Shown here: positions 1 through 44,707 of the stretch, one piece after another
Numbering within the stretch: the first letter of the stretch is position 1
How the letters are laid out: every line of letters starts with the position of its first letter
Source of the DNA: Escherichia phage phiEco273
Reading direction: 5' to 3' (one strand)
Sequence record: PP786691.1
Length of the DNA stretch: 44,707 nt
Position numbers and translations under genes: made by a program
The notes under the pieces: model-generated
What the model was told of the DNA's origin: nothing
The model's database searches: none
Seen by the model: the letters and a program-made list of their open reading frames with translations, nothing else

Positions 1-860
1 CCGTGGTGGAAAAATAGCGTGGTCTTGCCGTGCTGCACCATTTTGTAGACGTCCGGGGACGTATCCACATCGACGCGCGGCTCGTTCTCGTACAGCGTGT
101 TGAACATCTCAGCAAGCCAAATCATGCCCGACTCATCATGATTCCCCTGGACGATTAGCAGTTTGACTTTGTGGTGTTTTTGCAGCGCCAGTTCGACGAC
201 GTTGCGCACCATGCGAATCATGTAGCGGACCAACTTCTGGTATCGGGTGTCGGCGTCCAGTATGTGACCACTTGCCGGAGTGACAGCATCGAGGCTATCA
301 AAGTGGGCCATATCACCGAGGATATTAATTACGGCAGTGCCTGCGTCCGGGGCGCGTGCGAAGGCTTCGACAAACCAGCGGTAGAACAGGTCTTCGGCGA
401 TCGCCATATCCCAGTCTTCGCCAGTCTCCTCGCCCCATGCCAACATGCCCAGGTGGAAGTCTGACACGGTGTACAGGTTGAGCAAGTCGAGCGCCTGGAT
501 CGGTACTGGCGGGGCGTTTACTGGCGCTGCCGGTGTGATTTCGCTGTTCATACCCTCGACAACAGCGCGCATAGCTTCGAGTTGGCGCTCTTTGTCCTGC
601 TCAGTGATGACCCACGACATGACCTCTTCGCCATTGCCGCGTACCAGGGCCGATACGCGCTTAACACCGAAGCCATCGGCAACGCGCTTGCGGATTACAG
701 CGTCATTGCCGTGTCCAATGCCTTTTTTCGACAGGCGGGCTTTCCGCATGTAGACGTTTCGGAGGGATAAACCGTACTTCTTAGAAATCTCTTTCGATGT
801 AGCGCCGGATTGTAATTCAGCAATCAATTGCTCGTCTGTGATTTTAGTTTGCGGGTGCAT
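1..860 (-). CDS. Calcineurin-like metallophosphoesterase with N-terminal HTH-like region; N-terminal part (ORF runs off the window start and continues in frame at 44425..44707)
   Basis: ATG at 860-858 preceded by AGGAAG; hand translation gives DFHLG, GDMAHFD, GNHD, FHHG motifs; no stop before coordinate 1. Absent from the ORF track because it is open at the window edge. Confidence 0.7.
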   Translation of the reverse strand, partial: MHPQTKITDEQLIAELQSGATSKEISKKYGLSLRNVYMRKARLSKKGIGHGNDAVIRKRVADGFGVKRVSALVRGNGEEVMSWVITEQDKERQLEAMRAVVEGMNSEITPAAPVNAPPVPIQALDLLNLYTVSDFHLGMLAWGEETGEDWDMAIAEDLFYRWFVEAFARAPDAGTAVINILGDMAHFDSLDAVTPASGHILDADTRYQKLVRYMIRMVRNVVELALQKHHKVKLLIVQGNHDESGMIWLAEMFNTLYENEPRVDVDTSPDVYKMVQHGKTTLFFHH

Positions 861-956
861 AATTACTTCCTGATTATGGGGCCAGGGACAATATATCACG
901 GGACTTATCGAGGCGGGCAATAAAAAGCCCGGAATTAACCGGGCTTGATTGTTTAC

Positions 957-1121
957 GTCACGGGGTCAGATTCTTCCTGTGGTGGCGGGCTAGGCAGCTT
1001 CGCGTCAAAGACGCCCGCATGGCTGATAGTGTCCGCGATGATAGCGCGTGCGCCAGGATCTTCGGTTTTAGCCAGCGCGGCGAGCGCGTCAGCGTTATGA
1101 TCAAGAATGCTTTTTAACATA
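957..1121 (-). CDS. small hypothetical protein (54 aa)
   Basis: ATG at 1121-1119 with GAGGT 9 nt upstream; fills the gap between endolysin and phosphoesterase genes; below the ORF-track size cutoff. Confidence 0.3.
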
Positions 1122-1136
1122 CTGTGTTACCTCGTA

Positions 1137-1628
1137 TTATGCTGCGTTACGCCCGATTTTCTCGGCAACGTCCCACTGCTTTCCATCAAACAACGCCTGT
1201 CTGCCGATTGCACGGCGCACCAGACCCTTAAGCACTTCGCCACCTTGCTTGCGGAACTGCGGCAGAGTATCCCGTACCTTCGCCCAGTCGCCCAACCGCA
1301 CCGCATCATCGAAATCGTTCGCGACGTCATCCGGCACGATCGGACCAGGACCGGCGTTGATTACCAGATCCACCAGCGCGTCGAATTGCGCCTGGTTAAT
1401 GCTCGGATGTGCGTATTTGTTCACCCAGTCCTCGGCATACGCCACATCGCGCTTGAGCAGTTCCAGCGCTTCCGCACGGGTAATGCTTCGTGGCGGGTTA
1501 GTTCCGGTGTGACCATAGCCCCAAGTATACAGGCCGCGGGCCTGCTCTTTCTTGGTCGCGAAATACGGCACTGGGCTGAAAGCCTCCCATGCTGCCGTAA
1601 ATCGTAGACCGTTATCACTGAATCGCAT
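1137..1628 (-). CDS. endolysin, phage lysozyme (GH24-like muramidase)
   Basis: 163-aa ORF; N-terminal E...YxxxxxxxTxGxGH-type lysozyme signature (EAFSPVPYF...GLYTWGYGHTG); sits immediately downstream of two small membrane proteins. Confidence 0.75.
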   Translation of the reverse strand: MRFSDNGLRFTAAWEAFSPVPYFATKKEQARGLYTWGYGHTGTNPPRSITRAEALELLKRDVAYAEDWVNKYAHPSINQAQFDALVDLVINAGPGPIVPDDVANDFDDAVRLGDWAKVRDTLPQFRKQGGEVLKGLVRRAIGRQALFDGKQWDVAEKIGRNAA

Positions 1629-1860
1629 GTTTTACCCCATTCAAAACAGCATTACGCAGGGTGCGCAATGCAAACAGCCAGATTAACGCGGTCCAGGTGG
1701 CATCAGAGACGTCCCCCGTTTGCAACAGCCCGACAATACAGGTCATTGCTGTTAGCAGATATAACACCCGACCGAAGAAGCCATCCTGAACGGACGGCGC
1801 ATACACGTTAAACAGGGACGAAGCCCCTATGATAACAAACAACAGGACGGTGATAATCAT
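1615..1860 (-). CDS. small membrane protein, holin/antiholin-like
   Basis: 81 aa, two hydrophobic segments, overlaps endolysin start; position in lysis cassette. Confidence 0.5.
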   Translation of the reverse strand: MIITVLLFVIIGASSLFNVYAPSVQDGFFGRVLYLLTAMTCIVGLLQTGDVSDATWTALIWLFALRTLRNAVLNGVKHAIQ

Positions 1861-2147
1861 TTTGCGCCCCCCGGAAGGTGTAGCGACGCAATTGTCTCCC
1901 GGATCCGGTCAGCGATTGGCATCCAGAAGATGGCAGTTACGAAGCCCAAACCGGCAACAGTGCGCTCACCGGACAAACCAGACCACTCGGCAATAGCTGG
2001 CGCACCAAATATGGCGCACAGGAAGCCAACTACGACATATAAAACGAAGTTCAACGGCCCTTTCGTTGCCTCGCCATGAATGCGTGCGCCGACGAAGCCA
2101 CCAGCAAGACACGCAAGGGCGAATAACCACTCGTTTAGCTTATCCAT
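1857..2147 (-). CDS. holin-like membrane protein
   Basis: 96 aa with 2-3 predicted TM segments, 4-nt overlap with downstream ORF. Confidence 0.5.
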   Translation of the reverse strand: MDKLNEWLFALACLAGGFVGARIHGEATKGPLNFVLYVVVGFLCAIFGAPAIAEWSGLSGERTVAGLGFVTAIFWMPIADRIRETIASLHLPGGAK

Positions 2148-2199
2148 AAAAAAGTCCCAGTAAGTTTTATCTCACTGGGACTATATCACGCTTGCATAA

Positions 2200-2487
2200 T
2201 TAATCGAAAATGGACCACTTGCCGACGCCTTTCCACTCCCACCCTTCCGAACGGACGGCCTCGAACATCCGGCCCCCTATCATATCGCGATACCACAGCC
2301 ACCACATGCGCAACCTGGTCGGGTGCTCCGTGATTCCACGGCGCTTGTATATCTGGAACGTCATGCGGGTAATGCTGGCGGCTTCCACGGCGGGCCAAAT
2401 CAGGAAGACCCACACCAACAGCGCCAGCACCATAGCAAAGAGTGTCGCGCACCCCAATCCAAACCAATATATCAAATCGTGTAGCAT
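2200..2487 (-). CDS. small membrane protein (hypothetical)
   Basis: 95 aa, two hydrophobic helices; preferred over the overlapping Arg-rich frame 2186..2530. Confidence 0.4.
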   Translation of the reverse strand: MLHDLIYWFGLGCATLFAMVLALLVWVFLIWPAVEAASITRMTFQIYKRRGITEHPTRLRMWWLWYRDMIGGRMFEAVRSEGWEWKGVGKWSIFD

Positions 2488-2608
2488 CGAATTGCCCCTT
2501 CCGGCTTGCCAATATGGCGCGCCCAGGCACGCGCCACGAAGTAATTGCGAAATACCCGACCGCCTATCTCAAAGCGGTTGTGCTGAAGCATATCCCGGAT
2601 CGTCGCAC

Positions 2609-3148
2609 TCATTTCTGAATGACCCCGCGCGGATCGGTAGACTTCATGCTGCCGTCGGGGTAGACCAGAATAACACCAATCCCAAATCGTTTGGCATCGT
2701 TGCCAGCCTGAATCATGGCGGCAGCTTGCGCCCTGGCGTTGTCGATATGCTCGCGCACCTTGCGCTCGTCGTATTTGGTATATGGGTGTTCCGTACGGGT
2801 GATCTCTTTCGCCACTACACCAGGGCGCTTAAGTTTATAGTTACGGCCTACGCGGGCGTAATTCACCAGGCCCGTGAGCAGAACGCCGCGTTGTGTTTTA
2901 CCACTGCGCAGCATAACGCCGTCCGTGCTCACGCGGAGCACCTCTAACAGCGACCCGTCACGCACATCACGCAGCACATCACCTACGCGGACGTCATGGT
3001 GCACTACCTGCAAATGCTCATGCAGGGTGGCTTTCTTGTACCAGAATACGCGGTCGCTGGCTTCATGGTACATGCGAACATAGTTCGGCAGCACTTCAAT
3101 CGGGGTAAGGAATCTCCCATTATGCTTATTGCGGAATATCATTTTCAT
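2609..3148 (-). CDS. hypothetical protein
   Basis: 179-aa ORF, protein-like composition, no recognised motif. Confidence 0.5.
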   Translation of the reverse strand: MKMIFRNKHNGRFLTPIEVLPNYVRMYHEASDRVFWYKKATLHEHLQVVHHDVRVGDVLRDVRDGSLLEVLRVSTDGVMLRSGKTQRGVLLTGLVNYARVGRNYKLKRPGVVAKEITRTEHPYTKYDERKVREHIDNARAQAAAMIQAGNDAKRFGIGVILVYPDGSMKSTDPRGVIQK

Positions 3149-3305
3149 TCTGTCAATCTCCTGTAGTTACGAACTAATGTGAGGCGCGAGATAGTGCGGC
3201 GAGTACCACACTTAGGGTGTGAAATAGTCACGTTGCCGTTTGCTTCTTCTGTCACGAAGTAAGTCAGTCGCGTGGCCTTACTCCGCCAGCGTTCAGGTTG
3301 CTTGT

Positions 3306-3575
3306 TCATTTGCTCAGTCTCCAGTGTTTTCCTGCCCGCTCAATGGCAGGCTTCCGGCGTAATGTAATACGAACACCCATTGGTTGCAAGGAAGTCCGCA
3401 CATAGAATCCGTGCTTCGCTGCGAACTGGCGCAAGTAGCGGGTCTGCGTTAATGGCTTCACATCGTCGCGATAACTCCAGAACACAGAATCGCCCTCATT
3501 CGCATTCTCAGCCCATATTCGTATGCAATGCAGGCTAATGCTCCAGGAAAGCCGTTTTGCGCGTCTGCGGTCCAT
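3306..3575 (-). CDS. hypothetical protein
   Basis: 89-aa ORF in operon context. Confidence 0.35.
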   Translation of the reverse strand: MDRRRAKRLSWSISLHCIRIWAENANEGDSVFWSYRDDVKPLTQTRYLRQFAAKHGFYVRTSLQPMGVRITLRRKPAIERAGKHWRLSK

Positions 3576-3584
3576 TTTACCCCC

Positions 3585-3890
3585 TTATTTCGCAAGCTGG
3601 GCGAATAGCTCGCGCTGGGCTTTAATCCGGGCGACGTTTGTCACTGCCGTCTCACCGATCCCGAAGCGATACGCCAGGCGCTCGCGGGCAAAAGCCATCG
3701 CATATTCGCAGATTGCCACGCGCAGCGGTTCCAGTTCGTCCAGGCTGGCAAACATATCATCGAACGCGTGCATGATTCCCTGCTGGGCCAGGATGACAAC
3801 CTGGCGCGCGTCGTCTGCGTTGCCGTCTGTGTGCTTCGCTTCATACAGCTTCGCCACCGCCATTGTGTAATTCCAGATTAAAGCTCTCAT
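3585..3890 (-). CDS. hypothetical protein
   Basis: 101-aa ORF; ATG at 3890 preceded by GAGGA and by a TATATTGGTTGCACACCAACA element also found upstream of the 38330 gene. Confidence 0.5.
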   Translation of the reverse strand: MRALIWNYTMAVAKLYEAKHTDGNADDARQVVILAQQGIMHAFDDMFASLDELEPLRVAICEYAMAFARERLAYRFGIGETAVTNVARIKAQRELFAQLAK

Positions 3891-4105
3891 CGTTCAGTCC
3901 TCATGTTGGTGTGCAACCAATATAGCAGGGTGCTGGGGCGGGCGCAACCAATATTAATCACGCGTATGAAAAGTTGATCGCTATCTGCTGAAACTGCAAA
4001 CTGCATTTTTCACCCACCATTCTGCAACTCGCATTGGTTGCCTAGTTCATCGACGACCGCAATTTACATCATGTTGCCGTGCATTATGCAATCCAGGATT
4101 TTATG

Positions 4106-4290
4106 CAGTCTCAGACGAGGGGGGTGCCAGACCCCCCGTCTAGTCTGAAAGACTGGGGTGCTGTCCCGCTGTCCCGCTCCTCGCCAGGCCGCGTCATCCG
4201 GGGCGGGACAAGGGTGCTGTCCCGCTTTGTCCCGCCCCTGGTCTGTCCCGCTTTTTGTCCCGCTTAGTTTATGCAGTTTTATTGCATAAC
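4106..4290. repeat. Repeat element copy 1: imperfect GC hairpin (GACGAGGGGGG...CCCCCCGTC) followed by 6 direct and 1 inverted copy of GTCCCGC and TTATGCA(G/A)T motifs
   Basis: Direct reading; about 85 percent identical over ~185 bp to 32399-32585 in the same orientation. Confidence 0.8.
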
Positions 4291-4369
4291 TATTCACTAT
4301 ATTTACACTACACGGCAACCAATACGACCGCCTAAAAGCACGCAAAATGGCAACCAATGCGCGCAAAAT

Positions 4370-4600
4370 TTAATCTTTTAAATCGTCATCGGTCGCTGAA
4401 AGCGTGATGGGGATATCCGATTTGATGACCAAATTAGACGACCCATAGATGGCCCCGGTGTGCGGATCGGTATAGAAACCTATCACTCCGCGCTCCACCA
4501 TATCGTCGATTGCCTTCGTCGAAGTGCCACCTTTTGCCAGCCCAGCCTGGCGGACAATTGCCGATTTACTGAATCCAGTATGGTCCGGGTTGTCTTCCAT
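4370..4600 (-). CDS. hypothetical protein (76 aa from internal ATG overlapping primase stop)
   Basis: ORF 4370..4627; ATG at 4600 overlaps upstream stop by one base, suggesting translational coupling. Confidence 0.4.
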   Translation of the reverse strand: MEDNPDHTGFSKSAIVRQAGLAKGGTSTKAIDDMVERGVIGFYTDPHTGAIYGSSNLVIKSDIPITLSATDDDLKD

Positions 4601-6633
4601 CAGTTTTTCCAGTGCCGCATAAAGCACTTTCTCTTTTCGTTGCGCGGTCCGGCGGTGTTCTCTTCCTTAACCGCGGCCTTGCCTGCCGCCTTCGCCTGTT
4701 CAATAGCGAACGGTGCCAGGGCAACCGGTACGAGGTAGAGAGTCTCGTCGCGTGGCGTGGAGGCAATTGGCTTGACGTCCCATCCGGCAACCACGTCGCC
4801 GAAGTCTGGCCCGGTGCTGGTGGACTGGTGCGCCTCGAACGCTTCTGACTTGCGGAGATCTACCTTAACCTTGCACTTGAGCAGGACGAAGCCACGCGGC
4901 GCTTGCTTGATGCCGTTACGTGACTTCTCATGATACAGGTTCAATTGTCCGGGCTGGTTGTCGTCCGGCTGTTCCAGGAAGAACGCAGAATCGACAGCAC
5001 CATGCAGCGCGCCGGACCCGCGTGGCGTTCTGCTGCCGTTTGCACCTTTAGCCGGGTGGTGGATGACTCCCGCACTACCACCTGTATTTTCCGCGATGGC
5101 CTTCAGCGCTTTGACCACTTCACCCATATCGCTGGCGTTGTTCTCGTCGAACGGTTTAGCATCCGCGGACCGCAACGCAACAGTCTGGTTTAGTGAGTCG
5201 AACGCCACCAGGCCAACCGGTTCGCCGTTAGCGGTGCGGTTGATAAAGCTGATAACTTCGCGCAAGCCTGATTTGCTGGTGATATCCCAGCCGCGTGACT
5301 GCAGGTCTATAATGTGCAGCTTGTCCAGGTCGTGCTCATATTTAATCTGCAATGCTTCTTTACGCTGGTTGGAGGCTTCGCCACCTTCCGCATCGAAATA
5401 GAAGCAATGAGACTGGACGACCTTCGCACCGCCAAACGGAATACCGGCGGCAACCGCTCCCATCTGGCCCAGCACATAGAAAGACTTACCGATATTCGAC
5501 TCGCCAGCCATGTACCAGGTCGATTTAAAGTTAATCAACCCCTCGATAATCGGGTCGTGCTTACTGAACAGCGCAACCGGCTCGTTATCCAGATCCGCAT
5601 CGGTGCACACGCCGTATTCTTCGCCGTCGCCAACCGCATCAACGATATGTTCATAGCACGATTCCACTTCTTCGTCGTCCAGCCCCGGAAGGATGGCGGC
5701 GATTTGCTTACGGGACATATTGTGTGGCTCGACGTTCAGGTGATCCGGGATCCCGATAAGACGTAGCGCCAGGTGCTGGTGTCTGTTCAGTTCCGAGCAA
5801 CACTCGTTACCGGTGTGCATACACTTGAAACGGATCTCGCCATCCTTGACCATGATAGCCGTCGACCCTTCGCCGCTGTGCAGATGTTCGTTCGGGCACG
5901 GCACTTCATAACCGCGACCGGAAGATAACTCCTCGAATCCTGCCTGGAAGCACCAGTCCAGAATACCGTCTGCCACTGCGTCGTCACCCTGGGTAAGCTC
6001 GCGGCGTACTTCCTCTTTTTCCACCCCCAGCTTGTCAGCCAGGCGGAGCAGACGACGGACGCGGGCGCGCTTGCCATAGTGGCACTTAATAACAGACTGC
6101 TGGTGTGGCAGGTACATCAGGCGGTTTGTGTCTTTCGTGCAATCGTCGAAGTCCACATCTGACAGACCCAGTTGGTGTAATAGTGCATACTGGACGCGGC
6201 CCAGGTCTTCAGCCGGTACAGGCTTGTCAGTGAGTACCAGGAATCGAGCGCAACGCGTGCCGCCTTTCAGTGGGTGACGGTCGCCGGTTGTGGTGTGAAA
6301 TACGTGTTCCAGCCCCGCGTCAATGAACGCCTTACGGCAGCGGCGTAGGGTGCGGGTGTCGGTACGGTCAATATCGAAGAACAGGATCGAGCGGTCCACC
6401 GCACTGGTCTTACGACGCAATCCGTCACTGGTATACGCCACGATGCCGTCGGCCTTACGCTTGCGGCGCGCATACTCGGCTTTATCTTCCGTCTTGTTGA
6501 TATGCACCGAGGAGATTTCTTTCGCATCTTTGATAAATTCGAAAAATTCATCGGTGGTCATCTGGAAGTTTTCCGCCCTGGCTTTTTCGCCTTTTTTAGC
6601 GGGTCTTGTAACAGCGAATTTAATTAAGCTCAT
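4600..6633 (-). CDS. DNA primase/helicase (N-terminal primase-polymerase-like domain, C-terminal RecA/DnaB-like P-loop NTPase)
   Basis: 677 aa; Walker A GESNIGKS in C-terminal half; N-terminal region with acidic FFDIDRTD motif resembling prim-pol domains; AAGG RBS. Confidence 0.7.
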   Translation of the reverse strand: MSLIKFAVTRPAKKGEKARAENFQMTTDEFFEFIKDAKEISSVHINKTEDKAEYARRKRKADGIVAYTSDGLRRKTSAVDRSILFFDIDRTDTRTLRRCRKAFIDAGLEHVFHTTTGDRHPLKGGTRCARFLVLTDKPVPAEDLGRVQYALLHQLGLSDVDFDDCTKDTNRLMYLPHQQSVIKCHYGKRARVRRLLRLADKLGVEKEEVRRELTQGDDAVADGILDWCFQAGFEELSSGRGYEVPCPNEHLHSGEGSTAIMVKDGEIRFKCMHTGNECCSELNRHQHLALRLIGIPDHLNVEPHNMSRKQIAAILPGLDDEEVESCYEHIVDAVGDGEEYGVCTDADLDNEPVALFSKHDPIIEGLINFKSTWYMAGESNIGKSFYVLGQMGAVAAGIPFGGAKVVQSHCFYFDAEGGEASNQRKEALQIKYEHDLDKLHIIDLQSRGWDITSKSGLREVISFINRTANGEPVGLVAFDSLNQTVALRSADAKPFDENNASDMGEVVKALKAIAENTGGSAGVIHHPAKGANGSRTPRGSGALHGAVDSAFFLEQPDDNQPGQLNLYHEKSRNGIKQAPRGFVLLKCKVKVDLRKSEAFEAHQSTSTGPDFGDVVAGWDVKPIASTPRDETLYLVPVALAPFAIEQAKAAGKAAVKEENTAGPRNEKRKCFMRHWKN

Positions 6634-6643
6634 TGCCGTGGCC

Positions 6644-6973
6644 TTACTTCGAAGTTTTGTTATTGCGTACCCAGGAGCGCACGGTGCTCTGGTTAATCCC
6701 TGTCAACTCCGCGATCATCGCCCATGACTTTCCCTCGGCGCGCAAACGGATAACCTGCTTTTTGTATTCTTCCATTTCCTCATTGTGCTTCTGCAGCTTG
6801 CTCGCCGCCGTGCCGTTCAGCAATTCCAGCCTGGCGCGTAATTCTTTTTCTACACTGCGCAGGCGCTCGACCTCAAACAGCACCGCCCCAACGGCATCGG
6901 TATAAGCCCATGACCGGCTTGTTTCACTGCTAACAGTCTTCGTTAACATTTCGATTGCGTCGTTTACATTCAT
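6644..6973 (-). CDS. HTH DNA-binding protein, candidate transcriptional regulator
   Basis: 109 aa, coiled-coil middle, C-terminal HTH-like segment (KSWAMIAELTGINQSTVRSWV); first gene of leftward operon, directly downstream of a palindromic site. Confidence 0.55.
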   Translation of the reverse strand: MNVNDAIEMLTKTVSSETSRSWAYTDAVGAVLFEVERLRSVEKELRARLELLNGTAASKLQKHNEEMEEYKKQVIRLRAEGKSWAMIAELTGINQSTVRSWVRNNKTSK

Positions 6974-6987
6974 TGCTCTGCCCTCAG

Positions 6988-7033
6988 TTGGTTAATGACC
7001 AACGAAACTACACCCAAAACTGCACGGTGTCAA
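6988..7033 (-). promoter_or_regulatory. Leftward promoter (-35 TTGACA 7033-7028, 17-bp spacer, -10 TAGTTT 7010-7005) overlapping perfect palindrome GTTGGT-N5-ACCAAC (6988-7004)
   Basis: Sequence read on minus strand; palindrome lies at the predicted transcription start. Confidence 0.5.
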
Positions 7034-7148
7034 ATCCTTTGGATATTGAAACGGGCGCGCACGCGTGTAATAATAATTCCCGTCTCATTGTCTCTTATTG
7101 GTTAGCGCCGTTGCATTTTGCCTCGGCGCTTTTTTTTGAAATTAGTTG

Positions 7149-7177
7149 TTGACTCCCTTCTGCAACCAATCTAATAT
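7149..7177 (+). promoter_or_regulatory. Rightward early promoter: -35 TTGACT (7149-7154), 17-bp spacer containing GCAACCAA, -10 TAATAT (7172-7177)
   Basis: Near-consensus sigma70 hexamers with 17-bp spacing and AT-rich upstream tract. Confidence 0.55.
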
Positions 7178-7375
7178 GCACTCCGTCGACAGGATGCAGG
7201 ACGCAAACTGGAGAGGGGCAACGCAGGGGCCGGATCGAAGTGTCAGGATTCCCAACCGTGATTATATAACCAGGTCCACTACCCGAACGGGAGAACGCGT
7301 AACCTGGCAATATGTTAAGGCCACCGACGAAGTTAACTGCCGACACCTAAACTTAACCAATCGGAGATATAAAAC

Positions 7376-7894
7376 ATGTTTGAACAAATCGTAAACCTGA
7401 TTACTCGCGGCGTAGTAGCACTGGAAACCATCGCTAAGCATTATGAAACCGTTGGCGCTGCCGTTGGTAAGCCGGAAGACAAGAAGCCGTCTAAGGCCAA
7501 AAAAGAAGTCGTAGAAGATGACGACGATGAAACCGAAGACGAAAAACCGGCGAAAACCAAAAAAGCACCGGCTAAAGGTAAGGCCAAAAAAGAAGTCGTA
7601 GAAGATGACGACGATGAAGAAGCCGAAGACGAAAAACCGGCGAAGGGTAAAAAAGCACCGGCGAAAGGCAAAGGCAAGAAAGATGCCGATCCGCTGGCAG
7701 AGATGCGCGACGAGATCAAACAGTATGCCGCTATTATCGCTGGTGGTGACGACGACGATGCCAACGACGAATTCGACGACCTGCTGGAATCGTTCGAGAT
7801 CAAATCAATCGCCAAGCTGGAAGATGACGACGTCGAAGACTTCCACAAAGATCTTAAAGAAATCGTCGAAACTTATTTCGAACTGGAAGATTAA
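7376..7894 (+). CDS. highly charged acidic/basic repeat protein (172 aa), function unknown
   Basis: First ORF of rightward operon; internal 87-bp tandem duplication (7495-7581 / 7582-7668) encoding KAKKEVVEDDDDExEDEKPAKxKKAPAKG; followed by hairpin terminator. Confidence 0.65.
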   Translation: MFEQIVNLITRGVVALETIAKHYETVGAAVGKPEDKKPSKAKKEVVEDDDDETEDEKPAKTKKAPAKGKAKKEVVEDDDDEEAEDEKPAKGKKAPAKGKGKKDADPLAEMRDEIKQYAAIIAGGDDDDANDEFDDLLESFEIKSIAKLEDDDVEDFHKDLKEIVETYFELED

Positions 7895-7900
7895 TATTAT

Positions 7901-7930
7901 CCGGCCCGCTAATCTGCGGGCCTATTTTAG
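7901..7930 (+). terminator. intrinsic terminator (GGCCCGC-loop-GCGGGCC + T-rich tail)
   Basis: Hairpin plus TATTTTA directly after stop of 7376..7894. Confidence 0.5.
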
Positions 7931-7941
7931 AGGACGAGACA

Positions 7942-8193
7942 ATGGCACGCTTCACGCTAATCGAGGCGGTGGATTCCCGCGACCAGCGCCCGTACTATTG
8001 GCTATTCGAACGCATAGGCAGCTTTCAATCCCGCGTTGCCGTAATAGATAAACGCCGTAACACACCCGCGCAAATTAAGCGCACCACCTTTACTAATCCC
8101 GACTTTTATATTTGGGCGGATTCCAATCTGGAGTATGTTCGCTTTGCAGTTGCATCCGAAGCAAGAACGATTGACCGCTGGGAGACGAAATAA
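7942..8193 (+). CDS. hypothetical protein
   Basis: 83-aa ORF. Confidence 0.4.
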   Translation: MARFTLIEAVDSRDQRPYYWLFERIGSFQSRVAVIDKRRNTPAQIKRTTFTNPDFYIWADSNLEYVRFAVASEARTIDRWETK

Positions 8194-8382
8194 ATGGCTA
8201 TATTCTTTGTTTTATTTCGTTGCCGTATTACCGGCGACGAGCAACCGGAAATTGTTATGAATCAAAACTGGAATTGCTGCTGGATGCAAGCCCGAGGACT
8301 GGCGGCTACCATGAACAATGCCGCTAAGCGGGCCAATGTTGAACATGACTATTACATTGCTCAATTTACACGGGTGGAATGA
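8194..8382 (+). CDS. small hypothetical protein
   Basis: 62-aa ORF, Cys/Trp-rich; weak. Confidence 0.25.
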   Translation: MAIFFVLFRCRITGDEQPEIVMNQNWNCCWMQARGLAATMNNAAKRANVEHDYYIAQFTRVE

Positions 8383-9812
8383 TGGCGATTAAACCAAAAC
8401 GTAAGACGCAATCCGGCAGCAATACGGAACACTCATTACTCGGGCCATCCGGTGCTAAAAAATGGATGGGTTGCCCCGCCGCCCTGGTGGTAGAAAAAGA
8501 TATCCCGAACGAATCCGGGCAAGCCGCGATTAACGGTACGAGTATGCACACCGTATCGGAGGTGGTGCTAAACCGCATTATCGCCGGTGAGAAGCTGATA
8601 ACCGCGAAGACGTATAAAGGGTGCTACGTCGAGAACGAAGGCAAGGGGCCAGTAAAGGCACACCCGAAAGCACCGAAAGGCGGCGTACTGGTCAACGACG
8701 ACATGGTGAAACAGTGCGACGCGTACATCGACCACTGGCGACCGCTCATCGAAGTGGCGGAGTTTATCCAGCTTGAGATGCGCGCCGATCTGACCCGCGT
8801 CCTTCACTCAGGCTACGAGATCGACGGCAACAGGATTAAAACGTTCGGTACTGCCGATATGGTCATGGTCATGAAAAAGACCGATGGAACGTACATGCTG
8901 ATTGTTGGCGACCTGAAGACCGGGCGGCATAAGGTCGAGGCGAAAGAGAACAAACAGCTTATGTTGTACGCGCTCGGCCTGCTGCGCAAGCTGCAAACTA
9001 TGTACGACATTACGACCGTGCGCCTGGTTATCTTCCAGCCGTATTGCGGTGGGGCGTCGGAGTGGGATATTTCGGTAGAAGCGCTGGAGATATTCGCGAA
9101 GTTTGCATCCAAGCGCGCTATTGCCGCACTGGAGGCGTATTCCCGAGGCAAGAAGGGGCTTACCCGTGCCGACTTCCGCCCCAGCGTTGATGCGTGCCAG
9201 TGGTGCCGATTTGCGGATCAGTGTAGTGCCCGCGCTAAGGCCGCAATCGACACGATGACACACCCAACGGCAACCGACGAAGACCTGGGCGACGACGTGA
9301 GTATTGCGACAGAGGAAGAATGCGCCAACCATGACCGCAATATGGCCCGCGAAGCCAGGAAGGCGGCACGACGTGCGAAGCGTGGTAAGAAAGAAGCGGC
9401 CCACGGTGCTATGAGCGCTGCGGAACTGCGCAAGGCTTATGAAGGCCTGGACGCAATGCGCCAGCACATCAAGGCTATCGAGTCCGCGGTATTCAAGGCG
9501 GTCATGGCGGGCGATGGCGAATCGCTGGGCCTCAAGATGGTTGCCGGTAAGGAAGGGATCCGTAAGTGGGCGGACGAGAGCGAAGTGATTGAAATCTTCA
9601 CGAAGGCCCGGATCAAGCGCGATGTGATGTACAAAGAAACATTGCTCAGCCCTACGGATGCCGAGAAGGTACTGAAGGACGAAAAACCGAAAGTGTGGGC
9701 GAAGCTGTGTGCTAAAATCACGCGCGCACCCGCCAAACCGGTGTTAGCCCCAATCGACGACCCTCGCCCTGCGTGGTCGGAAGCTACTGACGAGGACTTA
9801 AACAATGAATAA
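8379..9812 (+). CDS. Cas4-like PD-(D/E)XK exonuclease (DUF2800-like) with C-terminal Cys cluster
   Basis: 477 aa; N-terminal LLGPSGAKKWMGCPA motif, D/E-K core (IVGDLKTG), CQWCRFADQC cluster; adjacent to SSB-like gene as in known phage replication modules. Confidence 0.65.
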   Translation: MMAIKPKRKTQSGSNTEHSLLGPSGAKKWMGCPAALVVEKDIPNESGQAAINGTSMHTVSEVVLNRIIAGEKLITAKTYKGCYVENEGKGPVKAHPKAPKGGVLVNDDMVKQCDAYIDHWRPLIEVAEFIQLEMRADLTRVLHSGYEIDGNRIKTFGTADMVMVMKKTDGTYMLIVGDLKTGRHKVEAKENKQLMLYALGLLRKLQTMYDITTVRLVIFQPYCGGASEWDISVEALEIFAKFASKRAIAALEAYSRGKKGLTRADFRPSVDACQWCRFADQCSARAKAAIDTMTHPTATDEDLGDDVSIATEEECANHDRNMAREARKAARRAKRGKKEAAHGAMSAAELRKAYEGLDAMRQHIKAIESAVFKAVMAGDGESLGLKMVAGKEGIRKWADESEVIEIFTKARIKRDVMYKETLLSPTDAEKVLKDEKPKVWAKLCAKITRAPAKPVLAPIDDPRPAWSEATDEDLNNE

Positions 9813-10047
9813 AGTATTCGCAATCTTATTGATGTTTTTGCTCGGCGCGCTGGGATTTATCCTGCATTGCGTGCAAGGCGTGTTAATGGTGGCCTGGATG
9901 ATTCGCCATCCGACCCGCTGGCTGGATAACGGCTATAGCGAAGCCGCCGTCGATTGGGCAAAGAAGAACATCGACCGACCGCCATTAAGCTGGCTCTGGA
10001 GCGCCATTAACTACGTAACCAGAAATCTTTTTAATGAAAATGCTTGA
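9805..10047 (+). CDS. small membrane protein
   Basis: 80 aa with two hydrophobic helices. Confidence 0.4.
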   Translation: MNKVFAILLMFLLGALGFILHCVQGVLMVAWMIRHPTRWLDNGYSEAAVDWAKKNIDRPPLSWLWSAINYVTRNLFNENA

Positions 10048-10137
10048 CCGCGTAGGCGCAACCAAGTAGATTAGCAACCAAGCCGAACGGGGTGGCTTCC
10101 AATAACCCCGATACATGTGAAAATGAGGAATTGGAAA

Positions 10138-10920
10138 ATGGCTAAAGTCAACCTGAAAAATGTGCGCGTATGTTTCCTTAAAATTTGGGAACGTGATACC
10201 CCTAAACAGGATGGACAAAAACCGGCATACCGCGCCGTGATTCTTCTTGATAAAGAAGATCCGCAGGTGGACAAAGTGGAAGCGGCAGCGCGCGCAGTGC
10301 TCACCGACAAGCTGAAATCCGAGAAGAATGCCGATAAGTGGATGGACCGCCACTACGCCCAGGATTCTAAGGAATGCGCAGTACGCGACGGTGACGAGCG
10401 CGACGAAGTAACCGAAGAATTCGAAGGCATGTTGTACATCAACGCCAAATCGTTCAAACAGCCAAACATTCAAACGTCACTCGGCGAGAAGCAGACCGAA
10501 CAGGGTCTGACCGTAGAAGGCGACGAAATCGAAGGCCAGGAGATCTACTCCGGTTGTTATTGCAATGTGTCCCTCGATATCTGGGCGTGGAACAATACCA
10601 ACGGCAAGGGACTCGGGGCTGGTTTGCTGGGGCTGCGATTCCGTGACGACGGCGAAGCCTTCGGCGGTGGCGGATCTTCTTGCTCAGACGAGGACCTGGG
10701 CGACGATGACGAAGATGAAAGCCCGCGCAAGTCCAAAAAGTCAAAACGTCGTGATGACGATGACGAAGATGACAAGCCGCGCAAGTCCAAAAAGTCCAAG
10801 CGCCGCGATGACGACGACGATGAGGAAGATGAAAAACCTCGCAAACGTCGTAAGCCACGCGATGACGAAGATGAGGACGACGACGAAGACGAAGCGCCAC
10901 GCAAACGTCGCCGCCGTTAA
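10138..10920 (+). CDS. ssDNA-binding/annealing protein, T7 gp2.5-like (DUF2815-like) with alternating acidic/basic C-terminal repeats
   Basis: ATG at 10138 with GAGGA RBS; N-terminus MAKVNLKNVRVCFLKIWER resembles gp2.5/DUF2815; C-terminal repeats DDDDEDDKPRKSKKSKRR x3-4. Confidence 0.55.
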   Translation: MAKVNLKNVRVCFLKIWERDTPKQDGQKPAYRAVILLDKEDPQVDKVEAAARAVLTDKLKSEKNADKWMDRHYAQDSKECAVRDGDERDEVTEEFEGMLYINAKSFKQPNIQTSLGEKQTEQGLTVEGDEIEGQEIYSGCYCNVSLDIWAWNNTNGKGLGAGLLGLRFRDDGEAFGGGGSSCSDEDLGDDDEDESPRKSKKSKRRDDDDEDDKPRKSKKSKRRDDDDDEEDEKPRKRRKPRDDEDEDDDEDEAPRKRRRR

Positions 10921-10938
10921 GGGCAAAGCCCACTATTC

Positions 10939-10965
10939 AAGCCCGCTTAATGCGGGCTTTTTAAT
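10939..10965 (+). terminator. intrinsic terminator (AGCCCGC-TTAAT-GCGGGCT + TTTTT)
   Basis: Hairpin and T-run directly after SSB stop. Confidence 0.55.
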
Positions 10966-10978
10966 AGGACAATGAAAA

Positions 10979-11148
10979 ATGCGCATTAAAGCCAGCGAAG
11001 TAAAAGTCGGAATGCGGGTATGGTCCAAGCTACTGGGGGAGTATTTCACAGTTGCCGAGATCCGCAACAACGGCGAGGAGATAGCCCTTTCCGACGGTAT
11101 ATTCTCCATGATCGGCAGCGCTGACGCCGTAGTGAGGATTAAGCAATG
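10979..11148 (+). CDS. small hypothetical protein (56 aa)
   Basis: ATG 10979; stop overlaps DNA polymerase ATG (ATGA); below ORF-track cutoff. Confidence 0.35.
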
Positions 11149-13437
11149 AAAGACTTCGAACGCCTTTTTCTCGATACCGAGACATTTAGCGGGGTGGACC
11201 TGAAGAAAGTGGGCGCATACGCCTACGCGGAACACCCAACTACCGAGATTATGATTTGCACATACGCCATCGACGAGGGCCGCGTACAGACATGGGATTG
11301 CACCGAATCCCCCACAATGCCGCGTGAACTGCGCAAGGCGCTCCGCCGGGTATCCCGCAAGAAAGCAAAAATCGTGATGGCTAACGGCCTCCTGTTTGAC
11401 CGCCTGGTTATTCGCGAGAAGTGGGGCATTGACCTGCCGGTAGGCCAGATCGAAGATACCATGATTATGGCCTTTCGCCACGCGCTGCCGGGTAGCCTCG
11501 ATATGCAGTGCCAGGTGTTGGGCGTTGACGCAGAGCACGCGAAGGATAAGGCTGGCAAGGCGCTAATCAAACGATTCTGTAAGCCAACCCCTAAGACCTA
11601 CAAAATCCGTCGCTATACGCGCGAGACGCACCCCGAGGAGTGGGCTAAATTCCTGCGCTACGCCGCGCTGGATATTGTTGCTATGCGTGAAGTCTACTGG
11701 CGCATACCAGACTGGGGCAACACGCCGAAGGAAGATGAAATCCTGCTTATTGACCAGATGATTAACGACCGCGGCTTCTATGTGGACGTTGACCTGGCTA
11801 ACGCCGCGATCAAAGCGGTGCAGGCGCATAAGGAAGAATTGAAGGAAGAAGCATGGGAGCGCTTCGGCGGTAAGCTGACCGGCAATGACTTCCTGCCAGC
11901 GCTGCGCGACCTCGCGCCTGCGTTCACAATACACAACGCGCAGAAATCCACGCTTAACGAACTGCTGGAAGACCAGGACTTCCCCGACGAGGGCAAAGTG
12001 CTTATCGAGATGCGCCTCGGCGCGTCATCAACGGCATCGACTAAGTACAATCCGCTCGTAAATGGGCTGTCTGCCGATGGTCGCCGCCGTGGTTGTCTTC
12101 AGTATGGTGGGGCAAAGCGCACGCTACGCTGGGCCGGAAAGGGCTTCCAGCCGCAAAACCTGGCACGCGGCGAGTATAGCGACGACCACGAAGGGAAGAT
12201 TAAGCGCCGTGATGGCGAGAGCGACGTCGCGTTTTGGGTGCGGTCGCACATGCTCACCAACGGCATCAACTCCCTGTTACGCGGGACCGCACACTGGGCG
12301 TATGACATATCGAAGCTAACGGCCTCGACTGTTCGCGGGTGCATTATTCCGGCGAAGGGTAAGAAGTTTGTCGTAGCGGACTACTCCAACGTGGAAGGGC
12401 GTGGCCTCGCCTGGATCGCTGGCGAGAAAACCGCGCTAATGGTGTTTAGGGCGGGTCGCGATATCTATTGTGAAACTGCCGGTAAGATGTTTGGCCTCGA
12501 CCCGGAATACATTAAAGCCAACCGCAAAGACTTACGCCAGATCGGTAAGGCGTGCGAATTGGGCCTGGGCTATGGTGGTGGCGTGGCGGCGTTCTTGCAG
12601 TTCGCTAAAAACCTGGGCCTCGACCTTTACGCGATGGCTGAAGTGATGAAGGGCACATTCCCCGATCACATTTGGGCGGCGGCGAAACGGGGTTATGAGT
12701 ACGCCCGGATCAACGAAGCGAAGCGCCCGCCGAAGCCTGGCAAGAAGGACGAGCGCCCAACTTATATACTGCCGAAAAACGTATGGTTGACGTGTGATGC
12801 GATCAAACGTATGTGGCGCGAGTCGCACCCGAAGACGGTAGCATTTTGGGCTGAACTGGAAGACGCGGTGCTCTGCGCGATCCGCAATCCGGGCAAAGCG
12901 TACTGGGCTGGCGCGAACGTTCGCCCGGATGGCAAGAAAGCGCTCAAGATAGTCCGCACGAAGGCGAAGCACGACCCCACCTTCGACGAGGAGCGCGACG
13001 ACCCGAACGCCGCGGGGTGGTGGTTGAAAATCGAGTTGCCGTCGGGGCGCATCATGAGTTATCCGGGCATTGCGCTGTCAGTGACTACCGAGATCGACGA
13101 AGATACCGGCAAGAAGCGCACCAGCACCCGCATTAAATATCAGGGCGAGAATCAGACGACCCGCCAGTGGGGCTTCCAGTACACCTACGGCGGCAAACTC
13201 ACGGAAAACATCATACAGGCGCTGTGTCGCGATATCCTCGCATGGTCCATGCCGGGCGTTGAATCTGCGGGATATGAGATCGTACTGTCCGTACACGATG
13301 AACTGATAACCGAAGTGCCGGATACTGACGACTACACAACCGAGGAGTTGTGCGCGCTGATGTGCGACCTGCCTGTTTGGGCGAAAGGCTTCCCGCTTGC
13401 CGCGGAAGGCGACATTATGTACAGGTACAGAAAATAA
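11146..13437 (+). CDS. DNA polymerase, family A (PolA-like) with 3'-5' exonuclease domain
   Basis: 763 aa; N-terminal exonuclease motif LFLDTETFSG; long polymerase-like C-terminal region ending ...SVHDELITEVP (family A motif C-like). Confidence 0.8.
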   Translation: MKDFERLFLDTETFSGVDLKKVGAYAYAEHPTTEIMICTYAIDEGRVQTWDCTESPTMPRELRKALRRVSRKKAKIVMANGLLFDRLVIREKWGIDLPVGQIEDTMIMAFRHALPGSLDMQCQVLGVDAEHAKDKAGKALIKRFCKPTPKTYKIRRYTRETHPEEWAKFLRYAALDIVAMREVYWRIPDWGNTPKEDEILLIDQMINDRGFYVDVDLANAAIKAVQAHKEELKEEAWERFGGKLTGNDFLPALRDLAPAFTIHNAQKSTLNELLEDQDFPDEGKVLIEMRLGASSTASTKYNPLVNGLSADGRRRGCLQYGGAKRTLRWAGKGFQPQNLARGEYSDDHEGKIKRRDGESDVAFWVRSHMLTNGINSLLRGTAHWAYDISKLTASTVRGCIIPAKGKKFVVADYSNVEGRGLAWIAGEKTALMVFRAGRDIYCETAGKMFGLDPEYIKANRKDLRQIGKACELGLGYGGGVAAFLQFAKNLGLDLYAMAEVMKGTFPDHIWAAAKRGYEYARINEAKRPPKPGKKDERPTYILPKNVWLTCDAIKRMWRESHPKTVAFWAELEDAVLCAIRNPGKAYWAGANVRPDGKKALKIVRTKAKHDPTFDEERDDPNAAGWWLKIELPSGRIMSYPGIALSVTTEIDEDTGKKRTSTRIKYQGENQTTRQWGFQYTYGGKLTENIIQALCRDILAWSMPGVESAGYEIVLSVHDELITEVPDTDDYTTEELCALMCDLPVWAKGFPLAAEGDIMYRYRK

Positions 13438-13715
13438 TGACACCAGAAGGCAAGATCCAAAGTTACCTTATGAAGCGGGTAAAAGCCGTCGGCGGATTCT
13501 GCCGTAAAGTGGCATGGGAGGGGCGCGCAGGAGCGCCCGACCTGATAATCATCATCAACGGCAAGATAGTTTTCGTCGAAGTGAAGCGCCCCGGCGGCAA
13601 ACCGAAGCCGCACCAGGTACGAGAACATGAGCGAATGGCCCGCCGCGGTGCGGACGTTCGCGTCATCGACAACATAGCCGACTGTGATTTATTGGTTGCT
13701 GAATTGGTCGCGTAG
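13437..13715 (+). CDS. VRR-NUC domain nuclease
   Basis: ATG overlaps polymerase stop (TAATG); sequence ...GAPDLIIIINGKIVFVEVKRPGGKPKPHQ matches the VRR-NUC D...E.K core. Confidence 0.7.
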   Translation: MTPEGKIQSYLMKRVKAVGGFCRKVAWEGRAGAPDLIIIINGKIVFVEVKRPGGKPKPHQVREHERMARRGADVRVIDNIADCDLLVAELVA

Positions 13716-13755
13716 CAGTATAGTTGGCAGGTTAGCCCTATCGAGGATTTTAGAA

Positions 13756-13929
13756 ATGGTTGAAGAAAAACGTTGTAGTAATTGCGGTTGCGTCAAGCCG
13801 CTATCCCAGTTCCACAAATACACCGGCAAAACTGCGCGCAGCCCCGATGGGTATCGTGCCGAGTGCAAATCGTGCCGCAATAAGAAAGAGCGTGAACGGC
13901 AGCGCCGCTACCGCGCAGCGCAAAAATAA
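13756..13929 (+). CDS. small zinc-ribbon protein (CxxC...CxxC)
   Basis: 57 aa from ATG 13756 with GAGGA RBS; CSNCGC ... CKSCRNK; basic C-terminus. Confidence 0.45.
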   Translation: MVEEKRCSNCGCVKPLSQFHKYTGKTARSPDGYRAECKSCRNKKERERQRRYRAAQK

Positions 13930-13972
13930 TTAATACGGCGGGCTTGTCCCGCCATTTTTGGGAGACATGACG

Positions 13973-14191
13973 ATGAAAGATCATTACCGACTCACCAAGC
14001 TGGGCGAATGTAAACCGGGCGATCGCGTATGGTTTATCGCGGGCATGAATGACCCGCTGCCGTTGACGGTATGCTGGCAAAAATTTAAGAGCTTCCGGGC
14101 GACGGGTGTGCACATCGGGCACCGCACCAACTACGACGCCACAAAAAGGAACTGGAACAGTGAAACCGAAGTCTGGAAAAAGGCGGAATAG
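13973..14191 (+). CDS. hypothetical protein
   Basis: 72 aa from ATG 13973 (GGGAGA RBS). Confidence 0.4.
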   Translation: MKDHYRLTKLGECKPGDRVWFIAGMNDPLPLTVCWQKFKSFRATGVHIGHRTNYDATKRNWNSETEVWKKAE

Positions 14192-14195
14192 AGAT

Positions 14196-15620
14196 ATGGC
14201 ACGTTTCCGACGTCGCGAATATCAGAAGTTGATAACCGCGTTCATCCTCAAGCATAAGCGCTGCAATATTTGGGCGACAATGGGGTCGGGTAAAACCGGC
14301 GCGACTATGTGGGCGCTGAATAAAATGTTCCAGACTGGTATCCTGTCCAACCAGGAGGACCGCGTACTGGTGCTGGCCCCGCTGCGCGTTGCGTCCGGTA
14401 CATGGCCCCCGGAGCAGGAGAAATGGCGCTTCCCCGCCCTGCTGGTAGTAGACGGCACCGGGTCAGAGAAGGACCGCATCGCTGCGCTTGAGAGCGACGC
14501 TAACGTGGTTTGTGTTAACTATGATGTGGTTGAGTGGCTGGTTGACTATTGCGGCGACGAGTGGCCCTTTACGGTCGTTGTTGCCGATGAATCCACTAAG
14601 CTGAAAGGCTACCGCAGCAAGCAGGGCAGTAAGCGCGCCCGCGCCCTGGCGGCGATCGCACATAAGCGCGTCAAGCGCTGGATTAACCTTACAGGCACAC
14701 CCGCGCCAAACGGATTGAAAGACCTGTGGGGTCAGACGTGGTTTGTCGACGGTGGCGAACGCCTCGGCAGTAGCTATAAGGCATTTACGGACCGCTGGTT
14801 TATTAGCAAGCCTGTTAAGCCTGGCAGCTTCACGATGCAACACGCCCCGCTCAAGAACTCCGAGAAAGAAATACAACAACGCCTGTCTGACGTATCGCTC
14901 ACCGTTGACGCGGCTGAATACTTCGGATGTGATAAACCAATCTATACGCCGGTTGTTGTGGACCTGCCGAGGAAAGCCCGCAAGATTTATGACCAGTTCG
15001 AAGCGGAGCTATTTGCCGAACTGGAAAGCGGAACGGTGGAGGCGGCGAACGCTGCGTCGAAGACTATTAAGTGCCTTCAGCTTGCTTCCGGGGCCGTGTA
15101 TAAGGTCGACGAAGACGGCGAACGGACCGACGAATGGGTGAAAATTCACGACGCTAAGCTGGACGCGCTGGAAAGTATCGTGGAGGAGTTGAACGGCGCA
15201 CCGTTGCTCGTCGCATACCAGTACAAGCATGACTTGGCACGTCTTAAGAAGAAATTCCCACACGGCGTCGCTATGGGTAAGGGAAAGCAAGGCAATAAGG
15301 ATATGGAAGCGTGGAACAGGGGCGAGATCCCCATCATGTTCGCACACCCGGCATCGGCGGGTCACGGCCTTAACTTGCAGGATGGCGGACACCACCTTGC
15401 TATCTTCTCAGACACCTGGAACTTTGAGCACTTTTCGCAGATCGTGGAGCGTATCGGGCCGGTTCGCCAGATACAAGCCGGACACCCTCGTCCGGTATTC
15501 GTCTACATTATCCAGGCGCGCGGCACACTTGACGAACTGGTCGCCGAGCGTCGCGACAGTAAGCGGGATATTCAGGACGATTTGATGGAATACATGAAAG
15601 CTAAAAAGGCGCGCAAATGA
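14196..15620 (+). CDS. SNF2/DEAD-like superfamily 2 helicase
   Basis: ATG 14196; Walker A GSGKTG, motif II VVADESTKLK, helicase C-terminal domain. Confidence 0.75.
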   Translation: MARFRRREYQKLITAFILKHKRCNIWATMGSGKTGATMWALNKMFQTGILSNQEDRVLVLAPLRVASGTWPPEQEKWRFPALLVVDGTGSEKDRIAALESDANVVCVNYDVVEWLVDYCGDEWPFTVVVADESTKLKGYRSKQGSKRARALAAIAHKRVKRWINLTGTPAPNGLKDLWGQTWFVDGGERLGSSYKAFTDRWFISKPVKPGSFTMQHAPLKNSEKEIQQRLSDVSLTVDAAEYFGCDKPIYTPVVVDLPRKARKIYDQFEAELFAELESGTVEAANAASKTIKCLQLASGAVYKVDEDGERTDEWVKIHDAKLDALESIVEELNGAPLLVAYQYKHDLARLKKKFPHGVAMGKGKQGNKDMEAWNRGEIPIMFAHPASAGHGLNLQDGGHHLAIFSDTWNFEHFSQIVERIGPVRQIQAGHPRPVFVYIIQARGTLDELVAERRDSKRDIQDDLMEYMKAKKARK

Positions 15621-16312
15621 TTATCTGGTCATTATTTGACGGCAGCGGCTTGATGATTGAGCGTGCTGCCGAGATGGGGCATAAGTGTTATTGCTTCAAC
15701 TACTCCGAAGCCGATCATGGGTCTTACCTGGACTACCGGATTTATGGTCGCGGGATCCGCTATCGTAATGAGTTTATCGATCTGGACTTTGTAGACCGCG
15801 CGATGAATGGCGATTTCGGCGCGCCGGATATCATCTACGCATTCCCGCCGTGTACGGATCTGGCGGTGAGCGGTGCGCCAGCTTTCCCGCGCAAGCGTGC
15901 AAAAGACCCAGCCTTTCAGCTTAAGGCGGTGCGCACCGCGAAGATCGCCGCTTACCTGGGTGACTTCTTCGAAGTGCCATATATGATTGAGAATCCGCGC
16001 AGCGTGCTATCAACTCAATGGCGTAAGCCGGACCACTCGTTTGATCCGTGGGAGTATGGCGGATATCTGCCGGAGGATGACGTGCACCCGTTATTCCCGG
16101 AATACATCAACGCCCGCGATTCATATCCGAAGCTGACCTGCTTATGGACCGGCAACGGCTTCCGTATGCCAGAGAAGAAACCTGTTTTCGTTGAAAAAGG
16201 GTACTCGAAGCAGTATAGTCGCCTCGGAGGCAAATCTGCCCGCACCAAATTAATCAGGTCGCTCACCCCGCGCGGCTTCGCGATAGCGGTTAACGAGGAA
16301 AATTTAAAATGA
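15617..16312 (+). CDS. minimal C5-cytosine methyltransferase-like protein
   Basis: 231 aa; motif I-like LFDGSG, motif IV-like FPPCTDLAVSG (catalytic Cys), motif VI-like IENPRS; no obvious target-recognition domain; ATGA coupling with upstream helicase. Confidence 0.45.
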   Translation: MIIWSLFDGSGLMIERAAEMGHKCYCFNYSEADHGSYLDYRIYGRGIRYRNEFIDLDFVDRAMNGDFGAPDIIYAFPPCTDLAVSGAPAFPRKRAKDPAFQLKAVRTAKIAAYLGDFFEVPYMIENPRSVLSTQWRKPDHSFDPWEYGGYLPEDDVHPLFPEYINARDSYPKLTCLWTGNGFRMPEKKPVFVEKGYSKQYSRLGGKSARTKLIRSLTPRGFAIAVNEENLK

Positions 16313-16632
16313 ATACTGCATTCGACGCCATCGACTTTTCAGTGGCAATGACCAATCAGCTTTTTTCCTACGACAGCAAGACCGGCGTTATCCGCCTTAA
16401 GTCAACCGGCTGCAAGATTGGCAACCTCAATACTGCCGATGGCGGTACTCGTATCGAATGCAACGGCAAGACGCTGTCTGGCGCGCGCGTGGCGTGGATT
16501 ATCGCGACCGGCAATACAATCCCCCCAGGCTTCGCCGTTGTGTGCCGTCAGCGCACGCCAGGCCATTACGGCAACCGGATCAGCAATCTTTATTTGGTGG
16601 ACGTTGCGCGCGACCCTAACTTTTATGCGTAA
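16309..16632 (+). CDS. HNH-like (degenerate) endonuclease-fold protein
   Basis: 107 aa; pattern SYDSKTGVIRLK...ARVAWIIATG...GNRISNLYLV resembles HNH_3 homing-endonuclease layout with catalytic His apparently replaced. Confidence 0.35.
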   Translation: MNTAFDAIDFSVAMTNQLFSYDSKTGVIRLKSTGCKIGNLNTADGGTRIECNGKTLSGARVAWIIATGNTIPPGFAVVCRQRTPGHYGNRISNLYLVDVARDPNFYA

Positions 16633-16666
16633 ATTGGTTGCATAATCGTATTGGTTGCATTATATT
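16633..16666 (+). promoter_or_regulatory. Promoter-like element with two direct ATTGGTTGCAT repeats: -35 TTGCAT (16638-16643), 17-bp spacer, -10 TATATT (16661-16666)
   Basis: Direct reading; same architecture recurs at 38270-38310, 18292-18325, 22216-22248 and on the minus strand at ~3895-3960. Confidence 0.5.
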
Positions 16667-16669
16667 GAG

Positions 16670-16696
16670 GGTGTCCGGTTTGGACGCCTTTTTTAA
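16670..16696 (+). terminator. intrinsic terminator-like hairpin (GGTGTCC-GGTTT-GGACGCC + TTTTTT) inside the leader of the next gene
   Basis: 7-bp stem with one G-U pair followed by six T; overlaps predicted start site of the upstream promoter. Confidence 0.4.
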
Positions 16697-16713
16697 TACC
16701 TGGAGACAACACG

Positions 16714-17172
16714 ATGAAAATTTTACAAGAAGAAAAAGATTACTGGTCCGCGCAATGCCTTAAAGCCCGCGAGCAGGCAGAGCGCGTCAGCGCGCTGGCA
16801 GATACCTACCTGTCAAGCTATGAAACGGAAGAAAAGCGCCGCATGGAGTTAGAGGATCGCTTCGAACTGCTTTTTGAATTGATGGGGATTATGCAGCGCA
16901 CAGGATACACCACCAGCGTGGCGCTAAACCGCATCACTGCCGAAGGTCTGCGCGAGCATTGTAAACGCGCCGAGGAGTACGTGCGACCGAAGGGTCGCCA
17001 GTCTAAGATCGACAGGAAAGACCTGGTGCTGATAGCGTGGCGTGCGAACGGCAGCTACTATTCCGATAGCCGACCTCTTGGCAAGGATGAGATGGCGCGG
17101 ATCCAGCGCGTACTTACCCGAGACAAGAAAACGGCCCTGTACGCACTGGACCCGCAGAATGACGAAGAGTGA
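16714..17172 (+). CDS. hypothetical coiled-coil protein
   Basis: 152 aa, GGAGA RBS. Confidence 0.5.
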   Translation: MKILQEEKDYWSAQCLKAREQAERVSALADTYLSSYETEEKRRMELEDRFELLFELMGIMQRTGYTTSVALNRITAEGLREHCKRAEEYVRPKGRQSKIDRKDLVLIAWRANGSYYSDSRPLGKDEMARIQRVLTRDKKTALYALDPQNDEE

Positions 17173-17644
17173 GCAGAAAGATAGCTGGCGCACGCCGCCA
17201 GCTTTATTTAAACCGCTTCGTCGGAAATACCGATTCCGTTACGATATGGCGGCAAGCGATGCCAATCACCTGCTACCGCGGTACTTCACGGCAGAACACA
17301 GCGCGCTTGATGCGGACTGGGCAGAGTTGAAAGGGTGGAAGTGGTGTAACCCGCCGTATTCCGATCCGCTGCCGTGGGTCGAGTGCGCAGCGCGCGGACG
17401 CCGGACCGTCATGCTACTGAATCAGGACACGTCGACTAAGTGGGCGAGGCTGGCCCGGAAGACCGCCAATATGATAATTCTTCTGGACTGGCGGATTAGA
17501 TTCATTCACGCCGTCACCGGCGAAGTCGGGCCGAGCAATAACAAGTGCCAGCAATTAATAATATTTGACGAAGCGCCGCCCATCGGCAGCGCACAAATTG
17601 AAATAATGAGCGAAGGAGAACTACGTGAATATCTTAATCGTTGA
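17159..17644 (+). CDS. DNA N6-adenine methyltransferase (phage Dam-like family)
   Basis: ATG 17159 (verified); WRTPPALF near N-terminus and NPPY motif (CNPPYS). Confidence 0.7.
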   Translation: MTKSEQKDSWRTPPALFKPLRRKYRFRYDMAASDANHLLPRYFTAEHSALDADWAELKGWKWCNPPYSDPLPWVECAARGRRTVMLLNQDTSTKWARLARKTANMIILLDWRIRFIHAVTGEVGPSNNKCQQLIIFDEAPPIGSAQIEIMSEGELREYLNR

Positions 17645-17849
17645 CCGCAACCACGCGGTCGTAGACCAAATGCAAAAAGACTATAACATCGACCCACGCC
17701 GCGATCGTGTGGTGCGCGCGTCTCGCCCCGAATACATCCTGGGCCTTGACCTCACCGGTTGGCTTGTCATGACCCGACGTTGTCATTTCGTGTGCAACTC
17801 TTACACCGCGCGTAGCGCCCGAGCCACCCTTATTGAGAGCCTAAAATGA
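17625..17849 (+). CDS. hypothetical protein
   Basis: 74-aa ORF overlapping neighbours by short couplings. Confidence 0.35.
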   Translation: MNILIVDRNHAVVDQMQKDYNIDPRRDRVVRASRPEYILGLDLTGWLVMTRRCHFVCNSYTARSARATLIESLK

Positions 17850-18316
17850 AATTACTTATTTGCGATTTGGATGGAGTTATTAACGGTTCAAGCGATGCGC
17901 GCGCCGACCTGGTGCCGGGCATAAAAACTAAATCCACCTTTTGGGCGAAGTGGCACAAAGCGCATATACGCGAAGATCTGAACATGGATATGCTGCCGCT
18001 GCTGACCATGTACAAAGAGCAAGGCTTCGAGATCGCGTATCTGACAAACCGGCAGCGAGAATGCTGGGACACCACAGCCGAGCAATTGGAAGTATTCCCT
18101 AGAGGCCGGTTGTTTATGCGCCACATGATGGACGACACCCCGCCACCAGAGTTTAAGGCGTGCGCCGTGTTCAAAATGGTCTGCTACGCGGACGTGTCGG
18201 AACTGGTCATCATTGAAGACTGTCCGAAGAACATCGCGGCAATTCGTCGGGCGTGCAGCGATTTGGTCCCGAAAATTTATGCGATAAACGTTGCAAAATT
18301 CACTTGCAACCAATAG
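17846..18316 (+). CDS. HAD-superfamily phosphatase (nucleotidase / polynucleotide 3'-phosphatase-like)
   Basis: N-terminal motif LICDLDGVI (DxDG[TV]); 156 aa. Confidence 0.5.
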   Translation: MKLLICDLDGVINGSSDARADLVPGIKTKSTFWAKWHKAHIREDLNMDMLPLLTMYKEQGFEIAYLTNRQRECWDTTAEQLEVFPRGRLFMRHMMDDTPPPEFKACAVFKMVCYADVSELVIIEDCPKNIAAIRRACSDLVPKIYAINVAKFTCNQ

Positions 18317-18380
18317 GTTGGTTGCAGTATCTTAATCACGTCGGGGGCAATATCGCCCCATCGCTAAAAAGGGTAATACT

Positions 18381-18875
18381 GTGAAAGCATACGAATACTG
18401 CAAAAATGCCGCCACCACTATGGAGCAGCGCGGGAAAGAAAACGGCTATGACAACGAGAAAGAAGAACGCAGCGCTAAACAGATCGCCGCCGTGTTTAAC
18501 GCGCTTACCGGTCGCGACCTGACCGAGCAAGAAGCCTGGACCTTCCTGATCTGCCTGAAGCTGGTGCGCCAGCACCGTAAGCACCAGGAAGATAATATCG
18601 TGGATCTGGTGGCGTATGCCGCCCTGCTGGGCGAGTCTTACATGACCGTGCAGGACGAGATCCAGGTCGATACAACGGCAGCGCAATACGACAGCCTAAA
18701 AGACTGGCCTACCAAGATCAAAGCCACTAATTTCAATGCTGCTAAGTTCGGCATTGCGGGTCAAGAATTCCAGCCTATGGTCGTGCTCACCGGCGAAGAC
18801 GGATCCAAAATCCTCATGACGCCGGAAGACTTCCGCAACATGGAAAAAACACTGGTGACTGGCGCACTTAAATAA
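18381..18875 (+). CDS. hypothetical protein
   Basis: 164 aa, GTG start with AAGGG RBS. Confidence 0.45.
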   Translation: MKAYEYCKNAATTMEQRGKENGYDNEKEERSAKQIAAVFNALTGRDLTEQEAWTFLICLKLVRQHRKHQEDNIVDLVAYAALLGESYMTVQDEIQVDTTAAQYDSLKDWPTKIKATNFNAAKFGIAGQEFQPMVVLTGEDGSKILMTPEDFRNMEKTLVTGALK

Positions 18876-18917
18876 TTCTAATCGCGGGCTTCGGCCCGCA
18901 TCAATGAGGACCACACA

Positions 18918-19493
18918 ATGTACGGCGAATATGAAATAACCGGTAAACAATTCCACCTGGCGGCAATGATCGCAAGCATCGAGTTTGACCAATGGCGCCT
19001 AAAGTCTGACGCGTGCAAGCAAAGCCGTCTTGTCGGTGTGCTGGGCGAGATGTTTGCGGGCATGTACCTTGAGGGGCAGGCGGGCGGGCGTAGTTGCATA
19101 CCGCAAGGCTTACTTATGCGTACCGGCCTGTTTAGCGCCAACACCATTGACCGCGGCGATATCATCATGGTCGGCAAGCGCAAGGTTAAGTCCGGCCCTG
19201 ACTTCCGCGAACATATGATTGATGCCGTCTGGACCTATGAGGTCAAAGCCACCAGCGGCATCCGTCGAGGACTGGTCGAGGCACGTTGCGCTCGCGAGTA
19301 TCTGACCCGTCGAGTTGCCGGTGTTATTCTGGTCGGTGTGTCGTTCGGGCAGCATAGCGCGCACGGTGTGATTGAGGATATAGCAGAGCCATACGTGATC
19401 GTGAACGATTGGCCTTTAGTGGAGGTTGAAGGTAAGGAATACTACGAAAGCCCGCTGGTGCGGCGCAAAATGGATTGGGAAAACTCAAATTAA
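18918..19493 (+). CDS. hypothetical protein
   Basis: 191 aa; last gene of rightward operon. Confidence 0.5.
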   Translation: MYGEYEITGKQFHLAAMIASIEFDQWRLKSDACKQSRLVGVLGEMFAGMYLEGQAGGRSCIPQGLLMRTGLFSANTIDRGDIIMVGKRKVKSGPDFREHMIDAVWTYEVKATSGIRRGLVEARCAREYLTRRVAGVILVGVSFGQHSAHGVIEDIAEPYVIVNDWPLVEVEGKEYYESPLVRRKMDWENSN

Positions 19494-19496
19494 GAA

Positions 19497-19520
19497 AAGG
19501 GCCGTATGGCCCTTTCTTTT
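19497..19520. terminator. bidirectional intrinsic terminator (AAGGGCC-GTAT-GGCCCTT flanked by A/T runs)
   Basis: Sits exactly between convergent stops at 19493 (+) and 19521 (-). Confidence 0.7.
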
Positions 19521-22199
19521 TCAACCAGCTAACTTAGCCTCCAGTTCTGAGATTCTTTGCTCAAGTCCTCGGGCGATAAACACGTTTAGTTCCGAATATC
19601 GCAAGCTATATCTATTTCCCGCTGGGGTTATCTTGATCGTAGACTTCGAATTATCATCGGGGTCGCTAATAACCTCGGAAGTCTCCTCCCATTCGTCGTA
19701 GCACACGAATCCATACTTCAAGGGGTCCAGACCGTAAGACTGCATGATTTCCATCACTTTCTGCACGGTAATACCGGCATGGAGCCTTGCCTCGTCCCCC
19801 TCTTCAGCTACTCGCGCAAGCCACTGGAAAATACCAACCTCGCGGGCGATTTCTTTAGAAGCGCCCATCTCGGCCTCTGTTAAACCCCTAACCTCGGTCT
19901 TGAGTCTTGCGTCCGAGGTCTGTATGGCCCCGTTTGCTGCGTAGACCGCGCTAACACGGGAGACTGCACTGCCGATCGGGTATGCGTTGTCCGCAGCGGG
20001 GGACAGCGAGCCGTCGCTCGTAAAGCTCCACCGATCCTTCCTCGTCGTAGACCCTTGTTCCGTTGTAGCAATCGTTATGCCGCACTGGAGGTTTGTCGTA
20101 GACCAGCCAGAAGACGCCTGAATACGAATACCAGCGGCAGCACCCGTAAAACTTACACCACTGTGTCCTGCAAAAGATAGCCACAAGTTGTCTCCCGGCT
20201 GAGTTGCCCCCTTAGTGCCAGCCATTGTGCCGTCAAAAGCCACACCTCGGATGTTTATATTAGCGGTCGACCCGTTTCGTGGGGTGATTAAGGCTATTTC
20301 ATTAGCTGTGTTATTTACTTGTTTAAGACCGCGACCGTTTAATACTTCCAATCCGTTGTAACTTTCCTGCGTTAGCTTATAAAGCCCCATAGGCACATCG
20401 AAACCTATATAAAGGTCGCCGTTGTTGCTGGTCGCGAATGTTTGCCTCCGGTCGGCGTTGGTCTTATTCAATGGGGTTGTTAGCAACCTAAACCAGCCGC
20501 CGTGGTTAGTATCCGAAGCGGTCCCGTCCATGAGGAAGTGCTGCGACACGTTTGAGTGGTCCGTATATGTAGTACCAGTCCACGGACGCGACCCATACCC
20601 CCCAATAAGCACTCCTGTAGCCACGCCGGATCCGTTTGCCGGTTTTGAGTAGTTGTGGAAAACCGCGGACCCCCCGCCGACATTCGCAATACCAAAACTT
20701 GCCTCCGTGGCGTTGCTGGATTCCCAAACAACCCCGTCACCGCTGCCCTCCCCAGAAGTTACGGGCCGTAGTGTAGCCGTGCCAACCCCAATCTTCGGTG
20801 CATTCACTTTACCCGTAAAAGTCGGCGACGACCCAGAGTGATACAATTCAAACCACTGCGACCAGTTGCCGGTATCCGGGTTACTAATCCATCGCATAAA
20901 ACGACGCCCGCCGATGTATATTGTATACGTCTGAATGCAACTCTTCGGGCCGTTAGCGCCGATTTGCTGCACCAGCAAGCAACCCGCTTCCTTGACGGGA
21001 TAGTTAAGCTCCGGTGTGGCTTTTGCCGATACGGATTGACGGTAGAATCCAGCTTTATCGCCGGTCAGGGTGTTAAGGTCTACACTATCCAACGACCCCT
21101 TCTGTTCATGCATGACCTGAAGGTTAGCGCGCGCCCCCTGTTCGTCCGATGCGCCTGTCCCGCCGTCCCCGATCGCCACGTCCCCATTTGGCCCCAGCTT
21201 CGCAAGCTCAATGGCGCTCACACTGCCCGACAACCCGTTAATCCCATTATCGTTTCCCGCGTAAACTTTGACGCGAGCAGTCGTGTAGTCAACGTTAATC
21301 GCAAAAAATGTGTCACCAGCGCGGCCGAACACCCCTGAACTGAATCTGAAAGGGGTCATCTCGCCTGCTTGGAACTGAGAAATATCATCGACGCGCCAGA
21401 ATCCGCCCTTGACCGAATCACGCAACCGCTTGAGCATATCCTTTACGCCAGTTGGTGCCGGTAGCATTACACCAGCATACGGCACTTTCTGCGATGCGTC
21501 CGCGCTGTTGGCGAAGCCTTCAGCCTCGTCGCGAAATCCTTTAGCCTGGTCTTTAGCGGTTACGGCCTGCGATTTAGCTGTCTCCGCAGCGGTCTTCGCC
21601 GACTCTGCTGCCGTTTTTGCTGTCTCGGCTTTACCTTGTGCTGTCTCCGCGGCGGTCTTAGCGGCTACGGCGGCATCTTTCGCAGAGTTGGCGGTGTTCT
21701 TGAATCCTTCAGCCTCGTTACGAAAGCCTTGCGCCTGGTTCTTCGCCGTGATGGTCTGGTCTGCAATCTGCTGCAACTCCACCGGGTCCACGTCTTTAAG
21801 CAGGCTAGACAGGTAGCCCCATGACATACCCTGCACAACTTGCCCACTCGGCAGCGTGACCGAGATTTCCTCTTCTTCTCCGAAGATTGCGCGCCAGTTG
21901 TTCTCATCTGCGATCATCAAGCGCAACGCTTTTTGCGCCTGGACGGTTACGCCCATCGTCGCCAGCGACATGGTATCGCGCTTAACGCCGTCCCACGCAA
22001 GGCCGGTCGCCGTCGGGCCGTCGAACGGCAGTACCAACGTTAGCGCGGTTGCGCTTTCAATGGAAGCGATCGCTACGGTGTAGGGTACTTGTCCTACCAC
22101 CAGCGTTAAGAAATCGCCTGCTTTAAACGCGGTGAACGTTGTGCCAACCCCTACTACCGCCTTGCTGTTGTTCGTTACGGATAGCGTACCCGCTGCCAT
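19521..22199 (-). CDS. tail fiber protein with Ala/Lys-rich repeat shaft and C-terminal intramolecular chaperone (peptidase S74-like) domain
   Basis: ORF 19521..22256 begins on a TTG; first ATG with GAGGA RBS at 22199; repeats AKTAAETAKSQAVTAKDQAKGF; C-terminal ...SDARLKTEV...LEQRISELEAKLAG typical of autoproteolytic chaperone domains. Confidence 0.7.
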   Translation of the reverse strand: MAAGTLSVTNNSKAVVGVGTTFTAFKAGDFLTLVVGQVPYTVAIASIESATALTLVLPFDGPTATGLAWDGVKRDTMSLATMGVTVQAQKALRLMIADENNWRAIFGEEEEISVTLPSGQVVQGMSWGYLSSLLKDVDPVELQQIADQTITAKNQAQGFRNEAEGFKNTANSAKDAAVAAKTAAETAQGKAETAKTAAESAKTAAETAKSQAVTAKDQAKGFRDEAEGFANSADASQKVPYAGVMLPAPTGVKDMLKRLRDSVKGGFWRVDDISQFQAGEMTPFRFSSGVFGRAGDTFFAINVDYTTARVKVYAGNDNGINGLSGSVSAIELAKLGPNGDVAIGDGGTGASDEQGARANLQVMHEQKGSLDSVDLNTLTGDKAGFYRQSVSAKATPELNYPVKEAGCLLVQQIGANGPKSCIQTYTIYIGGRRFMRWISNPDTGNWSQWFELYHSGSSPTFTGKVNAPKIGVGTATLRPVTSGEGSGDGVVWESSNATEASFGIANVGGGSAVFHNYSKPANGSGVATGVLIGGYGSRPWTGTTYTDHSNVSQHFLMDGTASDTNHGGWFRLLTTPLNKTNADRRQTFATSNNGDLYIGFDVPMGLYKLTQESYNGLEVLNGRGLKQVNNTANEIALITPRNGSTANINIRGVAFDGTMAGTKGATQPGDNLWLSFAGHSGVSFTGAAAGIRIQASSGWSTTNLQCGITIATTEQGSTTRKDRWSFTSDGSLSPAADNAYPIGSAVSRVSAVYAANGAIQTSDARLKTEVRGLTEAEMGASKEIAREVGIFQWLARVAEEGDEARLHAGITVQKVMEIMQSYGLDPLKYGFVCYDEWEETSEVISDPDDNSKSTIKITPAGNRYSLRYSELNVFIARGLEQRISELEAKLAG

Positions 22200-22219
22200 A
22201 GCTAAATCCTCGTAATTGG

Positions 22220-22248
22220 TTGCAATCCTGGTTGAACGGTGTAATACT
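22220..22248 (+). promoter_or_regulatory. promoter-like element with TTGGTTGCAA motif (-35 TTGCAA 22220-22225; -10 TAATAC(T) ~22242-22248)
   Basis: Direct reading upstream of lipoprotein gene; shares motif family with early promoters. Confidence 0.45.
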
Positions 22249-22277
22249 AAACTCAACCAAATAAAGGAGATGATACC

Positions 22278-22508
22278 ATGAAAACTCTAATCAAATCCGC
22301 AATCATTGCCGCGTTTGTAGTAATGGCTGTTGGTTGCTCTTCTGGCCCGCGTCCGGATGGTTGGTGCGCCACGCAAGCAAGCGGCGTATGTGTGGCTAAG
22401 TGGAAAGGCGGTGTAGTTGTTGCGGCGGGTGAAGTCGATATTCGTTATGACGGAATTAAAGGGCATGGCGGATCAGTTCGTGATTATGGCTCTCGGGAGT
22501 GGAACTAA
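22278..22508 (+). CDS. small lipoprotein (candidate superinfection-exclusion lipoprotein)
   Basis: 76 aa; signal peptide with lipobox AVGCSS; AAGGAGA RBS; encoded next to receptor-binding genes on the opposite strand. Confidence 0.55.
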
Positions 22509-23443
22509 TGGCGCAAGGTATCTACATCGATCTTAAGGACGGACGCAACCCGATGATAATCACCTCGGGTATGCGTGCCTTGAATTTTGCGGGTAACTTC
22601 GACGTTTCAAGTGGCGGGTTTAGCAAGTCATTCCCTATTAACGGTAATGAAGGGGCTTCAAGGTTTCTTCTGCCGAACAATGGCGCATACTCCTTCGAAC
22701 TGGATCGTGGTGTTGAGGTTTATTATATAACGGGCTTTTCGTCAACAGCATCCAGCGGAACTATATCTATTGGCTCTGAGAATGGTTATCCCGACCGCGT
22801 AACGCAGTTCTCTGGAACTGTAGTTGAGGTTCTTAGAGCATCGACAGGCCAGGGGATTTACGTTGCCGACAGTACGGATTTTACATCGATAACCACAACG
22901 GACCGGTTGCTTGTCTGCAAATTTGCTCAAACTATATCATTCCATGATAGTTACACCCTCCCAATCTACGGCATACCGTTCGGCAGGTGGGACAATTCCG
23001 GTGTTTCTGTTGAGTACGACGGAGTTAATCGGTTGATTTGTACAAACATAAACACAAATGATACAGGGCACACCCCCGGAAGTGTTACTATGGATTTGGT
23101 TATTTTCCAGATGGTTGCGCCCGTTCCGGGACCGGGGTTAAACATATTTAACCGCAACGGCGCCTGTACTCTTTCAACAGTTACCAGGCCCCTTGTTGTG
23201 TCCGGGTTTATAAGTCTGTCAGGAAGCAATCAGTATATCGGGGATTCTTACTTCCCCATTCTAAGGTGTGGGTTCAACACAAGGGCCATACCAGCATATA
23301 AGGAACTAAGAAACAAAGGCGTAGTTATGAGTGGCGGATATGTAAGGTCGGGAACTGGCTCCCGGATTGTAAGGTACGAAATCGGCAACAGACCCGACGT
23401 TACGATACCAACTCCGCTGCCGTACCTCCCAAACATGTATTAA
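22508..23443 (+). CDS. hypothetical Ser/Thr/Gly-rich protein (311 aa), translationally coupled to lipoprotein
   Basis: ATG 22508 overlaps lipoprotein stop (TAATG); no recognised motifs. Confidence 0.5.
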   Translation: MAQGIYIDLKDGRNPMIITSGMRALNFAGNFDVSSGGFSKSFPINGNEGASRFLLPNNGAYSFELDRGVEVYYITGFSSTASSGTISIGSENGYPDRVTQFSGTVVEVLRASTGQGIYVADSTDFTSITTTDRLLVCKFAQTISFHDSYTLPIYGIPFGRWDNSGVSVEYDGVNRLICTNINTNDTGHTPGSVTMDLVIFQMVAPVPGPGLNIFNRNGACTLSTVTRPLVVSGFISLSGSNQYIGDSYFPILRCGFNTRAIPAYKELRNKGVVMSGGYVRSGTGSRIVRYEIGNRPDVTIPTPLPYLPNMY

Positions 23444-23465
23444 AGCCCCTTGCGGGGCTTTAATT
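23443..23465. terminator. hairpin terminator (AAGCCCC-TTGC-GGGGCTT)
   Basis: Between convergent stops at 23443 (+) and 23477 (-). Confidence 0.5.
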
Positions 23466-23476
23466 TCAGAACACAC

Positions 23477-26400
23477 CTAATACAACCCTTCCCCTCCGGG
23501 TAGGTTAACCGTAACCCCATTCCCGTTAATCTGCACGGTGTTATTTTGTCCGTTAAAAGCGAACTCACCACTGTTAGCGTACAGCCTGCCGCGCACCGTC
23601 ACCTCGTTAAACTCCGCGGCCCCGCCTTTCTGGATACGCCAGCCACGTGACCCGGAAACGAAGTTATTTGATTGCAGCGTGTCCGTGATCTGTGCAAAGT
23701 TGATTGACGCATCCTTGATGCGTGCCGTGTCGATGTACACTGCACCACCGTCCACAATAAACGCGGACGAAAGCGTCCCATTCGACGGGTGCATGATGTA
23801 GAACTGGTCCGCCTTGAACGCAATACGTGATTTAACTGCGGTACCAGACGTCACAACGGAAAGCTGCATACCCGCATCATAGTAAGTCCCGTTATACGTC
23901 ACGCCAGCCTTAAGACTGTATGTGGCACTACCACCAGAGTGGTTAAACGAGGACGTCATCTTCTGCTCGATAGCGGCGGACTGCTGACCGAACTGTGTCG
24001 CGACCTGGGTCTTATATTCCGCCAGCGCTCCCGCCACGTCTGCGGTTGCCGTTTGCACCTGCTGGATGGCAGCTTCCTGTTCCCCGAACTTAGCGGCAAC
24101 AGTTTGCTGGTACTGGGCGAATGCTTGCTCGTGTGTGCTTTGCGCGGTCTGCAGCGTGTGGATTGATGCTTCCGCGTCATCAAGGCGCGTGCCGATCAAC
24201 GTTTCCAGTTGTGAGACTGCCTTGTTGGCGTCTGCCGCCACGTTATACGCCACCTTGATTTCAGCATAAATCCCTTTGTACTCGGCGCGGGCGTTGAATA
24301 GCTGCTGGGCGTCGGTGAGCATTGACTCATAAATGCCTTGCGGGATCGTGTTAATAGCTTCCTGGAAGTGTTTACCATCCTCGGAAGTCAAGAACTCGTC
24401 ATCAAGCCCCTTCATGTACTCGTCAACTTTGTCACTCACCTGGCCTTCGAACGGGGCGGACCAGTCCGACAGGTTGCCGATTTTATCCGCTACACGGGCG
24501 CGCAACTGCTGGTAAATTCCGAACTCAAGCGACGTTTGCGCGTACTCCGCGCCCGGATATGGGACGTTGGTAAGGAATTTCCATTCAGTCTCACCAGTCT
24601 TGCGCACTTCAAGCTCGGTGTATGAGATATCAGTCGCAGCGTTGTTGTGATTCCACTTCCATAGGATCTGGTGTAAACCTGAAATCGCGTTGGTGATGAT
24701 TGGCGCATTAAGCCCTCCGAGGCGACCTTCCACCGGCGTGATTGCGGAAGACACCCACGGAGATGAAATCTCGCCCATACCGATCGCACGGACGCGTGCC
24801 TGATAGTTACCGGAGAACACGTTAGGGATGTGTGCCCCATTCGACGCCGTGCGCGGAATATTCACCCAGTCGTTGCCCCACTGGATTTCCATATTCTGTA
24901 AGCTGGTGCGCCGCCACTGTATTTCATACACCACGGCGTCCTTCACCGGCGGGAAAACAATATCCACGTTGGTGATTAGCTGGCCTTGCGATGAAATCTG
25001 CGACGGGGTTATGGTCACGGATTCCGGCCCCTTCATTACGCCGTCAGGCACTTGCGTAAAGATGCCTGGGTCAAGGCGCGCGCCATTATCAACGGCATCA
25101 TATTTGCTATCGTTGTATTCAATCCCGCGCACCGAAAAAGTGCTGGTAGAGTCGTCATATTCCAGGTCGGTTATGCGGAACTTCTGCAACTGGATATCGT
25201 TGCCATCAACGCAAAACGGCTGGTCTGGAATCGGGTCGGCATCCAGTGCAGTTTTTAGCGTAACCTTGTTGCCGTTGACGCTGGCGATCTCGCGAGTCTC
25301 CACATTACCGCTATCGGTGCGCACCAGGAACTTATCGCCAGGGCGGAACGTGATTTCGCTGTCCGTGTTCAGCACGGTACGCGTTCCGGGGTCTGACAAC
25401 AGTCGACCGCCACGAGTCTCGAATCCGCCAGAAATATTAGTATCTGCGATCGCGACTACGCTACCAGGGATAAAGAATAACCCCTCCATGCCCACCTTAA
25501 AGCTAACTTGCTGGTCAAGCTGGTTGGAAATTAGCGCCCAGTGCCCGCGGCGTTGCGCTTCAGATTCACGCGTACAGCCGATCGCCGTAATATCAAGACG
25601 GTTAATCTTATGGCGGCGTACCAATTCGACACGTTGCCCCGTTGCGATGGCATCTTCATAGTGGTTCTTCGGGTTGCCGTATGCTACTGCGAACGTGGAG
25701 TACCGAGTTTTCTGGCTACCGGACGCGTAGTCGAAGCGCCCATCAATAACCGATGCGTTGGTGATAGTGTGCGATACCGCCGCGACCGGCTGGTCACTGA
25801 CGATATTCAACATCTGATTACCCCACCAGGTCATTCCGGCAAAGATAGCGGCTAAATCCTTAAGCACTGTCCAGGCATCGGTCTGCGACTGGATATACAT
25901 ATCATTCTTAAATCTGATTTCCTGCCCACCGTTGCCGTCACTGACCAGTTGATCGCAGCGCTGCGCAATCTGGTAAAGCGCGTACCGGTTCAACATTTGC
26001 GGCTTGATCCGGCGACCGAGGCCGAAGCGCTCAGTAATACAAATATCATACCAGTGCCACGCAGGGTTATCCGTCCATGCGCGTTTAAACGTCCCATCCC
26101 AGTTTCCAGAATAGGTATGCCTAATCGGGTCATAGTTGTTCGGCACCAGCACCTTACGTCCTTTGCACTTGATGGACACGCGCGGGATGTTCTGGAACGC
26201 TTTGGCGTCGAACTCCACGAACAACAGCGCGGTTAGCGGGTATCGCAGGCGGGCGTCGATAATCTCAGTAATGGATTGCACCCGGATATCATTAACCACT
26301 TTCGCCGATGTGGAGTCTGCCGTTATGCGGTGCACCTCCACGCGCCATCCGGTATTCACGCTCGCCGGTAACTCAATGCGGTGGTCGCGCTCGTACAGCG

Positions 26401-26917
26401 ACATTGTTTTACCAACGGCGGCGAATCTGAACTCACGCGGGTCGGCGTTATCCGTATACACCACGATTTTATAGTCGATGCGCCCGCCAACCAGGTCGCC
26501 ATTATCTTCGTTAGTGTACAGGGCCGGTATGCCGACTCGGATGCGCACGGCGTCCAAACTGGTGTCGTTAATCTGGCGCACCCACGGCGTGCCGTTTTCC
26601 AGTTTTACGCCGACAGATTGCTCACTTTCCACCGCCGAAAATCCGTGGATCACATCCTGGTGCTGTGTGCCAGGGCGGAACTCCACGCGAGCGCCTGGGA
26701 AGTTTTCTGACCGGTCCGCGTTCTGGATCGGGGTGCCGTCCAAATATACGCGCTGACGCAATTCGTTAGGGTCGGGAATGCCTTCGAACTCACCTTCGCC
26801 CAGTGCGAGCAAGATGCGGATTTTAGCCAGCGAATGCAGGCTATCGGGCGTCTCCTGTGGAGTGTGCTGTTTGCCGCCGCCGCCTTTATGCCCTGTGACG
26901 TCGTAGATAATCGTCAT
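23477..26917 (-). CDS. tail tip / host specificity protein, lambda J-like
   Basis: 1146 aa; recognisable similarity to lambda gpJ central region (VPNNYDP...YSGNWDGTFK...AWHWYD) recalled from memory; last gene of lambda-like tail tip cluster. Confidence 0.8.
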   Translation of the reverse strand: MTIIYDVTGHKGGGGKQHTPQETPDSLHSLAKIRILLALGEGEFEGIPDPNELRQRVYLDGTPIQNADRSENFPGARVEFRPGTQHQDVIHGFSAVESEQSVGVKLENGTPWVRQINDTSLDAVRIRVGIPALYTNEDNGDLVGGRIDYKIVVYTDNADPREFRFAAVGKTMSLYERDHRIELPASVNTGWRVEVHRITADSTSAKVVNDIRVQSITEIIDARLRYPLTALLFVEFDAKAFQNIPRVSIKCKGRKVLVPNNYDPIRHTYSGNWDGTFKRAWTDNPAWHWYDICITERFGLGRRIKPQMLNRYALYQIAQRCDQLVSDGNGGQEIRFKNDMYIQSQTDAWTVLKDLAAIFAGMTWWGNQMLNIVSDQPVAAVSHTITNASVIDGRFDYASGSQKTRYSTFAVAYGNPKNHYEDAIATGQRVELVRRHKINRLDITAIGCTRESEAQRRGHWALISNQLDQQVSFKVGMEGLFFIPGSVVAIADTNISGGFETRGGRLLSDPGTRTVLNTDSEITFRPGDKFLVRTDSGNVETREIASVNGNKVTLKTALDADPIPDQPFCVDGNDIQLQKFRITDLEYDDSTSTFSVRGIEYNDSKYDAVDNGARLDPGIFTQVPDGVMKGPESVTITPSQISSQGQLITNVDIVFPPVKDAVVYEIQWRRTSLQNMEIQWGNDWVNIPRTASNGAHIPNVFSGNYQARVRAIGMGEISSPWVSSAITPVEGRLGGLNAPIITNAISGLHQILWKWNHNNAATDISYTELEVRKTGETEWKFLTNVPYPGAEYAQTSLEFGIYQQLRARVADKIGNLSDWSAPFEGQVSDKVDEYMKGLDDEFLTSEDGKHFQEAINTIPQGIYESMLTDAQQLFNARAEYKGIYAEIKVAYNVAADANKAVSQLETLIGTRLDDAEASIHTLQTAQSTHEQAFAQYQQTVAAKFGEQEAAIQQVQTATADVAGALAEYKTQVATQFGQQSAAIEQKMTSSFNHSGGSATYSLKAGVTYNGTYYDAGMQLSVVTSGTAVKSRIAFKADQFYIMHPSNGTLSSAFIVDGGAVYIDTARIKDASINFAQITDTLQSNNFVSGSRGWRIQKGGAAEFNEVTVRGRLYANSGEFAFNGQNNTVQINGNGVTVNLPGGEGLY

Positions 26918-27531
26918 TCGTTCAAGTCCTCGGTTACGATTCCGGCGGAAATAATAGCGCCGCCGATCTCACGCTCACCCCATAATACACCAAGTGCTGT
27001 ACCTTGCGCGGTTGTGTTTACCGGACCACCGAACGCATACGAAGCCTTGTTATCCACGTCCTGCCGTGTCTGCAATCCTTTCGGTTGAGGCGACAGCAAT
27101 TGCATAACGCCACCCAGCGCCATCGACATACCGAACGAAAACGTCGCCGTCCCGATAGCGGCAGCGGTTGCAGCCGAAGCCCCAAAAGCGGCAGTAGCAA
27201 GCCCGCCGGTGTAGAACGACGCCACCACGATGGCTACGCCCGCCAGTAATTGGCCTAGTCCGCGTTTTGCGCCGGTCATAACCGGTGCGATGGTCACTAC
27301 GCGGTTGCCGTGGAACTCGCCAAGCTCATCATAACCGGTCATTGTGTGGTTGCCTTTGCGCACCTTGAACATCATATTGTCCAGGTGGGCCGACATTAGA
27401 AAGTCCTGTAAGCCTGGCAACTTCACACACAAGCCGGTGATTCCTTCACCCGGTGTGAAGCAGTCCAGCTTATGCACTTTACCGAATCGACGTCCTAAAA
27501 CGCCGTATAATTTAAATGTGGTCATTGCCAT
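26914..27531 (-). CDS. tail assembly protein, lambda I-like
   Basis: 205 aa; Gly/Ala-rich hydrophobic C-terminal half as in lambda gpI; position between K-like and J-like genes. Confidence 0.7.
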   Translation of the reverse strand: MAMTTFKLYGVLGRRFGKVHKLDCFTPGEGITGLCVKLPGLQDFLMSAHLDNMMFKVRKGNHTMTGYDELGEFHGNRVVTIAPVMTGAKRGLGQLLAGVAIVVASFYTGGLATAAFGASAATAAAIGTATFSFGMSMALGGVMQLLSPQPKGLQTRQDVDNKASYAFGGPVNTTAQGTALGVLWGEREIGGAIISAGIVTEDLNE

Positions 27532-28262
27532 TCTGTTATATTCCCCGGTAGGTCTTTATGACGTACCCATTTAACCACATTGTCCCGGAAAAATCCTGAT
27601 CGGAAGGGTATCACGCTCGACAGGCTGCCGTAGATGTGGTGTAGTAGTTGGTTGCCCGGAAGGAATATCCCGGCATGGTTAGGTACTGGCGCGCTGATCT
27701 GCATGATGACCATCGCCCCCGGCGTATTCTCCTCGCATTCCCTGAAGCCCGCACCGTACCAATTGTCCATATACAGGTTTTCGCCTGTCTCCCACCAGTT
27801 ATACGGCACGCGGAAGTCTGGCAGGTTTACCCCCTGCTTTTTGTGCCAGTCCATGACGAGGCCGTAACAATCCGTAATTCCGAGAACAAATCGGCGGCCC
27901 ACCAGCGGCGGGTCTTCCGGGTCGATCTCGATAAAGTCGCCATATTCGTTAGTGATGGTCCAGACGACGCCGCTGCCGTTGCATCCGTTAACGTCACCCA
28001 ATGATGGGGTTAACTCGCGCTGACCCGGGTGTGAGTGGACTACGCGAACGACGTCGCCCATATCCTCAGCGTCCATCCAGGCCGTATCACTAATGGTAAA
28101 CGCGTCCTTACGCGAGCGCGCACCGGTAGGGTCTTCGAATACGTTAACGCACGGGATAAAAACTTGTTTGCGACCCACCATGACAACCAGGCCGCAGGCT
28201 TCTTCCGGCAGACATGCCGCGACGTGTGCGGCGATATCGCTTTTAACCTTCTTCGTTAACAT
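27522..28262 (-). CDS. tail assembly protein, lambda K-like (MPN/JAB + NlpC/P60-like domains)
   Basis: 246 aa; HSHP motif region and Cys/His-containing C-terminal domain; synteny. Confidence 0.65.
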   Translation of the reverse strand: MLTKKVKSDIAAHVAACLPEEACGLVVMVGRKQVFIPCVNVFEDPTGARSRKDAFTISDTAWMDAEDMGDVVRVVHSHPGQRELTPSLGDVNGCNGSGVVWTITNEYGDFIEIDPEDPPLVGRRFVLGITDCYGLVMDWHKKQGVNLPDFRVPYNWWETGENLYMDNWYGAGFRECEENTPGAMVIMQISAPVPNHAGIFLPGNQLLHHIYGSLSSVIPFRSGFFRDNVVKWVRHKDLPGNITEWQ

Positions 28263-28264
28263 AA

Positions 28265-29053
28265 CTACCCCTTAATTAATCTGGACCCCGGAAAGCCGCC
28301 GAAGTCCAGCACCGCCGCTTTCGGGTCCGCAAGCCCTTGCCCAAATCGAAGATAACAGTCGGACAAACAGCCGCCGCATCGGTCCATATTCATCGCAATG
28401 ACTTCATTACCTCGCTCGTCGTAATACTTGATGCCGGGTTTCGCAAGGTTCCAGGTGCACCCGTCCCCGCTGGCGTACTTCCCGTTGAGCGCCCATTCGC
28501 ACATATTCATGATTTGGCGACGGGGGACGACCTGCCCTTCCATATCTGCGGGTGAGGATAGCGCGAAGGTGATCTGCTTACCCGGATTTCGGCCCACCTG
28601 GGAGTCGATGTAATACTCCTGAACTCGTTTCTGCGTCGGGTCTGGATCTGTCCCGTTATCCAGGAACTTCGCGAACGTATCTATGATCTCAACCTTCGCG
28701 CCCAGTAGCTGGTCATGGTTCAGCGACAGCCTGGTGATTATTCCGCCAATATCGACGATGGTTAGCTGCGGTTCTGCCGCCGTTGACGTGGAGAAGTTGA
28801 GTCCAGACAGCTCGAAGGGCCAGAATTCGAACTCCTGCCCGCCGAAGAAGATGGATTTTGGCTTCAGCTTATCCTCGTCACCCCCAGCGGCAGCAATATC
28901 CTCGGCAGTGTGCGGAATAAAGCAGTAGTGAAAATAGTGATGCCCCGCTCCGATCGCGCCGTCGCCCGGTTCCACGTCCTGAGCGTCAATGTGAATCAGG
29001 CGAACGCGTCCTGATGGGTCAAAGCGCGTCGCTTCACGATAGAGTTTATTCAT
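28265..29053 (-). CDS. minor tail protein, lambda L-like
   Basis: 262 aa; C-terminal Cys cluster (CEWALNGKYASGDGCTW...CGGCLSDC) as in gpL; synteny. Confidence 0.65.
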   Translation of the reverse strand: MNKLYREATRFDPSGRVRLIHIDAQDVEPGDGAIGAGHHYFHYCFIPHTAEDIAAAGGDEDKLKPKSIFFGGQEFEFWPFELSGLNFSTSTAAEPQLTIVDIGGIITRLSLNHDQLLGAKVEIIDTFAKFLDNGTDPDPTQKRVQEYYIDSQVGRNPGKQITFALSSPADMEGQVVPRRQIMNMCEWALNGKYASGDGCTWNLAKPGIKYYDERGNEVIAMNMDRCGGCLSDCYLRFGQGLADPKAAVLDFGGFPGSRLIKG

Positions 29054-29649
29054 CTTACGAATCCAATAGCAGTCTTAAGGGTGGCGGATACCGTTGCCGT
29101 GTAGTGCCCGTTGTCCGTGTACGACAAGCTCGAACGCTCGACCACGAATAAACCTGTTTCGCCATCCGGTGCTGTGACAATGAACGGTTTTACAAAGTGC
29201 CCGCGAAGGAAGTTGTAAACCAGTTTAGGGTCGCACCATTTGTCAGTAGTCAGTCCGACGAATTGCACGGGGAACTGTTTCGTTTCTGCGTTCGGGCCGT
29301 CCGCGATGTTCTGTCCGTAGCCATTACCGAATTGCAATTCCTCAGACCGGAAAGCTAACTGCACGTCGCCACCGCCCTGCAATTGCATGTGCCAGTAATA
29401 GGGCCATTCGTTTGATCGCGGGTCGTGTGCTTCGATTAGCTCATATACCGCACCGGATTTCGTTGGACCTACCCAGTTATCTTTCAGCGTAATGACCGTG
29501 TTCGAGTTGAATGCTGCAATTTTGCCGGTGTAGTCGTTGCCGTCGATGCGGGCGAATACGCGTACCTTCCCGATCTCGCTAAGGAACGCCGTCCCCACGC
29601 CCGTAACGGTCTTACTCCCCTTAGTCAATGTGATTGTACCTTGTGACAT
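29050..29649 (-). CDS. minor tail protein (lambda M position)
   Basis: 199 aa; synteny between tape measure and L-like gene. Confidence 0.5.
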   Translation of the reverse strand: MSQGTITLTKGSKTVTGVGTAFLSEIGKVRVFARIDGNDYTGKIAAFNSNTVITLKDNWVGPTKSGAVYELIEAHDPRSNEWPYYWHMQLQGGGDVQLAFRSEELQFGNGYGQNIADGPNAETKQFPVQFVGLTTDKWCDPKLVYNFLRGHFVKPFIVTAPDGETGLFVVERSSLSYTDNGHYTATVSATLKTAIGFVR

Positions 29650-29685
29650 AAAAAAGCCCCCACGATGGATGTGAGGGCCATTTTA

Positions 29686-32328
29686 TCATCGTTTGTAAAG
29701 TACACCACCTGGTTTAGTCGCTTTCACGATCTCGGACTTCACCGCCTCGGTGATTTGCTTGCCGAACGCCTGCGCGGTACGGGGATCCGGCCCGCTGACA
29801 CTGGTATCCGTTTTACCGGTCCCCGTGTAAACGTTAGTCGTCACGACCATACCACCGCCTGCGCCAGACGCGGCAACGCCCAGTTTCCCGTCCGGCCCGC
29901 GCTTCAGCGGCATGATGGCCTCGGGGCCAGCCTCGCCCATCAATCCTGCGCCCTTAGCGAACGCCTGGACGCCATAACTGAAAAAGGTAGGCTGACTTAC
30001 CACTTTCCCCGAATAGGCCGCGAGATTGCCTCCTGCGTACGCTCCGCCGTCCGCATTCTTAGTTAGGCCAGAGAAGATAGCGCCGAACAATCCGTTTTTG
30101 CCGCCGTCGCCACCGAAAGCGCTAACGATCGACTTGAAAGCCTGCGAGGTAGCCAGCTTGATTAATTCGCTAAGGATGGACTTAACCATATCCTTTGCGT
30201 TCAGCTTGCCAGTCTCGAAAAACTCGTTCATCGTGTCTTGCATAGCGCTGAACGTGAATTTCGTTAGCGTCGCCATCTGCGTATATCCGTTACCCATTTC
30301 ATCCACGCTATCCTTAAGCCCGCGACTGAATCCATCCCATAGCGAGGCGTTAGCGCCGGTCTGCGCCTCCTGCACTTCGCGCAGCTTAGACACCGCCTTG
30401 TCGATATCGGCATCGTTCGCGCCAACCCGCTTCAGGCGGTCAATTAGCTGCAATTCTTCGCGCAGGTTTGCCGCTTCGCGAGTAGAAAGCGCATAACCAG
30501 CGGCGGTAGCTTTTAGTTCGGCGTTCTGGTTCTTAACGAAGGCGTCGATCTGCGCGTGCGCCTTAACCTGCTTCTCTTTCGCATCCAGCAATTTGGCTTC
30601 TTCGACGATCTGCTCGCGGACTTCCTTCACGCGCCCGAACTCGACTAATTGCTGCTTCTCTGCTGCCGTCAGCGCCCTTTCTTTGCTTGCGGCAATTAAC
30701 TGCTCATTGTCGGCGATCAGCTTGTTTAAGGCCGCTTGAGCGCGTTGAGTGCGGGTCTGTGTAGATGCGTTGGCTTCGATCTGCTTGCCGGATTCTCGAA
30801 GCTGGGCCAGTTCACTCCGTGCTACTTCCAGCATTTTCATACCGGCGTCCACGCGAACAGCCGCGGCCTTCTTCGGGGCGGGGTCTTTGTAGCGCTCGTT
30901 GACCTGCTTAACCGCCTCGGCTAGTTCTTTCTCATCAATAACGCCGCGCTTATTCAGCAAATTGAGGCGGGCGATCTCGTCGGCGCGCTTCTTAGCGTTG
31001 GTGGCGTATTCCTTCTCGAACGCGGCGCGGTCACGGGCAGTGCGGTTGGCCTCCTCGTTCGCCTTTGCGGATTCGTCTGCGGCGCGGGCGTTGTCTCGCT
31101 CCGCACGGTTACGCAGGGTGAGCGACGCCACCACTTTTTCCTGGGCGACCAGTTCGCTGTAAAGCATGTTAATACGTGCTTTCTGCGCTTCAGTCATTAC
31201 CCCACCGGCAGCGTTTACCGCTTTCATCTCGGCATAATAAGCCGTGGTCATGCGCTGCAATGACTCACGCGCTTTCATCTCTGACTCATTCGAGGACTGC
31301 GCACGTCCAACATCCAGGATGGCATCCCACATAGATTTAGCTGCCGATGTGACGGTGTTCATCGACCGCTCAAGCGTACCCATGTTGGACTTGATTTCAT
31401 TGGTCATGCTGGTGAACGACGCAGCGGCTGTTTTGTTAGCCAACGCAACTGCGTCTGTCTCACGACCCGCATCAACGAGCGACTGTACCTGCTGGATCTG
31501 CGCTTCGTTTACGACGTGATACTTATCCGCCAGCGCACGCAGTCCGCCTACCGGGTCGGTAGACAGCTTAGCCACCGCCGCGACTACATCCTCGATCGGC
31601 TGGCTGGACACCTTCGCGAAGTCATTCACTACCTTAGCCAATGCGCCGAAGTCACCACCCGCTTTCACACCAGCCGCCGCCAGCGCCTGGATTGTGTCAC
31701 GCGTCTTGCGGAATGATCCGCCCATGCGCTCGGCGTTCTCGGATAGCACCAGGATCTGGTTAGCTGTGAGGCCGGAGATATTGCCGGACAGCGCCAGCGT
31801 CTTATTAAGCGCGGCTACCTGGTTCTCTGCCCGTGACGTAATTGCCACGCCCACGCCTAACGTCGCCGTTACGGCAGCAAGTCCGATCCCTACTGGGCCG
31901 AGGAAGCCCGCAACATAACGCAGCGTGTTACCCAGTCCGCCAAATGCGCCGGTTAGCTGTGGTAGCTGCTGAAGCATGACGCGGTGCACCGGCATACCCA
32001 TCTCAAGCGTAACCGCGATATCCTGTAACTGGAATGCCGCGTTCCGCGATGCGAATCCCAGGTTTTTGGTTGACATGCCTAGTCGGCTGGCGAGTCGCTC
32101 TTGTTTCGTCATGCCGTCGGCGGCACGCTGAGATTCAGTCGCTAACTTTTCCATTCCGCCAGCGGCGTCACCCGTGACCTTTTTCGACTTGCCGAGGGTG
32201 TCGTTTAATTTTTTGACTTTCTGTTCTGTGTTCTCGGATTTCTGCGCAAATGTGTCCAGCACAGTATTAGCCGTTTTAATTTGCGCGACGTCCGCCTTGA
32301 GCGTGATGCCCGCTGCCTGATCTGCCAT
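29686..32328 (-). CDS. tail tape measure protein
   Basis: ORF 29686..32367; probable start ATG 32328 with AAGGGGGG RBS; long Ala/Lys/Glu-rich coiled-coil protein in canonical position. Confidence 0.75.
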   Translation of the reverse strand: MADQAAGITLKADVAQIKTANTVLDTFAQKSENTEQKVKKLNDTLGKSKKVTGDAAGGMEKLATESQRAADGMTKQERLASRLGMSTKNLGFASRNAAFQLQDIAVTLEMGMPVHRVMLQQLPQLTGAFGGLGNTLRYVAGFLGPVGIGLAAVTATLGVGVAITSRAENQVAALNKTLALSGNISGLTANQILVLSENAERMGGSFRKTRDTIQALAAAGVKAGGDFGALAKVVNDFAKVSSQPIEDVVAAVAKLSTDPVGGLRALADKYHVVNEAQIQQVQSLVDAGRETDAVALANKTAAASFTSMTNEIKSNMGTLERSMNTVTSAAKSMWDAILDVGRAQSSNESEMKARESLQRMTTAYYAEMKAVNAAGGVMTEAQKARINMLYSELVAQEKVVASLTLRNRAERDNARAADESAKANEEANRTARDRAAFEKEYATNAKKRADEIARLNLLNKRGVIDEKELAEAVKQVNERYKDPAPKKAAAVRVDAGMKMLEVARSELAQLRESGKQIEANASTQTRTQRAQAALNKLIADNEQLIAASKERALTAAEKQQLVEFGRVKEVREQIVEEAKLLDAKEKQVKAHAQIDAFVKNQNAELKATAAGYALSTREAANLREELQLIDRLKRVGANDADIDKAVSKLREVQEAQTGANASLWDGFSRGLKDSVDEMGNGYTQMATLTKFTFSAMQDTMNEFFETGKLNAKDMVKSILSELIKLATSQAFKSIVSAFGGDGGKNGLFGAIFSGLTKNADGGAYAGGNLAAYSGKVVSQPTFFSYGVQAFAKGAGLMGEAGPEAIMPLKRGPDGKLGVAASGAGGGMVVTTNVYTGTGKTDTSVSGPDPRTAQAFGKQITEAVKSEIVKATKPGGVLYKR

Positions 32329-32398
32329 TATGCAGTCCCCCCTTTTTATGCAGTTGCCGTCGGTCATTGTATCAGCGAATTTAAAACAAACCTTATTC

Positions 32399-32712
32399 AG
32401 TCTCAGACGAGGGGGGCCATTGACCCCCGTCTAGTCTGAAAGACTGGGCTTTGTCCCGCCTGTCCCGATCGGCTAAAACCCGCGGCAGCACTGGCGGGGA
32501 CAGGGGTGCTGTCCCGCTTTGTCCCGCCTCATTCTGTCCCGCTTTTTGTCCCGCTTACTTTATGCAATAAAACTGAATAGACATTCACATTTTGGGGGCG
32601 GGACAGATCGGGACAGCACCCCTGTCCCGCTTTTAATTTATGCAATTGTGGTGAGTAAATATGCAGTTTTAGAGGTGCGGGACAAAACGGGACGTCCCGC
32701 CTGTCCCGCTCC
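32399..32712. repeat. Repeat element copy 2 (GC hairpin + GTCCCGC array, extended by additional direct/inverted heptamers and TTATGCA motifs) filling the GT-chaperone / tape-measure intergenic gap
   Basis: Direct reading; ~15 heptamer copies; first ~185 bp about 85 percent identical to 4106-4290. Confidence 0.8.
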
Positions 32713-32713
32713 G

Positions 32714-33037
32714 TTATGCGGGGTTCTGCCGCGCCATTTCATCCAGCGCAACGCGTTCCATTAGCTTGATATCTTTAAACGCACGTTGCGCGTTTTCGAT
32801 GCCGTGCATATTAAATAACCATTCCAGTACGCCGTAGTCGATGCCGTATGCGCCACCGAATCCGGTACGCCATTGCGTGGCGCAATCCGTGAAGACTGCG
32901 ACTACCTTCGCATTGTCGGGCCATAGTGCAACCGGCGGGCAAACATCTTCGGGGGCCGCACCCCATAAACTTGCGGCTAAATCTTCGGAGGGTGGCGGCG
33001 GGCCATAAAAGCGTCGCGCCGCCTCAATTAGTTTTTT
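32714..33037 (-). CDS. tail assembly chaperone -1 frameshift extension (GT-type fusion product)
   Basis: Slippery heptamer A_AAA_AAC (33037-33031) immediately before the G-like stop; the -1 frame stays open for ~105 codons to TAA at 32716-32714 with no internal start signal. Confidence 0.6.
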   Translation of the reverse strand, partial: KKLIEAARRFYGPPPPSEDLAASLWGAAPEDVCPPVALWPDNAKVVAVFTDCATQWRTGFGGAYGIDYGVLEWLFNMHGIENAQRAFKDIKLMERVALDEMARQNPA

Positions 33038-33390
33038 TCACGCAGCCCCATCAGTTCGAGATAGTACGACGTGTGGAACACGCCGAACGCGCGCGGGTAG
33101 TTGACCACCAGGCGGCGGACGTTCTCCGCGTTAAATTCGTCCGGCAGATTCCAGCCTTCAGCGACGTGCATTATGGCCTCGACCATAACGTTAAAGCCGT
33201 CAGGGTCATTGTCGTCATACTCCGACAACTTGCGCTCAGTATCCTGCATGGTCTGCGAAAATTCGTCGATCGGGCGGTGGCGCACGGTAAACGTCATTTT
33301 CCCCGGTTCGTTTTCACCGGGGCGCGGGATCTCAATCGGCAGCTTAAAGGTCGGCTTAGGGTCAAGTGTGAAGAGTGGTGCTTTTGCCAT
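33028..33390 (-). CDS. tail assembly chaperone (lambda G-like)
   Basis: ATG 33390 with GGAGA RBS; acidic ~120-aa protein between major tail and tape measure genes. Confidence 0.6.
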   Translation of the reverse strand: MAKAPLFTLDPKPTFKLPIEIPRPGENEPGKMTFTVRHRPIDEFSQTMQDTERKLSEYDDNDPDGFNVMVEAIMHVAEGWNLPDEFNAENVRRLVVNYPRAFGVFHTSYYLELMGLREKN

Positions 33391-33405
33391 TGTAGTATTC
33401 TCCAA

Positions 33406-33430
33406 TAAAAAAGGGGCCGTACTGGCCCCA
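33406..33430 (-). terminator. intrinsic terminator after major tail protein gene (GGGGCCAGTACGGCCCC + TTTTTT on minus strand)
   Basis: Strong hairpin followed by T6 on the coding strand. Confidence 0.65.
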
Positions 33431-33459
33431 TATTAACACCCGCTATTTAAGCGACCAAA

Positions 33460-34185
33460 TTACGACAGCGCTTCAACCAGGTCCTTACGGTAAATAACCA
33501 TATCGGATTGCATGGTCAGAGTGGACTCCACCGTCTCCACGTTGTTTACTTCAGCCGATGGAATCTTCTGGAAAGACACCTTAGCCGGGTAAATGCGGAT
33601 CTCACCTTTGCCGCTTGCCGCTGCCGGGTTGGTGAACTTAATCACAGTGGTTTTCTGTGTGTCGTCCAGGTCTTCCAGAATCGGGCGGATCGGGTCTTCT
33701 TCGTCGTGGGTGAAAGTGTAGGTCTGGACCAACGGGTTTTTCGTGGTGTTCAGACTGATCGCGGTATTCACCTGCAACGGCTGGAAGGTGGTGGTCTGCT
33801 GGTCGCCACCCGACACGGCAACGTTAGTGATATACGGGAAGTCGATAAAATTCGACACTTTCACCACTTCGCCTGGGGTTCCCGCCCCAAAAGCACCGGC
33901 AGGATATTTGGTGACGTCTTGAGTATCGAAGCGCGCCAGTGTAACGTCGTTAGTCGCCACTTTACCCACGATGAACGCGCGGTTCAGCGCACGGACCCAC
34001 GGGGCTTTAGTGAACATAACCACGTCGCCAACTTTCAAGCCATGAGAAGCCGCGCAGGTGATAACGCACCCTTTCGTAAGATCAGAGATCGACGCGGCGG
34101 CGTTGGTAGCTGCCGTAACAGCGATACCGTTGCCCAGTACGGACCCAATCTGGACGCTAGACCCGTTAGGAAGTTGATAACCCAT
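33460..34185 (-). CDS. major tail protein
   Basis: 241 aa; AGGAG RBS; followed by strong terminator and chaperone/tape measure genes. Confidence 0.65.
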   Translation of the reverse strand: MGYQLPNGSSVQIGSVLGNGIAVTAATNAAASISDLTKGCVITCAASHGLKVGDVVMFTKAPWVRALNRAFIVGKVATNDVTLARFDTQDVTKYPAGAFGAGTPGEVVKVSNFIDFPYITNVAVSGGDQQTTTFQPLQVNTAISLNTTKNPLVQTYTFTHDEEDPIRPILEDLDDTQKTTVIKFTNPAAASGKGEIRIYPAKVSFQKIPSAEVNNVETVESTLTMQSDMVIYRKDLVEALS

Positions 34186-34246
34186 AATGAACGCTCCTGT
34201 TTAGATATACGGTTCAATGATACAGCACGCGCAGAATAGCGCCAAA

Positions 34247-34669
34247 TCAGGCGCAACATGTGTAGGGGACTGTAACCACGATGCGTGCGCGGTCTACATC
34301 CTCAATCACGGAACTGGTGTATGGCGCGTCCTGAAGCTGGAACGCTGCGCCAGCGATCTTGACTGCCTGCCACTTATCCGACGTGGCGATGGAGTCCGCC
34401 AGTTCGCTCGCGTACTGTGTCCCCGTGCCCGCGGGAAACACTACTGCAACCTGATAAACGCCTGCATAGATCCGGCCTTTCTGCTGAAAGCCAACAAACT
34501 GGGTCGGGGCCGGTAGCAAGTACGGCTCCAGGTATACACCATTGCCGTTAGCGTGGTCGCCGCTCACGTTCTCCCAGTTAACCTGGATCGGACGCTGGCT
34601 AGTGCTCAGGCTAACCGCTAATTCTTCAACCACGCGGTTAAGCGCCTTGCGGATTAGAGTATTGCTCAT
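34247..34669 (-). CDS. tail terminator / tail completion protein (lambda U position)
   Basis: 140 aa; synteny. Confidence 0.45.
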   Translation of the reverse strand: MSNTLIRKALNRVVEELAVSLSTSQRPIQVNWENVSGDHANGNGVYLEPYLLPAPTQFVGFQQKGRIYAGVYQVAVVFPAGTGTQYASELADSIATSDKWQAVKIAGAAFQLQDAPYTSSVIEDVDRARIVVTVPYTCCA

Positions 34670-35262
34670 TATTTCACCTTAGAATTAATTTCAGCCGCTA
34701 CGACGCGAACAATCCCCGCGGGCGCTTGTTTACTCCAGCCATACTCAAGTCGCTGCGCATACGGCACATTGTTAGTAAACCAGATAGACCCGTATTCACC
34801 GGAATCGTAATGCGCCAGCACTTCACGCCCCGCGGCTAATGTTGCCGTTCCGGACTTGTCCACGCGGTCAATAGCGCCGACAGCCGGGCGGTCGAACGTA
34901 ACCTGCCAGTTCCCCCGGAAGCGTCCGCCGGTGTAATTCTTCGCAGCCCAGCCACGTTGGCGGAACGTGACGTTGCCGTTTTTAGTTTTAAATGAGATGA
35001 GCACACTGGCGTGCTTCTTCTGCCCGCGCTTCAGTTTGCCGCCATTCTTGCGGCGCTGTGCGGCGTTCACCTTGTTCGCGTGCTGGCGGGCCATCGCATA
35101 AGCCTTGTTAATCTTCCACCGGCGAGGGTCGCCCACCGGGGAGATCTCAATAAGGCGTCCGAGTATTTGCATACCGTACGCCCGCACCGCCTTATCGTTG
35201 TTCTCCTTCGTCTTATCCACCCATGTTGCAATGGTGGCAGCGAATGAGTAGACCTCAGCCAC
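34669..35262 (-). CDS. neck / tail completion protein (lambda Z or HK97 gp10 position)
   Basis: 197 aa; synteny. Confidence 0.45.
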   Translation of the reverse strand: MAEVYSFAATIATWVDKTKENNDKAVRAYGMQILGRLIEISPVGDPRRWKINKAYAMARQHANKVNAAQRRKNGGKLKRGQKKHASVLISFKTKNGNVTFRQRGWAAKNYTGGRFRGNWQVTFDRPAVGAIDRVDKSGTATLAAGREVLAHYDSGEYGSIWFTNNVPYAQRLEYGWSKQAPAGIVRVVAAEINSKVK

Positions 35263-35263
35263 G

Positions 35264-35617
35264 TTAGCCCCTTAGCTGTAATTGAAACAGCATGGTAATG
35301 CCCGCCGGTTGCAGGGGGTTGGGGTTGATAACCCGGTAGTCTGTATTGTTCAGGCTAACCAAATCTCCGACCTTTACTTCCTTGACGGCCTGGCATAAAA
35401 ACTTCACATCCCCGGCAACGATACGCGTACCGTCGATCTCGCTCGGCTTGTACTCCTCGCGAAGCCCGATGACGTCAAACGAGGTCGCAGGGATGACCAC
35501 TTCGTCGCCGTCTACGCGGTCAACCGACCCAGGACGCGTAACCGTAACGGTCATGCCGAACTTTTTAATCAGCGGATTGACTTTCCGCTTTAATCCCGTG
35601 TAATTAAAGCCCGCCAT
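35264..35617 (-). CDS. head-tail joining protein
   Basis: ORF 35264..35623; second ATG (35617) has AGGAGG at correct spacing. Confidence 0.45.
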   Translation of the reverse strand: MAGFNYTGLKRKVNPLIKKFGMTVTVTRPGSVDRVDGDEVVIPATSFDVIGLREEYKPSEIDGTRIVAGDVKFLCQAVKEVKVGDLVSLNNTDYRVINPNPLQPAGITMLFQLQLRG

Positions 35618-35721
35618 TTTCATCCTCCTGTACCGGTGGTTCCGGTTCTGGCGCTGGTTCCTGTTCCGGTTGGCGTTTAGTATTTGCGGCGATAATAGCC
35701 GCCAGTAATGCAGGATTCATA

Positions 35722-36222
35722 TCACCCCCGGAATACGTCAAAATTACCCGCTGCGTTGCCGTCTACATTCACCCAGTAGCCCAGCAAGCCATCCCACCAC
35801 GGGAAAGACACACCGCTACCAATCGTCGCGGCGTCATACTCCATCGTGATCGGGCCTACCGTTTCACGGATAGTCTCCTTTCCATCGCTGACCGGAGAAA
35901 TATCAACATCGTCCGCCACCAACATTGCCAGCCGGTAAACTGCTTGCTCAACGGCAACAGGGATTGATGCGAAGTCTACAATCTGCCCCGCCGGAACTAC
36001 TGTCAAATCTTCAGTAAGCGTGTTTTGCACCGGCTTACCGTCTGACGGGTAGTTGACGCGGGGCCATGCGTCAATTCCGGTCGGGTCCGCTTGTTCGCCG
36101 ATCCAGTCGATGCCGTTAAGGAAGTCATTAACAATGGTAAGGTGTCGCGTTGCGTCGCTCTGCGTAATTTCAACGCCTCGCGCCGCGGCATAAACAACAA
36201 ATGTTTGCGGGTCGCCATACAT
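35722..36222 (-). CDS. head-tail connector / head completion protein
   Basis: ATG 36222 with GGAG RBS (track ORF 35722..36408 has an Arg-rich spurious extension over the capsid gene terminator). Confidence 0.5.
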   Translation of the reverse strand: MYGDPQTFVVYAAARGVEITQSDATRHLTIVNDFLNGIDWIGEQADPTGIDAWPRVNYPSDGKPVQNTLTEDLTVVPAGQIVDFASIPVAVEQAVYRLAMLVADDVDISPVSDGKETIRETVGPITMEYDAATIGSGVSFPWWDGLLGYWVNVDGNAAGNFDVFRG

Positions 36223-36233
36223 TAGATTCACTC

Positions 36234-36262
36234 CTATAAAAAAGGCGGGCTTATGCCCGCCC
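36234..36262 (-). terminator. intrinsic terminator after major capsid gene (GGCGGGC-ATAA-GCCCGCC + TTTTTT on minus strand)
   Basis: Direct reading. Confidence 0.6.
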
Positions 36263-36280
36263 ATTTGGGATGTGCGTAGA

Positions 36281-37312
36281 TCAGGACGCTTTGGTCGGGG
36301 TAAGCGTAACCAGTACGCCTGCCGTTTCCTTGATGTGACGGGTCGGCACTTCCTGCGCGGCCTGGGTCTTACGACGGCCTTTAGTATCGCCATCACCAAC
36401 AGCGCCAACGTCCTGCACGGTTGCAGGGGCGTTGTCTACCTGGCCCTGGTCCAGTTCCCAGTTAGCGGAAGTGGTGATGTCGGACAGTTTGAACGAGCGA
36501 ACACCTTCGACCGGAGTACGTGCGGACGCCTTCAGACGATAGCCTTTAACCGCCACGTTGAAGTCGAACTCGCCCTGCCACCAACGTTCGATGTTCTCGT
36601 TACCGCCTTTCTCCTGCGCCAGCATATCAAGACCGTTGGTAGTAACTGCAACCGCGCCAGGGACCAGACCAAGCATGTTACCCGTGCCCATAGCATCGGC
36701 AGCGGCATCGGAGATAATGAAGCGACGGCCCAGGCCATCACCCATTACCTGGAGATCGCCAATTGCGAATACCTGTTCTGCGGAAGGGAGTGCCTGGTAC
36801 GCAATGAAGTTTGCCCAGGTGACGCCGTCCATAAACCAGGACTTAATCAAAGACGCCTGATCGCCGAACTTAGAAGCCGCCAGCGGGAAGTCTGCCAGGG
36901 TCGGGAAGGTACGACCGCCAACGCCGTCAACGCGCGCCGGTTGGGTGTATTTTGCCGCTGCGTTGCTCTCGATCGCCGCTTTACTTGCGCCGATACCCGC
37001 CTTCAGGTAATGCAGCATAATAGCTTGAGTAGCCTGTGCCGCAATCTCAGCCGCAACGCTGTTAACGTTGGTTTCGATCTTAGCCATCATGGCCTTAGTG
37101 ATTGCTACCGGACCCACTTTCGCCGACAGGTTAACGGAGTTGGTCAGCATACGCGCCAGCACTTTTGCGGTCGCCGGAGTACCGACAGGGGCATAGGCGT
37201 TACGGTCGGTAACGAGGTTGGCGATCAAGCCTACGGACATTTTTTCTACAACGTCCTTCAGCACTTCACCCGTACCGAGAACAACAGCGCCGTTAGCGGC
37301 GGCGTTGAACAC
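36281..37312 (-). CDS. major capsid protein (main ORF; likely true start at ATG 37382 in another frame, see findings)
   Basis: 343-aa ORF from GTG without RBS; ATG with AAAGGA RBS at 37382 opens a 20-codon ORF in a different frame; composition and position typical of a major capsid protein. Confidence 0.7.
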   Translation of the reverse strand: MFNAAANGAVVLGTGEVLKDVVEKMSVGLIANLVTDRNAYAPVGTPATAKVLARMLTNSVNLSAKVGPVAITKAMMAKIETNVNSVAAEIAAQATQAIMLHYLKAGIGASKAAIESNAAAKYTQPARVDGVGGRTFPTLADFPLAASKFGDQASLIKSWFMDGVTWANFIAYQALPSAEQVFAIGDLQVMGDGLGRRFIISDAAADAMGTGNMLGLVPGAVAVTTNGLDMLAQEKGGNENIERWWQGEFDFNVAVKGYRLKASARTPVEGVRSFKLSDITTSANWELDQGQVDNAPATVQDVGAVGDGDTKGRRKTQAAQEVPTRHIKETAGVLVTLTPTKAS

Positions 37313-37479
37313 GTTCAGGTTATCGGGGATTATTTTGCGTAACCGCGGTAACGAGTTTACGCTGGAACACTGTTAAAGACATATCTAAATCCTTTGAGTT
37401 GTGAGCATACGCCCAGTACCGTTAATGTTACCCTAGATTTACGCGCTCGCAAAATTGCCCGCTTTCGCGGGCAATTTGC

Positions 37480-38181
37480 TTACTCGTCGCCCATTTTAGC
37501 GATGATTTCACCGGCCTGTTTCGTTAAGTCAGTGATACCGAAGCTGTGGCCCATAGTGATTTTCGACTTCACATCTTCGACAACCTGCGTCGGTTTGCTA
37601 GGCGCACCACCGGCTGGCGTGCCAGCCAGGACGGATGCAAAATCGGCGTTATTACGGAACTCTTTTTCAAGCTCTTCCATAGTCAGCGCGGACGGTTTGC
37701 CATCCTGCAAAACACGCACTTTCAAGCTGCCGTCTTCGCCGTCTTCCAGCGTGAGGCGGTCCATAACGTGGCGTTGCATAATGCCAGCATTCTTACCGAA
37801 TAACTTCGAGGCCAGGTCTTTGGCAGCGCTGCCGATGGTTAGATCGTGGATCTGCTTGCGGTAGGCTTCGATTTTTCCCGATGTGTCTGCTTCGTGTTTC
37901 GCAAACTTATCTTTCCAGGACTTGTCGATCGCTTCGAGGTCGCCATTTTTGCGCGCGGCGGCTTCCTCTTTCTCTTTCGCAAGGCGCTCGGCTTCGGCGC
38001 GACGTTCGGCTTCGGCTTTCTTCTCGCTAACCAGCTTCGCGTTATTGTCTTTCAGACCCTTAATCTCCGACTGTACTTCTTCGGCGGTCATGAACGTTGA
38101 TTTATACCCGTCACCATCGGCAACAAAAAGCGCCTTCATACCTTCCGGCAACGCGTCATATTCTGCTTTAGTAAGTTTCAT
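37480..38181 (-). CDS. scaffolding protein
   Basis: ATG 38181 with GGGGGA RBS; acidic, coiled-coil rich (KAEAERRAEAERLAKEKEEAAARK), immediately upstream of capsid gene. Confidence 0.55.
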   Translation of the reverse strand: MKLTKAEYDALPEGMKALFVADGDGYKSTFMTAEEVQSEIKGLKDNNAKLVSEKKAEAERRAEAERLAKEKEEAAARKNGDLEAIDKSWKDKFAKHEADTSGKIEAYRKQIHDLTIGSAAKDLASKLFGKNAGIMQRHVMDRLTLEDGEDGSLKVRVLQDGKPSALTMEELEKEFRNNADFASVLAGTPAGGAPSKPTQVVEDVKSKITMGHSFGITDLTKQAGEIIAKMGDE

Positions 38182-38329
38182 GCTATCCCCCTGGGATTGT
38201 GGCAAAGCGGGCCACCCGCTTGACTTCACGCCTTAATATTATCAGCGATAAAAATAATCGCAAAATTCGCTTGCAATCCGAGTATTGGTTGCATTATATT
38301 GGTTGCACACCAACAACGAGGACACAAAA

Positions 38330-39094
38330 ATGAGACTTACTAAAGACATTAAAAATCAGATTCTGGCTAACATCCTGCGCGACCACGAAATCGCAACCGA
38401 AGCCAAACAAATCATGATGGACTCGCGCGACCTGGCTTATGCCATTACGCTGGACTGTATGCCGGAAGGCATTCGCACGTTCGCCGAGCTACTCGCGCGC
38501 ATTGAAGCAATCGGCGATGACCCGTCGCAGATGTACGGCGTCTGCGTATACACCAACAAGGCGACGTATAGTTATAACACAGACCGCCCAAAAGGTATCG
38601 GCAGCGTTTACGACGCCACTTTCGAAATCAACGCAGGCGGAAACGTCCGTACCGTGTCATTGAGCGGAGACGGACACCGATTCCGAGTACATCGCGGATA
38701 CTGGGAGTATAAATACATGAATAAACTGTCTCCCGATCTCGGCGATATTGTGCCAGGGTATGAGGAAATTTTGTTAGCGTCAGTGTGCGAAGTCGACGAC
38801 GACGGGAAAGCGCTGCCGATATACATGCCACGCGGTCGTATAGACTACCCGGCGGACCATGATTTCTGTAAGCGCCTGGACCGTAACGACAAGGCCCGCC
38901 GTGAGTTGCGGGCTAAGTATGACGCGTTCAAGTTGACCGTTACCGGTGTGCTGGACCTGCACAATACTGACAAGAAGCTGATTAAGGCATGGCCTGAAGT
39001 TGAGCAATTCATCCCTTACCCGGACAAGCCAAAATCCACGGCGGTGGCGCTGGACGTGAAAACACTCAACGAGATTTGCGGCATTCCGCGCTAA
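38330..39094 (+). CDS. hypothetical protein (254 aa), opposite-strand moron within head module
   Basis: ATG 38330 with GAGGA RBS; preceded by TTGGTTGCAT/TATATT promoter-like element and followed by bidirectional terminator. Confidence 0.55.
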   Translation: MRLTKDIKNQILANILRDHEIATEAKQIMMDSRDLAYAITLDCMPEGIRTFAELLARIEAIGDDPSQMYGVCVYTNKATYSYNTDRPKGIGSVYDATFEINAGGNVRTVSLSGDGHRFRVHRGYWEYKYMNKLSPDLGDIVPGYEEILLASVCEVDDDGKALPIYMPRGRIDYPADHDFCKRLDRNDKARRELRAKYDAFKLTVTGVLDLHNTDKKLIKAWPEVEQFIPYPDKPKSTAVALDVKTLNEICGIPR

Positions 39095-39096
39095 CG

Positions 39097-39125
39097 AAAA
39101 AGGGGCCATTACGGCCCCTTAATCA
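39097..39125. terminator. bidirectional terminator (GGGGCC-ATTAC-GGCCCC flanked by A5 / T-rich)
   Basis: Direct reading between 39094 (+ stop) and 39109 (- stop). Confidence 0.55.
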
Positions 39126-39348
39126 TTTGCTGCAACTCCAACACCTGCGCCCTCAGCTTCGCCCCGCATTCCATATTTTTCACGTCAATCATCAAATCCT
39201 CGTCGGGGTCCGCGGACGGGCTATCGAACTTGCACGGCGGTCGCAGTGCCGACTCCGTTAGCGGCATCAACGGCGCGTTGCTTGATCCGCACGCGCTCAG
39301 CATCAAAACTACAATCAGGGCGGTTAGGGCGCGTAACATATTTAACAA
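39109..39348 (-). CDS. o-spanin (Rz1-like outer-membrane lipoprotein)
   Basis: 79 aa; signal peptide with lipobox LSAC; Pro-rich mature region; overlaps 3' end of i-spanin in another frame. Confidence 0.55.
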   Translation of the reverse strand: MLNMLRALTALIVVLMLSACGSSNAPLMPLTESALRPPCKFDSPSADPDEDLMIDVKNMECGAKLRAQVLELQQMIKGP

Positions 39349-39580
39349 CCTCTTTCGTGATAGTCCGGTATTCTACGTCGCGGGCTTGTTCTGCCTGCAC
39401 GGAGCGCTCAACAACTTTAGTTTGCTGCCGTTGGGCTTTTGCTCGTGCCTGTTTCTCAGCCTCTGCCACTACGCCAGCGCGATAGGAGTCCCCTAGCCAG
39501 AATCCTACCGCCAGACCGATAACCAGTCCGATCGCTGCATATTTAATCACGCCATAACCCCCGGTTTTTAAGCTGTGCAA
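39221..39580 (-). CDS. i-spanin (Rz-like)
   Basis: 119 aa; N-terminal TM helix then charged coiled coil (AEAEKQARAKAQRQQ). Confidence 0.55.
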   Translation of the reverse strand: MHSLKTGGYGVIKYAAIGLVIGLAVGFWLGDSYRAGVVAEAEKQARAKAQRQQTKVVERSVQAEQARDVEYRTITKEVVKYVTRPNRPDCSFDAERVRIKQRAVDAANGVGTATAVQVR

Positions 39581-40646
39581 TAGTCATCAGTTCGCCAGAA
39601 TCGGTAAACATCTTCGGCACTTTCACGCCGCGCATAATCTGGTCGGCGCGCTGCACCCCATATAATTCCTCCAGGATGTGGCGCGGCTGGCGCTGCACCC
39701 ATGAGAAGAAATCTGTCTGCGCGTCGACCTGCTCACTAAGCAATCTGCCTGCGTCGGCCTTCAGTGCCGGACGCTTACCACTGGGCCAATCTTCCATACC
39801 TTTGACTTTCCACGTCTCCGTTGAGCGGCAGCAATAATGTAGCTTGCCCGGACCAGCGCCATACTGTGATCCCGCCACCACTTTTCCGCCTCGCTTCCCT
39901 TTCGTATCGGGAGTAACATCAACCGGATAAAACAGGCGATCGCGTAGCTGGCACATGGGAGAAGTATGCGTGTCCAATGTAGATAACCATTGGCGACCTT
40001 CGAGAATATCGTCATTAGCTTTCACCATTAATTCGCGGGCGGTCGCCGCATAGTGGTTGACTGCGGACTTAACAACGCTTGATATTGCTTGCGCACTTCG
40101 ACCGCCTAGCGCGCGCCTCACATCCGCGATAATTTCCATCGTCGGCTTGCCCTGGATGAATCCGGCACGCACCTGATTGCCGATCTGCGTCCTGGTCCAC
40201 TCGGAAAGTGAATCGGGCCACTGCATCATGGTGTTACCCTGGAACGGGTTTTTCATTGCAGTCGCCGCGATCTGCGCGCCGGTCACAACACCCACCACCT
40301 CAACAGCCGGTACGGCGACCGCGGGCTGGATCGCTGCCGTTAATGTGTCGGCGAGATAATCAGCCTCGGTGTCGGCGAACTCCTGAAGGCTTTCCGCCAA
40401 CACCTTAAACTCGGTGCGCAGTTCTGTTTTAACGGTCTTGTCGAGTTGCGTTAACAGAGTGGTAAGTGCCTTGTTGTTCATGGACTTTTTGCCATCAAGT
40501 AACTCGGTCAGCTTACCCAGTAACGTGGGCCGGAACTTCTCCCACATAGCCAACACCCTCCGCGCCTGGTCATTGCTCAGGCGCTGGGTGAAGATGTGAC
40601 GGCGGATCATGCGATCCGCCATATATTGATTAATTGTTCTCGCCAT
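39543..40646 (-). CDS. head morphogenesis protein (minor head protein)
   Basis: 367 aa directly downstream of portal gene; synteny. Confidence 0.6.
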   Translation of the reverse strand: MARTINQYMADRMIRRHIFTQRLSNDQARRVLAMWEKFRPTLLGKLTELLDGKKSMNNKALTTLLTQLDKTVKTELRTEFKVLAESLQEFADTEADYLADTLTAAIQPAVAVPAVEVVGVVTGAQIAATAMKNPFQGNTMMQWPDSLSEWTRTQIGNQVRAGFIQGKPTMEIIADVRRALGGRSAQAISSVVKSAVNHYAATARELMVKANDDILEGRQWLSTLDTHTSPMCQLRDRLFYPVDVTPDTKGKRGGKVVAGSQYGAGPGKLHYCCRSTETWKVKGMEDWPSGKRPALKADAGRLLSEQVDAQTDFFSWVQRQPRHILEELYGVQRADQIMRGVKVPKMFTDSGELMTIAQLKNRGLWRD

Positions 40647-42150
40647 CGTCCGCTACCTTGTCCGGGTCTTCTTCGGTAGATTCTACCGCATCCGGGGACA
40701 TTTGAGGCAATGGGTTCTGATTTCGCAACTCGTCTTCCACCTGCTCGACGGTCTGCGAGTCATCAATGACCCCCTGTGCCATCATCCACTTGATAAAGTC
40801 AGCCAGTCGGACAGTACCGGTCTGCACACCTGCCATCATCGCGGTCATAAGCTGTGCGTCAACCGTGATTTCGGTGTAGAACTTATTCAGCGTTACGCGT
40901 TGATCTGCGGTGTCGCCAGTGAACAGCTTGACGATTTGCAGCGCACGGTTGAAAGCCTTCTCAACGTTACCGGCAATTAGTGACAGGATACTGTTATCAG
41001 TCTGCGCATCGTAGGCCGCTTCAGTTGCCGTCTTCGGTGCGGTCCCCTTCTCGACCAGGGCCGCGCCCAGTTTAGCCATTTGCAATTCGCGGCGCTCACA
41101 CAGTGCAACAGACAAGTTGCGCTCCTCCGCCTGAAGCAGTTTGGCGTCCATGTTCTGGCCCAGGATAACGCCCTTAGTTGCCCCGAGCGCGATTCCGCCT
41201 TTCAGGTTCTTGTCCGCCCATGACTGGGTCAGACCGGTCGCAATGAGTGTAGGCTGGCCCACGATGTGCGCAATCTCTGCGACGTCTGCTTCGGCGTTGT
41301 AGTGCTTAATGTTGATGGACGCAATATCCGCCAGCGGTGCGGCGTCCGGTGTCGCGTTGTTGTCCACCGCACCACACCAGCAAAACGGCAGTTGAGTAAG
41401 CGCATTACCGGAGGCATCCACCAGCGGTACAAGGTCGGTGCGGGTAAACCCACGCGGCAAGTCCATTTGCACCTCGGACGTGTCGGCGTTGTAAAACCAG
41501 CGGCGGGCGTGTGCCGCACCGTTAATCATGCGAAGCTCGGTCCAGATCGTTACTTCGTGGTTTGCGAAGTCGTCCGGGTCTTCGGTGCTGATTTCGTCCG
41601 TTTCCTTCAGCACAATTAGCGTATCAACGCCGTGGGTCTGCCGCCAGTTGATGATCTGTTCTGCCGTGTACAGGCGGATCAACGGACGGTGCGCCGCCAT
41701 CTCAGCGGCGGTCTGCGGCACTACGTTACCCAGTTCATCAAAGTTAGCCTGGCGGTCGTAGTCCACCATAAAGCCCGCTCGGCCCGATTGCAGCACTTCC
41801 GACATAGCACCGCGCAGGAGTTGCGGCAGCGGCATACCACTGCCGTCAACGTCATCAATCAGGTCAGCCATTGCCCCGGAAAGGTCCAGACTTACCGGCT
41901 TCGCAAAGGCAACGCCTAACAGCGCGTTTAGTGTGCGGGCGGTGGCGTTCAGGAATACAGCGCGTTGCTTATACGCTTTATACCGCGCCCGTGATTTAGG
42001 GTCGGTGTTGTCCCCGCTGGCTGGGTGTGGCAGATACAAAGGGCCGCACGCCTTCACGGCGCGCTCACCTGCTACACAATCACGGATCATTTTCCACTCT
42101 GGCGCGATGCGCGCATAGAGCGGGTGCTGGTTGTCAACGTTAACGGTCAT
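40630..42150 (-). CDS. portal protein
   Basis: 506 aa; between terminase large subunit and head morphogenesis genes; acidic C-terminus. Confidence 0.75.
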   Translation of the reverse strand: MTVNVDNQHPLYARIAPEWKMIRDCVAGERAVKACGPLYLPHPASGDNTDPKSRARYKAYKQRAVFLNATARTLNALLGVAFAKPVSLDLSGAMADLIDDVDGSGMPLPQLLRGAMSEVLQSGRAGFMVDYDRQANFDELGNVVPQTAAEMAAHRPLIRLYTAEQIINWRQTHGVDTLIVLKETDEISTEDPDDFANHEVTIWTELRMINGAAHARRWFYNADTSEVQMDLPRGFTRTDLVPLVDASGNALTQLPFCWCGAVDNNATPDAAPLADIASINIKHYNAEADVAEIAHIVGQPTLIATGLTQSWADKNLKGGIALGATKGVILGQNMDAKLLQAEERNLSVALCERRELQMAKLGAALVEKGTAPKTATEAAYDAQTDNSILSLIAGNVEKAFNRALQIVKLFTGDTADQRVTLNKFYTEITVDAQLMTAMMAGVQTGTVRLADFIKWMMAQGVIDDSQTVEQVEDELRNQNPLPQMSPDAVESTEEDPDKVADDGENN

Positions 42151-42161
42151 GGTCGGTTTCC

Positions 42162-43547
42162 TTAGTAGAAGTCTACAGTTGGAACAACGGCGATCGGACG
42201 AATCACAGGGAACAAGTGCGCAATAGGGTAGCCAGCCGCGTCATTCATGTGGTCCACACCGGCAGTTTTATCCGGCTCGCCTTTCTTCAGGTCGTACACC
42301 TGCTGTTCCAGACATTTCGCTAGTGTAGGGCATTTATCCAGGTTGACAAAATACTGGCGCACGCCCTTCGAGTTGCACATCATCGTATTCATCGCGATAA
42401 GTCTGTCTTTCACAGGCGGGTTAACGCTGTCGTATTCCACCTCGAAGCCCGCGTCTTCCAGTTGCGCGATATCAGACGAGGATGCGTTAACAGTCTTACG
42501 AGACTTGCCACTGCTATCCGGGTAAACGACAACCTTACCGGCAGCGCAATGATCTGGGTAGCGCTCCTCGATCGCCTCAATCATAGCCGGTGTGTCAAAC
42601 AGGTCCACAAATTCATCCACCGCGTGAATCTCGTCGCGGAACTCCTTGTTCTCGGTGGTACGCTGCCGTCTTACATACACGACCGCCGCCATTTTCGTGA
42701 CGTTAAAGTCCATACCGATAATCAGCGTGTCTTCCGGCTGCACTTCTTCGGTGCTTGCGTTCTCCTCACGGTTAAACATCTTGTATACCGCGCCCGACGT
42801 AAGGTTAACAAACATACCGTTCAGGTACGCATCGATCAGGTTAGCCGGGTACTGACTGCGAAGCGTGTCGATAAAGTCTGCCGGTAAATGGTGGTTGTCG
42901 GTGGTCTTCGCCCGGATCAGGCGCTTTTGGCTATCCTTCTCCACCTCGAAGATTTGATACATCGCCCGGAAGCCTTCCGGCGTGGACACGATGACAAACT
43001 GGCGGACAAGACCTGCACGCAGACGACCGAGCAATTTGTGATAAGCCGCCATTGCGACGTCTTGCTTCGTGGTGTCGAACTCGTCGGCAACAATCCACGC
43101 GGCGTTAACCCCGATTAGGCGGGTGTAGTTCTCCATTGACTCGCAGATAACGCGGGTCCATTTTCCTTTCACCAGAACGCTATAGATCTTGTCCTGCTTG
43201 TTGAACTTCCACCGGAAGCCCGCCTCGTCGAAAGCCTTCTCCAGTTCCGGATACATGATTTTAACCAGGAGTGGGATAGTCGGCTCGGTCACGATGCCGT
43301 CATGCCCCGGGTTCAGTGTCAGAAGCTGGATGACCTTTCTCGCAGCGACCCACGACTTTCCACCACCGAAGCCGGAACACAGGCCGAGGATTTTAGTCTT
43401 CGTGTCGCGCAGTAGTTCCACCTGGTGCGGAAGGCAATCAGGCTGGTACAGGCGGACGGCCTGCGCAACGCGCGTCGGGCGTGGTGGTCGGTTGCGCTTT
43501 GCGATCGCGCGCTCCAGTGCGCGGTGTTCTGCCGCATAGTTACGCAT
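42162..43547 (-). CDS. terminase large subunit
   Basis: 461 aa; Walker A-like GLCSGFGGGKS, Walker B-like AWIVADEFD, C-terminal nuclease-like region. Confidence 0.8.
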   Translation of the reverse strand: MRNYAAEHRALERAIAKRNRPPRPTRVAQAVRLYQPDCLPHQVELLRDTKTKILGLCSGFGGGKSWVAARKVIQLLTLNPGHDGIVTEPTIPLLVKIMYPELEKAFDEAGFRWKFNKQDKIYSVLVKGKWTRVICESMENYTRLIGVNAAWIVADEFDTTKQDVAMAAYHKLLGRLRAGLVRQFVIVSTPEGFRAMYQIFEVEKDSQKRLIRAKTTDNHHLPADFIDTLRSQYPANLIDAYLNGMFVNLTSGAVYKMFNREENASTEEVQPEDTLIIGMDFNVTKMAAVVYVRRQRTTENKEFRDEIHAVDEFVDLFDTPAMIEAIEERYPDHCAAGKVVVYPDSSGKSRKTVNASSSDIAQLEDAGFEVEYDSVNPPVKDRLIAMNTMMCNSKGVRQYFVNLDKCPTLAKCLEQQVYDLKKGEPDKTAGVDHMNDAAGYPIAHLFPVIRPIAVVPTVDFY

Positions 43548-44098
43548 TATTCGCCCTGGCCTTTTCCGGTAGGTTCGACAACGACGTCGCCGTTATCATC
43601 TTCGTCGTCATCCAGTGGGATATCGTCGCGTACGCCGTGGTTTGCTTTAAGCAGGAACGTAGCGAAGCCCGCCGCGATGGTCACGCCGCCAGCTTCCATC
43701 AGGAAAGTTTTCTGCAACTCCATTGCGTCAGCCATCGCCTCGGCGAACTCCTCATGTGCACGCGCCCAGCGGTACAGGCAGGCAACGCCCACACCGATTT
43801 CCGCGGCAAATCTGCCGAAGGTTGGCATTTTGTTGCGGGGAATTACTTGCGCAGCGCCTTTATCGGAGTAATTGACCTGCCAGGCGTCGGCGTCGGCAAA
43901 ATAGCGACGAAGCTGGTCGCAGTAAACAGATCGGTAGTCAGTAGGGCGTCCACATTTGCCGCCTTTACGGCGCTTTCCGTACTCGATTTCAGGTCCGAGA
44001 TTGGTATGCTCAGTTTGCTCGCCTGGTTTACGGCGCGGGGTTACTGCTACTCGTCCGTCCAGTTTGGCGCGTCGGCCCTTAACTTTGATTTCTGCCAT
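43547..44098 (-). CDS. terminase small subunit
   Basis: ORF 43547..44197; probable start ATG 44098; basic N-terminal DNA-binding-like region (GRPTDYRSVYCDQL...), acidic C-terminus; overlaps terL start. Confidence 0.55.
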   Translation of the reverse strand: MAEIKVKGRRAKLDGRVAVTPRRKPGEQTEHTNLGPEIEYGKRRKGGKCGRPTDYRSVYCDQLRRYFADADAWQVNYSDKGAAQVIPRNKMPTFGRFAAEIGVGVACLYRWARAHEEFAEAMADAMELQKTFLMEAGGVTIAAGFATFLLKANHGVRDDIPLDDDEDDNGDVVVEPTGKGQGE

Positions 44099-44168
44099 GA
44101 TATATGCCCTTTTGTTCATATGCGCCGACCATCGGCAACATAGGAGACGGCCCTGCCATCTAATGGGG

Positions 44169-44197
44169 ATTATAACAGGCACAAAAAAGCCCACCAA
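44169..44197 (-). promoter_or_regulatory. candidate late promoter: -35 TTGGTG (44197-44192), 17-bp spacer, extended -10 TGTTATAAT (44177-44169)
   Basis: Perfect TATAAT with TG extension read on minus strand upstream of terS. Confidence 0.4.
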
Positions 44198-44212
44198 ATC
44201 GGCGGGCTGGGA
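44183..44212 (-). terminator. intrinsic terminator ending the junction-spanning operon (AGCCCGCC-GATTT-GGTGGGCT + TTTTTT on minus strand)
   Basis: Direct reading; overlaps -35 of the candidate late promoter. Confidence 0.5.
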
Positions 44213-44215
44213 GGG

Positions 44216-44428
44216 CTAAACGGCGCGACCGTAGTATCGGGTTAACATGCTTTCTACTTCGCGTATTGCGCCTTCTGTGTAGCGTATTTGCGATAGTATC
44301 TCGATCCGTTCGCTGATAGACATGCCTACCGCCGCTGCCGTTCGTTCGAATCGGCGCAAGCCTTCGAGTTGTTTGCGTAATTCCTTCAGGCGTGTGGCCT
44401 GCGTGCTCATGAATACTTGTCTAATCAT
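44216..44428 (-). CDS. hypothetical protein (70 aa)
   Basis: ATG overlaps upstream stop (ATGA). Confidence 0.4.
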   Translation of the reverse strand: MIRQVFMSTQATRLKELRKQLEGLRRFERTAAAVGMSISERIEILSQIRYTEGAIREVESMLTRYYGRAV

Positions 44429-44707
44429 TTCAACATTTCCGGGCTAATGGTTAAGCGCGCTACTTCGCCGTAGTTGGCGCTATAGGTGATGACGTTTGCG
44501 CTGCGACCGGACATCCAACCACCACGACTGGCGTAGGCGTCTTTCGCTGCGAGCGTCCGGTGCTGTTCAACAATCATGTTGCGGGATTCTACAATCTTCT
44601 GGTGGTGCAAGTGGCCTACGTGCGCGTAGCTGTACTCACTGGCCCCGAAAGCCTGTCTGAATTTAGAAATCATGACGGTTTCGATAGCGTCAAAGCGCGC
44701 TTTATGC
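44425..44707 (-). CDS. Calcineurin-like metallophosphoesterase, C-terminal part (continuation of 1..860 across the window junction)
   Basis: Reading frame stays open to the last base of the window and is in phase with the ORF leaving coordinate 1 (...FFHHG|HKARFDAIETVMISKF...); contains GHLHH motif. Confidence 0.7.
   Translation of the reverse strand, partial: HKARFDAIETVMISKFRQAFGASEYSYAHVGHLHHQKIVESRNMIVEQHRTLAAKDAYASRGGWMSGRSANVITYSANYGEVARLTISPEMLK

Follow-up and report, generated by a model that had tools for sequence, protein, structure and literature searches.

A gene divided between the ends of the Escherichia phage phiEco273 sequence and the completeness of this Dhillonvirus genome

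The 44,707-nucleotide stretch of DNA analysed here (Escherichia phage phiEco273, PP786691.1; hereafter the window) is very probably the complete genome of a virulent, headful-packaged E. coli siphophage of the genus Dhillonvirus (the HK578/SO-1/JL1-like phages), a circle that has been cut at an arbitrary base. The partial open reading frames at its two ends belong together as one real gene, and the join between them is real DNA. The product predicted for this gene carries an N-terminal HTH fused to a metallophosphoesterase (MPE) with all five catalytic motifs.

A gene across the ends of the window

When the ends of the window were joined and translated, the minus-strand frame was seen to be open from an ATG at 860-858 to coordinate 1, on to 44707 and as far as a TGA at 44425-44427, with neither a stop codon nor a frame break at the join. 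The initial annotation had described an ORF that starts at 860, is still open at coordinate 1 and continues at 44707, and its coordinates, peptides and split codon proved to be correct. It had also proposed a single protein of ~381 aa; the protein is indeed single but has 380 aa, the higher figure including the stop codon, and the joined ORF amounts to 1143 nt, that is 380 codons and the TGA. Phosphoesterase motifs had been attributed to both halves, and they are present in both. The 5' part of the gene (1..860, minus strand) comprises codons 1-286 and the first two bases of codon 287 and encodes the HTH (~aa 9-45), a beta-hairpin and helix (~aa 64-105) and MPE motifs I-IV, while the 3' part (44425..44707, minus strand) comprises the third base of codon 287, codons 288-380 and the TGA and carries motif V (G318-H319-x-H321, in the sequence GHLHH). 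In the split codon, the cc at bases 2 and 1 supplies GG and the c at base 44707 the final G, which gives GGG and Gly287, and the peptide over the join reads ...KTTLFFHHG/HKARFDAIETV...GHLHHQ...SPEMLK, where the slash marks the ends of the window. An AGGAAG Shine-Dalgarno sequence is found 5 nt before the ATG at 860, and this start agrees with the 380-aa form of the protein in phage PNS1 and in most homologues. In phage NHEP3 the phosphoesterase is annotated as 393 aa, from a GTG start 13 codons upstream (window 861-899, minus strand); this longer start is probably a mis-call.

No direct overlap of 8 nt or more was found between the ends of the window, and the join is thus free of duplication. 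Genes are dense in this genome, and of randomly chosen positions and frames 15% stay open over 94 codons; the continuity of an open frame is by itself weak evidence, and the case therefore rests on homology. The best homologue, P0001 from phage vB_EcoS_PNS1, is a single 380-aa protein with 97% identity over 100% of the query, and homologues of 376-380 aa are present by the thousand in Escherichia and Salmonella phages. PHROG 704 matches residues 5-380 of the joined protein (E = 3e-160). The PHROG match, the homologue search and the alignment all place the two halves in the same protein family rather than in unrelated ones. The junction itself falls inside a block, FFHHG/HKARFD (VYKMVQHGKTTLFFHHG/HK), that is invariant in 17 aligned homologues, with no residue missing or duplicated.

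The same continuity was found at the level of the DNA. Bases 3837 and 3836 of the NHEP3 genome, which are adjacent, align by blastn to window positions 44707 and 1, so that the last and first bases of the window are neighbours in NHEP3, and NHEP3 CDS 2938-4119 gives one tblastn HSP over the artificially closed junction with 98.5% amino-acid identity. An exact 48-mer over the junction was found within the 45,206-bp IMG/VR contig IMGVR_UViG_2706796374_000001, where it forms part of an uninterrupted identical run of ~290 nt over the junction (alignment columns 97-395). A 3-kb query made up of the last 1500 and first 1500 bases of the window was searched against phage records and matched 156 of them (142 named Escherichia phage and 5 'Dhillonvirus'), with 99 holding the junction in a single internal place. 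The opening point of the window had been described as arbitrary, and this agrees both with its position in metal-binding motif IV of a conserved gene and with the GenBank relatives that match the junction, for which many different opening coordinates, on either strand, have been used.

Several of the database records have peculiarities of their own. PQ843332 (Escherichia phage P-GXEC-L2P5; 88,607 bp) contains the junction region twice and has the appearance of a dimer assembled head to tail. The record OQ221563 bears the name 'Acinetobacter phage NJ01' but is 91.6% identical to these coliphages, which makes the Acinetobacter host label doubtful; the homologue P0080 is labelled Acinetobacter baumannii. 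At the protein level, phrog_20703 matches only the N-terminal half of the joined protein (residues 5-199) and phrog_20762 only its C-terminal part (residues 264-378), and several viral database entries are fragments of the phosphoesterase of 98-260 aa. These half-length PHROGs and fragment entries suggest that deposited genomes often have the gene in pieces, as a result of internal linearisation or of frameshifts.

Identity and completeness of the genome

The window is collinear with the 44,039-bp NHEP3 genome across the junction, window 23662-44707 aligning to NHEP3 24875-3837 and window 1-2656 to NHEP3 3836-1181. By blastn, 40,292 of the 44,707 bases (~90%) are aligned at ~93% identity, and the ~10% that differs by remaining unaligned lies mostly in the tail-fibre/immunity region (19516-23661) and in 2657-3305. 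Phage records with 90-95% identity number 125-147 for the two halves of the window and include HK578, JL1, SSL-2009a, SO-1 and TheodorHerzl, and 81-94% of each half is covered. Nucleotide identity across the genome to accepted members of Dhillonvirus is at least the 70% that defines the genus. Genomes of the genus measure 43-46 kb (PMC8594841), a range that includes the 44,707 bp of the window, and the conserved synteny of the modules is present as well.

This synteny is apparent from a tblastn search in which 59 of the 65 NHEP3 proteins were found in the circularised window, in the same order and from all modules. The packaging and head set is represented by terS, terL, portal, head morphogenesis, scaffold and major head proteins and adaptors, the tail set by tail proteins, tape measure and tip proteins, the lysis set by holins, endolysin and spanin, and the replication set by DNA polymerase, two helicases, a Gp2.5-like SSB, an exonuclease and methyltransferases. 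Among the six proteins for which tblastn gave no match, two come from small hypothetical ORFs and four from the tail-tip/immunity region, in which the window has other genes. A leftward block runs from ~7100 to 1 and, wrapping around the ends, from 44707 to 19521, and contains the helicase-primase, small ORFs, lysis genes, phosphoesterase, terS/terL, head and tail genes and tail fibre; the rightward replication block occupies 7376-19493. Collinearity with NHEP3 across the junction, the gene set and a length within 43-46 kb all support the earlier proposal that the window is a whole replicon. In the August-2025 phage collection no record reached 95% identity in the stretches tested, and the window probably represents a distinct species-level lineage, which is a routine finding. 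Neither Rfam nor tRNA scans gave a match anywhere in the window.

Two other accounts of these data must be weighed against that of a complete phage genome. The in-frame continuity could be coincidental, or the window an incomplete fragment with ends that are not adjacent, and the frequency with which frames are open by chance lends this some initial plausibility; it is, however, already refuted by the base-for-base adjacency of the ends in NHEP3, by the full-length homologues with their common invariant junction block and by the exact junction 48-mer in an independent contig, and the gene set is complete, so that its probability is negligible. Alternatively, the window could represent a plasmid-prophage in circular form or a temperate element after excision, kept in its host as a covalently closed replicon. 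Many homologues do come from records labelled as Salmonella or E. coli assemblies, on contigs of ~41-45 kb, but contigs of this size also fit the whole genome of a phage that is either a contaminant or in the carrier state. Megablast of the phosphoesterase gene gave no match in 5,426 complete E. coli genomes and none in 72,556 plasmids, which argues against a prophage or a plasmid, and annotation transfer revealed no integrase, partition or repressor module among the proteins common to the window and NHEP3. As the genus is moreover described as strictly lytic (PMC13348001), a replicon maintained in the host is highly improbable, and the complete genome of a virulent phage is the reading that we retain.

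Packaging and the meaning of circularity

'Circular' describes the assembly, or map, and probably the intracellular form of the genome. The DNA in the virion is most likely a linear, circularly permuted molecule with terminal redundancy and a length slightly above 44,707 bp. The closed phage genome of 44,707 bp proposed in the initial annotation thus holds as a circular map and as a unit length, but not as a covalently closed circle of virion DNA. That the assembly closes without unique ends is evident from the adjacency of the ends in NHEP3 and in the IMG/VR contig and from the gene that is restored on joining them. Continuity and completeness at the level of the genome, genus membership and the motifs and fold of the phosphoesterase are graded here as shown, while headful packaging is something that we infer for this isolate, its end structure being deduced from relatives and from the terminase families.

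Five SO-1-like (Dhillonvirus) phages gave circular assemblies for which PhageTerm predicted headful packaging, and their genomes were on this basis opened at the small terminase (PMC9022532). In the case of UDS3lw, PhageTerm pointed to a pac site and headful packaging (PMC13348001), and the BASEL authors took circular contigs as a sign of complete assembly (PMC8594841). From this genus literature of circularising assemblies and headful predictions, the virion DNA would be expected to be linear, redundant and permuted. The small terminase subunit TerS of the window (190 aa; 43547..44119, minus strand; phrog_3064 'terminase', E = 8e-73) is 99.5% identical to NHEP3 TerS and weakly similar, below Pfam gathering scores, to P22 GP3_package and Sf6_terminase. 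P22 and Sf6 are headful phages. The large subunit TerL (461 aa; 42162..43547, minus strand) belongs to PHROG 10250/2 and matches Pfam Terminase_6N with 54.3 bits and Terminase_6C with 30.6 bits, both of which exceed the gathering score. The GenBank records of HK578 and TheodorHerzl open near the start of terS (at ~window 44119 and 44098, respectively), and this is a convention and not a physical end.

A circular assembly alone cannot separate direct terminal repeats from headful redundancy, and the genome might therefore be complete and yet have fixed virion ends, either short exact direct terminal repeats or cos, with the circle arising from a collapsed repeat. This is unlikely in view of the PhageTerm indications of headful/pac packaging for members of the genus (PMC9022532, PMC13348001), the Terminase_6N/6C type of TerL and the weakly P22/Sf6-like TerS, and the records of relatives, which start at many positions or, where opened conventionally, near terS. 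Under headful packaging, the preferred reading, DNA would be packaged from concatemers starting at a pac site, and each virion would receive a linear, terminally redundant molecule that slightly exceeds one genome and has permuted ends. The reads obtained from a permuted population of this kind would assemble into a circle, which the assembler or depositor would then linearise at an arbitrary base. With the opening base inside codon 287, the parts of the gene would come to lie at opposite ends of the window and would rejoin exactly.

A circular assembly is the standard and already known outcome for a headful-packaging phage of a heavily sampled genus, and the present sequence adds one more ~93%-identical member to that coliphage genus. 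For annotation, the sequence is a finished genome. The partial ORFs at its two ends call for annotation as the single gene that they are, or else the sequence should be re-opened at terS, as is the convention for Dhillonvirus; coordinate 1 must not be counted as a physical end of the DNA.

The HTH-metallophosphoesterase

The N-terminal HTH of the predicted protein is LuxR/GerE/sigma-r4-like and is joined by a beta-hairpin/helix linker to a binuclear MPE domain. Conservation was assessed in an alignment of 122 sequences in which P0001 stands proxy for the joined protein and to which the homologues are 32-81% identical. D134, H136, G182, D183, T194, N240, H241, H286, G318 and H321 are invariant in the 122 homologues, and G239 and H319 are conserved in at least 90% of them. 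The five metal-binding motifs of the superfamily (DxH, GD, GNH(D/E), H and GHxH) are found as I D134-x-H136, II G182-D183, III G239-N240-H241, IV H285/H286 and V G318-H319-x-H321, and T194 is the sole invariant residue that lies outside them. As motifs I-IV and motif V are in different parts of the divided gene, neither half would be a functional enzyme alone.

An AF2 model generated with the 122-sequence alignment (pLDDT 91.6) contains the HTH at residues 9-45, a disordered linker, the beta-hairpin and helix at 64-105 and, at 121-380, an MPE domain with the alpha/beta sandwich fold of the superfamily, which is closest to the nucleases PolD-DP1, SbcD and Mre11. A model generated with a 16-sequence alignment (75-97% identical) had a pLDDT of 54 and was discarded. 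Matches to Pfam Metallophos and Metallophos_2 were below the gathering score (22.2 vs 27 bits and 20.0 vs 21.5, respectively), the match to the GerE HTH in Pfam was weak, and NCBIfam returned nothing meaningful for the phosphoesterase. The family is a divergent branch, and its membership of the superfamily rests on the motifs and the fold. The family, PHROG 704, is very large, with ~4,700 clusters when the cut-off is 50% identity. Among the 1.84 billion representative proteins searched there were 4,674 matching clusters, and most of the best 150 match over most of the length; the N-terminal HTH types recognised by Pfam among family members are sigma-70 r4, GerE, Fis and LysR.

The activity would most likely be that of a DNA-tethered Mn2+/Fe-dependent phosphodiesterase or nuclease; action on a nucleic-acid substrate is a possibility that we rate somewhat short of probable. 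No experimental work on this phosphoesterase was found in the literature. When the family profile was compared with PDB sequences, SbcD/Mre11 were not significant (E = 0.45-0.95), and single-sequence phmmer against PDB sequences gave just spurious matches to designed repeat proteins. No SbcC/Rad50-like partner gene was found among the large ORFs of the window or the transferred annotations. In the light of the profile result and the lack of an SbcC/Rad50 gene, the label 'DNA repair exonuclease', taken as a statement of Mre11/SbcD orthology, is unsupported. The protein could instead be a sequence-directed DNA-processing or regulatory enzyme, recruited for example to the GCGGGACA box clusters described below, rather than a generic 'DNA repair exonuclease'; we consider this a rather unlikely proposal, in which enzyme and boxes are linked solely by their co-occurrence in the genome. 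The HTH-metallophosphoesterase family is widespread.

Gene neighbourhood

A consensus scan identified a terminator-like GC hairpin with a T run at 925..946 on the minus strand (8-bp stem with 6 GC pairs, then TTTTATTG), located after the lysis cassette and ahead of the phosphoesterase gene. Two terminator-like sites were present in the scanned region vs 1.3 expected from shuffles, a number that is not statistically distinctive. The phosphoesterase is the first ORF downstream of the hairpin after the lysis cassette, and the terminase genes come next on the same strand. Between the phosphoesterase gene and terS there is a 70-aa ORF (44216..44428, minus strand) that matches phrog_20931 over its full length (E = 5e-48) and is 95.7% identical to NHEP3 CDS 4116-4328; its ATG overlaps the phosphoesterase stop codon (ATGA). 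A Dhillonvirus protein, Ksap1, has been described as an activator of KpAvs2 (PMC11564622). The 70-aa ORF is probably not Ksap1, as its positions 30, 39, 47, 50 and 60 differ from K, L, L, T and F.

Other features of the genome

A dispersed direct repeat of ~165 bp is present at 4133-4297 and 32424-32588, the copies being 71-82% identical and 28,291 bp apart. The octamer TGTCCCGC/GCGGGACA occurs 18 times in the genome vs 2 expected, and 16 of the 18 copies lie within box clusters at 4162-4263 and 32452-32709, adjoined by (C/T)TGCATAA motifs and a G6/C6 hairpin. The region downstream of the helicase-primase gene contains one cluster; the other lies where the tail chaperone and the tape-measure gene are separated by a non-coding gap of unusual length. 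At syntenic sites in NHEP3 both clusters are kept, overlain by annotated small 'hypothetical' ORFs. The clusters have no Rfam match and are candidate operator/promoter arrays or iterons.

The host-range/immunity region at 19516-23661 is unlike that of NHEP3. It contains, on the minus strand, the gene for a 911-aa tail fibre (19521-22256) that ends in an intramolecular-chaperone domain of the Peptidase_S74 type and, in the opposite orientation, a 76-aa ORF and a 314-aa DUF6453 membrane protein (22278-23443; PHROG 1265 'moron/host takeover'). The genes of this region stand in place of the outer-membrane and membrane-associated ORFs of NHEP3. Elsewhere, in-frame tandem coding repeats rich in Asp, Glu and Lys are found at 7499-7678, where 2 x 90 nt form part of a 172-aa protein (phrog_3127), and at 10702-10869, where 3 x 54 nt lie in the part of the gene for the Gp2.5-like single-strand-binding/annealing protein that encodes the C-terminal tail. 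The product of 6644-6973 (minus strand), which has 109 aa and an HTH_23/HTH_28/Sigma70_r4_2 domain, is annotated as a 'transposase' in NHEP3. It is encoded at the head of the leftward block, beside the divergent intergenic region (~7.1-7.4 kb), and is more likely to be a phage transcription regulator than a transposase.

Comparison with known systems

One distant homologue of the phosphoesterase (35% identical, on one contig) is encoded at the end of an early region, directly upstream of an antiterminator-Q gene. We take this position to resemble that of ninI in lambda, and the lambda NinI protein (lambda-PP, a PPP-family Ser/Thr phosphatase) is likewise an enzyme of the MPE superfamily. With respect to packaging, P22, Sf6 and SPP1 have circularly permuted, terminally redundant genomes that assemble as circles, and the window resembles these headful phages in its circular assembly and arbitrary opening, although the likeness of its TerS to those of P22 and Sf6 is weak and falls below Pfam gathering scores. 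The closest correspondence is with the members of Dhillonvirus (HK578, JL1, SSL-2009a, NHEP3, TheodorHerzl/Bas14 and the Sodalis phage SO-1), which have the gene order and size class of the window and in which the arrangement over the junction, phosphoesterase - orf70 - terS - terL, is the same.

Follow-up and report, generated by a model that had tools for sequence, protein, structure and literature searches.

A repeat element beside the helicase-primase gene of a Dhillonvirus and its second copy in the tail operon: a probable iteron-type origin system

The non-coding gap that follows the helicase-primase gene of Escherichia phage phiEco273 probably holds an iteron-type origin bound by the helicase-primase itself, with another site among the tail genes that can be likened to SPP1 oriR or P4 crr. 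The window, by which we mean the whole stretch of 44,707 nucleotides that was analyzed (PP786691.1), is the complete, circularly permuted genome of a Dhillonvirus (SO-1/HK578-like coliphage). Copy 1 of the element (4073-4300) directly follows the helicase-primase gene and copy 2 (32353-32709) lies inside the tail-gene operon, between the tail chaperone and tape-measure genes; both sit between co-directional genes on a long leftward transcription path. Sequence comparisons support the view that the GTCCCGC heptamers of these elements behave as iterons of the C-terminal winged helix of the neighboring helicase-primase. Indeed, the traits of an iteron origin were found together, namely short repeats that are locally over-represented in two ~300-bp elements, adjoining AT-rich DNA (76% AT in copy 1, spacers of 69-70% AT in copy 2), an adjacent initiator with a DNA-binding domain, the fold of which was recognized from weak E-values, and co-variation of the repeat with that domain, with the exceptions given below. 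Copy 1 and its upstream gene comprise the following features.

4600..6633, minus strand: helicase-primase, with an N-terminal AEP primase-polymerase, a Zn motif and a RepA-like (AAA_25) helicase
4370..4627, minus strand: C-terminal winged-helix domain, a separate 85-aa ORF in the window
4264..4312: AT-rich segment, 76% AT versus 45.5% for the genome
4269-4289: palindrome TTATGCA-N7-TGCATAA, within the AT-rich segment
within 4264..4312: box GTGAATAGTTATGCA
4160..4263, plus strand: iteron array, 29% AT
4162, 4170, 4218, 4228, 4244, 4256, plus strand: direct TGTCCCGC repeats of the array
4163, 4171, 4219, 4229, 4245, 4257, plus strand: the same direct repeats, counted as GTCCCGC
4203, minus strand: the inverted copy, counted as GTCCCGC
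4203-4210: inverted copy GCGGGACA, which with the next repeat forms GCGGGACA-N7-TGTCCCGC
4106..4155: extended imperfect GC hairpin, CAGTCT..CAGAC..GGGGGG-loop-CCCCCC..GTCTG..AGACTG
4073..4109, minus strand: distal boxes of the duplicated unit
4101: distal box TTATGCAGT
4084: distal box TTATGCAAT
4073-4080, minus strand: distal box ACGGCAAC
within 4073..4109, minus strand: -10-like CATAAT

The heptamer array described in the earlier note was confirmed, including by the shuffle test proposed there. GTCCCGC occurs 20 times in the window, against 9.2 copies expected, and none of 100 shuffled sequences reached 20. Seventeen of these sites fall in the two elements (7 in copy 1 and 10 in copy 2), and when 20 sites were placed at random, none of 200,000 runs brought at least 7 of them within 300 bp. 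TGTCCCG and GTCCCGC are the most clustered 7-mers of the genome, and the core that is invariant among relatives, 16 of them for copy 1, is CGGGACA (= TGTCCCG). Each element contains six direct repeats and one inverted repeat with conserved spacings (8, ~48, 10, 16 and 12 in copy 1, recurring in copy 2), and the 29%-AT array of copy 1 directly adjoins the 76%-AT segment. A point against the origin reading is that the repeats lie 8-16 bp apart, a spacing shorter and less regular than the ~20-bp phasing of classical iterons.

The segment at 4264-4312 ties for the most AT-rich 45-bp stretch of the genome, and in copy 2, too, the palindrome TTATGCA-N7-TGCATAA lies in AT-rich DNA. The arms of its palindrome are invariant in 16 relatives, while the 7-nt spacer is free and at times reverse-complemented, and its GTGAATAGTTATGCA box is common to Cornellvirus, L104, L110 and L111. 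By composition and conservation, this segment is a candidate DNA-unwinding element and/or a candidate site for a conserved factor. TTATGCART, the repetition of which had also been pointed out before, was found in nine copies against 0.56 expected, four of them in each element. TTATGCA and GTGAATAG were considered as DnaA or IHF sites and set aside, as they are at best two-mismatch DnaA boxes, read by eye. Among the distal boxes, ACGGCAAC is present in each of the two elements, and the A/T-rich hexamer with CACGGCARC has an equivalent in every other lineage for which the sequence of the post-helicase gap is complete.

The GC hairpin, likewise seen in the earlier note, spans 4106-4155 and has a DNA minimum free energy of -15.7 and -15.1 kcal/mol on the two strands (z of -3.7 and -4.0, equalled by 0 of 200 shuffles). 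In 31 sequences its stems are invariant and its loop takes at least 6 variants. The covariation test within the genus was thus uninformative and gives the hairpin no support, because the stems never vary. A compensatory change was noticed in one cross-genus case, eiAU, by eye from the sequence and without folding. A T/U tract is absent after the hairpin on both strands, so that it is not a canonical intrinsic terminator, and the terminator scan reported no hairpin in either element.

According to the earlier note, nothing in the annotated genes explained these motifs. This does not hold for the gene ending at 4370, which encodes a PrimPol-helicase with a winged helix that co-varies with the repeats. 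The domain order, primase, helicase and C-terminal winged helix, is backed by Pfam and by two structure models. The helicase matched Pfam AAA_25 with an E-value of 2e-19. The model of the N-terminal 331 aa (pLDDT 86) had as its top PDB fold the AEP domain of the cyanophage S-2L PrimPol (6zp9; E 2e-5, probability 1.00), and a search of the PDB by sequence gave only a marginal match to RepA (1g8y, E 0.53). The last ~85 residues were modeled by AlphaFold (pLDDT 80) as H1-H2-H3 followed by a beta wing. Their top Foldseek matches in the PDB were all winged-helix DNA binders (MarR, IclR, the ORC2 C-terminus and linker histone), uniform in type, with probabilities up to 0.99 and weak E-values (at least 0.025). 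This winged helix is the most divergent part of the protein among lineages and, is the candidate iteron-binding domain. Some 330 homologues of the protein were found. Relatives have a single 754-aa gene, truncated here by a private 1-bp deletion; the winged helix forms a separate ORF because a run of four T at 4633-4636 replaces the five T of relatives.

Comparison of lineages links the repeats to this domain. In ~10 related lineages, the same post-helicase gap was found to contain a short repeat of the lineage's own, nearly confined to the gap: GGGGAGA (7 of 9 genome-wide copies in the gap), TTGCGAGT, GCTGCCAAC (5 of 5 copies in the gap), TTCCGCACA, AGGGATA, GTGGCA, GGTGCC, TCCGACA in L111, and CGCCCCG in Edwardsiella phage eiAU. 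Near-identical recognition helices of the winged helix go with the same repeat in L102 and L109, and again in L104 and L110. Between SP-031 and L111, the upstream HTH protein is 100% identical, the enzyme core 90% and the winged helix 53%, and each GGGGAGA of the former is replaced in register by TCCGACA in the latter, the boxes in between being identical. The relation is not a simple one, judging from these sequences: L022 has a changed helix yet keeps CGGGACA, and L102 and L104 have similar helices with differing repeats. The downstream genes differ among ten lineages, in all of which the element has kept its place at the helicase-primase gene's 3' end. A second repeat cluster, where present, bears its lineage's own repeat; Dhillonvirus and eiAU have it in the GT-TMP gap, L101 after the MuF head gene. 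Cornellvirus has a single cluster, and the second site is therefore not universal.

The duplication reported in the earlier note was verified, 4073-4300 aligning with 32353-32590 with identical runs of 25-40 nt; mean column identity reached 74% over the two aligned stretches, 4040-4330 and 32320-32720. Copy 2, which breaks the GT-TMP junction (contiguous in lambda), is organized as follows.

32353..32590, plus strand: core unit, paralogous to 4073-4300 and conserved in 15 relatives
32353-32360, minus strand: ACGGCAAC
32398-32447: hairpin, z about -3.2
32453, 32511, 32521, 32536, 32548, plus strand: iterons
32461 (1 mismatch) and 32497 (inverted, 1 mismatch): mismatched iterons
32560: TTATGCAAT
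32556-32597 (69% AT) and 32630-32676 (70% AT): AT-rich spacers containing TTATGCAAT / ATATGCAGT
32598..32709: extension with two extra groups of converging iterons
32598-32630 and 32677-32709: the converging iteron groups
32366..32374, minus strand: TGATACAAT, extended -10 match ~30 nt upstream of the tape-measure start
32328-32354: two ACTGCATAA boxes after TGATACAAT, flanking the Shine-Dalgarno sequence

TGATACAAT is invariant in 15 relatives. It was identified by pattern matching only, and the pattern occurs 3 times in the genome, with 1.9 occurrences expected. The tape-measure start is either the ATG at 32328 or, by ORF, 32367.

When the elements were sought in relatives, as had also been suggested, both were found in 158 of 158 matching Dhillonvirus records, fixed at the same two positions and more conserved than third-codon positions nearby. 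The repeats, the palindrome arms and the hairpin stems are invariant in relatives (16 assessed for copy 1 and 15 for copy 2), while the hairpin loop and the palindrome spacer vary. In the gap of copy 1, 1-nt indels separate the relatives, and what is conserved has the shape of motifs, not of codons; on these alignments, the region is non-coding. A coding hub (the hub being the intergenic gap at 3891-4369, with ORF 4064..4366; StarDew gp50/gp51) was rejected because of these indels, and the ORFs called inside it by some records, such as StarDew gp50/gp51, look spurious. A search of the whole window with the Rfam 15 covariance models gave nothing at the gathering threshold, the sole match being a chance-level miRNA in the hub. 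GC and AT skew track gene orientation, with switches at ~7 kb and ~19.5 kb, and carry no origin signal. The plasmid search did not return the element. One plasmid homologue spans most of the enzyme, in a 44-kb record resembling a phage genome, and the remaining plasmid homologues match the helicase domain only.

Mechanistically, we infer from this anatomy, from its conservation, from the domain folds and from the co-variation in relatives that both elements would be cis-acting sites of the phage's own replication initiator. This would be one polypeptide combining an AEP primase-polymerase, a Zn motif, a RepA-like hexameric helicase and a winged helix. The winged helix would bind the TGTCCCG repeats, the six direct repeats perhaps matching the six winged helices of one hexamer, and binding beside a very AT-rich stretch and a GC hairpin able to extrude would melt the DNA and let the helicase load. 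Priming by the fused primase would follow, for which the conserved ACGGCARC box just past the hairpin is a possible first site, and elongation would fall to the Pol I-type polymerase that the phage encodes. The primary origin would be copy 1, right after the initiator gene, and copy 2 may be a second origin or an auxiliary initiator-bound site, for which SPP1 oriR, with its proposed role in stalling forks and switching to concatemer synthesis, and P4 crr offer models. Copy 2 has its own putative extended -10 promoter, which would keep up expression of the tape-measure and distal tail genes. Such promoter-like elements, inside or at the edge of both copies, may give them a transcriptional role alongside that of an origin.

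The octamer ACGGCARC deserves separate mention. Both elements have it just past the hairpin, and the post-helicase gaps of the other lineages contain it too, wherever the gap sequence is complete. Genome-wide, it is the most consistently over-represented 8-mer in this phage group, at a density of 7.5-11.9 per 10 kb (lambda, 0.6; E. coli, 1.6). It recurs ~1 per 1.3 kb on the favored strand. Codon usage was considered as the cause and is only partly sufficient: the octamer shows a frame preference of 19:10:2, but lambda and E. coli are without the enrichment. A bolder extension of the origin reading, to which we give a limited chance, is that ACGGCARC might be the template or start signal of the PrimPol-helicase, with the iterons setting the start site and copy 2 acting as a programmed fork barrier. 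If this were true, the winged helix and iterons would choose where replication begins and a family-wide octamer where primers are laid, the strand bias of the octamer would reflect the direction of late rolling-circle synthesis, and copy 2, as an initiator-bound barrier, would set the theta-to-sigma switch.

Other explanations of the two elements were weighed against the origin reading. They might form a transcription-control module in which the hairpin is a terminator or attenuator of transcripts reading through from the upstream gene, the heptamers are regulator sites and a promoter past the hairpin restarts, at the proper time, the downstream genes, that is, the lysis genes after copy 1 and the distal tail genes after copy 2. 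Candidate regulators would include the sigma-r4-like HTH protein (6644..6973) and the HTH-metallophosphatase encoded across the window ends. This agrees with the placement of both elements between co-directional genes, with the invariant extended -10 TGATACAAT between hairpin and tape-measure start and the -10-like hexamer at the same place in copy 1, with the ATTGGTTGC promoter-side boxes that flank copy 1, and with the label "terminator" given to the hairpin by other annotators. But the hairpin is without a T/U tract on either strand, the sigma-70 scan found no full promoter in the elements, and 7-14 sites are many for an activator. Moreover, the repeats track the helicase-primase's C-terminal end and change between SP-031 and L111, where the upstream HTH protein is 100% identical; the element is tied to the helicase-primase 3' end in ten lineages while the downstream genes vary, and the position of the second copy is not bound to a given operon start. 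We consider this module unlikely. A cis-acting RNA on the leftward transcript, with a double stem-loop either modifying the polymerase like the HK022 put sites or stabilizing or processing the mRNA, with the repeats incidental or serving as RNA-protein sites, appears quite improbable. Two similar copies on one long transcription path, invariant stems with free loops and a stable fold (z about -3.2 to -4) would suit it, but it has no Rfam family match and the hairpin is not significant in every lineage (z of -0.4 in L102 and -2.0 in SP-031), while the repeats are always present. The repeats are found in either orientation and change along with a DNA-binding domain, which suits sites on duplex DNA and not on RNA.

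A non-coding unit of ~230 bp that has inverted repeats inside it, occurs twice and is a frequent breakpoint of assemblies also recalls a selfish or neutral dispersed repeat, be it a MITE-like insertion or a functionless relic duplication. This is very improbable for elements that occupy the same two fixed positions in all 158 genomes and are better conserved than nearby third-codon positions, that have neither target-site duplications nor terminal inverted repeats, that number two copies only, with none in plasmids, and the repeats of which are swapped in register in a related lineage. The earlier note had left the kind of protein-binding array open; iterons are retained and narrowed to the neighboring winged helix, while its packaging and partition options now look unlikely. 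A pac site, a terminase-binding array or a partition-like centromere would suit short repeats with irregular spacing, which recall P1 parS or the arrays recognized by TerS, and would also suit the GenBank record UAE_MI-01, which begins right after the copy-2 hairpin. However, TerS (43547..44197) is P22-gp3-like and encoded 39 kb from copy 1, and headful packaging of circularly permuted DNA is the mode of the genus (PMC9022532). No ParA/ParB genes were found, and the phage is lytic. The ends of records and contigs at the elements fall at scattered positions and are best explained by repeat-induced assembly breaks. Headful packaging, the distant TerS and the lytic lifestyle thus make this the reading to which we give hardly any weight. 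Physical genome ends at copy 2, as might be read from UAE_MI-01, eiAU and several contigs, were rejected in favor of repeat-induced breaks and headful packaging.

The proposed origin system has partial counterparts in known replicons. In the Bacillus phage SPP1, oriL and oriR are two sites that have direct repeats together with an AT-rich unwinding element, bound by gp38; the second is a non-coding insert in late structural genes of otherwise conserved order, where a fork stall and a theta-to-sigma switch have been proposed (PMC6316719). In anatomy only, phiEco273 is like this ~44-kb lytic, headful siphophage in having two similarly organized sites, the second in the late region, and the sites share no sequence relation. 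In SPP1, gp38 is a separate organizer that works with the loader gp39 and the DnaB-type helicase gp40, and oriL lies inside gene 38, whereas here a fused PrimPol-helicase would supply the binder as one of its domains and have the primary site just downstream of its gene. In the alpha protein of satellite phage P4, a primase and a hexameric helicase are joined to a winged helix at the C-terminus, which recognizes short origin repeats (PMC4234260, PMC2777425). It is analogous and not homologous, because it has a DnaG/Toprim primase and an SF3 helicase where the phage protein has an AEP PrimPol and a RepA-like AAA_25 helicase; its repeats are unrelated in sequence, and P4, unlike this 45-kb lytic phage, is a plasmid-like satellite. 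The second repeat cluster of P4, crr, several kb off, is reportedly required in cis, as Ziegelin and Lanka are said to have described in 1995.

The oriV of the IncQ plasmid RSF1010 brings together iterons, AT-rich DNA and stem-loops that unwinding exposes and an AEP-type primase recognizes, with the RepA helicase (PMC4234260). The elements share with it iterons, AT-rich DNA, a hairpin and a RepA-family helicase (Pfam AAA_25). They differ in that RSF1010 uses three separate proteins (RepC, RepA and RepB') and two opposite-strand hairpins (ssiA/ssiB), in place of one fused protein and one hairpin per element, and RepB' was not among the fold matches. By its layout, the archaeal plasmid pRN1 is also close: a small repressor and the prim/pol-helicase-winged-helix gene (ORF904) are followed just downstream by an origin with a required stem-loop, an arrangement that the authors pointed out for some phages too (PMC4234260). 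Its helicase is of the SF3 type and its stem-loop is ~100 nt long, without iterons, whereas here iterons dominate and the hairpin has ~50 nt.

As an observation, the two repeat regions are not new. The GenBank record of Sodalis phage SO-1 (GQ502199, 2009) lists a "region A" and a "region B", which it describes as repeat regions with direct, inverted and palindromic repeats that resemble each other. They are orthologous to the two elements, and the record gives an annotation only; no study analyzing the regions came up in a literature search that covered Dhillonvirus, HK578, SO-1 and the heptamer. No mapped origin was found in the literature for Dhillonviruses or their Guernseyvirinae relatives, which are among the most frequently isolated coliphages and Salmonella phages and are candidates for therapy. 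If the origin reading is true, it locates the origin and names the initiator for several hundred sequenced phages, it provides ~10 natural pairs of iteron and winged-helix specificity, with one near-isogenic swap, for the study of initiator-specificity evolution, and it accounts for a 350-bp non-coding insert in an otherwise contiguous tail operon. In practice, assemblies of related phages often break at the two elements; the breaks of short-read assemblies are attributed to these paralogous copies, which also draw spurious ORF calls and are sites to avoid or exploit in engineering.

The hub also contains promoter-side boxes.

4350-4358 and 4315-4323, minus strand: two ATTGGTTGC boxes, just past the helicase stop, towards the array
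4033-4041: inverted box
3904..3952, minus strand: two ATTGGTTGC boxes, 31 nt apart, abutting the Shine-Dalgarno sequence of gene 3585..3890

The GCAACCAAT sites listed in the earlier note are indeed present, five of them in the hub, but they are a separate genome-wide promoter-side motif outside the duplicated unit. The window has 14 copies against 0.5 expected, mostly 20-200 nt upstream of start codons and oriented with transcription. The ATTGGTTGC boxes in 4315..4358 are conserved in 16 relatives, and the one at 4315-4323 overlaps a plus-strand ACGGCAAC (4312-4319). Those in 3904..3952 belong to the hub and not to the duplicated element; in most relatives they read TTGCAT-17 nt-TATATT, a promoter-like arrangement upstream of gene 3585..3890. 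The single sigma-70 match in the scanned stretches falls in the adjoining coding region. The boxes resemble the 21-nt intergenic direct repeats of phage TLS, which are possibly promoter-associated (PMC11447400), but TLS has another sequence and belongs to another phage family, and the boxes here lie 20-190 nt from starts. The GCAACCAAT boxes are sometimes paired or palindromic (18305-18326), and the same 21-mer as at 3904..3952 precedes a plus-strand gene at 38295-38315.

The hub and its surroundings were matched in 158 phage records, nearly all of them Escherichia or Shigella phages of the genus Dhillonvirus (SO-1/HK578-like), the best match being Shigella phage StarDew (96%). The window ends are spanned by a gene whose product joins an N-terminal HTH to a calcineurin-like metallophosphatase, and whose SO-1 orthologue is annotated "putative transcriptional regulator". 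This makes the window a complete, circularly permuted genome, consistent with the headful packaging reported for Dhillonvirus (PMC9022532). The features concerned are the following.

44428..44707 joined to 1..965, minus strand: HTH-metallophosphatase gene (380 aa), crossing the window ends
3891-4369: hub, flanked on both sides by minus-strand genes, between the helicase-primase stop and the start of the leftward small-gene/lysis-gene block
4073-4300: paralogous unit within the hub (copy 1)
32353-32590: paralogous unit of copy 2, with an extension to 32709
33028..33405: tail assembly chaperone G/GT, neighbour of copy 2, its extension ending near 32714; the tape-measure gene lies on the other side
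4370-6633, minus strand: helicase-primase region, with a frameshift site at 4633-4636 (T4 in the window, T5 in relatives)

The hairpin, heptamers, TTATGCA motifs, boxes and duplication listed in the earlier note were all found in the window, and GTCCCGC is in excess, with 20 copies observed against 9.2 expected. Seven of these lie in the hub, ten in copy 2 and three in the rest of the genome; seven sites within 300 bp never occurred in 200,000 simulations with 20 randomly placed sites, and no other 7-mers of the genome cluster as strongly as TGTCCCG and GTCCCGC. TTATGCART was likewise in excess (9 observed, 0.56 expected), with four copies in each element, and the hairpin at 4106-4155 and its twin at 32398-32447 are well above shuffled sequences in stability. 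The spacing of the six direct repeats is identical in both copies (8, ~48 across the inverted copy, 10, 16, 12), and in the extension of copy 2, AT-rich spacers lie between two further groups of converging repeats. In copy 1, the array (29% AT) is flanked by the hairpin on one side and on the other by a 45-bp stretch that ranks, in a tie, as the most AT-rich of the genome.

The 677-aa ORF adjoining the hub contains a RepA-like AAA_25 helicase domain, and when its first 331 residues were modelled (pLDDT 86), the fold matched cyanophage S-2L PrimPol in its AEP domain (E 2e-5), as well as other AEP enzymes. The last 85 residues, modelled with a pLDDT of 80, form three helices and a beta wing, and their top PDB fold matches are all winged-helix DNA-binding domains, with weak E-values. 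A 1-bp homopolymer deletion separates this 85-aa winged-helix ORF from the 677-aa ORF; because StarDew, SO-1 and every other relative examined have a single intact 754-aa gene, the split is private to this sequence, and either arose recently by mutation or is a sequencing error.

The main evidence for reading the elements as an origin comes from sequence comparison with related lineages, through enzyme homologues of 45-85% identity from many phage lineages. A non-coding gap was found 3' of the enzyme gene in all lineages opened, measuring 290-900 bp where the contig reaches past it, and each gap has a short repeat peculiar to it, which occurs there both directly and inverted and is almost absent elsewhere.

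Short repeats in the gap following the helicase-primase gene (L-numbers denote related phage loci or contigs)
Cornellvirus SP-031: GGGGAGA, 7 of 9 genome-wide copies in the gap
L101: TTGCGAGT
L102 and L109: GCTGCCAAC
L103: TTCCGCACA
L104 and L110: AGGGATA
L111: TCCGACA
L112: GTGGCA
L113: GGTGCC
Edwardsiella phage eiAU: CGCCCCG-type

The box GTGAATAGTTATGC is common to several gaps, as is an A/T-rich hexamer with CACGGCARC after it, and in several lineages the order of the parts is that of the Dhillonvirus hub. Near-identical recognition helices of the winged helix go with a common repeat (L102/L109, L104/L110), in a relation that is not one-to-one, given the exceptions of L022 and of L102 versus L104. 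Among the lineages compared, SP-031 and L111 are the decisive pair: their small upstream HTH gene is 100% identical and the enzyme is 90% identical up to its last 95 residues, which are themselves just 53% identical. Between the two gaps, every GGGGAGA becomes (T)CCGACA in register, the inverted copy included, and the boxes between the repeats are identical. The repeats therefore track the winged helix, and neither the upstream regulator nor general divergence. The more distant Kagunavirus Schulenburg (L006) has hardly any gap after the helicase gene; all four GAGTGAG copies of its genome lie at 37979-38240, in what may be an equivalent site, a divergent intergenic region about 800 bp upstream of the helicase operon.

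The earlier note had described a protein-binding array of several possible kinds; the observation stands, and its reading can be narrowed, as we consider it reasonably likely that the elements make up an iteron-type origin system on which the adjacent PrimPol-helicase-winged-helix protein acts. P4 alpha and pRN1 ORF904 have the same layout, with primase, hexameric helicase and C-terminal winged helix in one chain, and are self-contained initiators; the pRN1 origin lies directly downstream of its gene and requires a stem-loop (PMC4234260, PMC2777425). What the analysis shows is anatomy, conservation, folds and co-variation; binding, melting and priming, like the role of copy 2, we infer as follows. 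The repeats would be iterons for the winged helix, and six direct repeats could hold the six subunits of one hexamer. Duplex opening here, where the array meets the AT-rich 45 bp on one side and the extrudable hairpin on the other, would bring the helicase onto the DNA; synthesis would then be started by the fused primase, with copy 1 as the primary origin. GC skew gave no origin information.

A transcription module, made of an attenuating hairpin, a regulator array and a restart promoter, would suit elements that lie on a long leftward transcription path and contain promoter-like boxes, but the hairpin lacks a T tract, and the number of sites and the SP-031/L111 swap also argue against it. 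Nor does an RNA element fit well with a hairpin that has no Rfam match and is not significant in every lineage, while a selfish repeat would hardly be expected at positions fixed in 158 genomes. A packaging site is disfavoured by the P22-type TerS, 39 kb away, and by the headful packaging of the genus (PMC9022532). Ends inside or right beside the elements are frequent among metagenomic contigs and also occur in some GenBank records (L008, L094, L104, L112, L113, UAE_MI-01, eiAU); the UAE_MI-01 record begins exactly after the copy-2 hairpin and four contigs end 110-215 nt past the helicase gene. These ends are most likely assembly breaks at the paralogous copies, not physical ends.

Alignments of 16 copy-1 regions (helicase identity 99% to 69%) and 15 copy-2 regions left unchanged the core CGGGACA, the TTATGCA-N7-TGCATAA arms, both hairpin stems and the box GTGAATAGTTATGCA, with the hairpin loop and palindrome spacer changing freely. 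TTATGCA/GTGAATAGTTATGCA is probably a site for a conserved phage or host factor, because it is kept across genera while the iterons change. In some Dhillonviruses the central 7 nt of the 21-bp palindrome TTATGCA-ATAAAAC-TGCATAA (4269-4289) are reverse-complemented (GTTTTAT), so that this unit has flipped in the course of evolution, as occurs at hairpin- or cruciform-forming inverted repeats. Single-base indels among relatives indicate that the hub is non-coding, and likewise argue against the ORFs annotated as small hypothetical proteins across the GC-rich array (StarDew gp50/gp51, 2388-2868 in its locus L108; 4064..4366 in the window). Both repeat regions are already annotated in the SO-1 GenBank record, as the mutually similar "region A" and "region B"; our literature search found no paper analysing them, nor any description of the functional assignment, of the specificity swap or of the family-wide pattern.

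Where a second cluster was found, it bears the same repeat as the first cluster of its lineage. It lies in the GT-TMP gap in eiAU, as in Dhillonvirus, and after a MuF-like head gene in L101; Cornellvirus has a single cluster. A hairpin in this eiAU gap, read by eye, has an outer stem in which the changes relative to the Dhillonvirus stem are paired. In lambda, the tail chaperone G/GT and tape-measure genes adjoin without a gap. Copy 2 might serve as a second origin, or else as an auxiliary site to which the initiator binds; P4 crr is one model for it. SPP1 oriR is the other, as it also interrupts late genes, and was proposed to be a fork staller triggering concatemer synthesis (PMC6316719). 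The sequence TGATACAAT, which matches an extended -10 some 30 nt ahead of the tape-measure start, does not vary among the 15 copy-2 regions, and with a promoter placed after the copy-2 hairpin, expression of the tail genes would be maintained.

The GCAACCAAT boxes (ATTGGTTGC) are indeed present in the hub, as noted earlier, but do not belong to the duplicated element: 14 copies (0.5 expected) are scattered genome-wide.

GCAACCAAT sites: 3379, 3913, 3944, 4033, 4315, 4350, 7162, 13691, 16633, 16650, 18306, 22215, 38284, 38298

They lie mostly 20-190 nt upstream of start codons, co-oriented with transcription and at times paired or palindromic (18305-18326), and the 21-mer TATATTGGTTGCACACCAACA stands ahead of two genes with no relation to each other (at 3904-3924 and at 38295-38315). 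Kindred boxes are found in eiAU, which has 21 copies of GCAACCAA, and in other lineages, and the promoter-side repeats of phage TLS resemble them (PMC11447400). GCAACCAAT is probably a promoter or operator element, with the sigma-r4-like HTH protein (6644..6973) as candidate binder.

ACGGCARC forms the distal end of both elements (4073-4080 and 32353-32360, both minus), and a further copy lies at 4312-4319 (plus). The window has 47 copies, where shuffles predict 4.8 and a Markov-3 model 7.0. Among the most frequent 8-mers of the window, the two forms of the octamer rank second and third, and no other 8-mers are as enriched in all four genera tested (Dhillonvirus, Cornellvirus, Kagunavirus, Eiauvirus). 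The octamer is scarce in lambda, with 3 copies in 48.5 kb, and in E. coli K-12, with 8 in 50 kb. Its strand bias favours the structural-gene coding strand even within oppositely transcribed blocks, and does not reduce to a coding-strand bias, and its reading-frame preference is partial (19:10:2). One idea is that ACGGCARC may be a recognition signal for the shared PrimPol-helicase.

Other repeats were also observed. Two early genes on the plus strand contain tandem coding repeats (7499-7678 and 10692-10910, with 90-nt and 54-nt units), whose GAC/GAA/AAA-rich codons correspond to acidic and basic low-complexity protein segments. Six of the ten genome-wide copies of AATTGCA/TGCAATT lie within 300 bp (29261-29560), inside gene 29050..29649, and a similar cluster occupies the orthologous place in SO-1 (5 of 9 copies).

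Follow-up and report, generated by a model that had tools for sequence, protein, structure and literature searches.

The first ~160 nt of the predicted rightward early transcript of the Escherichia phage phiEco273 appear to fold into a conserved multi-helix RNA domain (7185-7344), whose existence and structure are well supported by sequence comparison between phage genera. The DNA analysed (44,707 nt, hereafter the window) belongs to a Dhillonvirus, an HK578-like virulent E. coli siphophage. We give a little better than even chances to the reading of positions 6,974-7,375 as a compound early control region with four parts. The promoter P_L would drive the HTH gene and the primase-helicase operon, with a candidate operator at its +1; another promoter, P_s, together with an intrinsic terminator, would produce a ~55-nt small RNA; P_R, the rightward promoter, would start the transcript that carries the domain, closed by helix P1; and the domain, together with the promoter that precedes it and the unstructured C/A-rich linker and Shine-Dalgarno (SD) sequence that follow it, would form a portable package that recurs in unrelated virulent enterobacterial siphophages. 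The sequence features named in a preliminary description of this DNA (promoters, palindrome, HTH gene and ~190-nt leader) are all present, and they are listed in Table 1 together with those added here.

Table 1. Features in and around the control region of phiEco273 (positions of the window).
Feature	Position	Strand	Remarks
HTH gene, 109 aa, first of leftward operon	6644-6973	-	ORF; primase-helicase gene (4600-6633) next
Perfect palindrome GTTGGT-TAATG-ACCAAC	6987-7003	.	over predicted P_L +1; candidate operator or 5'-terminal mRNA hairpin
P_L, leftward promoter	7006-7034	-	-35 TTGACA 7034-7029, 17-nt spacer, -10 TAGTTT 7011-7006
P_s, third promoter	7046-7074	+	TTGAAA-17-AATAAT, TG upstream of -10
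Candidate ~55-nt small RNA	7081-7138	+	unstructured 5' part CCGUCUCAUUGUCUCUUAUUGGUUA, hairpin GCGCCG..CGGCGC 7106-7130, U8 tract
Intrinsic terminator	7106-7138	+	between P_s and P_R; annotated in WF5505
P_R, rightward promoter	7149-7177	+	-35 TTGACT 7149-7154, 17-nt spacer, -10 TAATAT 7172-7177
Structured leader RNA domain	7185-7344	+	alignments, RNAalifold, covariance model
P1 helix	7185-7192 with 7337-7344	+	closing helix
P2 hairpin	7195-7197 with 7203-7205	+	carries invariant GCAGGA
P1b helix	7206-7209 with 7331-7334	+	
Conserved purine internal loop	GGAGA 7210-7214 opposite GACGAA 7326-7331	+	
P3 helix	7215-7219 with 7320-7325	+	
P4 domain	7221-7259	+	
P5 helix	7270-7275 with 7302-7307	+	
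P6 hairpin	7279-7293	+	
Linker and SD	7345-7375	+	G-poor, C/A-rich CACCUAAACUUAACCAAUC; SD GGAG 7363-7366, upstream of ATG 7376
First rightward gene, 172 aa, acidic, pI 4.46	7376-7894	+	90-nt tandem repeat; phrog_3127
Intrinsic terminator-like hairpin	7903-7922	+	directly 3' of first rightward gene; equivalent annotated terminator in WF5505

The preliminary description had proposed a long rightward leader (about 7184-7375) that could hold a regulatory RNA structure. The position of the first rightward ATG gives a leader of about 190 nt, and the structural half of the proposal is backed by covariation. Six helices were predicted for the domain by RNAalifold on unfitted MAFFT alignments. P1 is re-formed with different sequences in every lineage, which can be seen without any alignment (strand pairs GUCGaCAG/CUGcCGAC, GGGCGGCG/CGCCGCCC, GACGGGC/GCCCGUC and GACGGGUG/CACCUGUC). 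Among 27 distinct sequences, standard pairs occupied 95.6% of the cells as against 30-44% with slid partners, and both sides had changed in 20 of 39 pairs (3-7 in the slid controls); the alignment behind these counts (A5) was fitted to the model, so they favour the structure, and many of the paired cells are inherited rather than independent because the sequences fall into about 8-10 lineages. The covariation score of the leader was 0.411, with values of 0.091 or less in the controls. The motifs GGAGA, GACGAA, CGAAGU, AAC and AGAACGC are unpaired and invariant or nearly so, P1, P5 and the P6 loop vary, and about 67 of the 160 columns of the alignment do not vary between genera, some of them holding unpaired bases of junctions and loops, the helices drifting with compensatory changes. 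The plus strand is indicated, since the invariant G·U pairs would become A·C on the other strand. Folded as a single sequence, 7184-7375 was no more stable than its shuffles on either strand (z = 0.64 and 0.36); hence, thermodynamics alone would miss this RNA. A column-pair covariation search for extra helices or pseudoknots recovered only the split of the family into two clades.

A covariance-model search returned 33 matches (147-174 bits), one copy per genome, and the match in phiEco273 lies at 7187-7343 (171 bits). The domain occurs in virulent enterobacterial siphophages, among them Dhillonvirus, Tempevirinae, Murrayvirus and Sortsnevirus, and the genes that flank it there are unrelated. 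Within Dhillonvirus, 74 records are at least 99% identical over 150 nt around it (7196-7345), the surrounding 1.3 kb reaching at most 94%. The WF5505-type Dhillonviruses are without exactly this domain, the boundaries of the deletion falling at P1, and keep the promoter, the linker, the SD, the gene and the downstream terminator. A search of 5,426 E. coli genomes and 72,556 plasmids found no copy. About 120 loci from a 16-mer scan of genome contigs were chance matches by model score, with the exception of one, L114, a scaffold of phage size that had been mis-binned. The gapped viral pattern AGAACGC-N-CCGACGAAG returned mostly chance loci and no new members. Of two metagenome scans, one returned 0 loci and the other 11, none of them real.

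The leader domain matches no catalogued RNA family in Rfam 15. There were no matches at the gathering threshold over the whole window; at E≤10, only terminator-driven or spurious weak matches appeared in 6900-7450, none of them on 7185-7344, and the domain copies of MQ-4 and slyngel gave none. ARAGORN predicted no tRNA or tmRNA. A literature search found no paper on structured RNAs or transcriptomes of Dhillonvirus or Drexlerviridae; a catalogue of 10,006 viral RNA candidates (PMC10690425) lay outside the comparison.

The position of the domain is constant. In every lineage a -10-like hexamer ends 7-10 nt ahead of P1, which begins within 0-3 nt of the predicted 5' end. Often there is a terminator immediately upstream; none (no U-tract hairpin) follows the domain in any lineage. 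The spacing between P1 and the start codon is 23-36 nt, except in two lineages where it is 50-55 nt and includes an additional GC hairpin that lacks a U-tract; the linker motif CACC..UUAACCAAYC and the 23-36 nt distance recur in other genera before unrelated genes. At least 12 unrelated downstream proteins were counted by all-against-all BLASTP, and when a conserved protein partner was sought among the neighbours, both upstream and downstream genes proved unrelated between lineages. Primase or helicase genes adjoin the domain in Dhillonvirus, MQ-4, PHB17 and Alux-21. In slyngel and KMI8 it lies among small early genes, and among the homologues of the next gene downstream in slyngel is one with an anti-restriction annotation. 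Several lineages have terminator-like sites 0.5-2.1 kb downstream, and phiEco273 has one at 7903; a strict scan detected no systematic terminator after the first gene in the other lineages. No phage RNA polymerase gene was found among the ORFs examined around the region.

From these comparisons we infer that the domain is a portable cis-acting 5' leader module, neither protein-coding nor a DNA site. It would fold during transcription and serve the operon that it heads as a cis-acting 5' leader; its invariant junction and loop nucleotides may bind a conserved host component or a small ligand, and such binding would set the fate of the transcript (elongation, stability or ribosome loading). RNAs with such covariation and invariant junction nucleotides usually have a specific biochemical job. 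As a tentative extension, which we hold to be possible but doubtful, the domain might represent a new functional RNA class restricted to virulent enterobacterial phages (a ligand- or polymerase-binding regulator, a ribozyme or a counter-defence RNA), carried in a self-contained promoter-RNA-linker cassette that moves between phage genera.

The main rival to the cis leader is a processed trans-acting RNA: a stand-alone noncoding RNA gene whose product would be cut from the transcript in the A/C-rich linker and would have a conserved target in the host, for instance a defence or RNA-metabolism factor, which it might inhibit or titrate as a decoy. We consider this rather unlikely as a whole. The WF5505-type phages keep the counterpart of the 172-aa gene without the domain, and the domain is therefore dispensable for its expression, a fact equally compatible with an accessory RNA that acts in trans; the varying presence of the domain among close relatives, with deletion boundaries at P1, speaks in the same direction. 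Neither the upstream nor the downstream genes are related between lineages, so that only the RNA and its promoter make up a conserved unit. Its restriction to virulent Enterobacteriaceae phages and absence from host genomes and plasmids, the strong conservation of its loops, which fits recognition of a macromolecule, and the anti-restriction annotation next to the slyngel copy, which suggests an early accessory or anti-defence neighbourhood, are also in keeping with an action in trans. However, a terminator after the domain occurs in no lineage, and the tight start-codon spacing and the co-conserved linker motif suggest coupling to the downstream translation start.

Alternatively, a stable 5' fold could simply guard the mRNA from 5'-end-dependent decay, as a generic stabiliser or insulator with no specific ligand or partner. 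The proximity of P1 to the predicted 5' end in all lineages, the unstructured linker and SD that follow, and the dispensability in some relatives agree with such a role. We regard it as improbable, because a hairpin alone would suffice for it, whereas the invariance of so many columns across genera, unpaired bases among them, and the compensatory drift of the helices go beyond that, and the phiEco273 leader folds no more stably than its shuffles. That the domain is a DNA-level element (a replication origin or single-strand initiation signal) or a small-protein gene, as the adjoining primase or helicase genes, an 82-codon ORF (7146-7394) spanning it in phiEco273 and a CDS annotated over it in the StarDew record might suggest, is very improbable: its orientation always follows that of transcription and it begins at the +1 of a promoter, the invariant G·U pairs make it strand-specific, WF5505-type phages do without it, it lies among small early genes in slyngel and KMI8, and the small ORF that had been envisaged for the leader is already largely refuted by out-of-phase domain lengths (153-161 nt), the lack of a frame open in all lineages and stops in all six frames in Motto.

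To the left of the leader, the layout had been described as two back-to-back, near-consensus promoters. Both sets of hexamers are in place, with their -35 elements 115 bp apart, but the architecture is one of three promoters plus a terminator, and 'near-consensus' is too generous for the leftward -10, because TAGTTT agrees with the consensus at only 3 of 6 positions. P_s and the terminator at 7106-7138, both situated between the two reported promoters, had been missed. P_s is the best promoter-like match of the region (10/12), is invariant in all relatives and is annotated as a promoter in HK578; it is the true divergent partner of P_L, from which it is separated by 11 bp. The P_L hexamers are invariant across the Dhillonvirus relatives while the spacer and the adjoining 5' UTR vary, and the site carries a promoter annotation in the HK578 GenBank record. 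In P_R, the spacer contains GCAACCAA at 7161-7168, as had been noted, and TGCAACCAAT (7161-7170) is an inverted copy of the 10-mer ATTGGTTGCA. Promoter-like matches in 6000-8500 are no commoner than chance (3, versus 2.2±1.4 in shuffles). The real support for the predicted P_L and its palindrome is conservation across Dhillonviruses, not the counts of promoter-like or palindrome matches.

The first leftward gene indeed encodes an HTH protein, with the domain at its C-terminal end: residues 65-105 match Pfam HTH_23 (2.4e-7), HTH_28 and Sigma70_r4_2, and the protein also matches phrog_9366. The palindrome is exact, lies one base to the left of the position previously implied and covers the predicted leftward start (~6999). 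It is kept in 12 of 13 Dhillonvirus loci despite variable flanks and is absent from HK578; every relative with the palindrome has the same recognition-helix region in its HTH protein, and that of HK578 differs. A search at up to 2 mismatches gave 4 matches (1.6 expected), and a single exact palindrome alone is not significant. The motif family ATTGGTTGCA / TTGGTT-N4-ACCAAC recurs at other promoters within the window, for which reason a candidate operator fits, and related palindromes at 3905-3921 and 38298-38314 occupy the same promoter position (+1) at two of them. With an HTH domain in the product of the adjacent gene and a conserved dyad-symmetric site overlapping that gene's own promoter, the palindrome is most likely an operator for the HTH protein, and Cro-like autoregulation may follow the same logic.

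The palindrome might instead act in RNA, as a 5'-terminal hairpin of the leftward mRNA and/or as a target of the P_s small RNA, which we think unlikely. It spans about -4 to +13 of P_L and would thus be mostly transcribed, the order -10, palindrome, ~10 nt and SD is repeated at two other genes, and the leftward 5' UTR contains UUAACCAA, a complement of the small-RNA seed AUUGGUUA. Nevertheless, the stem is conserved in sequence rather than covarying, which points to sequence-specific recognition; its half-site lies within a 10-mer over-represented at promoters, including untranscribed -35 and spacer positions; and palindrome and recognition helix change jointly in HK578.

The candidate small RNA is delimited by P_s and the terminator; neither varies among relatives, and the HK578 and WF5505 records carry annotations of them. 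Its predicted fold consists of the terminator hairpin only (-16.4 kcal/mol). It is confined to Dhillonvirus (154 records at ≥87% identity), and no homologue was found in E. coli genomes. The first gene on either side has a ribosome-binding region to which the free 5' part of this predicted RNA is complementary (on the right, at 12 of 14 positions in 7354-7367), which is only suggestive. The duplex energies of -18.3 and -20.1 to -21.8 kcal/mol compare with a background of -11.1±3.4 and a genome-wide best of -24, and about 0.4 such inverted repeats are expected in the region by our own estimate, so that the complementarity is within the chance range; covariation is not available here because both partners are invariant.

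These results correct the picture of the Dhillonvirus early control region, which would comprise three promoters, a candidate small RNA that ends in a terminator, and a promoter/operator motif spread over the genome, and they flag mis-annotated CDSs over the leader RNA in public records. The coliphages that carry the leader, right at the start of an early transcript, have been studied well and are easy to manipulate (several belong to the BASEL collection), and the natural deletion variants are ready controls, which makes the role of this RNA directly testable. It could reveal a new route of virulent phages to early-gene control or host manipulation.

Comparison with known systems places the parts of the region differently. 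The leftward side resembles lambda Cro/CI in having a small HTH gene beside divergent promoters and a palindrome over its own promoter start. Unlike lambda, phiEco273 is virulent, without CI or integrase, its HTH is of the HTH_23 or sigma region-4-like type and C-terminal in a 109-aa protein, and the candidate site motif also appears scattered over other promoters of the genome. Lambda oop and P22 sar are small regulatory RNAs of phages, each with a promoter and an intrinsic terminator of its own. The predicted P_s transcript is similar in its size of ~55 nt, its good promoter and intrinsic terminator, its place inside an early control region and its complementarity to nearby translation starts; in contrast to oop and sar, it is antisense to no gene, any pairing would be in trans, imperfect and not beyond chance, and it is limited to Dhillonvirus.

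The leader domain shares with riboswitches a conserved, covarying, aptamer-like domain in a 5' UTR, with a closing P1, a multi-way junction, a GNRA-type hairpin loop and invariant nucleotides concentrated in junctions and loops. A search for an expression platform revealed neither an alternative terminator nor a helix that would sequester the SD (the 23-36 nt from P1 to the ATG are G-poor and unstructured), and the downstream proteins, at least 12 of them unrelated, have no common function; both facts argue against a classical riboswitch. The domain also differs from riboswitches in being phage-only, dispensable in close relatives and without an Rfam match at E≤10 in three lineages. Some motifs presumably recall the glycine riboswitch (GGAGAG, GGGGCAA), the k-turn, loop E, the sarcin-ricin loop and the CsrA hairpin (GCA-GGA-UGC), with no identity claimed.

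The put RNAs of the lambdoid phage HK022 are reportedly cis-acting processive antiterminator RNAs. A put RNA is about 70 nt long and has two stem-loops. Against this architecture, the domain is 153-161 nt long and has at least six helices and a closing P1 instead of two stem-loops, and the WF5505-type phages keep the downstream terminator without it. Like put, it is a phage-encoded, promoter-proximal, structured RNA that would need no phage protein and that heads an early operon transcribed by the host RNA polymerase, its nascent position being marked by the -10 just ahead of P1; and, like put, it might act whatever genes follow, a terminator standing at 7903-7922 downstream of the first gene in phiEco273.

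The 1.3 kb around the region matched 175 phage records at 80-95% identity, nearly all of them Dhillonvirus, the HK578-like virulent siphophages of E. coli. Several records with coliphage-like genomes are called Campylobacter, Acinetobacter or Pseudomonas phage, improbable host names that are probably due to mislabelling or mis-binning. The first rightward gene encodes a highly acidic protein (pI 4.46, 53 D/E) for which no Pfam family was found, and it contains a 90-nt tandem repeat (7492-7683, 2.2 copies). Minus-strand terminator-like matches at 7525 and 7612 were discarded as artefacts of this repeat.

Features of the intergenic region, its flanking genes and related motif sites
Feature	Position	Strand	Description
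Primase-helicase gene	4600-6633	leftward	AAA_25; next after the HTH gene
HTH gene	6644-6973	leftward	109 aa; one border of the intergenic region; bears a palindrome
Palindrome	6987-7003		GTTGGT-TAATG-ACCAAC
Leftward promoter, P_L	7006-7034	leftward	TTGACA (7034-7029), 17-nt spacer, TAGTTT (7011-7006)
Third promoter, P_s	7046-7074	+	TTGAAA (7046), 17-nt spacer, AATAAT (7074); TG upstream; 10/12 matches
Candidate small RNA	7081-7138	+	~55 nt
Intrinsic terminator	7106-7130	+	GCGCCG..CGGCGC plus T8; 3' of P_s
Rightward promoter, P_R	7149-7177	rightward	TTGACT (7149-7154), 17-nt spacer, TAATAT (7172-7177)
Structured domain	7185-7344	+	helices P1-P6
Linker	7345-7362	+	G-poor, single-stranded
First rightward gene	7376-7894	+	172 aa; other border of the intergenic region
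Small genes, then DUF2800/PD-(D/E)XK nuclease	beyond the 172-aa gene	rightward	
phrog_9839 gene	3890 to 3585	leftward	palindrome at 3905-3921
Nmad5 gene	38330-39094	rightward	palindrome at 38298-38314
ATTGGTTGCA sites	3379, 3912, 3943, 4033, 4314, 4349, 7161, 13691, 16633, 16650, 18305, 18317, 22215, 38284, 38298		

The leader finding originated in a sensitive BLAST with the intergenic region as query, in which unrelated phages, including Hanrivervirus slyngel, Murrayvirus Lumpael, Sortsnevirus sortkaff, Changchunvirus PHB17, Serratia MQ-4 and Klebsiella KMI8, matched window ~7196-7301, with 86-94% identity in a core at 7210-7261. In each genome the match was located inside an intergenic gap of ~100-260 nt, co-stranded with both neighbours, and only PHB17 and two other records carry an annotated feature under it. 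Invariant blocks alternate in the alignments with segments of differing sequence in which complementarity is kept. RNAalifold on an unfitted MAFFT alignment predicted P3 (GG(G/A)GC with GC(C/U)aCC, the sequences being split 15 versus 15 with both sides changed), the P4 domain, the variable P5 (CCAGGU/ACCUGG, CCUGGU/ACCAGG, CCCGGU/ACCGGG, CUAUC/GAUAG, AUAAC/GUUAU, AUUGG/CCAAU, AUGAU/AUCAU and CGCAC/GUGCG) and the P6 hairpin, with mostly GNRA-type loops. Duplex folding of the unaligned ends revealed the closing helix P1, formed by the first nucleotides of the transcript with a segment ~150 nt downstream and re-formed by different sequences in every lineage.

A covariance model (R1) was built with 39 pairs, and with it one full-length copy per genome was found at 33 loci (147-174 bits; 7187-7343 in the window). 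Among 27 distinct sequences, which represent only about 8-10 lineages and were aligned by fitting to R1, a procedure that favours the structure, standard pairs occupied 95.6% of cells versus 30-44% with partners slid by 1-3 columns, both sides had changed in 20 pairs versus 3-7 in the slid controls, and the covariation score was 0.411 versus at most 0.091. The same helices were recovered without fitting by the RNAalifold and duplex-folding analyses. That the structure belongs to the + strand follows from several G·U pairs, of which one is invariant. Unpaired nucleotides are invariant at GGAGA opposite GACGAA, in the CGAAGU loop, at AAC and at AGAACGC, while P1, P5 and the P6 loop drift, a pattern that points to a specifically folded or recognised RNA and not to a recent, undiverged transfer. 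The invariant AACGC is present twice (7220-7224 and 7294-7298), and each of the two might base-pair with CGU at 7257-7259 as an alternative pairing or tertiary contact, all partners being invariant.

The preliminary description had proposed an RNA structure or a small ORF in the leader. The covarying fold bears out the first option; the coding reading was rejected, as the copies, 153-161 nt long, differ in length out of phase, every frame is closed in at least one lineage, and the copy in Motto has stops in all six frames. Since the domain is non-coding, the long CDS over it in StarDew (L001 4547-5290, gp47) is an annotation artefact. Coding and DNA-level readings are largely excluded. No Rfam family matched at the gathering threshold, nor did copies from three lineages match any at E<=10. 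The domain is absent from 5,426 complete E. coli genomes and 72,556 plasmids, and two metagenome scans yielded no further copies. The only match among 185,579 species genomes was a 42.8-kb phage-sized scaffold (QFQS01000013.1) binned into a 'Cereibacter sphaeroides' MAG, probably by mis-binning or mislabelling.

In all lineages P1 is preceded, at a distance of 7-10 nt, by the end of a -10-like hexamer, which predicts an RNA start 0-3 nt ahead of this helix. A terminator often lies shortly upstream of the domain's promoter (47 nt from the domain in the window, 58-68 nt in three other lineages), and none was found downstream of the domain in any lineage. The next start codon follows the end of P1 by 23-36 nt, or by 50-55 nt with an additional hairpin in two lineages. 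The linker carries a cross-genus motif, CACC..UUAACCAAYC, which is also present in the equivalent linkers of five other compared loci (L003, L006, L270, L271 and L272). The downstream proteins form at least 12 groups with no relation to each other, and the upstream genes are likewise unrelated between lineages, so that what is conserved as a unit is a cassette made up of promoter, structured domain, linker and SD. In slyngel the copy is directly followed by gp69 (L002 2671-2853); many T1-like phages of Klebsiella have homologues of this gene, and the one in Roth72 carries the annotation 'anti-RM protein stp1'. Dhillonviruses of the WF5505 type retain the promoter, linker, SD, gene and downstream terminator, and the P1-to-P1 segment alone is swapped for ~23 nt (L274, the WF5505 locus, 1292-1403, against window 7185-7344) that look like deletion remnants. 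YD-2008.s, JLBYU37, Zumzum and SP1 are also of this type, as judged by BLAST coverage. These phages are natural deletion controls for the domain.

The domain is a conserved, covarying, non-coding and phage-restricted + strand RNA fold, fixed between promoter and ribosome-binding site. We lean towards an action in cis, in which it would serve as the 5' leader of the operon that it heads by binding a conserved host component or ligand, because the spacing is fixed, the linker is conserved along with the domain, and the domain has no terminator of its own. Less likely is the main rival, in which the RNA would be processed and act in trans, for example as a decoy or as a counter-defence factor. 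In its favour are the unrelated neighbour genes, the polymorphism in presence or absence, and an early neighbourhood of accessory genes, as suggested by the anti-restriction annotation of a homologue of slyngel gp69. A put-like antiterminator would fit the position but not the architecture, and it is weakened by WF5505, which keeps the downstream terminator without the domain. A plain 5' stabiliser leaves the invariant unpaired bases unexplained, and a classical riboswitch is at odds with the absence of an expression platform and of coherent downstream genes.

Regarding the DNA features, both promoters were present as first quoted, as were GCAACCAA inside the P_R spacer, the exact palindrome and the HTH of the leftward protein, which is C-terminal (HTH_23, 2.4e-7; HTH_28 and Sigma70_r4_2 also matched). 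Many public records name this protein transposase, resolvase or 'DNA recombination nuclease inhibitor gamma'. By themselves, promoters and palindrome are not beyond chance: the promoter scan gave 3 sites versus 2.2±1.4 in shuffles, TAGTTT (3/6 consensus matches) fails its threshold, and the palindrome pattern with up to 2 mismatches had 4 matches versus 1.6 expected. It is conservation that argues for them, since both leftward hexamers are invariant in 13 Dhillonvirus loci around a variable 17-nt spacer, and the palindrome is retained in 12 of the 13 (twice with single-base changes) next to a variable 5' UTR.

The back-to-back arrangement had overlooked a third promoter and a terminator between the other two. 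P_s, the top promoter-like site of the region in the scan, lies 11 bp from the leftward -35 in the opposite direction. Given that no other + strand transcript would end at the terminator, the simplest reading is a candidate small RNA running from P_s. The block was matched only in Dhillonviruses (154 records), where it hardly varies, and no E. coli homologue was found. The free 5' part of the candidate RNA, UCUCUUAUUGGUUA, is complementary (12/14) to UAACCAAUCGGAGA, a stretch that includes the SD of the rightward gene, and, with one bulge, to the SD and 5' UTR of the leftward gene. The energies of these duplexes were -18.3 and about -20 to -22 kcal/mol versus a genome background of -11.1±3.4; unrelated genome sites attain -24 kcal/mol, and we estimate ~0.4 such repeats in the region by chance. 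This complementarity is a lead only. AACCAAU in the Dhillonvirus post-domain linker is also complementary to the candidate small RNA's seed.

The palindrome half-site belongs to a wider motif family. In the window the 10-mer ATTGGTTGCA was strongly over-represented, with 9 exact copies and 15 with up to 1 mismatch (3.45±1.92 expected; 15 copies reached by 0/100 shuffles). The copies are often paired. One is inverted within the P_R spacer, several supply a -35 (TTGCAn) with a -10-like hexamer 17 nt further on, and others are placed at +1 or within spacers, which gives the 10-mer the look of a phage promoter or operator motif used across the genome. At three genes TTGGTT-N4-ACCAAC-type palindromes directly follow the -10, with the SD ~10 nt further on, and those of the phrog_9839 and Nmad5 genes are identical 17-mers, ATTGGTTGCACACCAAC, in opposite orientation. 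The HTH region is identical in all palindrome-bearing relatives, and HK578 has a different recognition helix and no palindrome. These observations, which include a single co-variation event, fit a candidate operator family to which the HTH protein would bind, autoregulating its gene at P_L; the palindrome might instead form a hairpin at the mRNA 5' end or be the target of a small RNA.

Promoters and terminator already have in silico annotations in public records, all three promoters in that of HK578 (GenBank) and the terminator in that of WF5505. For the structured RNA, neither an Rfam entry nor a description in the literature searched was found; it may be listed as an unnamed candidate in a catalogue of 10,006 viral RNA candidates (PMC10690425). 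As a structured phage leader RNA, it is of a known general kind.

Follow-up and report, generated by a model that had tools for sequence, protein, structure and literature searches.

A conserved acidic protein with a charge-striped tether heads the replication-recombination operon of a Dhillonvirus-like coliphage and is preceded by a structured leader RNA

The first gene of the rightward operon of Escherichia phage phiEco273 encodes an acidic protein of 172 amino acids (aa) that we tentatively regard as a tethered, abundant, nonstructural adaptor of the DNA replication-recombination module. Its transcription unit is headed by a leader of about 165 nucleotides (nt) that maintains its base pairs through compensatory changes and, by this sequence criterion, is a structured RNA; this leader is the most novel feature of the locus. 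The window, that is, the whole stretch of DNA analyzed here, is 44,707 nt long and corresponds to a complete Dhillonvirus-like coliphage genome, in which a 1.4-kb region at the gene shows 94 to 95% identity to many Dhillonvirus coliphages (UHP65, EE09, Gluttony, SECphi18, and BASEL phages). A preliminary description of the gene was essentially right in what it observed, with details misdescribed, and its interpretation is partly supported. The module with this protein is common to hundreds of sequenced coliphages and Salmonella phages, including BASEL phages and the model phages of the Sorek laboratory used in defense research. The features of the locus are collected in Table 1.

Table 1. Positions of the gene, its signals, its protein modules, and neighboring elements in the 44,707-nt window
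Feature	Position	Strand	Basis or remark
Second promoter-like site, TTGAAA-17-AATAAT	7046-7137 region	+	Extended TG; 10/12 matches
Hairpin followed by T8	7105-7129		About 30 nt after the second promoter-like site; segment 95-98% conserved
Sigma-70-type promoter P2, TTGACT-17-TAATAT	7149..7177	+	Drives leader and gene; pattern scan; hexamers invariant in six Dhillonviruses; annotated promoter in HK578
ATTGGTT[A/G] copy	7163-7170		In the spacer of the promoter of the gene
Structured leader RNA, about 165 nt	7183..7351	+	Starts at the predicted transcript 5' end; conservation and covariation
Leader helix P1	7185-7192 pairing with 7337-7344
Leader GNRA-type hairpin	7279-7293	+
ATTGGTT[A/G] copy	7354-7361		Near the ribosome-binding site of the gene
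Shine-Dalgarno sequence GGAG	7363..7366	+	9 nt 5' of the ATG; outside the leader structure; read from the sequence
ORF, 172-aa acidic protein, family phrog_3127	7376..7894	+	ATG start; 166 homologs; ortholog detected by mass spectrometry in infected cells
Conserved N-terminal amphipathic helix, aa 2-24	7379..7447	+	AlphaFold2 helix; pLDDT below 50; not docked
Disordered linker with segregated charge blocks, aa 25-104	7448..7687	+	pLDDT below 50
Repeat unit 1, 87 bp, 29 codons	7492..7578	+
Repeat unit 2, 90 bp, 30 codons	7579..7668	+	Partial third copy to 7683
Conserved acidic three-helix bundle, aa 106-168	7691..7879	+	AlphaFold2 pLDDT 85-93 in two models; 25 invariant columns
Intrinsic-terminator-like hairpin (7903-7922, 7 G-C pairs) and TATTTT	7903..7929	+	13 nt 5' of the next gene
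gp2.5-like SSB gene	10117-10920	+	Tail of alternating DDDD and KSKKSKRR blocks
SSB tail repeat	10701-10844		54-bp tandem repeat, 2.3-2.6 copies

The open reading frame (ORF) was correctly delimited in the preliminary description, with its ATG start and a GGAG 9 nt upstream, and its product is indeed highly charged, with D/E blocks and K-rich tracts (D+E 31%, K+R 17%) that form segregated charge blocks and an overall pI of 4.46; the C-terminal 70 aa carry a net charge of -21, with a pI of about 4. Many database entries give the ortholog a 60-aa N-terminal extension beginning with MQDANWRG (L013 3697-4395, which is EE09_56; JL1_18; Opt212 gp20; and Ioannina). This extension is probably an annotation artifact, because its frame is shifted by 2 nt in the window. 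The extended orthologs of 231 to 239 aa, which read through the leader RNA, were rejected on these grounds and because the extension is missing in distant clades.

The genes around it are arranged in a constant order: a divergent HTH gene, the gene described here, 0 to 3 small ORFs, a DUF2800 PD-(D/E)XK exonuclease, a gp2.5-like SSB (Enc34/DUF2815), and PolA. In the window, the exonuclease is encoded at 8379-9812, the SSB at 10117-10920, and PolA at 11146-13437; further replication proteins of the phage are a primase-helicase (4600-6633) and an SNF2 helicase. The duf2800-gp2.5-polA module has already been recognized (PMC8093625). The gene is always the first in the operon, not only in Dhillonvirus but also in two metagenomic lineages (40 to 59% identity), an IMG/VR contig, the Jerseyvirus Ent2, and phiEap-2. 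This conserved synteny across genera indicates that it is a core companion of the recombination-replication module and no accessory gene in a variable slot. An extra ORF of 37 to 41 aa follows the gene in some Dhillonviruses (welsh, WFI, SECphi18, and Zar3M; L003 6902-7015, L005 1136-1249, and L006 770-895), and its insertion accounts for length differences of about 120 bp among relatives.

Published proteomics of cells infected with EE09 detected only four phage proteins at 25 min, CDS29, CDS40, CDS56, and CDS61, and CDS56 is absent from the table of cell-free lysate proteins (PMC10673088). Translation identifies EE09_56 as the ortholog of our gene, annotated with the spurious N-terminal extension, and EE09_61 as the SSB. 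Through its EE09 ortholog, one of the four phage proteins detected, the gene product is therefore strongly expressed.

Two AlphaFold2 models concur on the architecture of the protein: a helix of low confidence at residues 2 to 24, a disordered middle, and a three-helix bundle at residues 106 to 168. A closed four-helix bundle was rejected, since the N-terminal helix is not docked onto the C-terminal domain in the second AlphaFold2 run, which used a short-linker homolog and a deeper alignment. The homologs, 166 of which were retrieved from a search of 5.8 billion proteins, keep the N-terminal segment MFEQIVNLITRGVVALETIAKHY and a C-terminal segment of about 70 aa almost invariant, while the middle is hypervariable. 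The N-terminal helix, with invariant residues L8, R11, V13, V14, A15, E17, I19, and A20, is conserved in distant clades. The protein matches phrog_3127 over its full length (E=1.8e-53; residues 1 to 172 versus profile positions 1 to 178 of 178), a family with unannotated function. A profile of the C-terminal domain recovers only 39 clusters among 1.84 billion representative proteins, and the domain lies at the C terminus in all 39, with a tandem arrangement in 3 and an enzyme fusion in none; the full-length members share the architecture. The family is thus limited to a subset of the phages with the module, meaning that it is no universal replication component. Its members also occur in Guernseyvirinae and in Edwardsiella phage eiAU, and tblastn with a Guernseyvirinae-type homolog as the query matches 473 phage records. 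Scans with Pfam, with NCBIfam, and with Pfam for each member of the protein family gave low-complexity noise only and no family, profile searches of PDB sequences found nothing relevant, and three fold searches returned generic three-helix bundles only. A weak fold match to the Red-beta C-terminal domain (E=8) was not counted as evidence. The fold search of viral models retrieves eiAU Gp46, St162, and the MB78 "13.88 kDa late protein."

The linker of this protein has a charged fraction of 0.56 and a net charge per residue of -0.05, with charge segregation at z=6.1 versus shuffles; it is net neutral because lysine-rich blocks are tethered to the acidic domain. Among 101 Dhillonvirus-type proteins, linker length ranges from 29 to 93 aa, and the number of acidic blocks per linker is 0 in 4 proteins, 1 in 39, 2 in 55, and 3 in 3, so that the comparison of copy number among relatives proposed in the preliminary description does reveal variation, from 0 to 3 acidic blocks. 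Across relatives, the linkers keep a net charge per residue near zero and a charged fraction of 0.4 to 0.6, and charge segregation exceeds that of shuffles (z of 4 to 6) even in clades with unrelated linker sequence. One clade at about 40% identity builds its linker from PEPEPE, EEEE, and KAKAK tracts, with the charges likewise segregated. The retention of near-zero net charge and segregation across clades implies that selection keeps a striped, neutral, disordered tether and neither its sequence nor its length. These linkers represent a natural series of length variants that preserve the charge pattern, useful for studying how much change a disordered region tolerates.

The in-frame tandem repeat reported for this gene exists, but its units measure 87 bp and 90 bp with a partial third copy, rather than twice 87 bp. 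Tandem Repeats Finder delimits it at 7492-7683 (period 90, 2.2 copies, 88% matches, score 300). Between the equal 87-bp blocks given before (7495-7581 and 7582-7668), a 3-bp indel (GAAACC versus GAAGAAGCC) throws the alignment out of register and leaves only 53 of the 87 positions matching; once the indel is allowed, units 1 and 2 of this genome are 88% identical. Both unit lengths are divisible by three, so the reading frame is kept. How recent is the duplication? The preliminary description took it for a recent expansion or contraction, but unit 2 resembles its counterpart in SECphi18 (97% identity) more than it does unit 1 of its own genome (only 88%). Unit 1 in turn shows 89 to 90% identity to the first units of welsh and SECphi18, and the outgroup WFI likewise carries a pair of units, with 70% identity between them. 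Other relatives differ in their complement: HK578 carries a single unit, the first block of JL1 is a different one, and the 115-aa homolog P0098 has none. The repeat units cluster by position across phages, which marks the duplication, on sequence comparison, as an old length change in the disordered linker and not a recent one.

We tentatively propose that the N-terminal amphipathic helix and the acidic C-terminal three-helix bundle would serve as two conserved binding modules, joined by the disordered, net-neutral linker of alternating lysine-rich and Asp/Glu-rich blocks. The linker would act as a flexible tether whose lysine blocks may contact DNA. Because its length would not be critical, blocks could be gained and lost harmlessly when the 87- to 90-bp unit slips or recombines unequally, and the duplication seen here would be an old instance of this process. 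We infer that the two modules bind partners, with the neighboring exonuclease, the gp2.5-like SSB, or a host DNA-processing enzyme as likely candidates; the expression, architecture, conservation pattern, synteny, and repeat history of the protein are, by contrast, shown by the data above. The adaptor reading accords with an N-terminal helix and a C-terminal domain that are almost invariant next to a hypervariable linker. It accords less well with the limitation of the family to 39 clusters and with homologs labeled "13.88 kDa late protein" (an annotation inherited from phage MB78), and a net charge of -21 in 70 aa would fit a DNA mimic too.

Is this core, abundant, uncharacterized protein a replication organizer or a host-nuclease disabler? 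The answer would fill a gap in the understanding of these phages. In lambda, the recombination genes are ordered gam-bet-exo, and the order of our gene, the exonuclease, and the annealase/SSB recalls it, making a Gam-like RecBCD inhibitor the main rival of the adaptor, though one that we consider unlikely. As a host nuclease inhibitor like lambda Gam or T7 gp5.9, the acidic C-terminal domain, dimerized by the N-terminal helix, would block RecBCD, or an end-processing enzyme like it, by imitating DNA, so that the linear genome is protected and the phage's own exonuclease and annealase are free to work. The strong negative charge and low pI of the C-terminal 70 aa, the abundance of the protein, its production first in the operon, and its encoding directly upstream of a recombination exonuclease and a gp2.5-like annealase all fit such an inhibitor, as does the finding that the annotation of a curated relative includes no RecBCD inhibitor elsewhere. 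However, neither sequence nor fold searches matched the protein to Gam, gp5.9, Abc2, or a DNA mimic of solved structure, and lysine-rich blocks beside the acidic domain would partly neutralize the mimic. A different kind of organizer is brought to mind by the SSB, whose tail alternates acidic and basic blocks in every examined phage with our protein, including Ent2, phiEap-2, and two metagenomic lineages. Disordered regions that are striped in charge and expand by repeats are thus common to two abundant proteins of the module, and by analogy this suggests an electrostatic interplay of SSB tail and linker, possibly a PopZ-like scaffold. PopZ is laid out as a helix, a disordered region, and three C-terminal helices, and our protein, with its helix, disordered region of about 80 aa, and three C-terminal helices, parallels it. 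In such a scaffold, the helical modules would oligomerize, and multivalent electrostatic contacts would form among the two striped regions (the linker and the SSB tail) and DNA, concentrating the replication machinery in a compartment. The conservation of charge segregation but not of linker sequence, the SSB tail with the same pattern and a tandem repeat of its own, and the ranking of both proteins among the most abundant in infected cells speak for the scaffold. We nevertheless hold it to be improbable: the parallel is one of analogy, the PopZ profile (Pfam DUF2497) does not match the protein at E<=10, so that the resemblance is in layout only, and natural variants such as P0098 (115 aa) have almost no linker. 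Scarcely credible is a role of the repeat at the DNA level, for example as origin iterons inside the gene as in lambda gene O, with the protein duplication as a by-product. The repeat does lie in the replication module and next to a divergent promoter region where the GC skew changes sign, but it consists of only about two long units and no short iterons, these units are absent or replaced in many relatives, such as HK578, P0098, and JL1, and distant clades keep the charge pattern with unrelated DNA.

An Ocr-type DNA mimic directed against type I restriction-modification systems, a role suggested by analogy in the preliminary description, is very improbable in our judgment. Its appeal lies in an acidic, highly expressed product of the first gene behind a strong promoter, and the strong net negative charge that characterizes Ocr and ArdA is present here in the whole protein and above all in its C-terminal 70 aa, though the linker is net neutral. 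However, no match to Ocr or ArdA was found in Pfam, NCBIfam, or PHROGs or in profile searches of all PDB sequences at E<=10. The structure comparison called for in that description yielded a three-helix bundle that matches no DNA mimic and does not set out carboxylates in B-DNA geometry. The gene, moreover, belongs to the core and keeps its place in the replication module from genus to genus. Both strands of the 44.7 kb contain 0 EcoKI sites (AACN6GTGC) and 0 EcoAI-type sites (GAGN7GTCA), with about 5.5 expected of each, while the same genome has 4 EcoRI and 18 EcoRV sites; the BASEL Dhillonviruses have 0 to 2 EcoKI/EcoAI-type sites. The scarcity of type I sites hints at site avoidance rather than an Ocr-type shield. 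A published account portrays Dhillonviruses as relatively sensitive to systems of types I and II (PMC8594841). The site counts, the lack of a mimic match, and this sensitivity together argue against an Ocr-like function and are compatible with other antinuclease roles. Several published links between these phages and defense systems were considered and rejected for this gene: Ksap1, the Dhillonvirus trigger of KpAvs2, is a different gene of 74 aa; the trigger of RAZR is the portal protein; and the published sets of SECphi4 and SECphi18 escape mutants implicate the SSB and the polymerase. The text of the retron Ec48 paper contains no statement on whether Dhillonviruses trigger Ec48.

The placement of the gene behind a rightward promoter holds in that it is the first of the rightward operon and the sigma-70-like promoter is conserved in relatives; the distance from promoter to ATG is about 200 nt, and hence the two are not adjacent. 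The gene also has its own predicted terminator, as claimed earlier, in the form of a hairpin and TATTTT that are conserved in relatives, the segment showing 94 to 96% identity in HK578, JL1, and EE09, with a terminator annotated at the equivalent place in WFI and PTXU06. From its sequence, this hairpin is predicted to be attenuating. Upstream of the main promoter, the second promoter-like site and the hairpin after it may produce a tiny transcript of about 55 nt or form an insulator ahead of the main promoter; in Ioannina, the hairpin stem carries a compensatory change (GCGCCG/CGGCGC to CCCCG/CGGGG). The motif ATTGGTT[A/G] occurs 46 times with <=1 mismatch, versus 27.6 expected, a count reached in 0 of 100 shuffles, and clusters in promoter-bearing regions (3914-4358, 6987-7361, 16633-16657, and 38284-38305); the divergent HTH protein may use it as an operator.

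As derived, the leader structure is closed by helix P1 and also contains a long-range stem and two arms, a GNRA-type hairpin being part of the arms. Its sequence is 98 to 100% identical across the genus, including the outgroup, compared to 85 to 95% in flanking coding sequence, and identity is still 93% in one phage even though its version of the protein shares only about 59% with ours; the leader is missing in Ioannina and Guernseyvirinae. A blastn search and a 17-mer scan located it in unrelated phages as well, namely, Drexlerviridae Tempevirinae (Motto, JK16, and KMI8), Sortsnevirus (sortkaff and IME279), BUCT618, and IMG/VR contigs. Each of these copies occupies an unannotated gap of 200 to 260 nt, starting 6 to 9 nt past a -10 box and ending 25 to 45 nt before the downstream gene, and the downstream genes are not homologous to one another. 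Among the 17-mer matches in the genome collection, 35 of 36 were rejected as chance, and only one, in a phage-sized contig, was genuine. No copy of the element was found in 5,426 complete Escherichia coli genomes, and Rfam 15 gave no gathering-score match in the window and none at E<=10 within 7184-7351.

A covariance model built from the derived structure finds one match per genome, at 145 to 190 bits. In the leader alignment, 87% of cells are paired, versus 34 to 44% when the partners are slid, and compensatory (double) changes are present in 22 of the 42 pairs. The covariation score is 0.275, versus 0.04 to 0.10, and the observed value is reached in 0 of 500 shuffles; the covariation is carried by P1, P6, and P7, with P4 and P5 invariant. 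Folded alone, the leader is thermodynamically not unusual (z of +1.5), and its structural support is the covariation. Because the structure does not include the Shine-Dalgarno sequence and is not followed by a terminator stem, there is no evident expression platform of a classical riboswitch. We put forward, as a tentative but plausible reading, that the leader heading this transcription unit represents an undescribed class of structured RNA restricted to virulent siphoviruses of enterobacteria that belong to unrelated lineages (Dhillonvirus, Drexlerviridae Tempevirinae, Sortsnevirus, and BUCT618). It would be a cis-acting element at the start of early operons and could, for instance, bring about factor-independent antitermination like put/EAR through the terminator after our gene, or it could sense a host signal. 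That the leader affects transcription in cis, such as by read-through of the hairpin behind the gene, is a reasonable hypothesis by analogy. If confirmed, the leader would constitute a new class of phage RNA shared across families, and it would offer direct access to the control of early transcription in virulent siphoviruses.

Several known systems resemble the elements of this locus. Like the HK022 put RNA, the Bacillus EAR element, and riboswitch aptamers, the leader is a structured RNA with which an operon transcript begins; its unpaired nucleotides are highly conserved, and a terminator lies downstream within the operon. It matches no Rfam family, is larger than put, at about 165 nt, and has neither a terminator hairpin nor an expression platform sequestering the Shine-Dalgarno sequence before the start codon. 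The direct homologs of the protein, Sodalis phage SO-1 gp46, Edwardsiella phage eiAU Gp46, and the Salmonella phage MB78 protein, share its three-part architecture and genomic position; none is functionally assigned, and "late protein" is an inherited annotation. T7 Ocr (gp0.3) and ArdA are likewise small, very acidic, and produced from the first gene after a strong promoter, but Ocr is a compact elongated dimer without basic tracts, whereas our protein is composed of a helix, a disordered linker, and a three-helix bundle and belongs to a replication module. Lambda Gam and T7 gp5.9 are also acidic helical proteins encoded beside phage recombination genes; our protein differs in having no detectable homology or structural match to them, and its inhibitory activity is putative. 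With PopZ-type hubs and SSB-type proteins with disordered tails, it shares a short interaction helix, a long charged disordered linker, and a small helical domain, the linker being free in sequence and kept in composition. It has no homology to PopZ-type hubs, and its linker is net neutral and striped, not uniformly acidic.

Follow-up and report, generated by a model that had tools for sequence, protein, structure and literature searches.

Bacterial and phage SSBs (proteins that bind single-stranded DNA) are treated as universally carrying an acidic C-terminal tail. The SSB of Escherichia phage phiEco273 departs from this rule, as its tail alternates between acidic and basic blocks and ends in RKRRRR, and the locus thus raises the question of what such a tail is, how it arose and what it might do. 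The question extends to a large and much-isolated group of enterobacterial siphophages, including Dhillonvirus, Jerseyvirus and Kagunavirus, whose SSBs bear a polybasic tip and hold the acidic docking peptide internally. Natural variants with one, two, three and four modules are present in culture collections (welsh, EP23, HK578/SECphi4 and the BASEL phages), and an orthologue has already been cloned as a retron trigger, so that the system is easy to test. A peptide that co-varies between the SSB and a neighbouring exonuclease offers a concrete handle on the wiring of the duf2800-gp2.5-polA module. Even if the tail modules turn out to lack a phenotype, they would show how far an SSB tail can drift with its docking peptide preserved. 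In what follows, the window is the whole 44,707-nt stretch of DNA that was analysed, and features lie on the plus strand unless stated otherwise.

The SSB gene and its neighbourhood

The SSB gene spans 10138..10920 and encodes 260 amino acids plus a stop codon. Its start is the ATG at 10138, which is preceded at a distance of 8 nt by GAGGA (10125..10129), the likely ribosome-binding site as read from the sequence; an in-frame GTG further upstream, at 10117, could also serve as the start, with lower likelihood, and the homologues begin MAKVNLKNV. The product is an Enc34/DUF2815-type, gp2.5-like protein with a putative role in ssDNA binding and annealing. Its assignment to the DUF2815/gp2.5 class, made earlier in the sequence-only reading, is borne out by Pfam PF10991 (Enc34_ssDNA-bd, DUF2815), which matches residues 3-193 at 109.9 bits against a cut-off of 26 (E=1.5e-31), and by structural matches to Enc34 ORF6 and T7 gp2.5. 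PHROG 112, annotated as ssDNA-binding and annealing protein, matches at E=2.6e-55, and sequence searches of the PDB return 4klk, 4jg2 and 5odj. Residues 1-179 (10138..10674) form an OB-fold domain that ends in an FGGGG linker, and the fold is predicted confidently (AF2 pLDDT 94-98 over residues 1-172). The top Foldseek matches are 4klk, 5odl/5odj/5odk, 4jg2 and 1je5, with E-values of 1.3e-12 for 5odl (the Enc34 SSB with ssDNA) and 1.8e-6 for 1je5 (T7 gp2.5). In those two proteins the 5' bases are stacked by an aromatic residue, Trp150 in Enc34 and Tyr158 in T7 (PMC5686142). The conserved aromatic is present in phiEco273 as W149, the aligned counterpart of Trp150; Enc34's second stacking residue, Tyr156, pairs with Asn155 and is therefore not conserved. 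With the gene 96% identical in nucleotide sequence to those of Dhillonvirus phages, its product is the replication/recombination SSB of a Dhillonvirus-like siphophage.

Upstream, the SSB gene adjoins a gene for a DUF2800 / PD-(D/E)XK exonuclease (8379..9812; Pfam PF10926, E=3.3e-66), and downstream lies a family A DNA polymerase, PolA (11146..13437; Pfam PF00476, PHROG 17), which is a candidate partner of the SSB tail. This exonuclease-SSB-PolA order, with PolA third, places phiEco273 among phages with the duf2800-gp2.5-polA replication/recombination module, which has been named and described before (PMC8093625). The order was found in 18 genomic contexts including phiEco273, and is shared with Enc34, Scapp, Guernseyvirinae and 10 metagenomic contigs. 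Just past the SSB stop codon, at 10939..10962, is an intrinsic-terminator-like hairpin with an 8-bp GC-rich stem, a 5-nt loop and a U-run. A consensus terminator scan gave no call there; direct folding did, with an RNA fold of -24.8 kcal/mol (z = -4.8; 0/200 shuffles equally stable), and the annotations of Shemara and Scapp put a terminator at this same point. Two other open frames run through the tail region, a minus-strand poly-Ser ORF (10557-10904) and a +1-frame ORF (10565-10975). Neither has a Pfam match or independent conservation, and both were rejected as overlapping genes, being by-products of the GAN/AAR/CGN repeats; outside frameshifted records the +1 frame is not seen.

Architecture, variation and spread of the tail

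The tail comprises residues 180-260 (81 amino acids; 36 D/E and 28 K/R), and the interval 10660-10920 given for it in the sequence-only reading correctly covers the Gly linker and the tail. It has three parts, namely a proximal acidic/hydrophobic motif, SDEDLGDDDEDE, four acid/Pro/base modules and a terminal APRKRRRR. After the end of the domain (...DGEAFGGGG) and a short SSCS segment come the proximal motif DEDLGDDDEDE (residues 184-194, 10687..10719), which is supported by alignment with short-tailed homologues and by co-variation, and the basic block of module 1, SPRKSKKSKRR (residues 195-205, 10720..10752). Module 2 is DDDDEDD followed by KPRKSKKSKRR (residues 206-223, 10753..10806; 87% identical in DNA to module 1), module 3 is DDDDDEEDE followed by KPRKRRKPR (residues 224-241, 10807..10860), and module 4 is DDEDEDDDEDE followed by APRKRRRR (residues 242-260, 10861..10917), with APRKRRRR itself at 10894-10917. 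In nucleotide terms the four units run from 10687-10752, 10753-10806, 10807-10860 and 10861-10917. Each module thus opens with an acidic block 7-11 residues long, which a proline separates from a basic block of 6-10. The alternating acidic/basic repeats described earlier are therefore real, as four acid-then-base modules in the translation; the basic block PRKSKKSKRR proposed for all of them is found in modules 1 and 2, and is replaced by PRKRRKPR in module 3 and PRKRRRR in module 4.

The tail is a blocky polyampholyte in its charge segregation and, by prediction, its intrinsic disorder. The charged fraction of its residues is 0.79 and the net charge per residue -0.10, and charge blockiness (kappa) is 0.58 vs 0.11 in composition-preserving shuffles (z = 10.4; 0/20,000 shuffles equal). 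AF2 predicts coil from about residue 175, at pLDDT 49-72, and the sole secondary structure in the tail is a 4-residue helical turn at 184-187. A separate fused domain, one of the origins suggested earlier, was rejected, as there is no Pfam match past residue 193 and AF2 gives coil at a pLDDT of ~50. The other suggestion, an expanded low-complexity module, is upheld, since Tandem Repeats Finder (TRF) reports a 54-bp period (2.3-2.6 copies, 80-86% match, 10701-10844) and a repeat search found 54-nt copies at 10702, 10756 and 10816 with identities of 100, 87 and 61%. A 45-nt family in the same search joins units 3 and 4 at 78% identity. The modules arose by tandem duplication of ~54-bp units.

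Repeat number varies in nature, as had been proposed for checking. Isolated Dhillonviruses have from one to four modules, with whole modules gained or lost in frame. Welsh has one module; EP23 and P-GXEC-L2P5 have two; HK578, Envy, BF9 and SECphi4 have three; and phiEco273, Sponge, SO-1, Gluttony, HH3, RuthEpting and SECphi18 have four, the number kept in most Dhillonvirus records. The internal units lost differ from phage to phage, with module 2 missing in HK578, Envy, EP23 and welsh, and module 3 missing in BF9, SECphi4, EP23 and welsh. The two ends of the tail are stable. The proximal acidic motif is invariant in Dhillonvirus genes with one to four modules, and the terminal APRKRRRR is kept in 15 of the 16 intact Dhillonvirus genes read, HH3 having one Arg fewer. 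Purifying selection acts on the codons of the tail, including residues within the modules. For the tail, dN/dS lies at 0.02-0.10 (dS 0.17-0.78), close to the 0.01-0.06 of the OB fold, with the caveat that low-complexity alignment biases the tail value downward and that few alternative paths exist for D/E/K/R codons. The internal modules are not essential, because single-module welsh and records with frameshifted tails exist, and any tuning effect of module number may be small.

Beyond phiEco273, this frame and architecture are shared by 154 phage records, with nucleotide identities of 83-96%, and the protein cluster with this architecture holds 537 member sequences; in total the protein search matched ~800 phage records, including some that come from unrelated hosts and have unread tails. 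Every homologue whose OB domain is at least 44% identical has a tail of this kind. The SSBs of Jerseyvirus and Kagunavirus have one module, and the tips seen in these two genera, PRRERRRR and PRRERRRNR, are related ones. In the clade of the phiEco273 SSB, 71 of 98 members have a basic C-terminal end, and in a second, metagenomic clade of 24 members, 2-12 modules stand ahead of a canonical acidic tip of the DDDVA type or DDDEIPF. For the family at large, tail-type frequencies were taken only from a homologue search with the OB domain alone, because low-complexity words dominate the candidates of a full-protein search (161 significant of 8000), which over-samples mixed tails; in distant proteins, tail start was set by phmmer alignment coordinates. 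On this basis, ~87% of sampled unbiased representatives have short, purely acidic tails, like that of Enc34 ORF6 (PMC5686142), which agrees with the family norm assumed at the outset. A short, purely acidic tail with a hydrophobic or aromatic end is thus a family-typical trait, lying outside the Pfam definition, that the phiEco273 SSB lacks. About 16 changes of tail state fall on the OB-domain tree, a rough figure because the tree was built by neighbour joining from a 154-column domain alignment. The tail type spans its clade (Dhillonvirus, Guernseyvirinae, numerous metagenomic relatives) and turns up again elsewhere in the family. On lineage specificity, which was to be checked, the tail is thus clade-wide rather than restricted to phiEco273 or its genus. 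A search of mostly open-access literature found nothing on SSB tails of mixed charge, on those of Dhillonvirus SSBs or on the tails of DUF2815 and DUF2800 proteins. Hundreds of enterobacterial phages have an SSB tail of acid/base repeats and polybasic tip, a type undescribed as far as that search goes; published work on the SSBs of SECphi4, SECphi18 and HK578 displayed residues 1-186 and omitted the 'flexible C-terminal residues', leaving the tail undescribed.

The proximal motif, rival explanations and a proposed mechanism

In alignment, SDEDLGDDD at the start of the tail is in register with the D-D-F/L-D-D-L tails of short-tailed homologues and of Enc34. The acidic tail has thus not been replaced, as first supposed; it is retained, with the basic modules added behind it. 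The peptide is also present in the exonuclease, whose C-terminus, ...SEATDEDLNNE (motif at 9789-9803), repeats the SSB proximal motif and whose internal copy reads TATDEDLGDD (9276-9290). A six-frame search of the window found the motif at these two exonuclease sites and in the SSB only, and the exonuclease motif is conserved in 10 Dhillonviruses. In other phages the pair changes together: Shemara has ATDSDLED at the end of the exonuclease and ATDSDLDDDD in the SSB, and Enc34 has GAYDDEDEDDDEV and DAYDEDEDEWDEDEV, respectively, each at the protein's end. Over 17 genomes, which are phylogenetically non-independent, matched pairs score 24.4 vs 18.7 for mismatched pairs (permutation p = 5e-5). 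Because the peptide recurs at the exonuclease C-terminus and co-varies with it, the proximal motif is read as a retained partner-docking peptide, and because the same peptide co-varies between phages, SSB and exonuclease probably dock on one common site. The peptides SSCSDEDLGDDDEDE and WSEATDEDLNNE are the pair considered for this putative site, with PolA, an AAA_25 primase-helicase (4600-6633, minus strand), an SNF2 helicase (14106-15620), the exonuclease and the SSB OB domain as candidate partners.

Several explanations compete for the modules that follow. An artefact of sequencing or assembly, or a mis-called frame in the repeats, was raised at the outset, and errors or real frameshifts do occur in the tail region, because in four database sequences (Ioannina, 101114B2, 22664B1 (P0005) and P0009) all or part of it is read in the +1 frame. 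For phiEco273 this reading deserves practically no credence and was rejected: the in-frame architecture is found in >150 independently sequenced phage genomes (the 154 records above), in the 537-member cluster and in distant genera, and synonymous divergence with amino-acid conservation indicates that the tail frame is translated. Rather unlikely, to our minds, is a neutral low-complexity expansion of the internal modules by replication slippage or unequal recombination, in which the terminal module was duplicated, a disordered region tolerates the copies, and only the proximal acidic motif, perhaps with the tip, matters. Copy number does range from one to four in isolated phages with a nucleotide identity of 81-96% between their genes, the deleted units differ among them, the DNA identity of units 1 and 2 suggests recent duplication or conversion, and small in-frame codon indels are common (gene lengths 771-792 nt). 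However, the low tail dN/dS persists at dS up to 0.78; units 1-2 and unit 3 share only ~61% nucleotide identity, yet have the same charge pattern and Pro junction; most Dhillonvirus records retain four modules; and modules of a similar kind, as many as 12, evolved in separate family branches.

Basic blocks and poly-Arg tip might instead be chiefly nucleic-acid-binding, either neutralizing phosphate repulsion and so speeding annealing in the exonuclease/SSB recombination pair, or binding dsDNA or RNA primers and thereby condensing or tethering DNA. DNA condensation is one of two effects hypothesised in the sequence-only reading, the other being a change in partner binding. The P-R-K-R-R-R-R tip resembles arginine-rich nucleic-acid-binding peptides, basic ends prevail in the phiEco273 clade, the SSB adjoins a recombination-type exonuclease in 17/17 sequenced contexts and in one contig listed without DNA, and annotation gives the family an ssDNA-binding and annealing role (PHROG 112; PMC8093625). 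The tail is nonetheless net acidic, each basic block is flanked by an acidic block of at least its own size, expected to compete with DNA, and the same modules in the second clade precede an acidic tip, so that we regard a chiefly nucleic-acid-binding tail as unlikely. Evasion of defence or host factors, with a basic cap hiding the acidic tail from defence systems or from host partners of the SSB C-terminus, seems very improbable. Phage SSBs trigger several defence systems, those of SECphi4 and SECphi18 trigger Retron-Eco8, and variability in copy number and indels would fit an arms race. The escape mutations reported for SECphi4 and SECphi18 (T56P, F106V, N152H and a promoter change), which concern Retron-Eco8 and a second defence system, nevertheless all lie in the OB fold or promoter, with none in the tail, which was accordingly rejected as a site of defence escape; Retron-Eco8 activation is unchanged by deletion of the T7 gp2.5 tail (PMC13402713), and selection on the tail is purifying, not diversifying, with invariant end motifs. 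These escape mutations are the only functional data on the SSB, and are uninformative on the tail.

The explanation that we prefer, at about an even chance for the whole, is a disordered composite tail in which a conserved acidic docking peptide is followed by modules appended as an electrostatic tuner. In a role like that of gp2.5, the proximal acidic peptide would occlude the DNA cleft, conferring ssDNA selectivity, and would also dock to a replisome or recombination partner. Enc34 ORF6 binds dsDNA once its acidic tail is removed (PMC5686142), and the T7 gp2.5 tail is reported to mediate cooperativity and polymerase/helicase contacts (as quoted in 10.64898/2026.02.22.705581 and PMC13402713). 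The basic modules are proposed, from their sequence, to tune self-association and DNA or partner contacts electrostatically. Their basic blocks would pair with acidic ones, both inside a single molecule and from one SSB molecule to its neighbour, and would contact the DNA backbone; together, pairing and contact would set cooperativity and self-association on ssDNA and favour strand annealing. The poly-Arg tip would make a second, specific contact with nucleic acid or an acidic partner surface, and module number would set valency and reach, akin to the tuning of cooperativity by the disordered linker of E. coli SSB. A bolder combination, which we consider quite unlikely as a whole, would make the acid/base modules a selectable valency dial for SSB self-association and the co-evolving SSB/exonuclease peptide an unrecognised docking hub. 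Self-association on ssDNA may then be electrostatic, giving either cooperative filaments or replication/recombination foci that resemble condensates, the polybasic tip may serve as the terminal contact instead of the textbook acidic tip, and the hub may belong to the duf2800-gp2.5-polA module, with thousands of phages using it.

Comparison with known systems

The closest well-described relative is the Enc34 ORF6 SSB (PDB 5ODJ/5ODK/5ODL), from an Enterobacter/Hafnia phage, which has the same PF10991 family, fold and exonuclease-SSB-PolA order, and a disordered tail that likewise opens with an acidic/hydrophobic peptide which the C-terminus of the exonuclease repeats. The OB domains are only ~22% identical, and the Enc34 tail is short and purely acidic (16 of the last 29 residues D/E, ending ...WDEDEV), whereas that of phiEco273 has ~80 residues, 28 K/R in four blocks and the end RKRRRR. 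T7 gp2.5 shares the OB-fold class (1je5), its tail, too, is acidic and disordered, and both it and the SSBs of phiEco273 relatives trigger Retron-Eco8. In T7, gp2.5 and the gp4 helicase carry similar acidic tails that dock on the polymerase, so that the motif-sharing protein is a helicase there and an exonuclease in phiEco273. Unlike phiEco273, with its polybasic terminus and internal acidic/hydrophobic motif, T7 gp2.5 has an essential terminal aromatic (...EDGDF) and no basic blocks. Within the genus, the SSBs of SECphi4, SECphi18 and HK578 are orthologues with OB-domain protein identity of ~97-100% and the same tail architecture in three or four modules, differing only in module number and a few residues; all three are triggers of Retron-Eco8, and the behaviour of the SECphi4 and SECphi18 proteins as SSB triggers indirectly supports a putative preference for ssDNA and a strand-annealing role.

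Two further likenesses lie outside this family. Mixed-charge, blocky polyampholyte regions of eukaryotes are highly charged, alternate acidic with Arg/Lys blocks and have a repeat origin, and the phiEco273 tail is like them in charge, blockiness and repeat origin, although it is not homologous and belongs to a bacterial-virus protein; the likeness is only a lead. In outline, SSBs of the E. coli type have an OB core followed by a disordered stretch, variable in length, whose composition tunes cooperativity and condensation, and then a short docking peptide. The E. coli protein belongs to an unrelated OB family, and its linker is Gly/Gln/Pro-rich with little charge, whereas the phiEco273 segment is ~80% charged and blocky; the docking-type peptide comes after the linker in E. 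coli SSB and before the repeats in phiEco273. It is the second DUF2815 clade, with its modules followed by DDDVA or DDDEIPF tips, that closely mirrors the E. coli layout.

Fold and tail architecture of the SSB

The SSB gene of the window, an ORF at 10138-10920 (+) whose 3' end encodes the tail under study, begins with an ATG at 10138, with GAGGA in front of it at 10125-10129; since every homologue opens with MAKVNLKNV, the in-frame GTG at 10117 is, judging from sequence, a less probable start. The gene itself is already known, since orthologues are in the databases and have been used experimentally. PF10991 is the Enc34 ssDNA-binding family, formerly DUF2815, and the 260 aa product matches it at 109.9 bits over residues 3-193, as well as matching PHROG 112 ('Gp2.5-like ssDNA binding protein and ssDNA annealing protein'); its PDB relatives by sequence are 4klk, 4jg2 and 5odj (Enc34 ORF6). 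In an AlphaFold2 model based on an alignment of 109 sequences, pLDDT is 94-98 for residues 1-172 and 49-72 from approximately residue 175 to the end, the sole secondary structure in the tail being a four-residue turn (184-187). Foldseek linked the model to DUF2815 structures and Enc34 ORF6 (E 1e-13 to 1e-10) and to T7 gp2.5 (1je5, E = 1.8e-6), and W149 aligns with Trp150 of Enc34 ORF6, the 5'-stacking residue (PMC5686142). All tested features but one place the SSB in PF10991 and in the gp2.5 structural class; the exception is the acidic/hydrophobic C-terminus typical of the family, which is absent from the end of the protein.

Directly after an FGGGG linker (residues 175-179), the tail opens with SSCS-DEDLGDDDEDE-SPRKSKKSKRR, which includes module 1, continues through modules 2 and 3 (DDDDEDD-KPRKSKKSKRR, then DDDDDEEDE-KPRKRRKPR) and closes with module 4 (DDEDEDDDEDE-APRKRRRR). 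A sequence-only reading had described four repeats of an acidic block plus PRKSKKSKRR; this holds as an overall description, except that modules 3 and 4 do not carry that motif as their basic block. The matching near-tandem DNA repeats that it also reported are borne out by TRF (period 54 bp, 2.3-2.6 copies). Identity is 87% between units 1 and 2, 78% over 45 nt between units 3 and 4, and ~61% between the pair 1-2 and the pair 3-4; the tail arose by tandem duplication. Among its 81 residues are 36 D/E and 28 K/R, arranged with a blockiness (kappa) of 0.58 vs a mean of 0.11 for composition-matched shuffles (z = 10.4; 0/20,000). The tail is thus a blocky polyampholyte, predicted to be disordered.

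An acidic peptide common to SSB and exonuclease

The sequence-only reading had described an alternating acidic/basic tail instead of a purely acidic one. The terminus is indeed not acidic, but the acidic tail is not replaced: SDEDLGDDD in the proximal tail (10687-10701) aligns with the D-D-F/L-D-D-L core of short canonical tails. The DUF2800 / PD-(D/E)XK exonuclease (8379-9812) has an internal TATDEDLGDD (9276-9290) and, at its extreme C-terminus, SEATDEDLNNE (9789-9803). Across all six frames of the whole window, [DE][DE]D[LF][GDNES] matches three times only: at these two exonuclease sites and in the SSB. The exonuclease C-terminus tracks the SSB motif phage by phage, its end and the SSB tail reading, respectively, PATDSDLED and VATDSDLDDDD (proximal) in Shemara, VTEDDLEA and SVDDLEDDE (proximal) in f18SE, KSDFENLE and ADDFDELDE (proximal) in Scapp, and GAYDDEDEDDDEV and DAYDEDEDEWDEDEV in Enc34. 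When the last 14 exonuclease residues were compared with SSB tails across 17 phages or contigs including Enc34, a genome's own SSB tail scored a mean of 24.4 vs 18.7 for the others (permutation p = 5e-5, which is optimistic because the genomes are phylogenetically non-independent, although the effect is still present in unrelated lineages), and it ranked first in 8/17. The exonuclease motif is also conserved in ten further Dhillonviruses. An acidic docking peptide is therefore retained in the window SSB and co-evolves with the exonuclease. The simplest reading of these sequences suggests that both peptides dock on one site, which could be the polymerase, a helicase or the SSB cleft; as a precedent, T7 gp2.5 and the gp4 helicase reportedly have similar acidic tails.

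The window is the genome of a Dhillonvirus-like coliphage. Between exonuclease and SSB lies a small membrane ORF (9805-10047), and the SSB gene is followed by a terminator-like hairpin (10939-10962; -24.8 kcal/mol, z = -4.8), a 56-aa ORF (10979-11149, +; PHROG 10102, function unknown) and a family A polymerase (11146-13437); the exonuclease-SSB-polymerase set is the duf2800-gp2.5-polA module already described (PMC8093625). The polymerase CDS is 3189 nt in SO-1 and EP23 vs 2292 nt in the window, and a type I self-splicing intron is annotated in that gene of SO-1, so intron presence varies within the genus. Upstream of the SSB, a sigma-70-like promoter match (TTGACC-17-TAGATT, 10044-10072, +) occurs at a frequency equal to chance for the region; a SECphi4 mutation escaping Retron-Eco8 is located in the 'intergenic region upstream' of its SSB.

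Module number and spread of mixed tails

At the nucleotide level the SSB gene matches 154 phage records and is 96% identical to vB_EcoS_Sponge and SSL-2009a. Acinetobacter phage NJ01 and Campylobacter phage A144 records are also ~95% identical to this coliphage gene, which raises the possibility of mislabelled hosts or of contaminated samples. Repeat number varies, as the sequence-only reading had asked to be checked: in 17 Dhillonvirus genomes, intact genes encode one module in welsh (202 aa, tail DEDLDNDDEDE-APRKRRRR), two in EP23 and P-GXEC-L2P5 (224 aa), three in HK578, Envy, BF9 and SECphi4 (236-242 aa) and four in the window, Sponge, SO-1, Gluttony, HH3, RuthEpting and SECphi18 (256-263 aa), with gene lengths in BLAST tables indicating that the four-module form is commonest. 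(The P-GXEC-L2P5 record, at 88.6 kb or ~2x a Dhillonvirus genome, probably reflects assembly into a concatemer or chimera.) Units 1, 3 and 4 remain in HK578 and Envy, and units 1, 2 and 4 in BF9 and SECphi4; since the missing internal units differ between phages, the deletions were independent. The proximal DEDL[G/D][D/N]DDEDE is preserved in all intact versions, and all but HH3, with one Arg fewer, end in APRKRRRR. Whole modules are gained and lost in frame while the ends stay fixed.

Because the whole-protein homologue search was biased by low-complexity words, a search with the OB domain only was used instead. When 1.84 billion cluster representatives were scanned exhaustively with HMMER, 1976 proved to be family members (E ≤ 0.001). 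The tail contains one or more basic blocks in 19 (13%) of the 145 best near-full-length representatives, and the other 126 lack any tail block of at least three basic residues, nearly all having short acidic tails of ~16-35 residues with a hydrophobic/aromatic end (DFV, DIAF, IPF, DDDF); Enc34 ORF6, too, has a purely acidic tail (...DAYDEDEDEWDEDEV). Mixed tails are present in all homologues whose OB domain is at least 44% identical to that of the window. The feature is not specific to this phage or genus: mixed modules also occur in other genera and in a second clade of the family. One module is present in Jerseyvirus f18SE (ending ...SVDDLEDDEDETPRRERRRNR) and Kagunavirus fEg-Eco19 (ending ...VNDLEDDDDEKDEAPRRERRRR), two each in Cornellvirus Shemara and Hafnia phage TS33, and three, with an acidic end, in Serratia phage Scapp. 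The mixed state clusters strongly on the neighbour-joining tree built from 337 OB domains (16 parsimony changes vs 109 with shuffled labels): the window's clade (n=98) has a basic end in 71/98, and the second clade (n=24) has 2-12 modules followed by a canonical acidic/hydrophobic tip (DDDVA, DDDDI, DDDEIPF), one of its members being encoded on a phage-like contig of 43.5 kb, where exonuclease, SSB and polymerase follow each other in the same order. With ~18 further cases outside these clades, in small clades or as singletons, mixed-charge modules arose or spread repeatedly in the family. The tip either stays acidic or has become polybasic, the latter in the window's clade.

Possible roles of the tail

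The T7 tail mediates cooperativity as well as polymerase and helicase contacts, and removal of the acidic tail of the Enc34 protein leads to a gain of dsDNA binding (PMC5686142). In the picture that we propose, and which we hold to be an even proposition, the proximal peptide would retain these canonical acidic-tail roles and the appended modules would provide electrostatic tuning: the basic blocks may pair with acidic blocks, both within and between SSB molecules, and also contact DNA, thereby setting cooperativity, self-association and annealing, with the poly-Arg tip making a further, specific contact.

That the internal modules are a neutral expansion is rather improbable; they do come and go, but in six four-module genes (Nei-Gojobori) the dN/dS of the tail is 0.02-0.10 with dS of 0.17-0.78, next to 0.01-0.06 for the OB domain, and such low values while synonymous sites diverge indicate conserved module residues. 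The tail is under purifying selection, which argues against purely neutral low-complexity drift, although low-complexity alignment lowers dN and somewhat weakens the case. An assembly or sequencing error, which the sequence-only reading had named as its own refutation, is scarcely credible, the tail being intact across Dhillonvirus genomes. Four deposited Dhillonvirus SSB genes (Ioannina, 101114B2, 22664B1 and P0009) do read part or all of the tail in the +1 frame, which reflects either errors made in sequencing the repeats or a loss of the basic modules that is tolerated. In these genes the shift lies within or just before the repeats, and the …MTKMK…GFLIGQ product reads through the terminator, in a +1 frame equivalent to window 10565-10975.

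It is unlikely that the basic blocks serve mainly for nucleic-acid binding or annealing. An anti-defence adaptation is highly improbable. The exonuclease/SSB module is a recurrent target of defence sensing, and the SECphi4 and SECphi18 SSB orthologues trigger Retron-Eco8; this system and one other have selected escape mutations (T56P, F106V, N152H or changes in the promoter). These triggering and escape data, to which functional data on the SSB are limited, concern the OB fold, and a published structural figure of an orthologue omits the 'flexible C-terminal residues'. Escape of HK578 from P2 OLD maps close to the exonuclease/SSB operon, and the product of the 56-aa ORF (10979-11149) differs only by R13Q from the 'SECphi4 56aa protein of unknown function', for which a frameshift, E21fs, is among defence-escape mutants (Table S2, 10.1101/2022.08.27.505566).

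We found no description of the peptide sharing between SSB and exonuclease in the literature searched, where it appears to be undescribed, as do the tail architecture, the natural copy-number series, the selection signature and the spread of the tail to hundreds of isolated phages. Known from sequence and prediction, this tail is a clear exception to the rule that 'all SSBs end acidic' and a tractable system. Lying between the OB fold and the tip, the modules of the second clade look like the disordered E. coli SSB linker in a charged form.

Follow-up and report, generated by a model that had tools for sequence, protein, structure and literature searches.

Does the gene block downstream of the helicase gene in Escherichia phage phiEco273 encode working DNA-modifying enzymes, or does it hold a broken methyltransferase next to the debris of a mobile element? 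The stretch that we analysed (the window; PP786691.1, 44,707 nucleotides) belongs to a Dhillonvirus, that is, an HK578/SSL-2009a-like coliphage, and shares ~90-92% nucleotide identity with more than 150 GenBank genomes; 160 records match the whole region at the DNA level. The block is part of the replication module, adjoins the helicase gene and consists of two stand-alone ('orphan') DNA methyltransferase genes with further genes between them (Table 1). The explanation that we favour, and consider probable, is that the phage carries two orphan methyltransferases, a complete compact C5 enzyme and a PF05869 Dam, together with a domesticated, nuclease-dead HNH-like protein. It is based on homology, motifs, fold, selection and distribution as analysed here, and on the formation of 5mC by the Dcm of phage K42 as reported by others; from these we infer the target sequences, a role in protection and what the HNH-like protein does.

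A preliminary description of the locus had named one C5-cytosine and one N6-adenine methyltransferase gene, and both assignments were confirmed by the position of their motifs and by homology. Both genes are ordinary and had been annotated before, and their biology is mostly known. The same description placed a single ORF between them, whereas there are two, the HNH_3-like ORF and orf152. A split or intron-interrupted methyltransferase was considered and dropped, since the two methyltransferase genes belong to unrelated families and each is complete.

Table 1. Features of the methyltransferase gene block (nucleotide positions in the window; aa, residue numbers in the encoded protein)
Feature	Position	Strand	Remarks
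Helicase gene	directly upstream of 15617-16312		stop codon overlaps ATG of 15617-16312 (ATGA)
Dcm-like C5-cytosine DNA methyltransferase	15617-16312	+	231 aa, compact
Motif I, FDGSG	15635-15649 (aa 7-11)	+	F7, G9 and G11 invariant in 36 homologs
Motif IV, PPC (Cys79)	15845-15853 (aa 77-79)	+	invariant in 36 homologs
Motif VI, ENP (Glu125)	15989-15997 (aa 125-127)	+	invariant in 36 homologs
WRK, possible motif VIII	16019-16027 (W135-R136-K137)	+	W135 and R136 invariant in 36 homologs
HNH_3-like ORF	16309-16632	+	107 aa; start overlaps methyltransferase stop codon (ATGA)
Intergenic region	16633-16713	+	conserved in phage Oekolampad
Two tandem ATTGGTTGCAT boxes	16633-16643, 16650-16660	+	box sequence also given as ATTGGTTGCA
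Hairpin followed by T run	16667-16691	+	terminator-like
Ribosome-binding site (GGAG)	ahead of orf152, 3' of hairpin and T run	+	
orf152	16714-17172	+	152 aa; PHROG 10530, E=4e-87
Phage Dam-type N6-adenine DNA methyltransferase	17159-17644	+	161 aa; PF05869
WRTPP	17186-17200 (aa 10-14)	+	Dam
DMAAS	17243-17257	+	Dam
NPPY, catalytic motif	17348-17359 (aa 64-67)	+	Dam

The FDGSG, PPC and ENP motifs attributed to the 231-aa protein were all found, and they are conserved throughout its homologs. PPC aligns with the PPC of M.HaeIII (in the family profile, a marginal match) and with C82 of K42 Dcm, and E125 aligns with E128 of the latter. The protein matched PHROG 757 (E=2.4e-82). Against Pfam PF00145 it gave nothing at E<=1, an NCBIfam scan was also empty, and a PDB sequence search with the protein alone returned only noise. 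PF00145 was matched by 23 of the 36 homologs (best E=1.3e-6), and the family profile run against the PDB gave a marginal match to M.HaeIII (E=0.81); a comparison between this profile and the C5 methyltransferase of phage eiAU-183 (330 aa) gave no information. Since the protein itself has no direct Pfam, NCBIfam or PDB match, its homology to C5 methyltransferases is established through its homologs and its predicted fold.

The predicted model shows a C5-methyltransferase fold, confidently DNMT3-like, with DNMT3A/B as the best match. Among C5 enzymes, DNMT3A/B have the smallest target-recognition domain. The likeness to the DNMT3A/DNMT3B catalytic domain (PDB 6u8p, 4u7t, 6w89) is one of predicted fold, at ~13-17% sequence identity, and these eukaryotic enzymes, which read CpG, are oligomeric and carry regulatory domains. 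The classical bacterial C5 methyltransferases of PF00145, such as M.HhaI, M.HaeIII and E. coli Dcm, are ~100 residues longer and have a separate recognition domain, whereas the phage protein itself falls below PF00145 significance and has an atypical motif VIII, with WRK in place of the usual QxRxR (an assignment by sequence position). The absence of a target-recognition domain, as previously suspected, was borne out as regards a separate domain between motifs VIII and IX. The secondary structure of the model leaves only ~70 non-core residues, which lie in conserved inserts at ~aa 143-173 and 180-218, and on this model the inserts likely form a minimal target-recognition region.

The enzyme had also been called truncated. 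It is indeed short, but complete: nearly all listed relatives are ~210-260 aa long, and we dropped the idea of truncation because the whole family has such a length. The 231-aa protein belongs, at full length, to a large compact (~230-aa) C5-cytosine methyltransferase family, which we found in 1511 of 50,697 phage records, and its gene is under strong purifying selection (dN/dS 0.02-0.05).

Phage KarlJaspers (Bas06), of which K42 is a close relative, encodes a Dcm-like protein that is nearly identical to K42 Dcm and 54% identical to the 231-aa protein over its full length (E=2e-86). These phages are Drexlerviridae, as against the Dhillonvirus studied here; their enzyme belongs to the same family (236 vs 231 aa), shares the catalytic Cys, Glu and Lys, and like the 231-aa protein has a model resembling DNMT3A. 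K42 Dcm expressed from a plasmid in E. coli, without other phage genes, placed 5mC on the msDNA of retron Ec86, as measured by LC-MS, and Dcm of the K42/KarlJaspers type is the trigger of this retron (Eco1) (10.1101/2023.08.16.553469). The inactive form of the enzyme was a quadruple mutant in C82, E128, K175 and K176, the only combination tested (10.1101/2023.08.16.553469); the protein studied here keeps three of these residues (C79, E125, K172), and K176 corresponds to L173, at a position that is variable in the family. The K42 enzyme was presumed to share the CCWGG specificity of E. coli Dcm, with mutation of the msDNA site as sole support, and little 5mC was seen on msDNA from dcm+ MG1655 carrying the empty vector (10.1101/2023.08.16.553469). 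This last observation opens up the possibility that the phage enzyme does not merely copy host Dcm, and the compact enzyme may differ from it in the targeted cytosine or its context. By analogy with K42, the Dhillonvirus protein may share the target site and trigger the retron.

The second methyltransferase had been described as Dam-like on account of NPPY and WRTPP, and the profile searches agree with this: it matched PF05869 with E=9.7e-36 (123.4 bits against a gathering cut-off of 28.1 bits) and PHROG 111 with E=4e-55, and scored 87 bits against NCBIfam TIGR01712, under the equivalog cut-off of 97.05 bits. A PDB sequence search detected no relative of solved structure. The protein is a short version of the PF05869/TIGR01712 family, which is common among coliphages (Stx-converting and T1-like ones included) and whose characterised representatives are the T1, HP1 and VT2 members. 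Homologs occur in 1765 phage records, and the gene has a dN/dS of 0.09-0.14. Its start is most likely the ATG at 17159, which is annotated as such in relatives, rather than the GTG at 17042 with which the ORF begins; read from this ATG, the gene overlaps the 3' end of orf152 by 14 nt. Judged from family members only, Dam most likely methylates adenine N6 in GATC; some phage-derived Dam-like enzymes have been reported to be non-specific. The window holds 168 GATC sites (O/E 0.84), and the counts of GATC and CCWGG in it reveal no avoidance or enrichment strong enough to indicate specificity.

The ORF that follows the C5 gene matched PHROG 99 'HNH endonuclease' (E=4.2e-16), and Pfam HNH_3 (PF13392) at E=0.11 over profile positions 5-21 only (12.6 bits vs a gathering score of 24.8). 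Its N-terminal strand region, '..RxAW..G..P.G' and 'NRxxNL' align with an I-HmuI-type HNH_3 protein (PF13392; JohannRWettstein bas63_0046). Compared with a genuine HNH_3 protein, AHRLAW is changed to GARVAW and VIDH to VVCR, the latter also in orthologs; that is, the first conserved His is replaced by Ala and the catalytic Asp-His by Cys-Arg. Proteins of the I-HmuI type have the catalytic Asp-His and an AP2/NUMOD tail and are sporadic, whereas this ORF has neither the catalytic pair nor the C-terminal DNA-binding module and is fixed in the genus. A PDB sequence search gave nothing meaningful, and the AF2 model, built from an alignment of 6 near-identical sequences, is unreliable (pLDDT 48.6). 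The 161 phage records with a matching protein, all covering at least 80% of the query, comprise Dhillonvirus and four Edwardsiella phage records, and the 157 Dhillonvirus-group records are 81-100% identical. All Dhillonvirus records matched carry the gene, at a number close to that of the whole-region DNA matches (160). It takes the same position in the five genomes examined, and the reading frame is intact in the five compared directly (106 or 107 aa). In a set of 5.8 billion proteins only 5 clusters were found, and the only distant homolog is gp17 of Edwardsiella phage eiAU-183, which lies between a helicase and a pair of C5 and Dam methyltransferases. The gene is a fixed and selected core gene of Dhillonvirus.

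The view that this ORF is a decaying, functionless relic of a homing endonuclease or mobile intron draws on its HNH_3 likeness, the substitution of the catalytic and the first conserved His, the missing AP2/NUMOD module and the sub-threshold Pfam scores. The preliminary description was right in seeing an HNH_3-like protein whose catalytic His is lost, as the alignment bears out, but not in suggesting decay: the frame is intact and conserved across 157 records, dN/dS is 0.05-0.09 while dS reaches 0.7-1.3, and the gene is fixed in position and coupled at its start to the gene upstream. Homing endonuclease genes, by contrast, usually occur sporadically. There is likewise no sign of a mobile intron, since the genes on either side are complete and bear no relation to each other. 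We therefore regard a remnant as highly unlikely, and favour a domesticated protein of HNH_3 descent, nuclease-dead, that would be retained for a non-catalytic role, probably nucleic-acid binding. It had also been proposed that the short C5-like protein is inactive, depends on a partner such as the adjacent HNH-like protein for DNA recognition, or transfers a non-methyl group. Given that K42 Dcm was active when expressed alone, and that its close relative in KarlJaspers is 54% identical to the protein studied here, we consider this very improbable. The uniformly short family, the invariant catalytic residues, the purifying selection and the DNMT3-like model also speak against it, as does the score of 8yf3, which is no higher than those of ordinary methyltransferases. 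As to a partner, the 1511 records of the compact family stand against 161 of the HNH-like protein, and so the family overall is independent of it. In Dhillonvirus itself, the HNH-derived protein could be an accessory of the methyltransferase module, acting as a DNA-binding specificity factor or controller for an enzyme with minimal recognition region. This would account for its translational coupling to the C5 gene in every Dhillonvirus examined and for the location of eiAU-183 gp17, but we hold it to be quite improbable.

For the complete compact C5 enzyme and its Dam neighbour, the expected course of action can be outlined. The FDGSG loop would bind AdoMet, Cys79 of PPC would attack C6 in the usual covalent C5 mechanism, and Glu125 of ENP would protonate N3; the target would probably be read through the ~70 conserved non-core residues, as in DNMT3A/B, without a separate domain. 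Both enzymes presumably methylate replicating phage DNA and any other DNA in the cell, which would result in full methylation whatever the Dam/Dcm status of the host. The activity most readily expected of the two genes is self-methylation of phage DNA; a literature search found no experimental methylome for any Dhillonvirus. Protection would be limited to nucleases that read those particular sites.

A role in evading restriction is a plausible proposal. Protection against enzymes that act at specific sites is the function classically ascribed to orphan phage Dam and Dcm enzymes, and many natural hosts, such as E. coli B, lack Dcm. The usual laboratory host K-12, on the other hand, is already Dam+ Dcm+, and the genes lie in the replication module adjoining a helicase, which would suit a main role outside restriction, in the timing of replication or packaging, in avoiding host mismatch repair or methyl-directed processes, or in gene regulation. 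Such a role would also be consistent with the BASEL data, in which type I and II RM systems act comparatively well on Dhillonvirus phages, and restriction resistance in the related Drexlerviridae does not simply follow the presence of methyltransferase genes (PMC8594841). We think it rather unlikely that one of these alternatives is the main role. In view of the RM sensitivity of Dhillonvirus, any protection must be narrow, and since retrons sense such methylation, the modification would be a liability as well.

The main outcome is thus one of clarification: far from being a broken gene, the short C5 enzyme belongs to a compact phage family that is very common. The members of that family are active methyltransferases sensed by retron Ec86, and by analogy the Dhillonvirus protein may be so too. 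This could be of practical use in predicting which defences (retrons, methylation-dependent nucleases, RM systems) act against Dhillonvirus phages in therapy or as laboratory models. Two modest questions are raised, namely how site selection works in an enzyme of ~230 aa that has next to no recognition domain, and what role the conserved nuclease-dead HNH-like protein plays.

The other gene between the two methyltransferases, orf152, was missed in the preliminary description. It gave no match in Pfam, NCBIfam or the PDB. Some records label it 'DNA ligase', which we dropped as unsupported; the GenBank note for phage Envy reads 'Possible DNA ligase but no evidence'. The dN/dS of orf152 is 0.16-0.21.

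The genes of the methyltransferase block are tightly packed on the + strand, and their positions are collected in the table below. The preliminary description had assigned motifs FDGSG, PPC and ENP to the 231-aa protein and WRTPP and NPPY to Dam; all were found in the sequence. Its claim of two DNA methyltransferase genes was confirmed, the 231-aa protein matching PHROG 757 'DNA methyltransferase' (E=2e-82) and Dam matching PF05869 far over the cut-off (E=9.7e-36). However, these genes do not flank a single ORF, as a second intervening one, orf152, had been overlooked; Dam, read from its ATG, overlaps it by 14 nt.

Features of the methyltransferase block and its surroundings in phiEco273
Feature	Position	Strand	Remarks
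VRR-NUC nuclease ORF	within 13350-13929		upstream of helicase; Pfam E=6e-6; PHROG 93
81-aa zinc-finger-like ORF	within 13350-13929		upstream of helicase
SNF2-type helicase	14106-15620	+	start homologous to annotated relatives, 14196
231-aa methyltransferase-like ORF	15617-16312	+	ATG overlaps helicase stop codon (ATGA)
HNH-like ORF, 107 aa	16309-16632	+	ATGA overlap with 231-aa ORF
Spacer, 81 bp	between HNH-like ORF and orf152		two ATTGGTTGCAT boxes and hairpin, then T run
Hairpin	16667-16691		10-bp stem, -14.9 kcal/mol, then T residues
Extra 243-bp ORF of relatives	junction 16713/16714		L001 4728-4970; L007 2905-3147 (loci of relatives)
orf152, 152 aa	16714-17172	+	
Dam ORF	opens at GTG 17042	+	ATG 17159 gives 161-aa product as annotated in relatives
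DUF6378 protein, 164 aa	18381-18875		Pfam E=1e-9
ATTGGTTGCAT boxes	3379, 3911(-), 4033, 7160(-), 16633, 16650, 18304(-), 22215, 38284, 38298		
Palindromic ATTGGTTGCAT arrangement	18305-18326		TGCAACCAACCTATTGGTTGCA

A 3.4-kb stretch around the block is matched by 160 phage records at ~80-93% nucleotide identity, almost all of them Escherichia/Shigella phages of the genus Dhillonvirus, including SSL-2009a, the HK578 group, SECphi18 and the BASEL phages Oekolampad and PaulFeyerabend. In GenBank, these relatives carry the labels 'Dcm-like C5 cytosine methyltransferase' (231-aa gene), 'putative homing/HNH endonuclease' (HNH-like gene), 'hypothetical protein' or sometimes 'DNA ligase' (orf152) and 'Dam-like N6-adenine methyltransferase' (Dam). 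The block is thus already annotated in over 150 genomes, and functional evidence has been published for the compact Dcm-like family. The host labels of two records are questionable, perhaps through contamination or mislabelling: MG065648.1 ('Campylobacter phage A144') is 91% identical in nucleotide sequence to this coliphage group over the 3.4-kb region, and in OQ221563.1 ('Acinetobacter phage NJ01') the HNH-like ORF shows 94% protein identity.

The 231-aa protein alone matched no Pfam or NCBIfam model, so that PF00145 was not hit by the protein itself, but was matched weakly by 23 of 36 homologs (best E=1.3e-6). A word-indexed search returned 2886 related proteins and an exhaustive profile search 1970 at E<=0.001; among the matches listed, almost all are 210-260 aa long. 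By tblastn, the compact family is present in 1511 of 50,697 phage records, from Dhillonvirus, Drexlerviridae, Jersey-like and 9NA-like Salmonella phages and Klebsiella siphoviruses to several large-genome (~120-176 kb) Escherichia, Shigella and Klebsiella phages. Since the family is both widespread and uniformly short, the protein is a member of normal length and not the truncated C5 enzyme previously proposed. Motifs I (F7, G9, G11), IV (P77, P78, C79) and VI (E125, N126, P127) are invariant across the 36 homologs, as are many residues of the C-terminal third, and dN/dS of the gene within Dhillonvirus is 0.02-0.05. Within the C5 methyltransferase family, the recognition region is smallest in DNMT3 enzymes. 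A region of this type would fit the 231-aa protein, because only ~70 conserved residues appear to lie outside its catalytic core, as estimated from the secondary structure of its model.

Activity of a relative has been described for the 711-bp 'dcm' gene of phage K42, whose genome is 95.4% identical to that of BASEL phage KarlJaspers (10.1101/2023.08.16.553469). This gene triggers retron Ec86; all four of four escaper phages were mutated within or just upstream of it, its expression alone from pBAD was toxic only with the retron present, and 34 of 35 Ec86-sensitive phages carry such a gene (10.1101/2023.08.16.553469). By LC-MS, msDNA contained high 5mC with the wild-type gene and low 5mC with a C82A/E128A/K175A/K176A mutant or empty vector, and the K42 Dcm model superposes on DNMT3A (10.1101/2023.08.16.553469). 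CCWGG was assumed as its target by analogy with E. coli Dcm, with mutation of the msDNA site as the only support (10.1101/2023.08.16.553469). Since dcm+ MG1655 with empty vector gave little 5mC on msDNA (10.1101/2023.08.16.553469), the phage enzyme need not act exactly like the host Dcm. The 236-aa KarlJaspers protein is 54% identical to the 231-aa protein over its full length (E=2e-86); C82, E128 and K175 align to C79, E125 and K172, whereas position K176 is Leu173. The K42 results, this identity and the low dN/dS make it unlikely, by analogy, that the 231-aa enzyme would be inactive, partner-dependent or of different chemistry, as had been suggested.

Dam also matches PHROG 111 (E=4e-55), scores short of the TIGR01712 equivalog cut-off, and shows dN/dS of 0.09-0.14; its homologs were found in 1765 phage records, among them Stx-converting, lambda-like and T1-like phages. 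The characterised Dam enzymes of T1, HP1 and VT2 are specific for GATC, which would be the default expectation here.

The HNH-like ORF had been described as degenerate and HNH_3-like, with catalytic residues apparently lost, and as a possible remnant of a mobile intron or homing element. It matches PHROG 99 (E=4e-16), whereas Pfam HNH_3 is matched only below threshold (E=0.11), with the match ending at profile position 21 of 46, before the segment aligning with the catalytic Asp-His. Compared with JohannRWettstein bas63_0046, a genuine HNH_3 and AP2 protein (HNH_3 match E=6.5e-14), 'NRxxNL' is shared, whereas 'AHRLAW' is replaced by 'GARVAW' and 'VIDH' by 'VVCR'. The His is the general base in I-HmuI-type enzymes, and is missing here because 'VIDH' aligns with 'VVCR'. 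The end of the ORF is without an AP2 or NUMOD module. The loss of catalytic residues thus stands, but a remnant is unlikely: 157 phage records are 81-100% identical at the protein level, the ORF keeps a length of 106-107 aa in all five genomes that were compared, and dN/dS is 0.05-0.09 with dS up to 0.7-1.3.

Outside Dhillonvirus, homologs were found only in four records of Edwardsiella phages. In eiAU-183 (L006 3860-5882) the homolog gp17 (151 aa, 40% identity) has a helicase on one side and, on the other, a 330-aa PF00145 methyltransferase and then a PF05869 Dam; this C5 enzyme of conventional size takes the syntenic position of the compact one of Dhillonvirus. The shared position of gp17 and the HNH-like ORF may reflect mere common ancestry of both phage groups, though the HNH-like protein might still be functionally linked with the methyltransferase module. 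A weak I-HmuI NUMOD-like match is present in gp17. The predicted structure of the HNH-like ORF is unreliable (pLDDT 48.6) because its sequence diversity is too small; it had only 5 clusters in a 5.8-billion-protein collection.

Self-methylation to evade methylation-sensitive nucleases is the conventional reading of the block and still the best, with indirect support. Neither GATC (168 sites, O/E 0.84) nor CCWGG (150 sites, O/E 0.98) is avoided in this genome, which is compatible with protection but no proof of it. In the BASEL study, Dhillonvirus phages showed comparatively high sensitivity to RM systems of types I and II, and in the related Drexlerviridae restriction resistance did not follow in any simple way from the methyltransferase genes (PMC8594841). 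A methyltransferase is also a weak point for a phage, since such enzymes trigger retrons: K42 Dcm triggers Ec86 (10.1101/2023.08.16.553469), and a GATC-methylating phage N6-adenine methyltransferase triggers Asa1 and Squ1 (PMC12548924).

Upstream of the helicase, the zinc-finger-like ORF matches PHROGs labelled 'Lar-like restriction alleviation protein' and 'endonuclease VII', and is possibly a further anti-restriction function adjoining the block. PHROGs matching the DUF6378 protein are labelled 'phosphofructokinase', and a phage Ioannina gene equivalent in position, by gene order only, is annotated as a second 'DNA N-6-adenine-methyltransferase'; no methyltransferase domain match of the protein backs any of these labels.

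The 'DNA ligase' label of orf152 (PHROG 10530 and several GenBank records) looks like a propagated annotation error; searches of Pfam, NCBIfam and the PDB gave no match for orf152, and one GenBank note on the label reads 'no evidence'. With dN/dS of 0.16-0.21, orf152 is under the weakest constraint among the five genes that were compared. The spacer hairpin, kept in Oekolampad and absent from the output of a simple terminator scan, could be a terminator/attenuator dividing a helicase/Dcm/HNH unit from an orf152/Dam unit. Many relatives, namely Oekolampad, Envy and others whose 3.4-kb matches were joined from two pieces, carry exactly between spacer and orf152 an extra 243-bp ORF encoding 80 aa with a hydrophobic segment. 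As phiEco273 is without this ORF and orf152 has taken over its RBS, a precise indel of a single gene seems to be involved. The 11-bp box ATTGGTTGCAT occurs 10 times in the window at <=1 mismatch (0.98 expected), often in tandem (16633/16650, 38284/38298). Several copies lie directly upstream of an RBS and ATG, and a phage regulator probably uses the box as its operator or promoter element.
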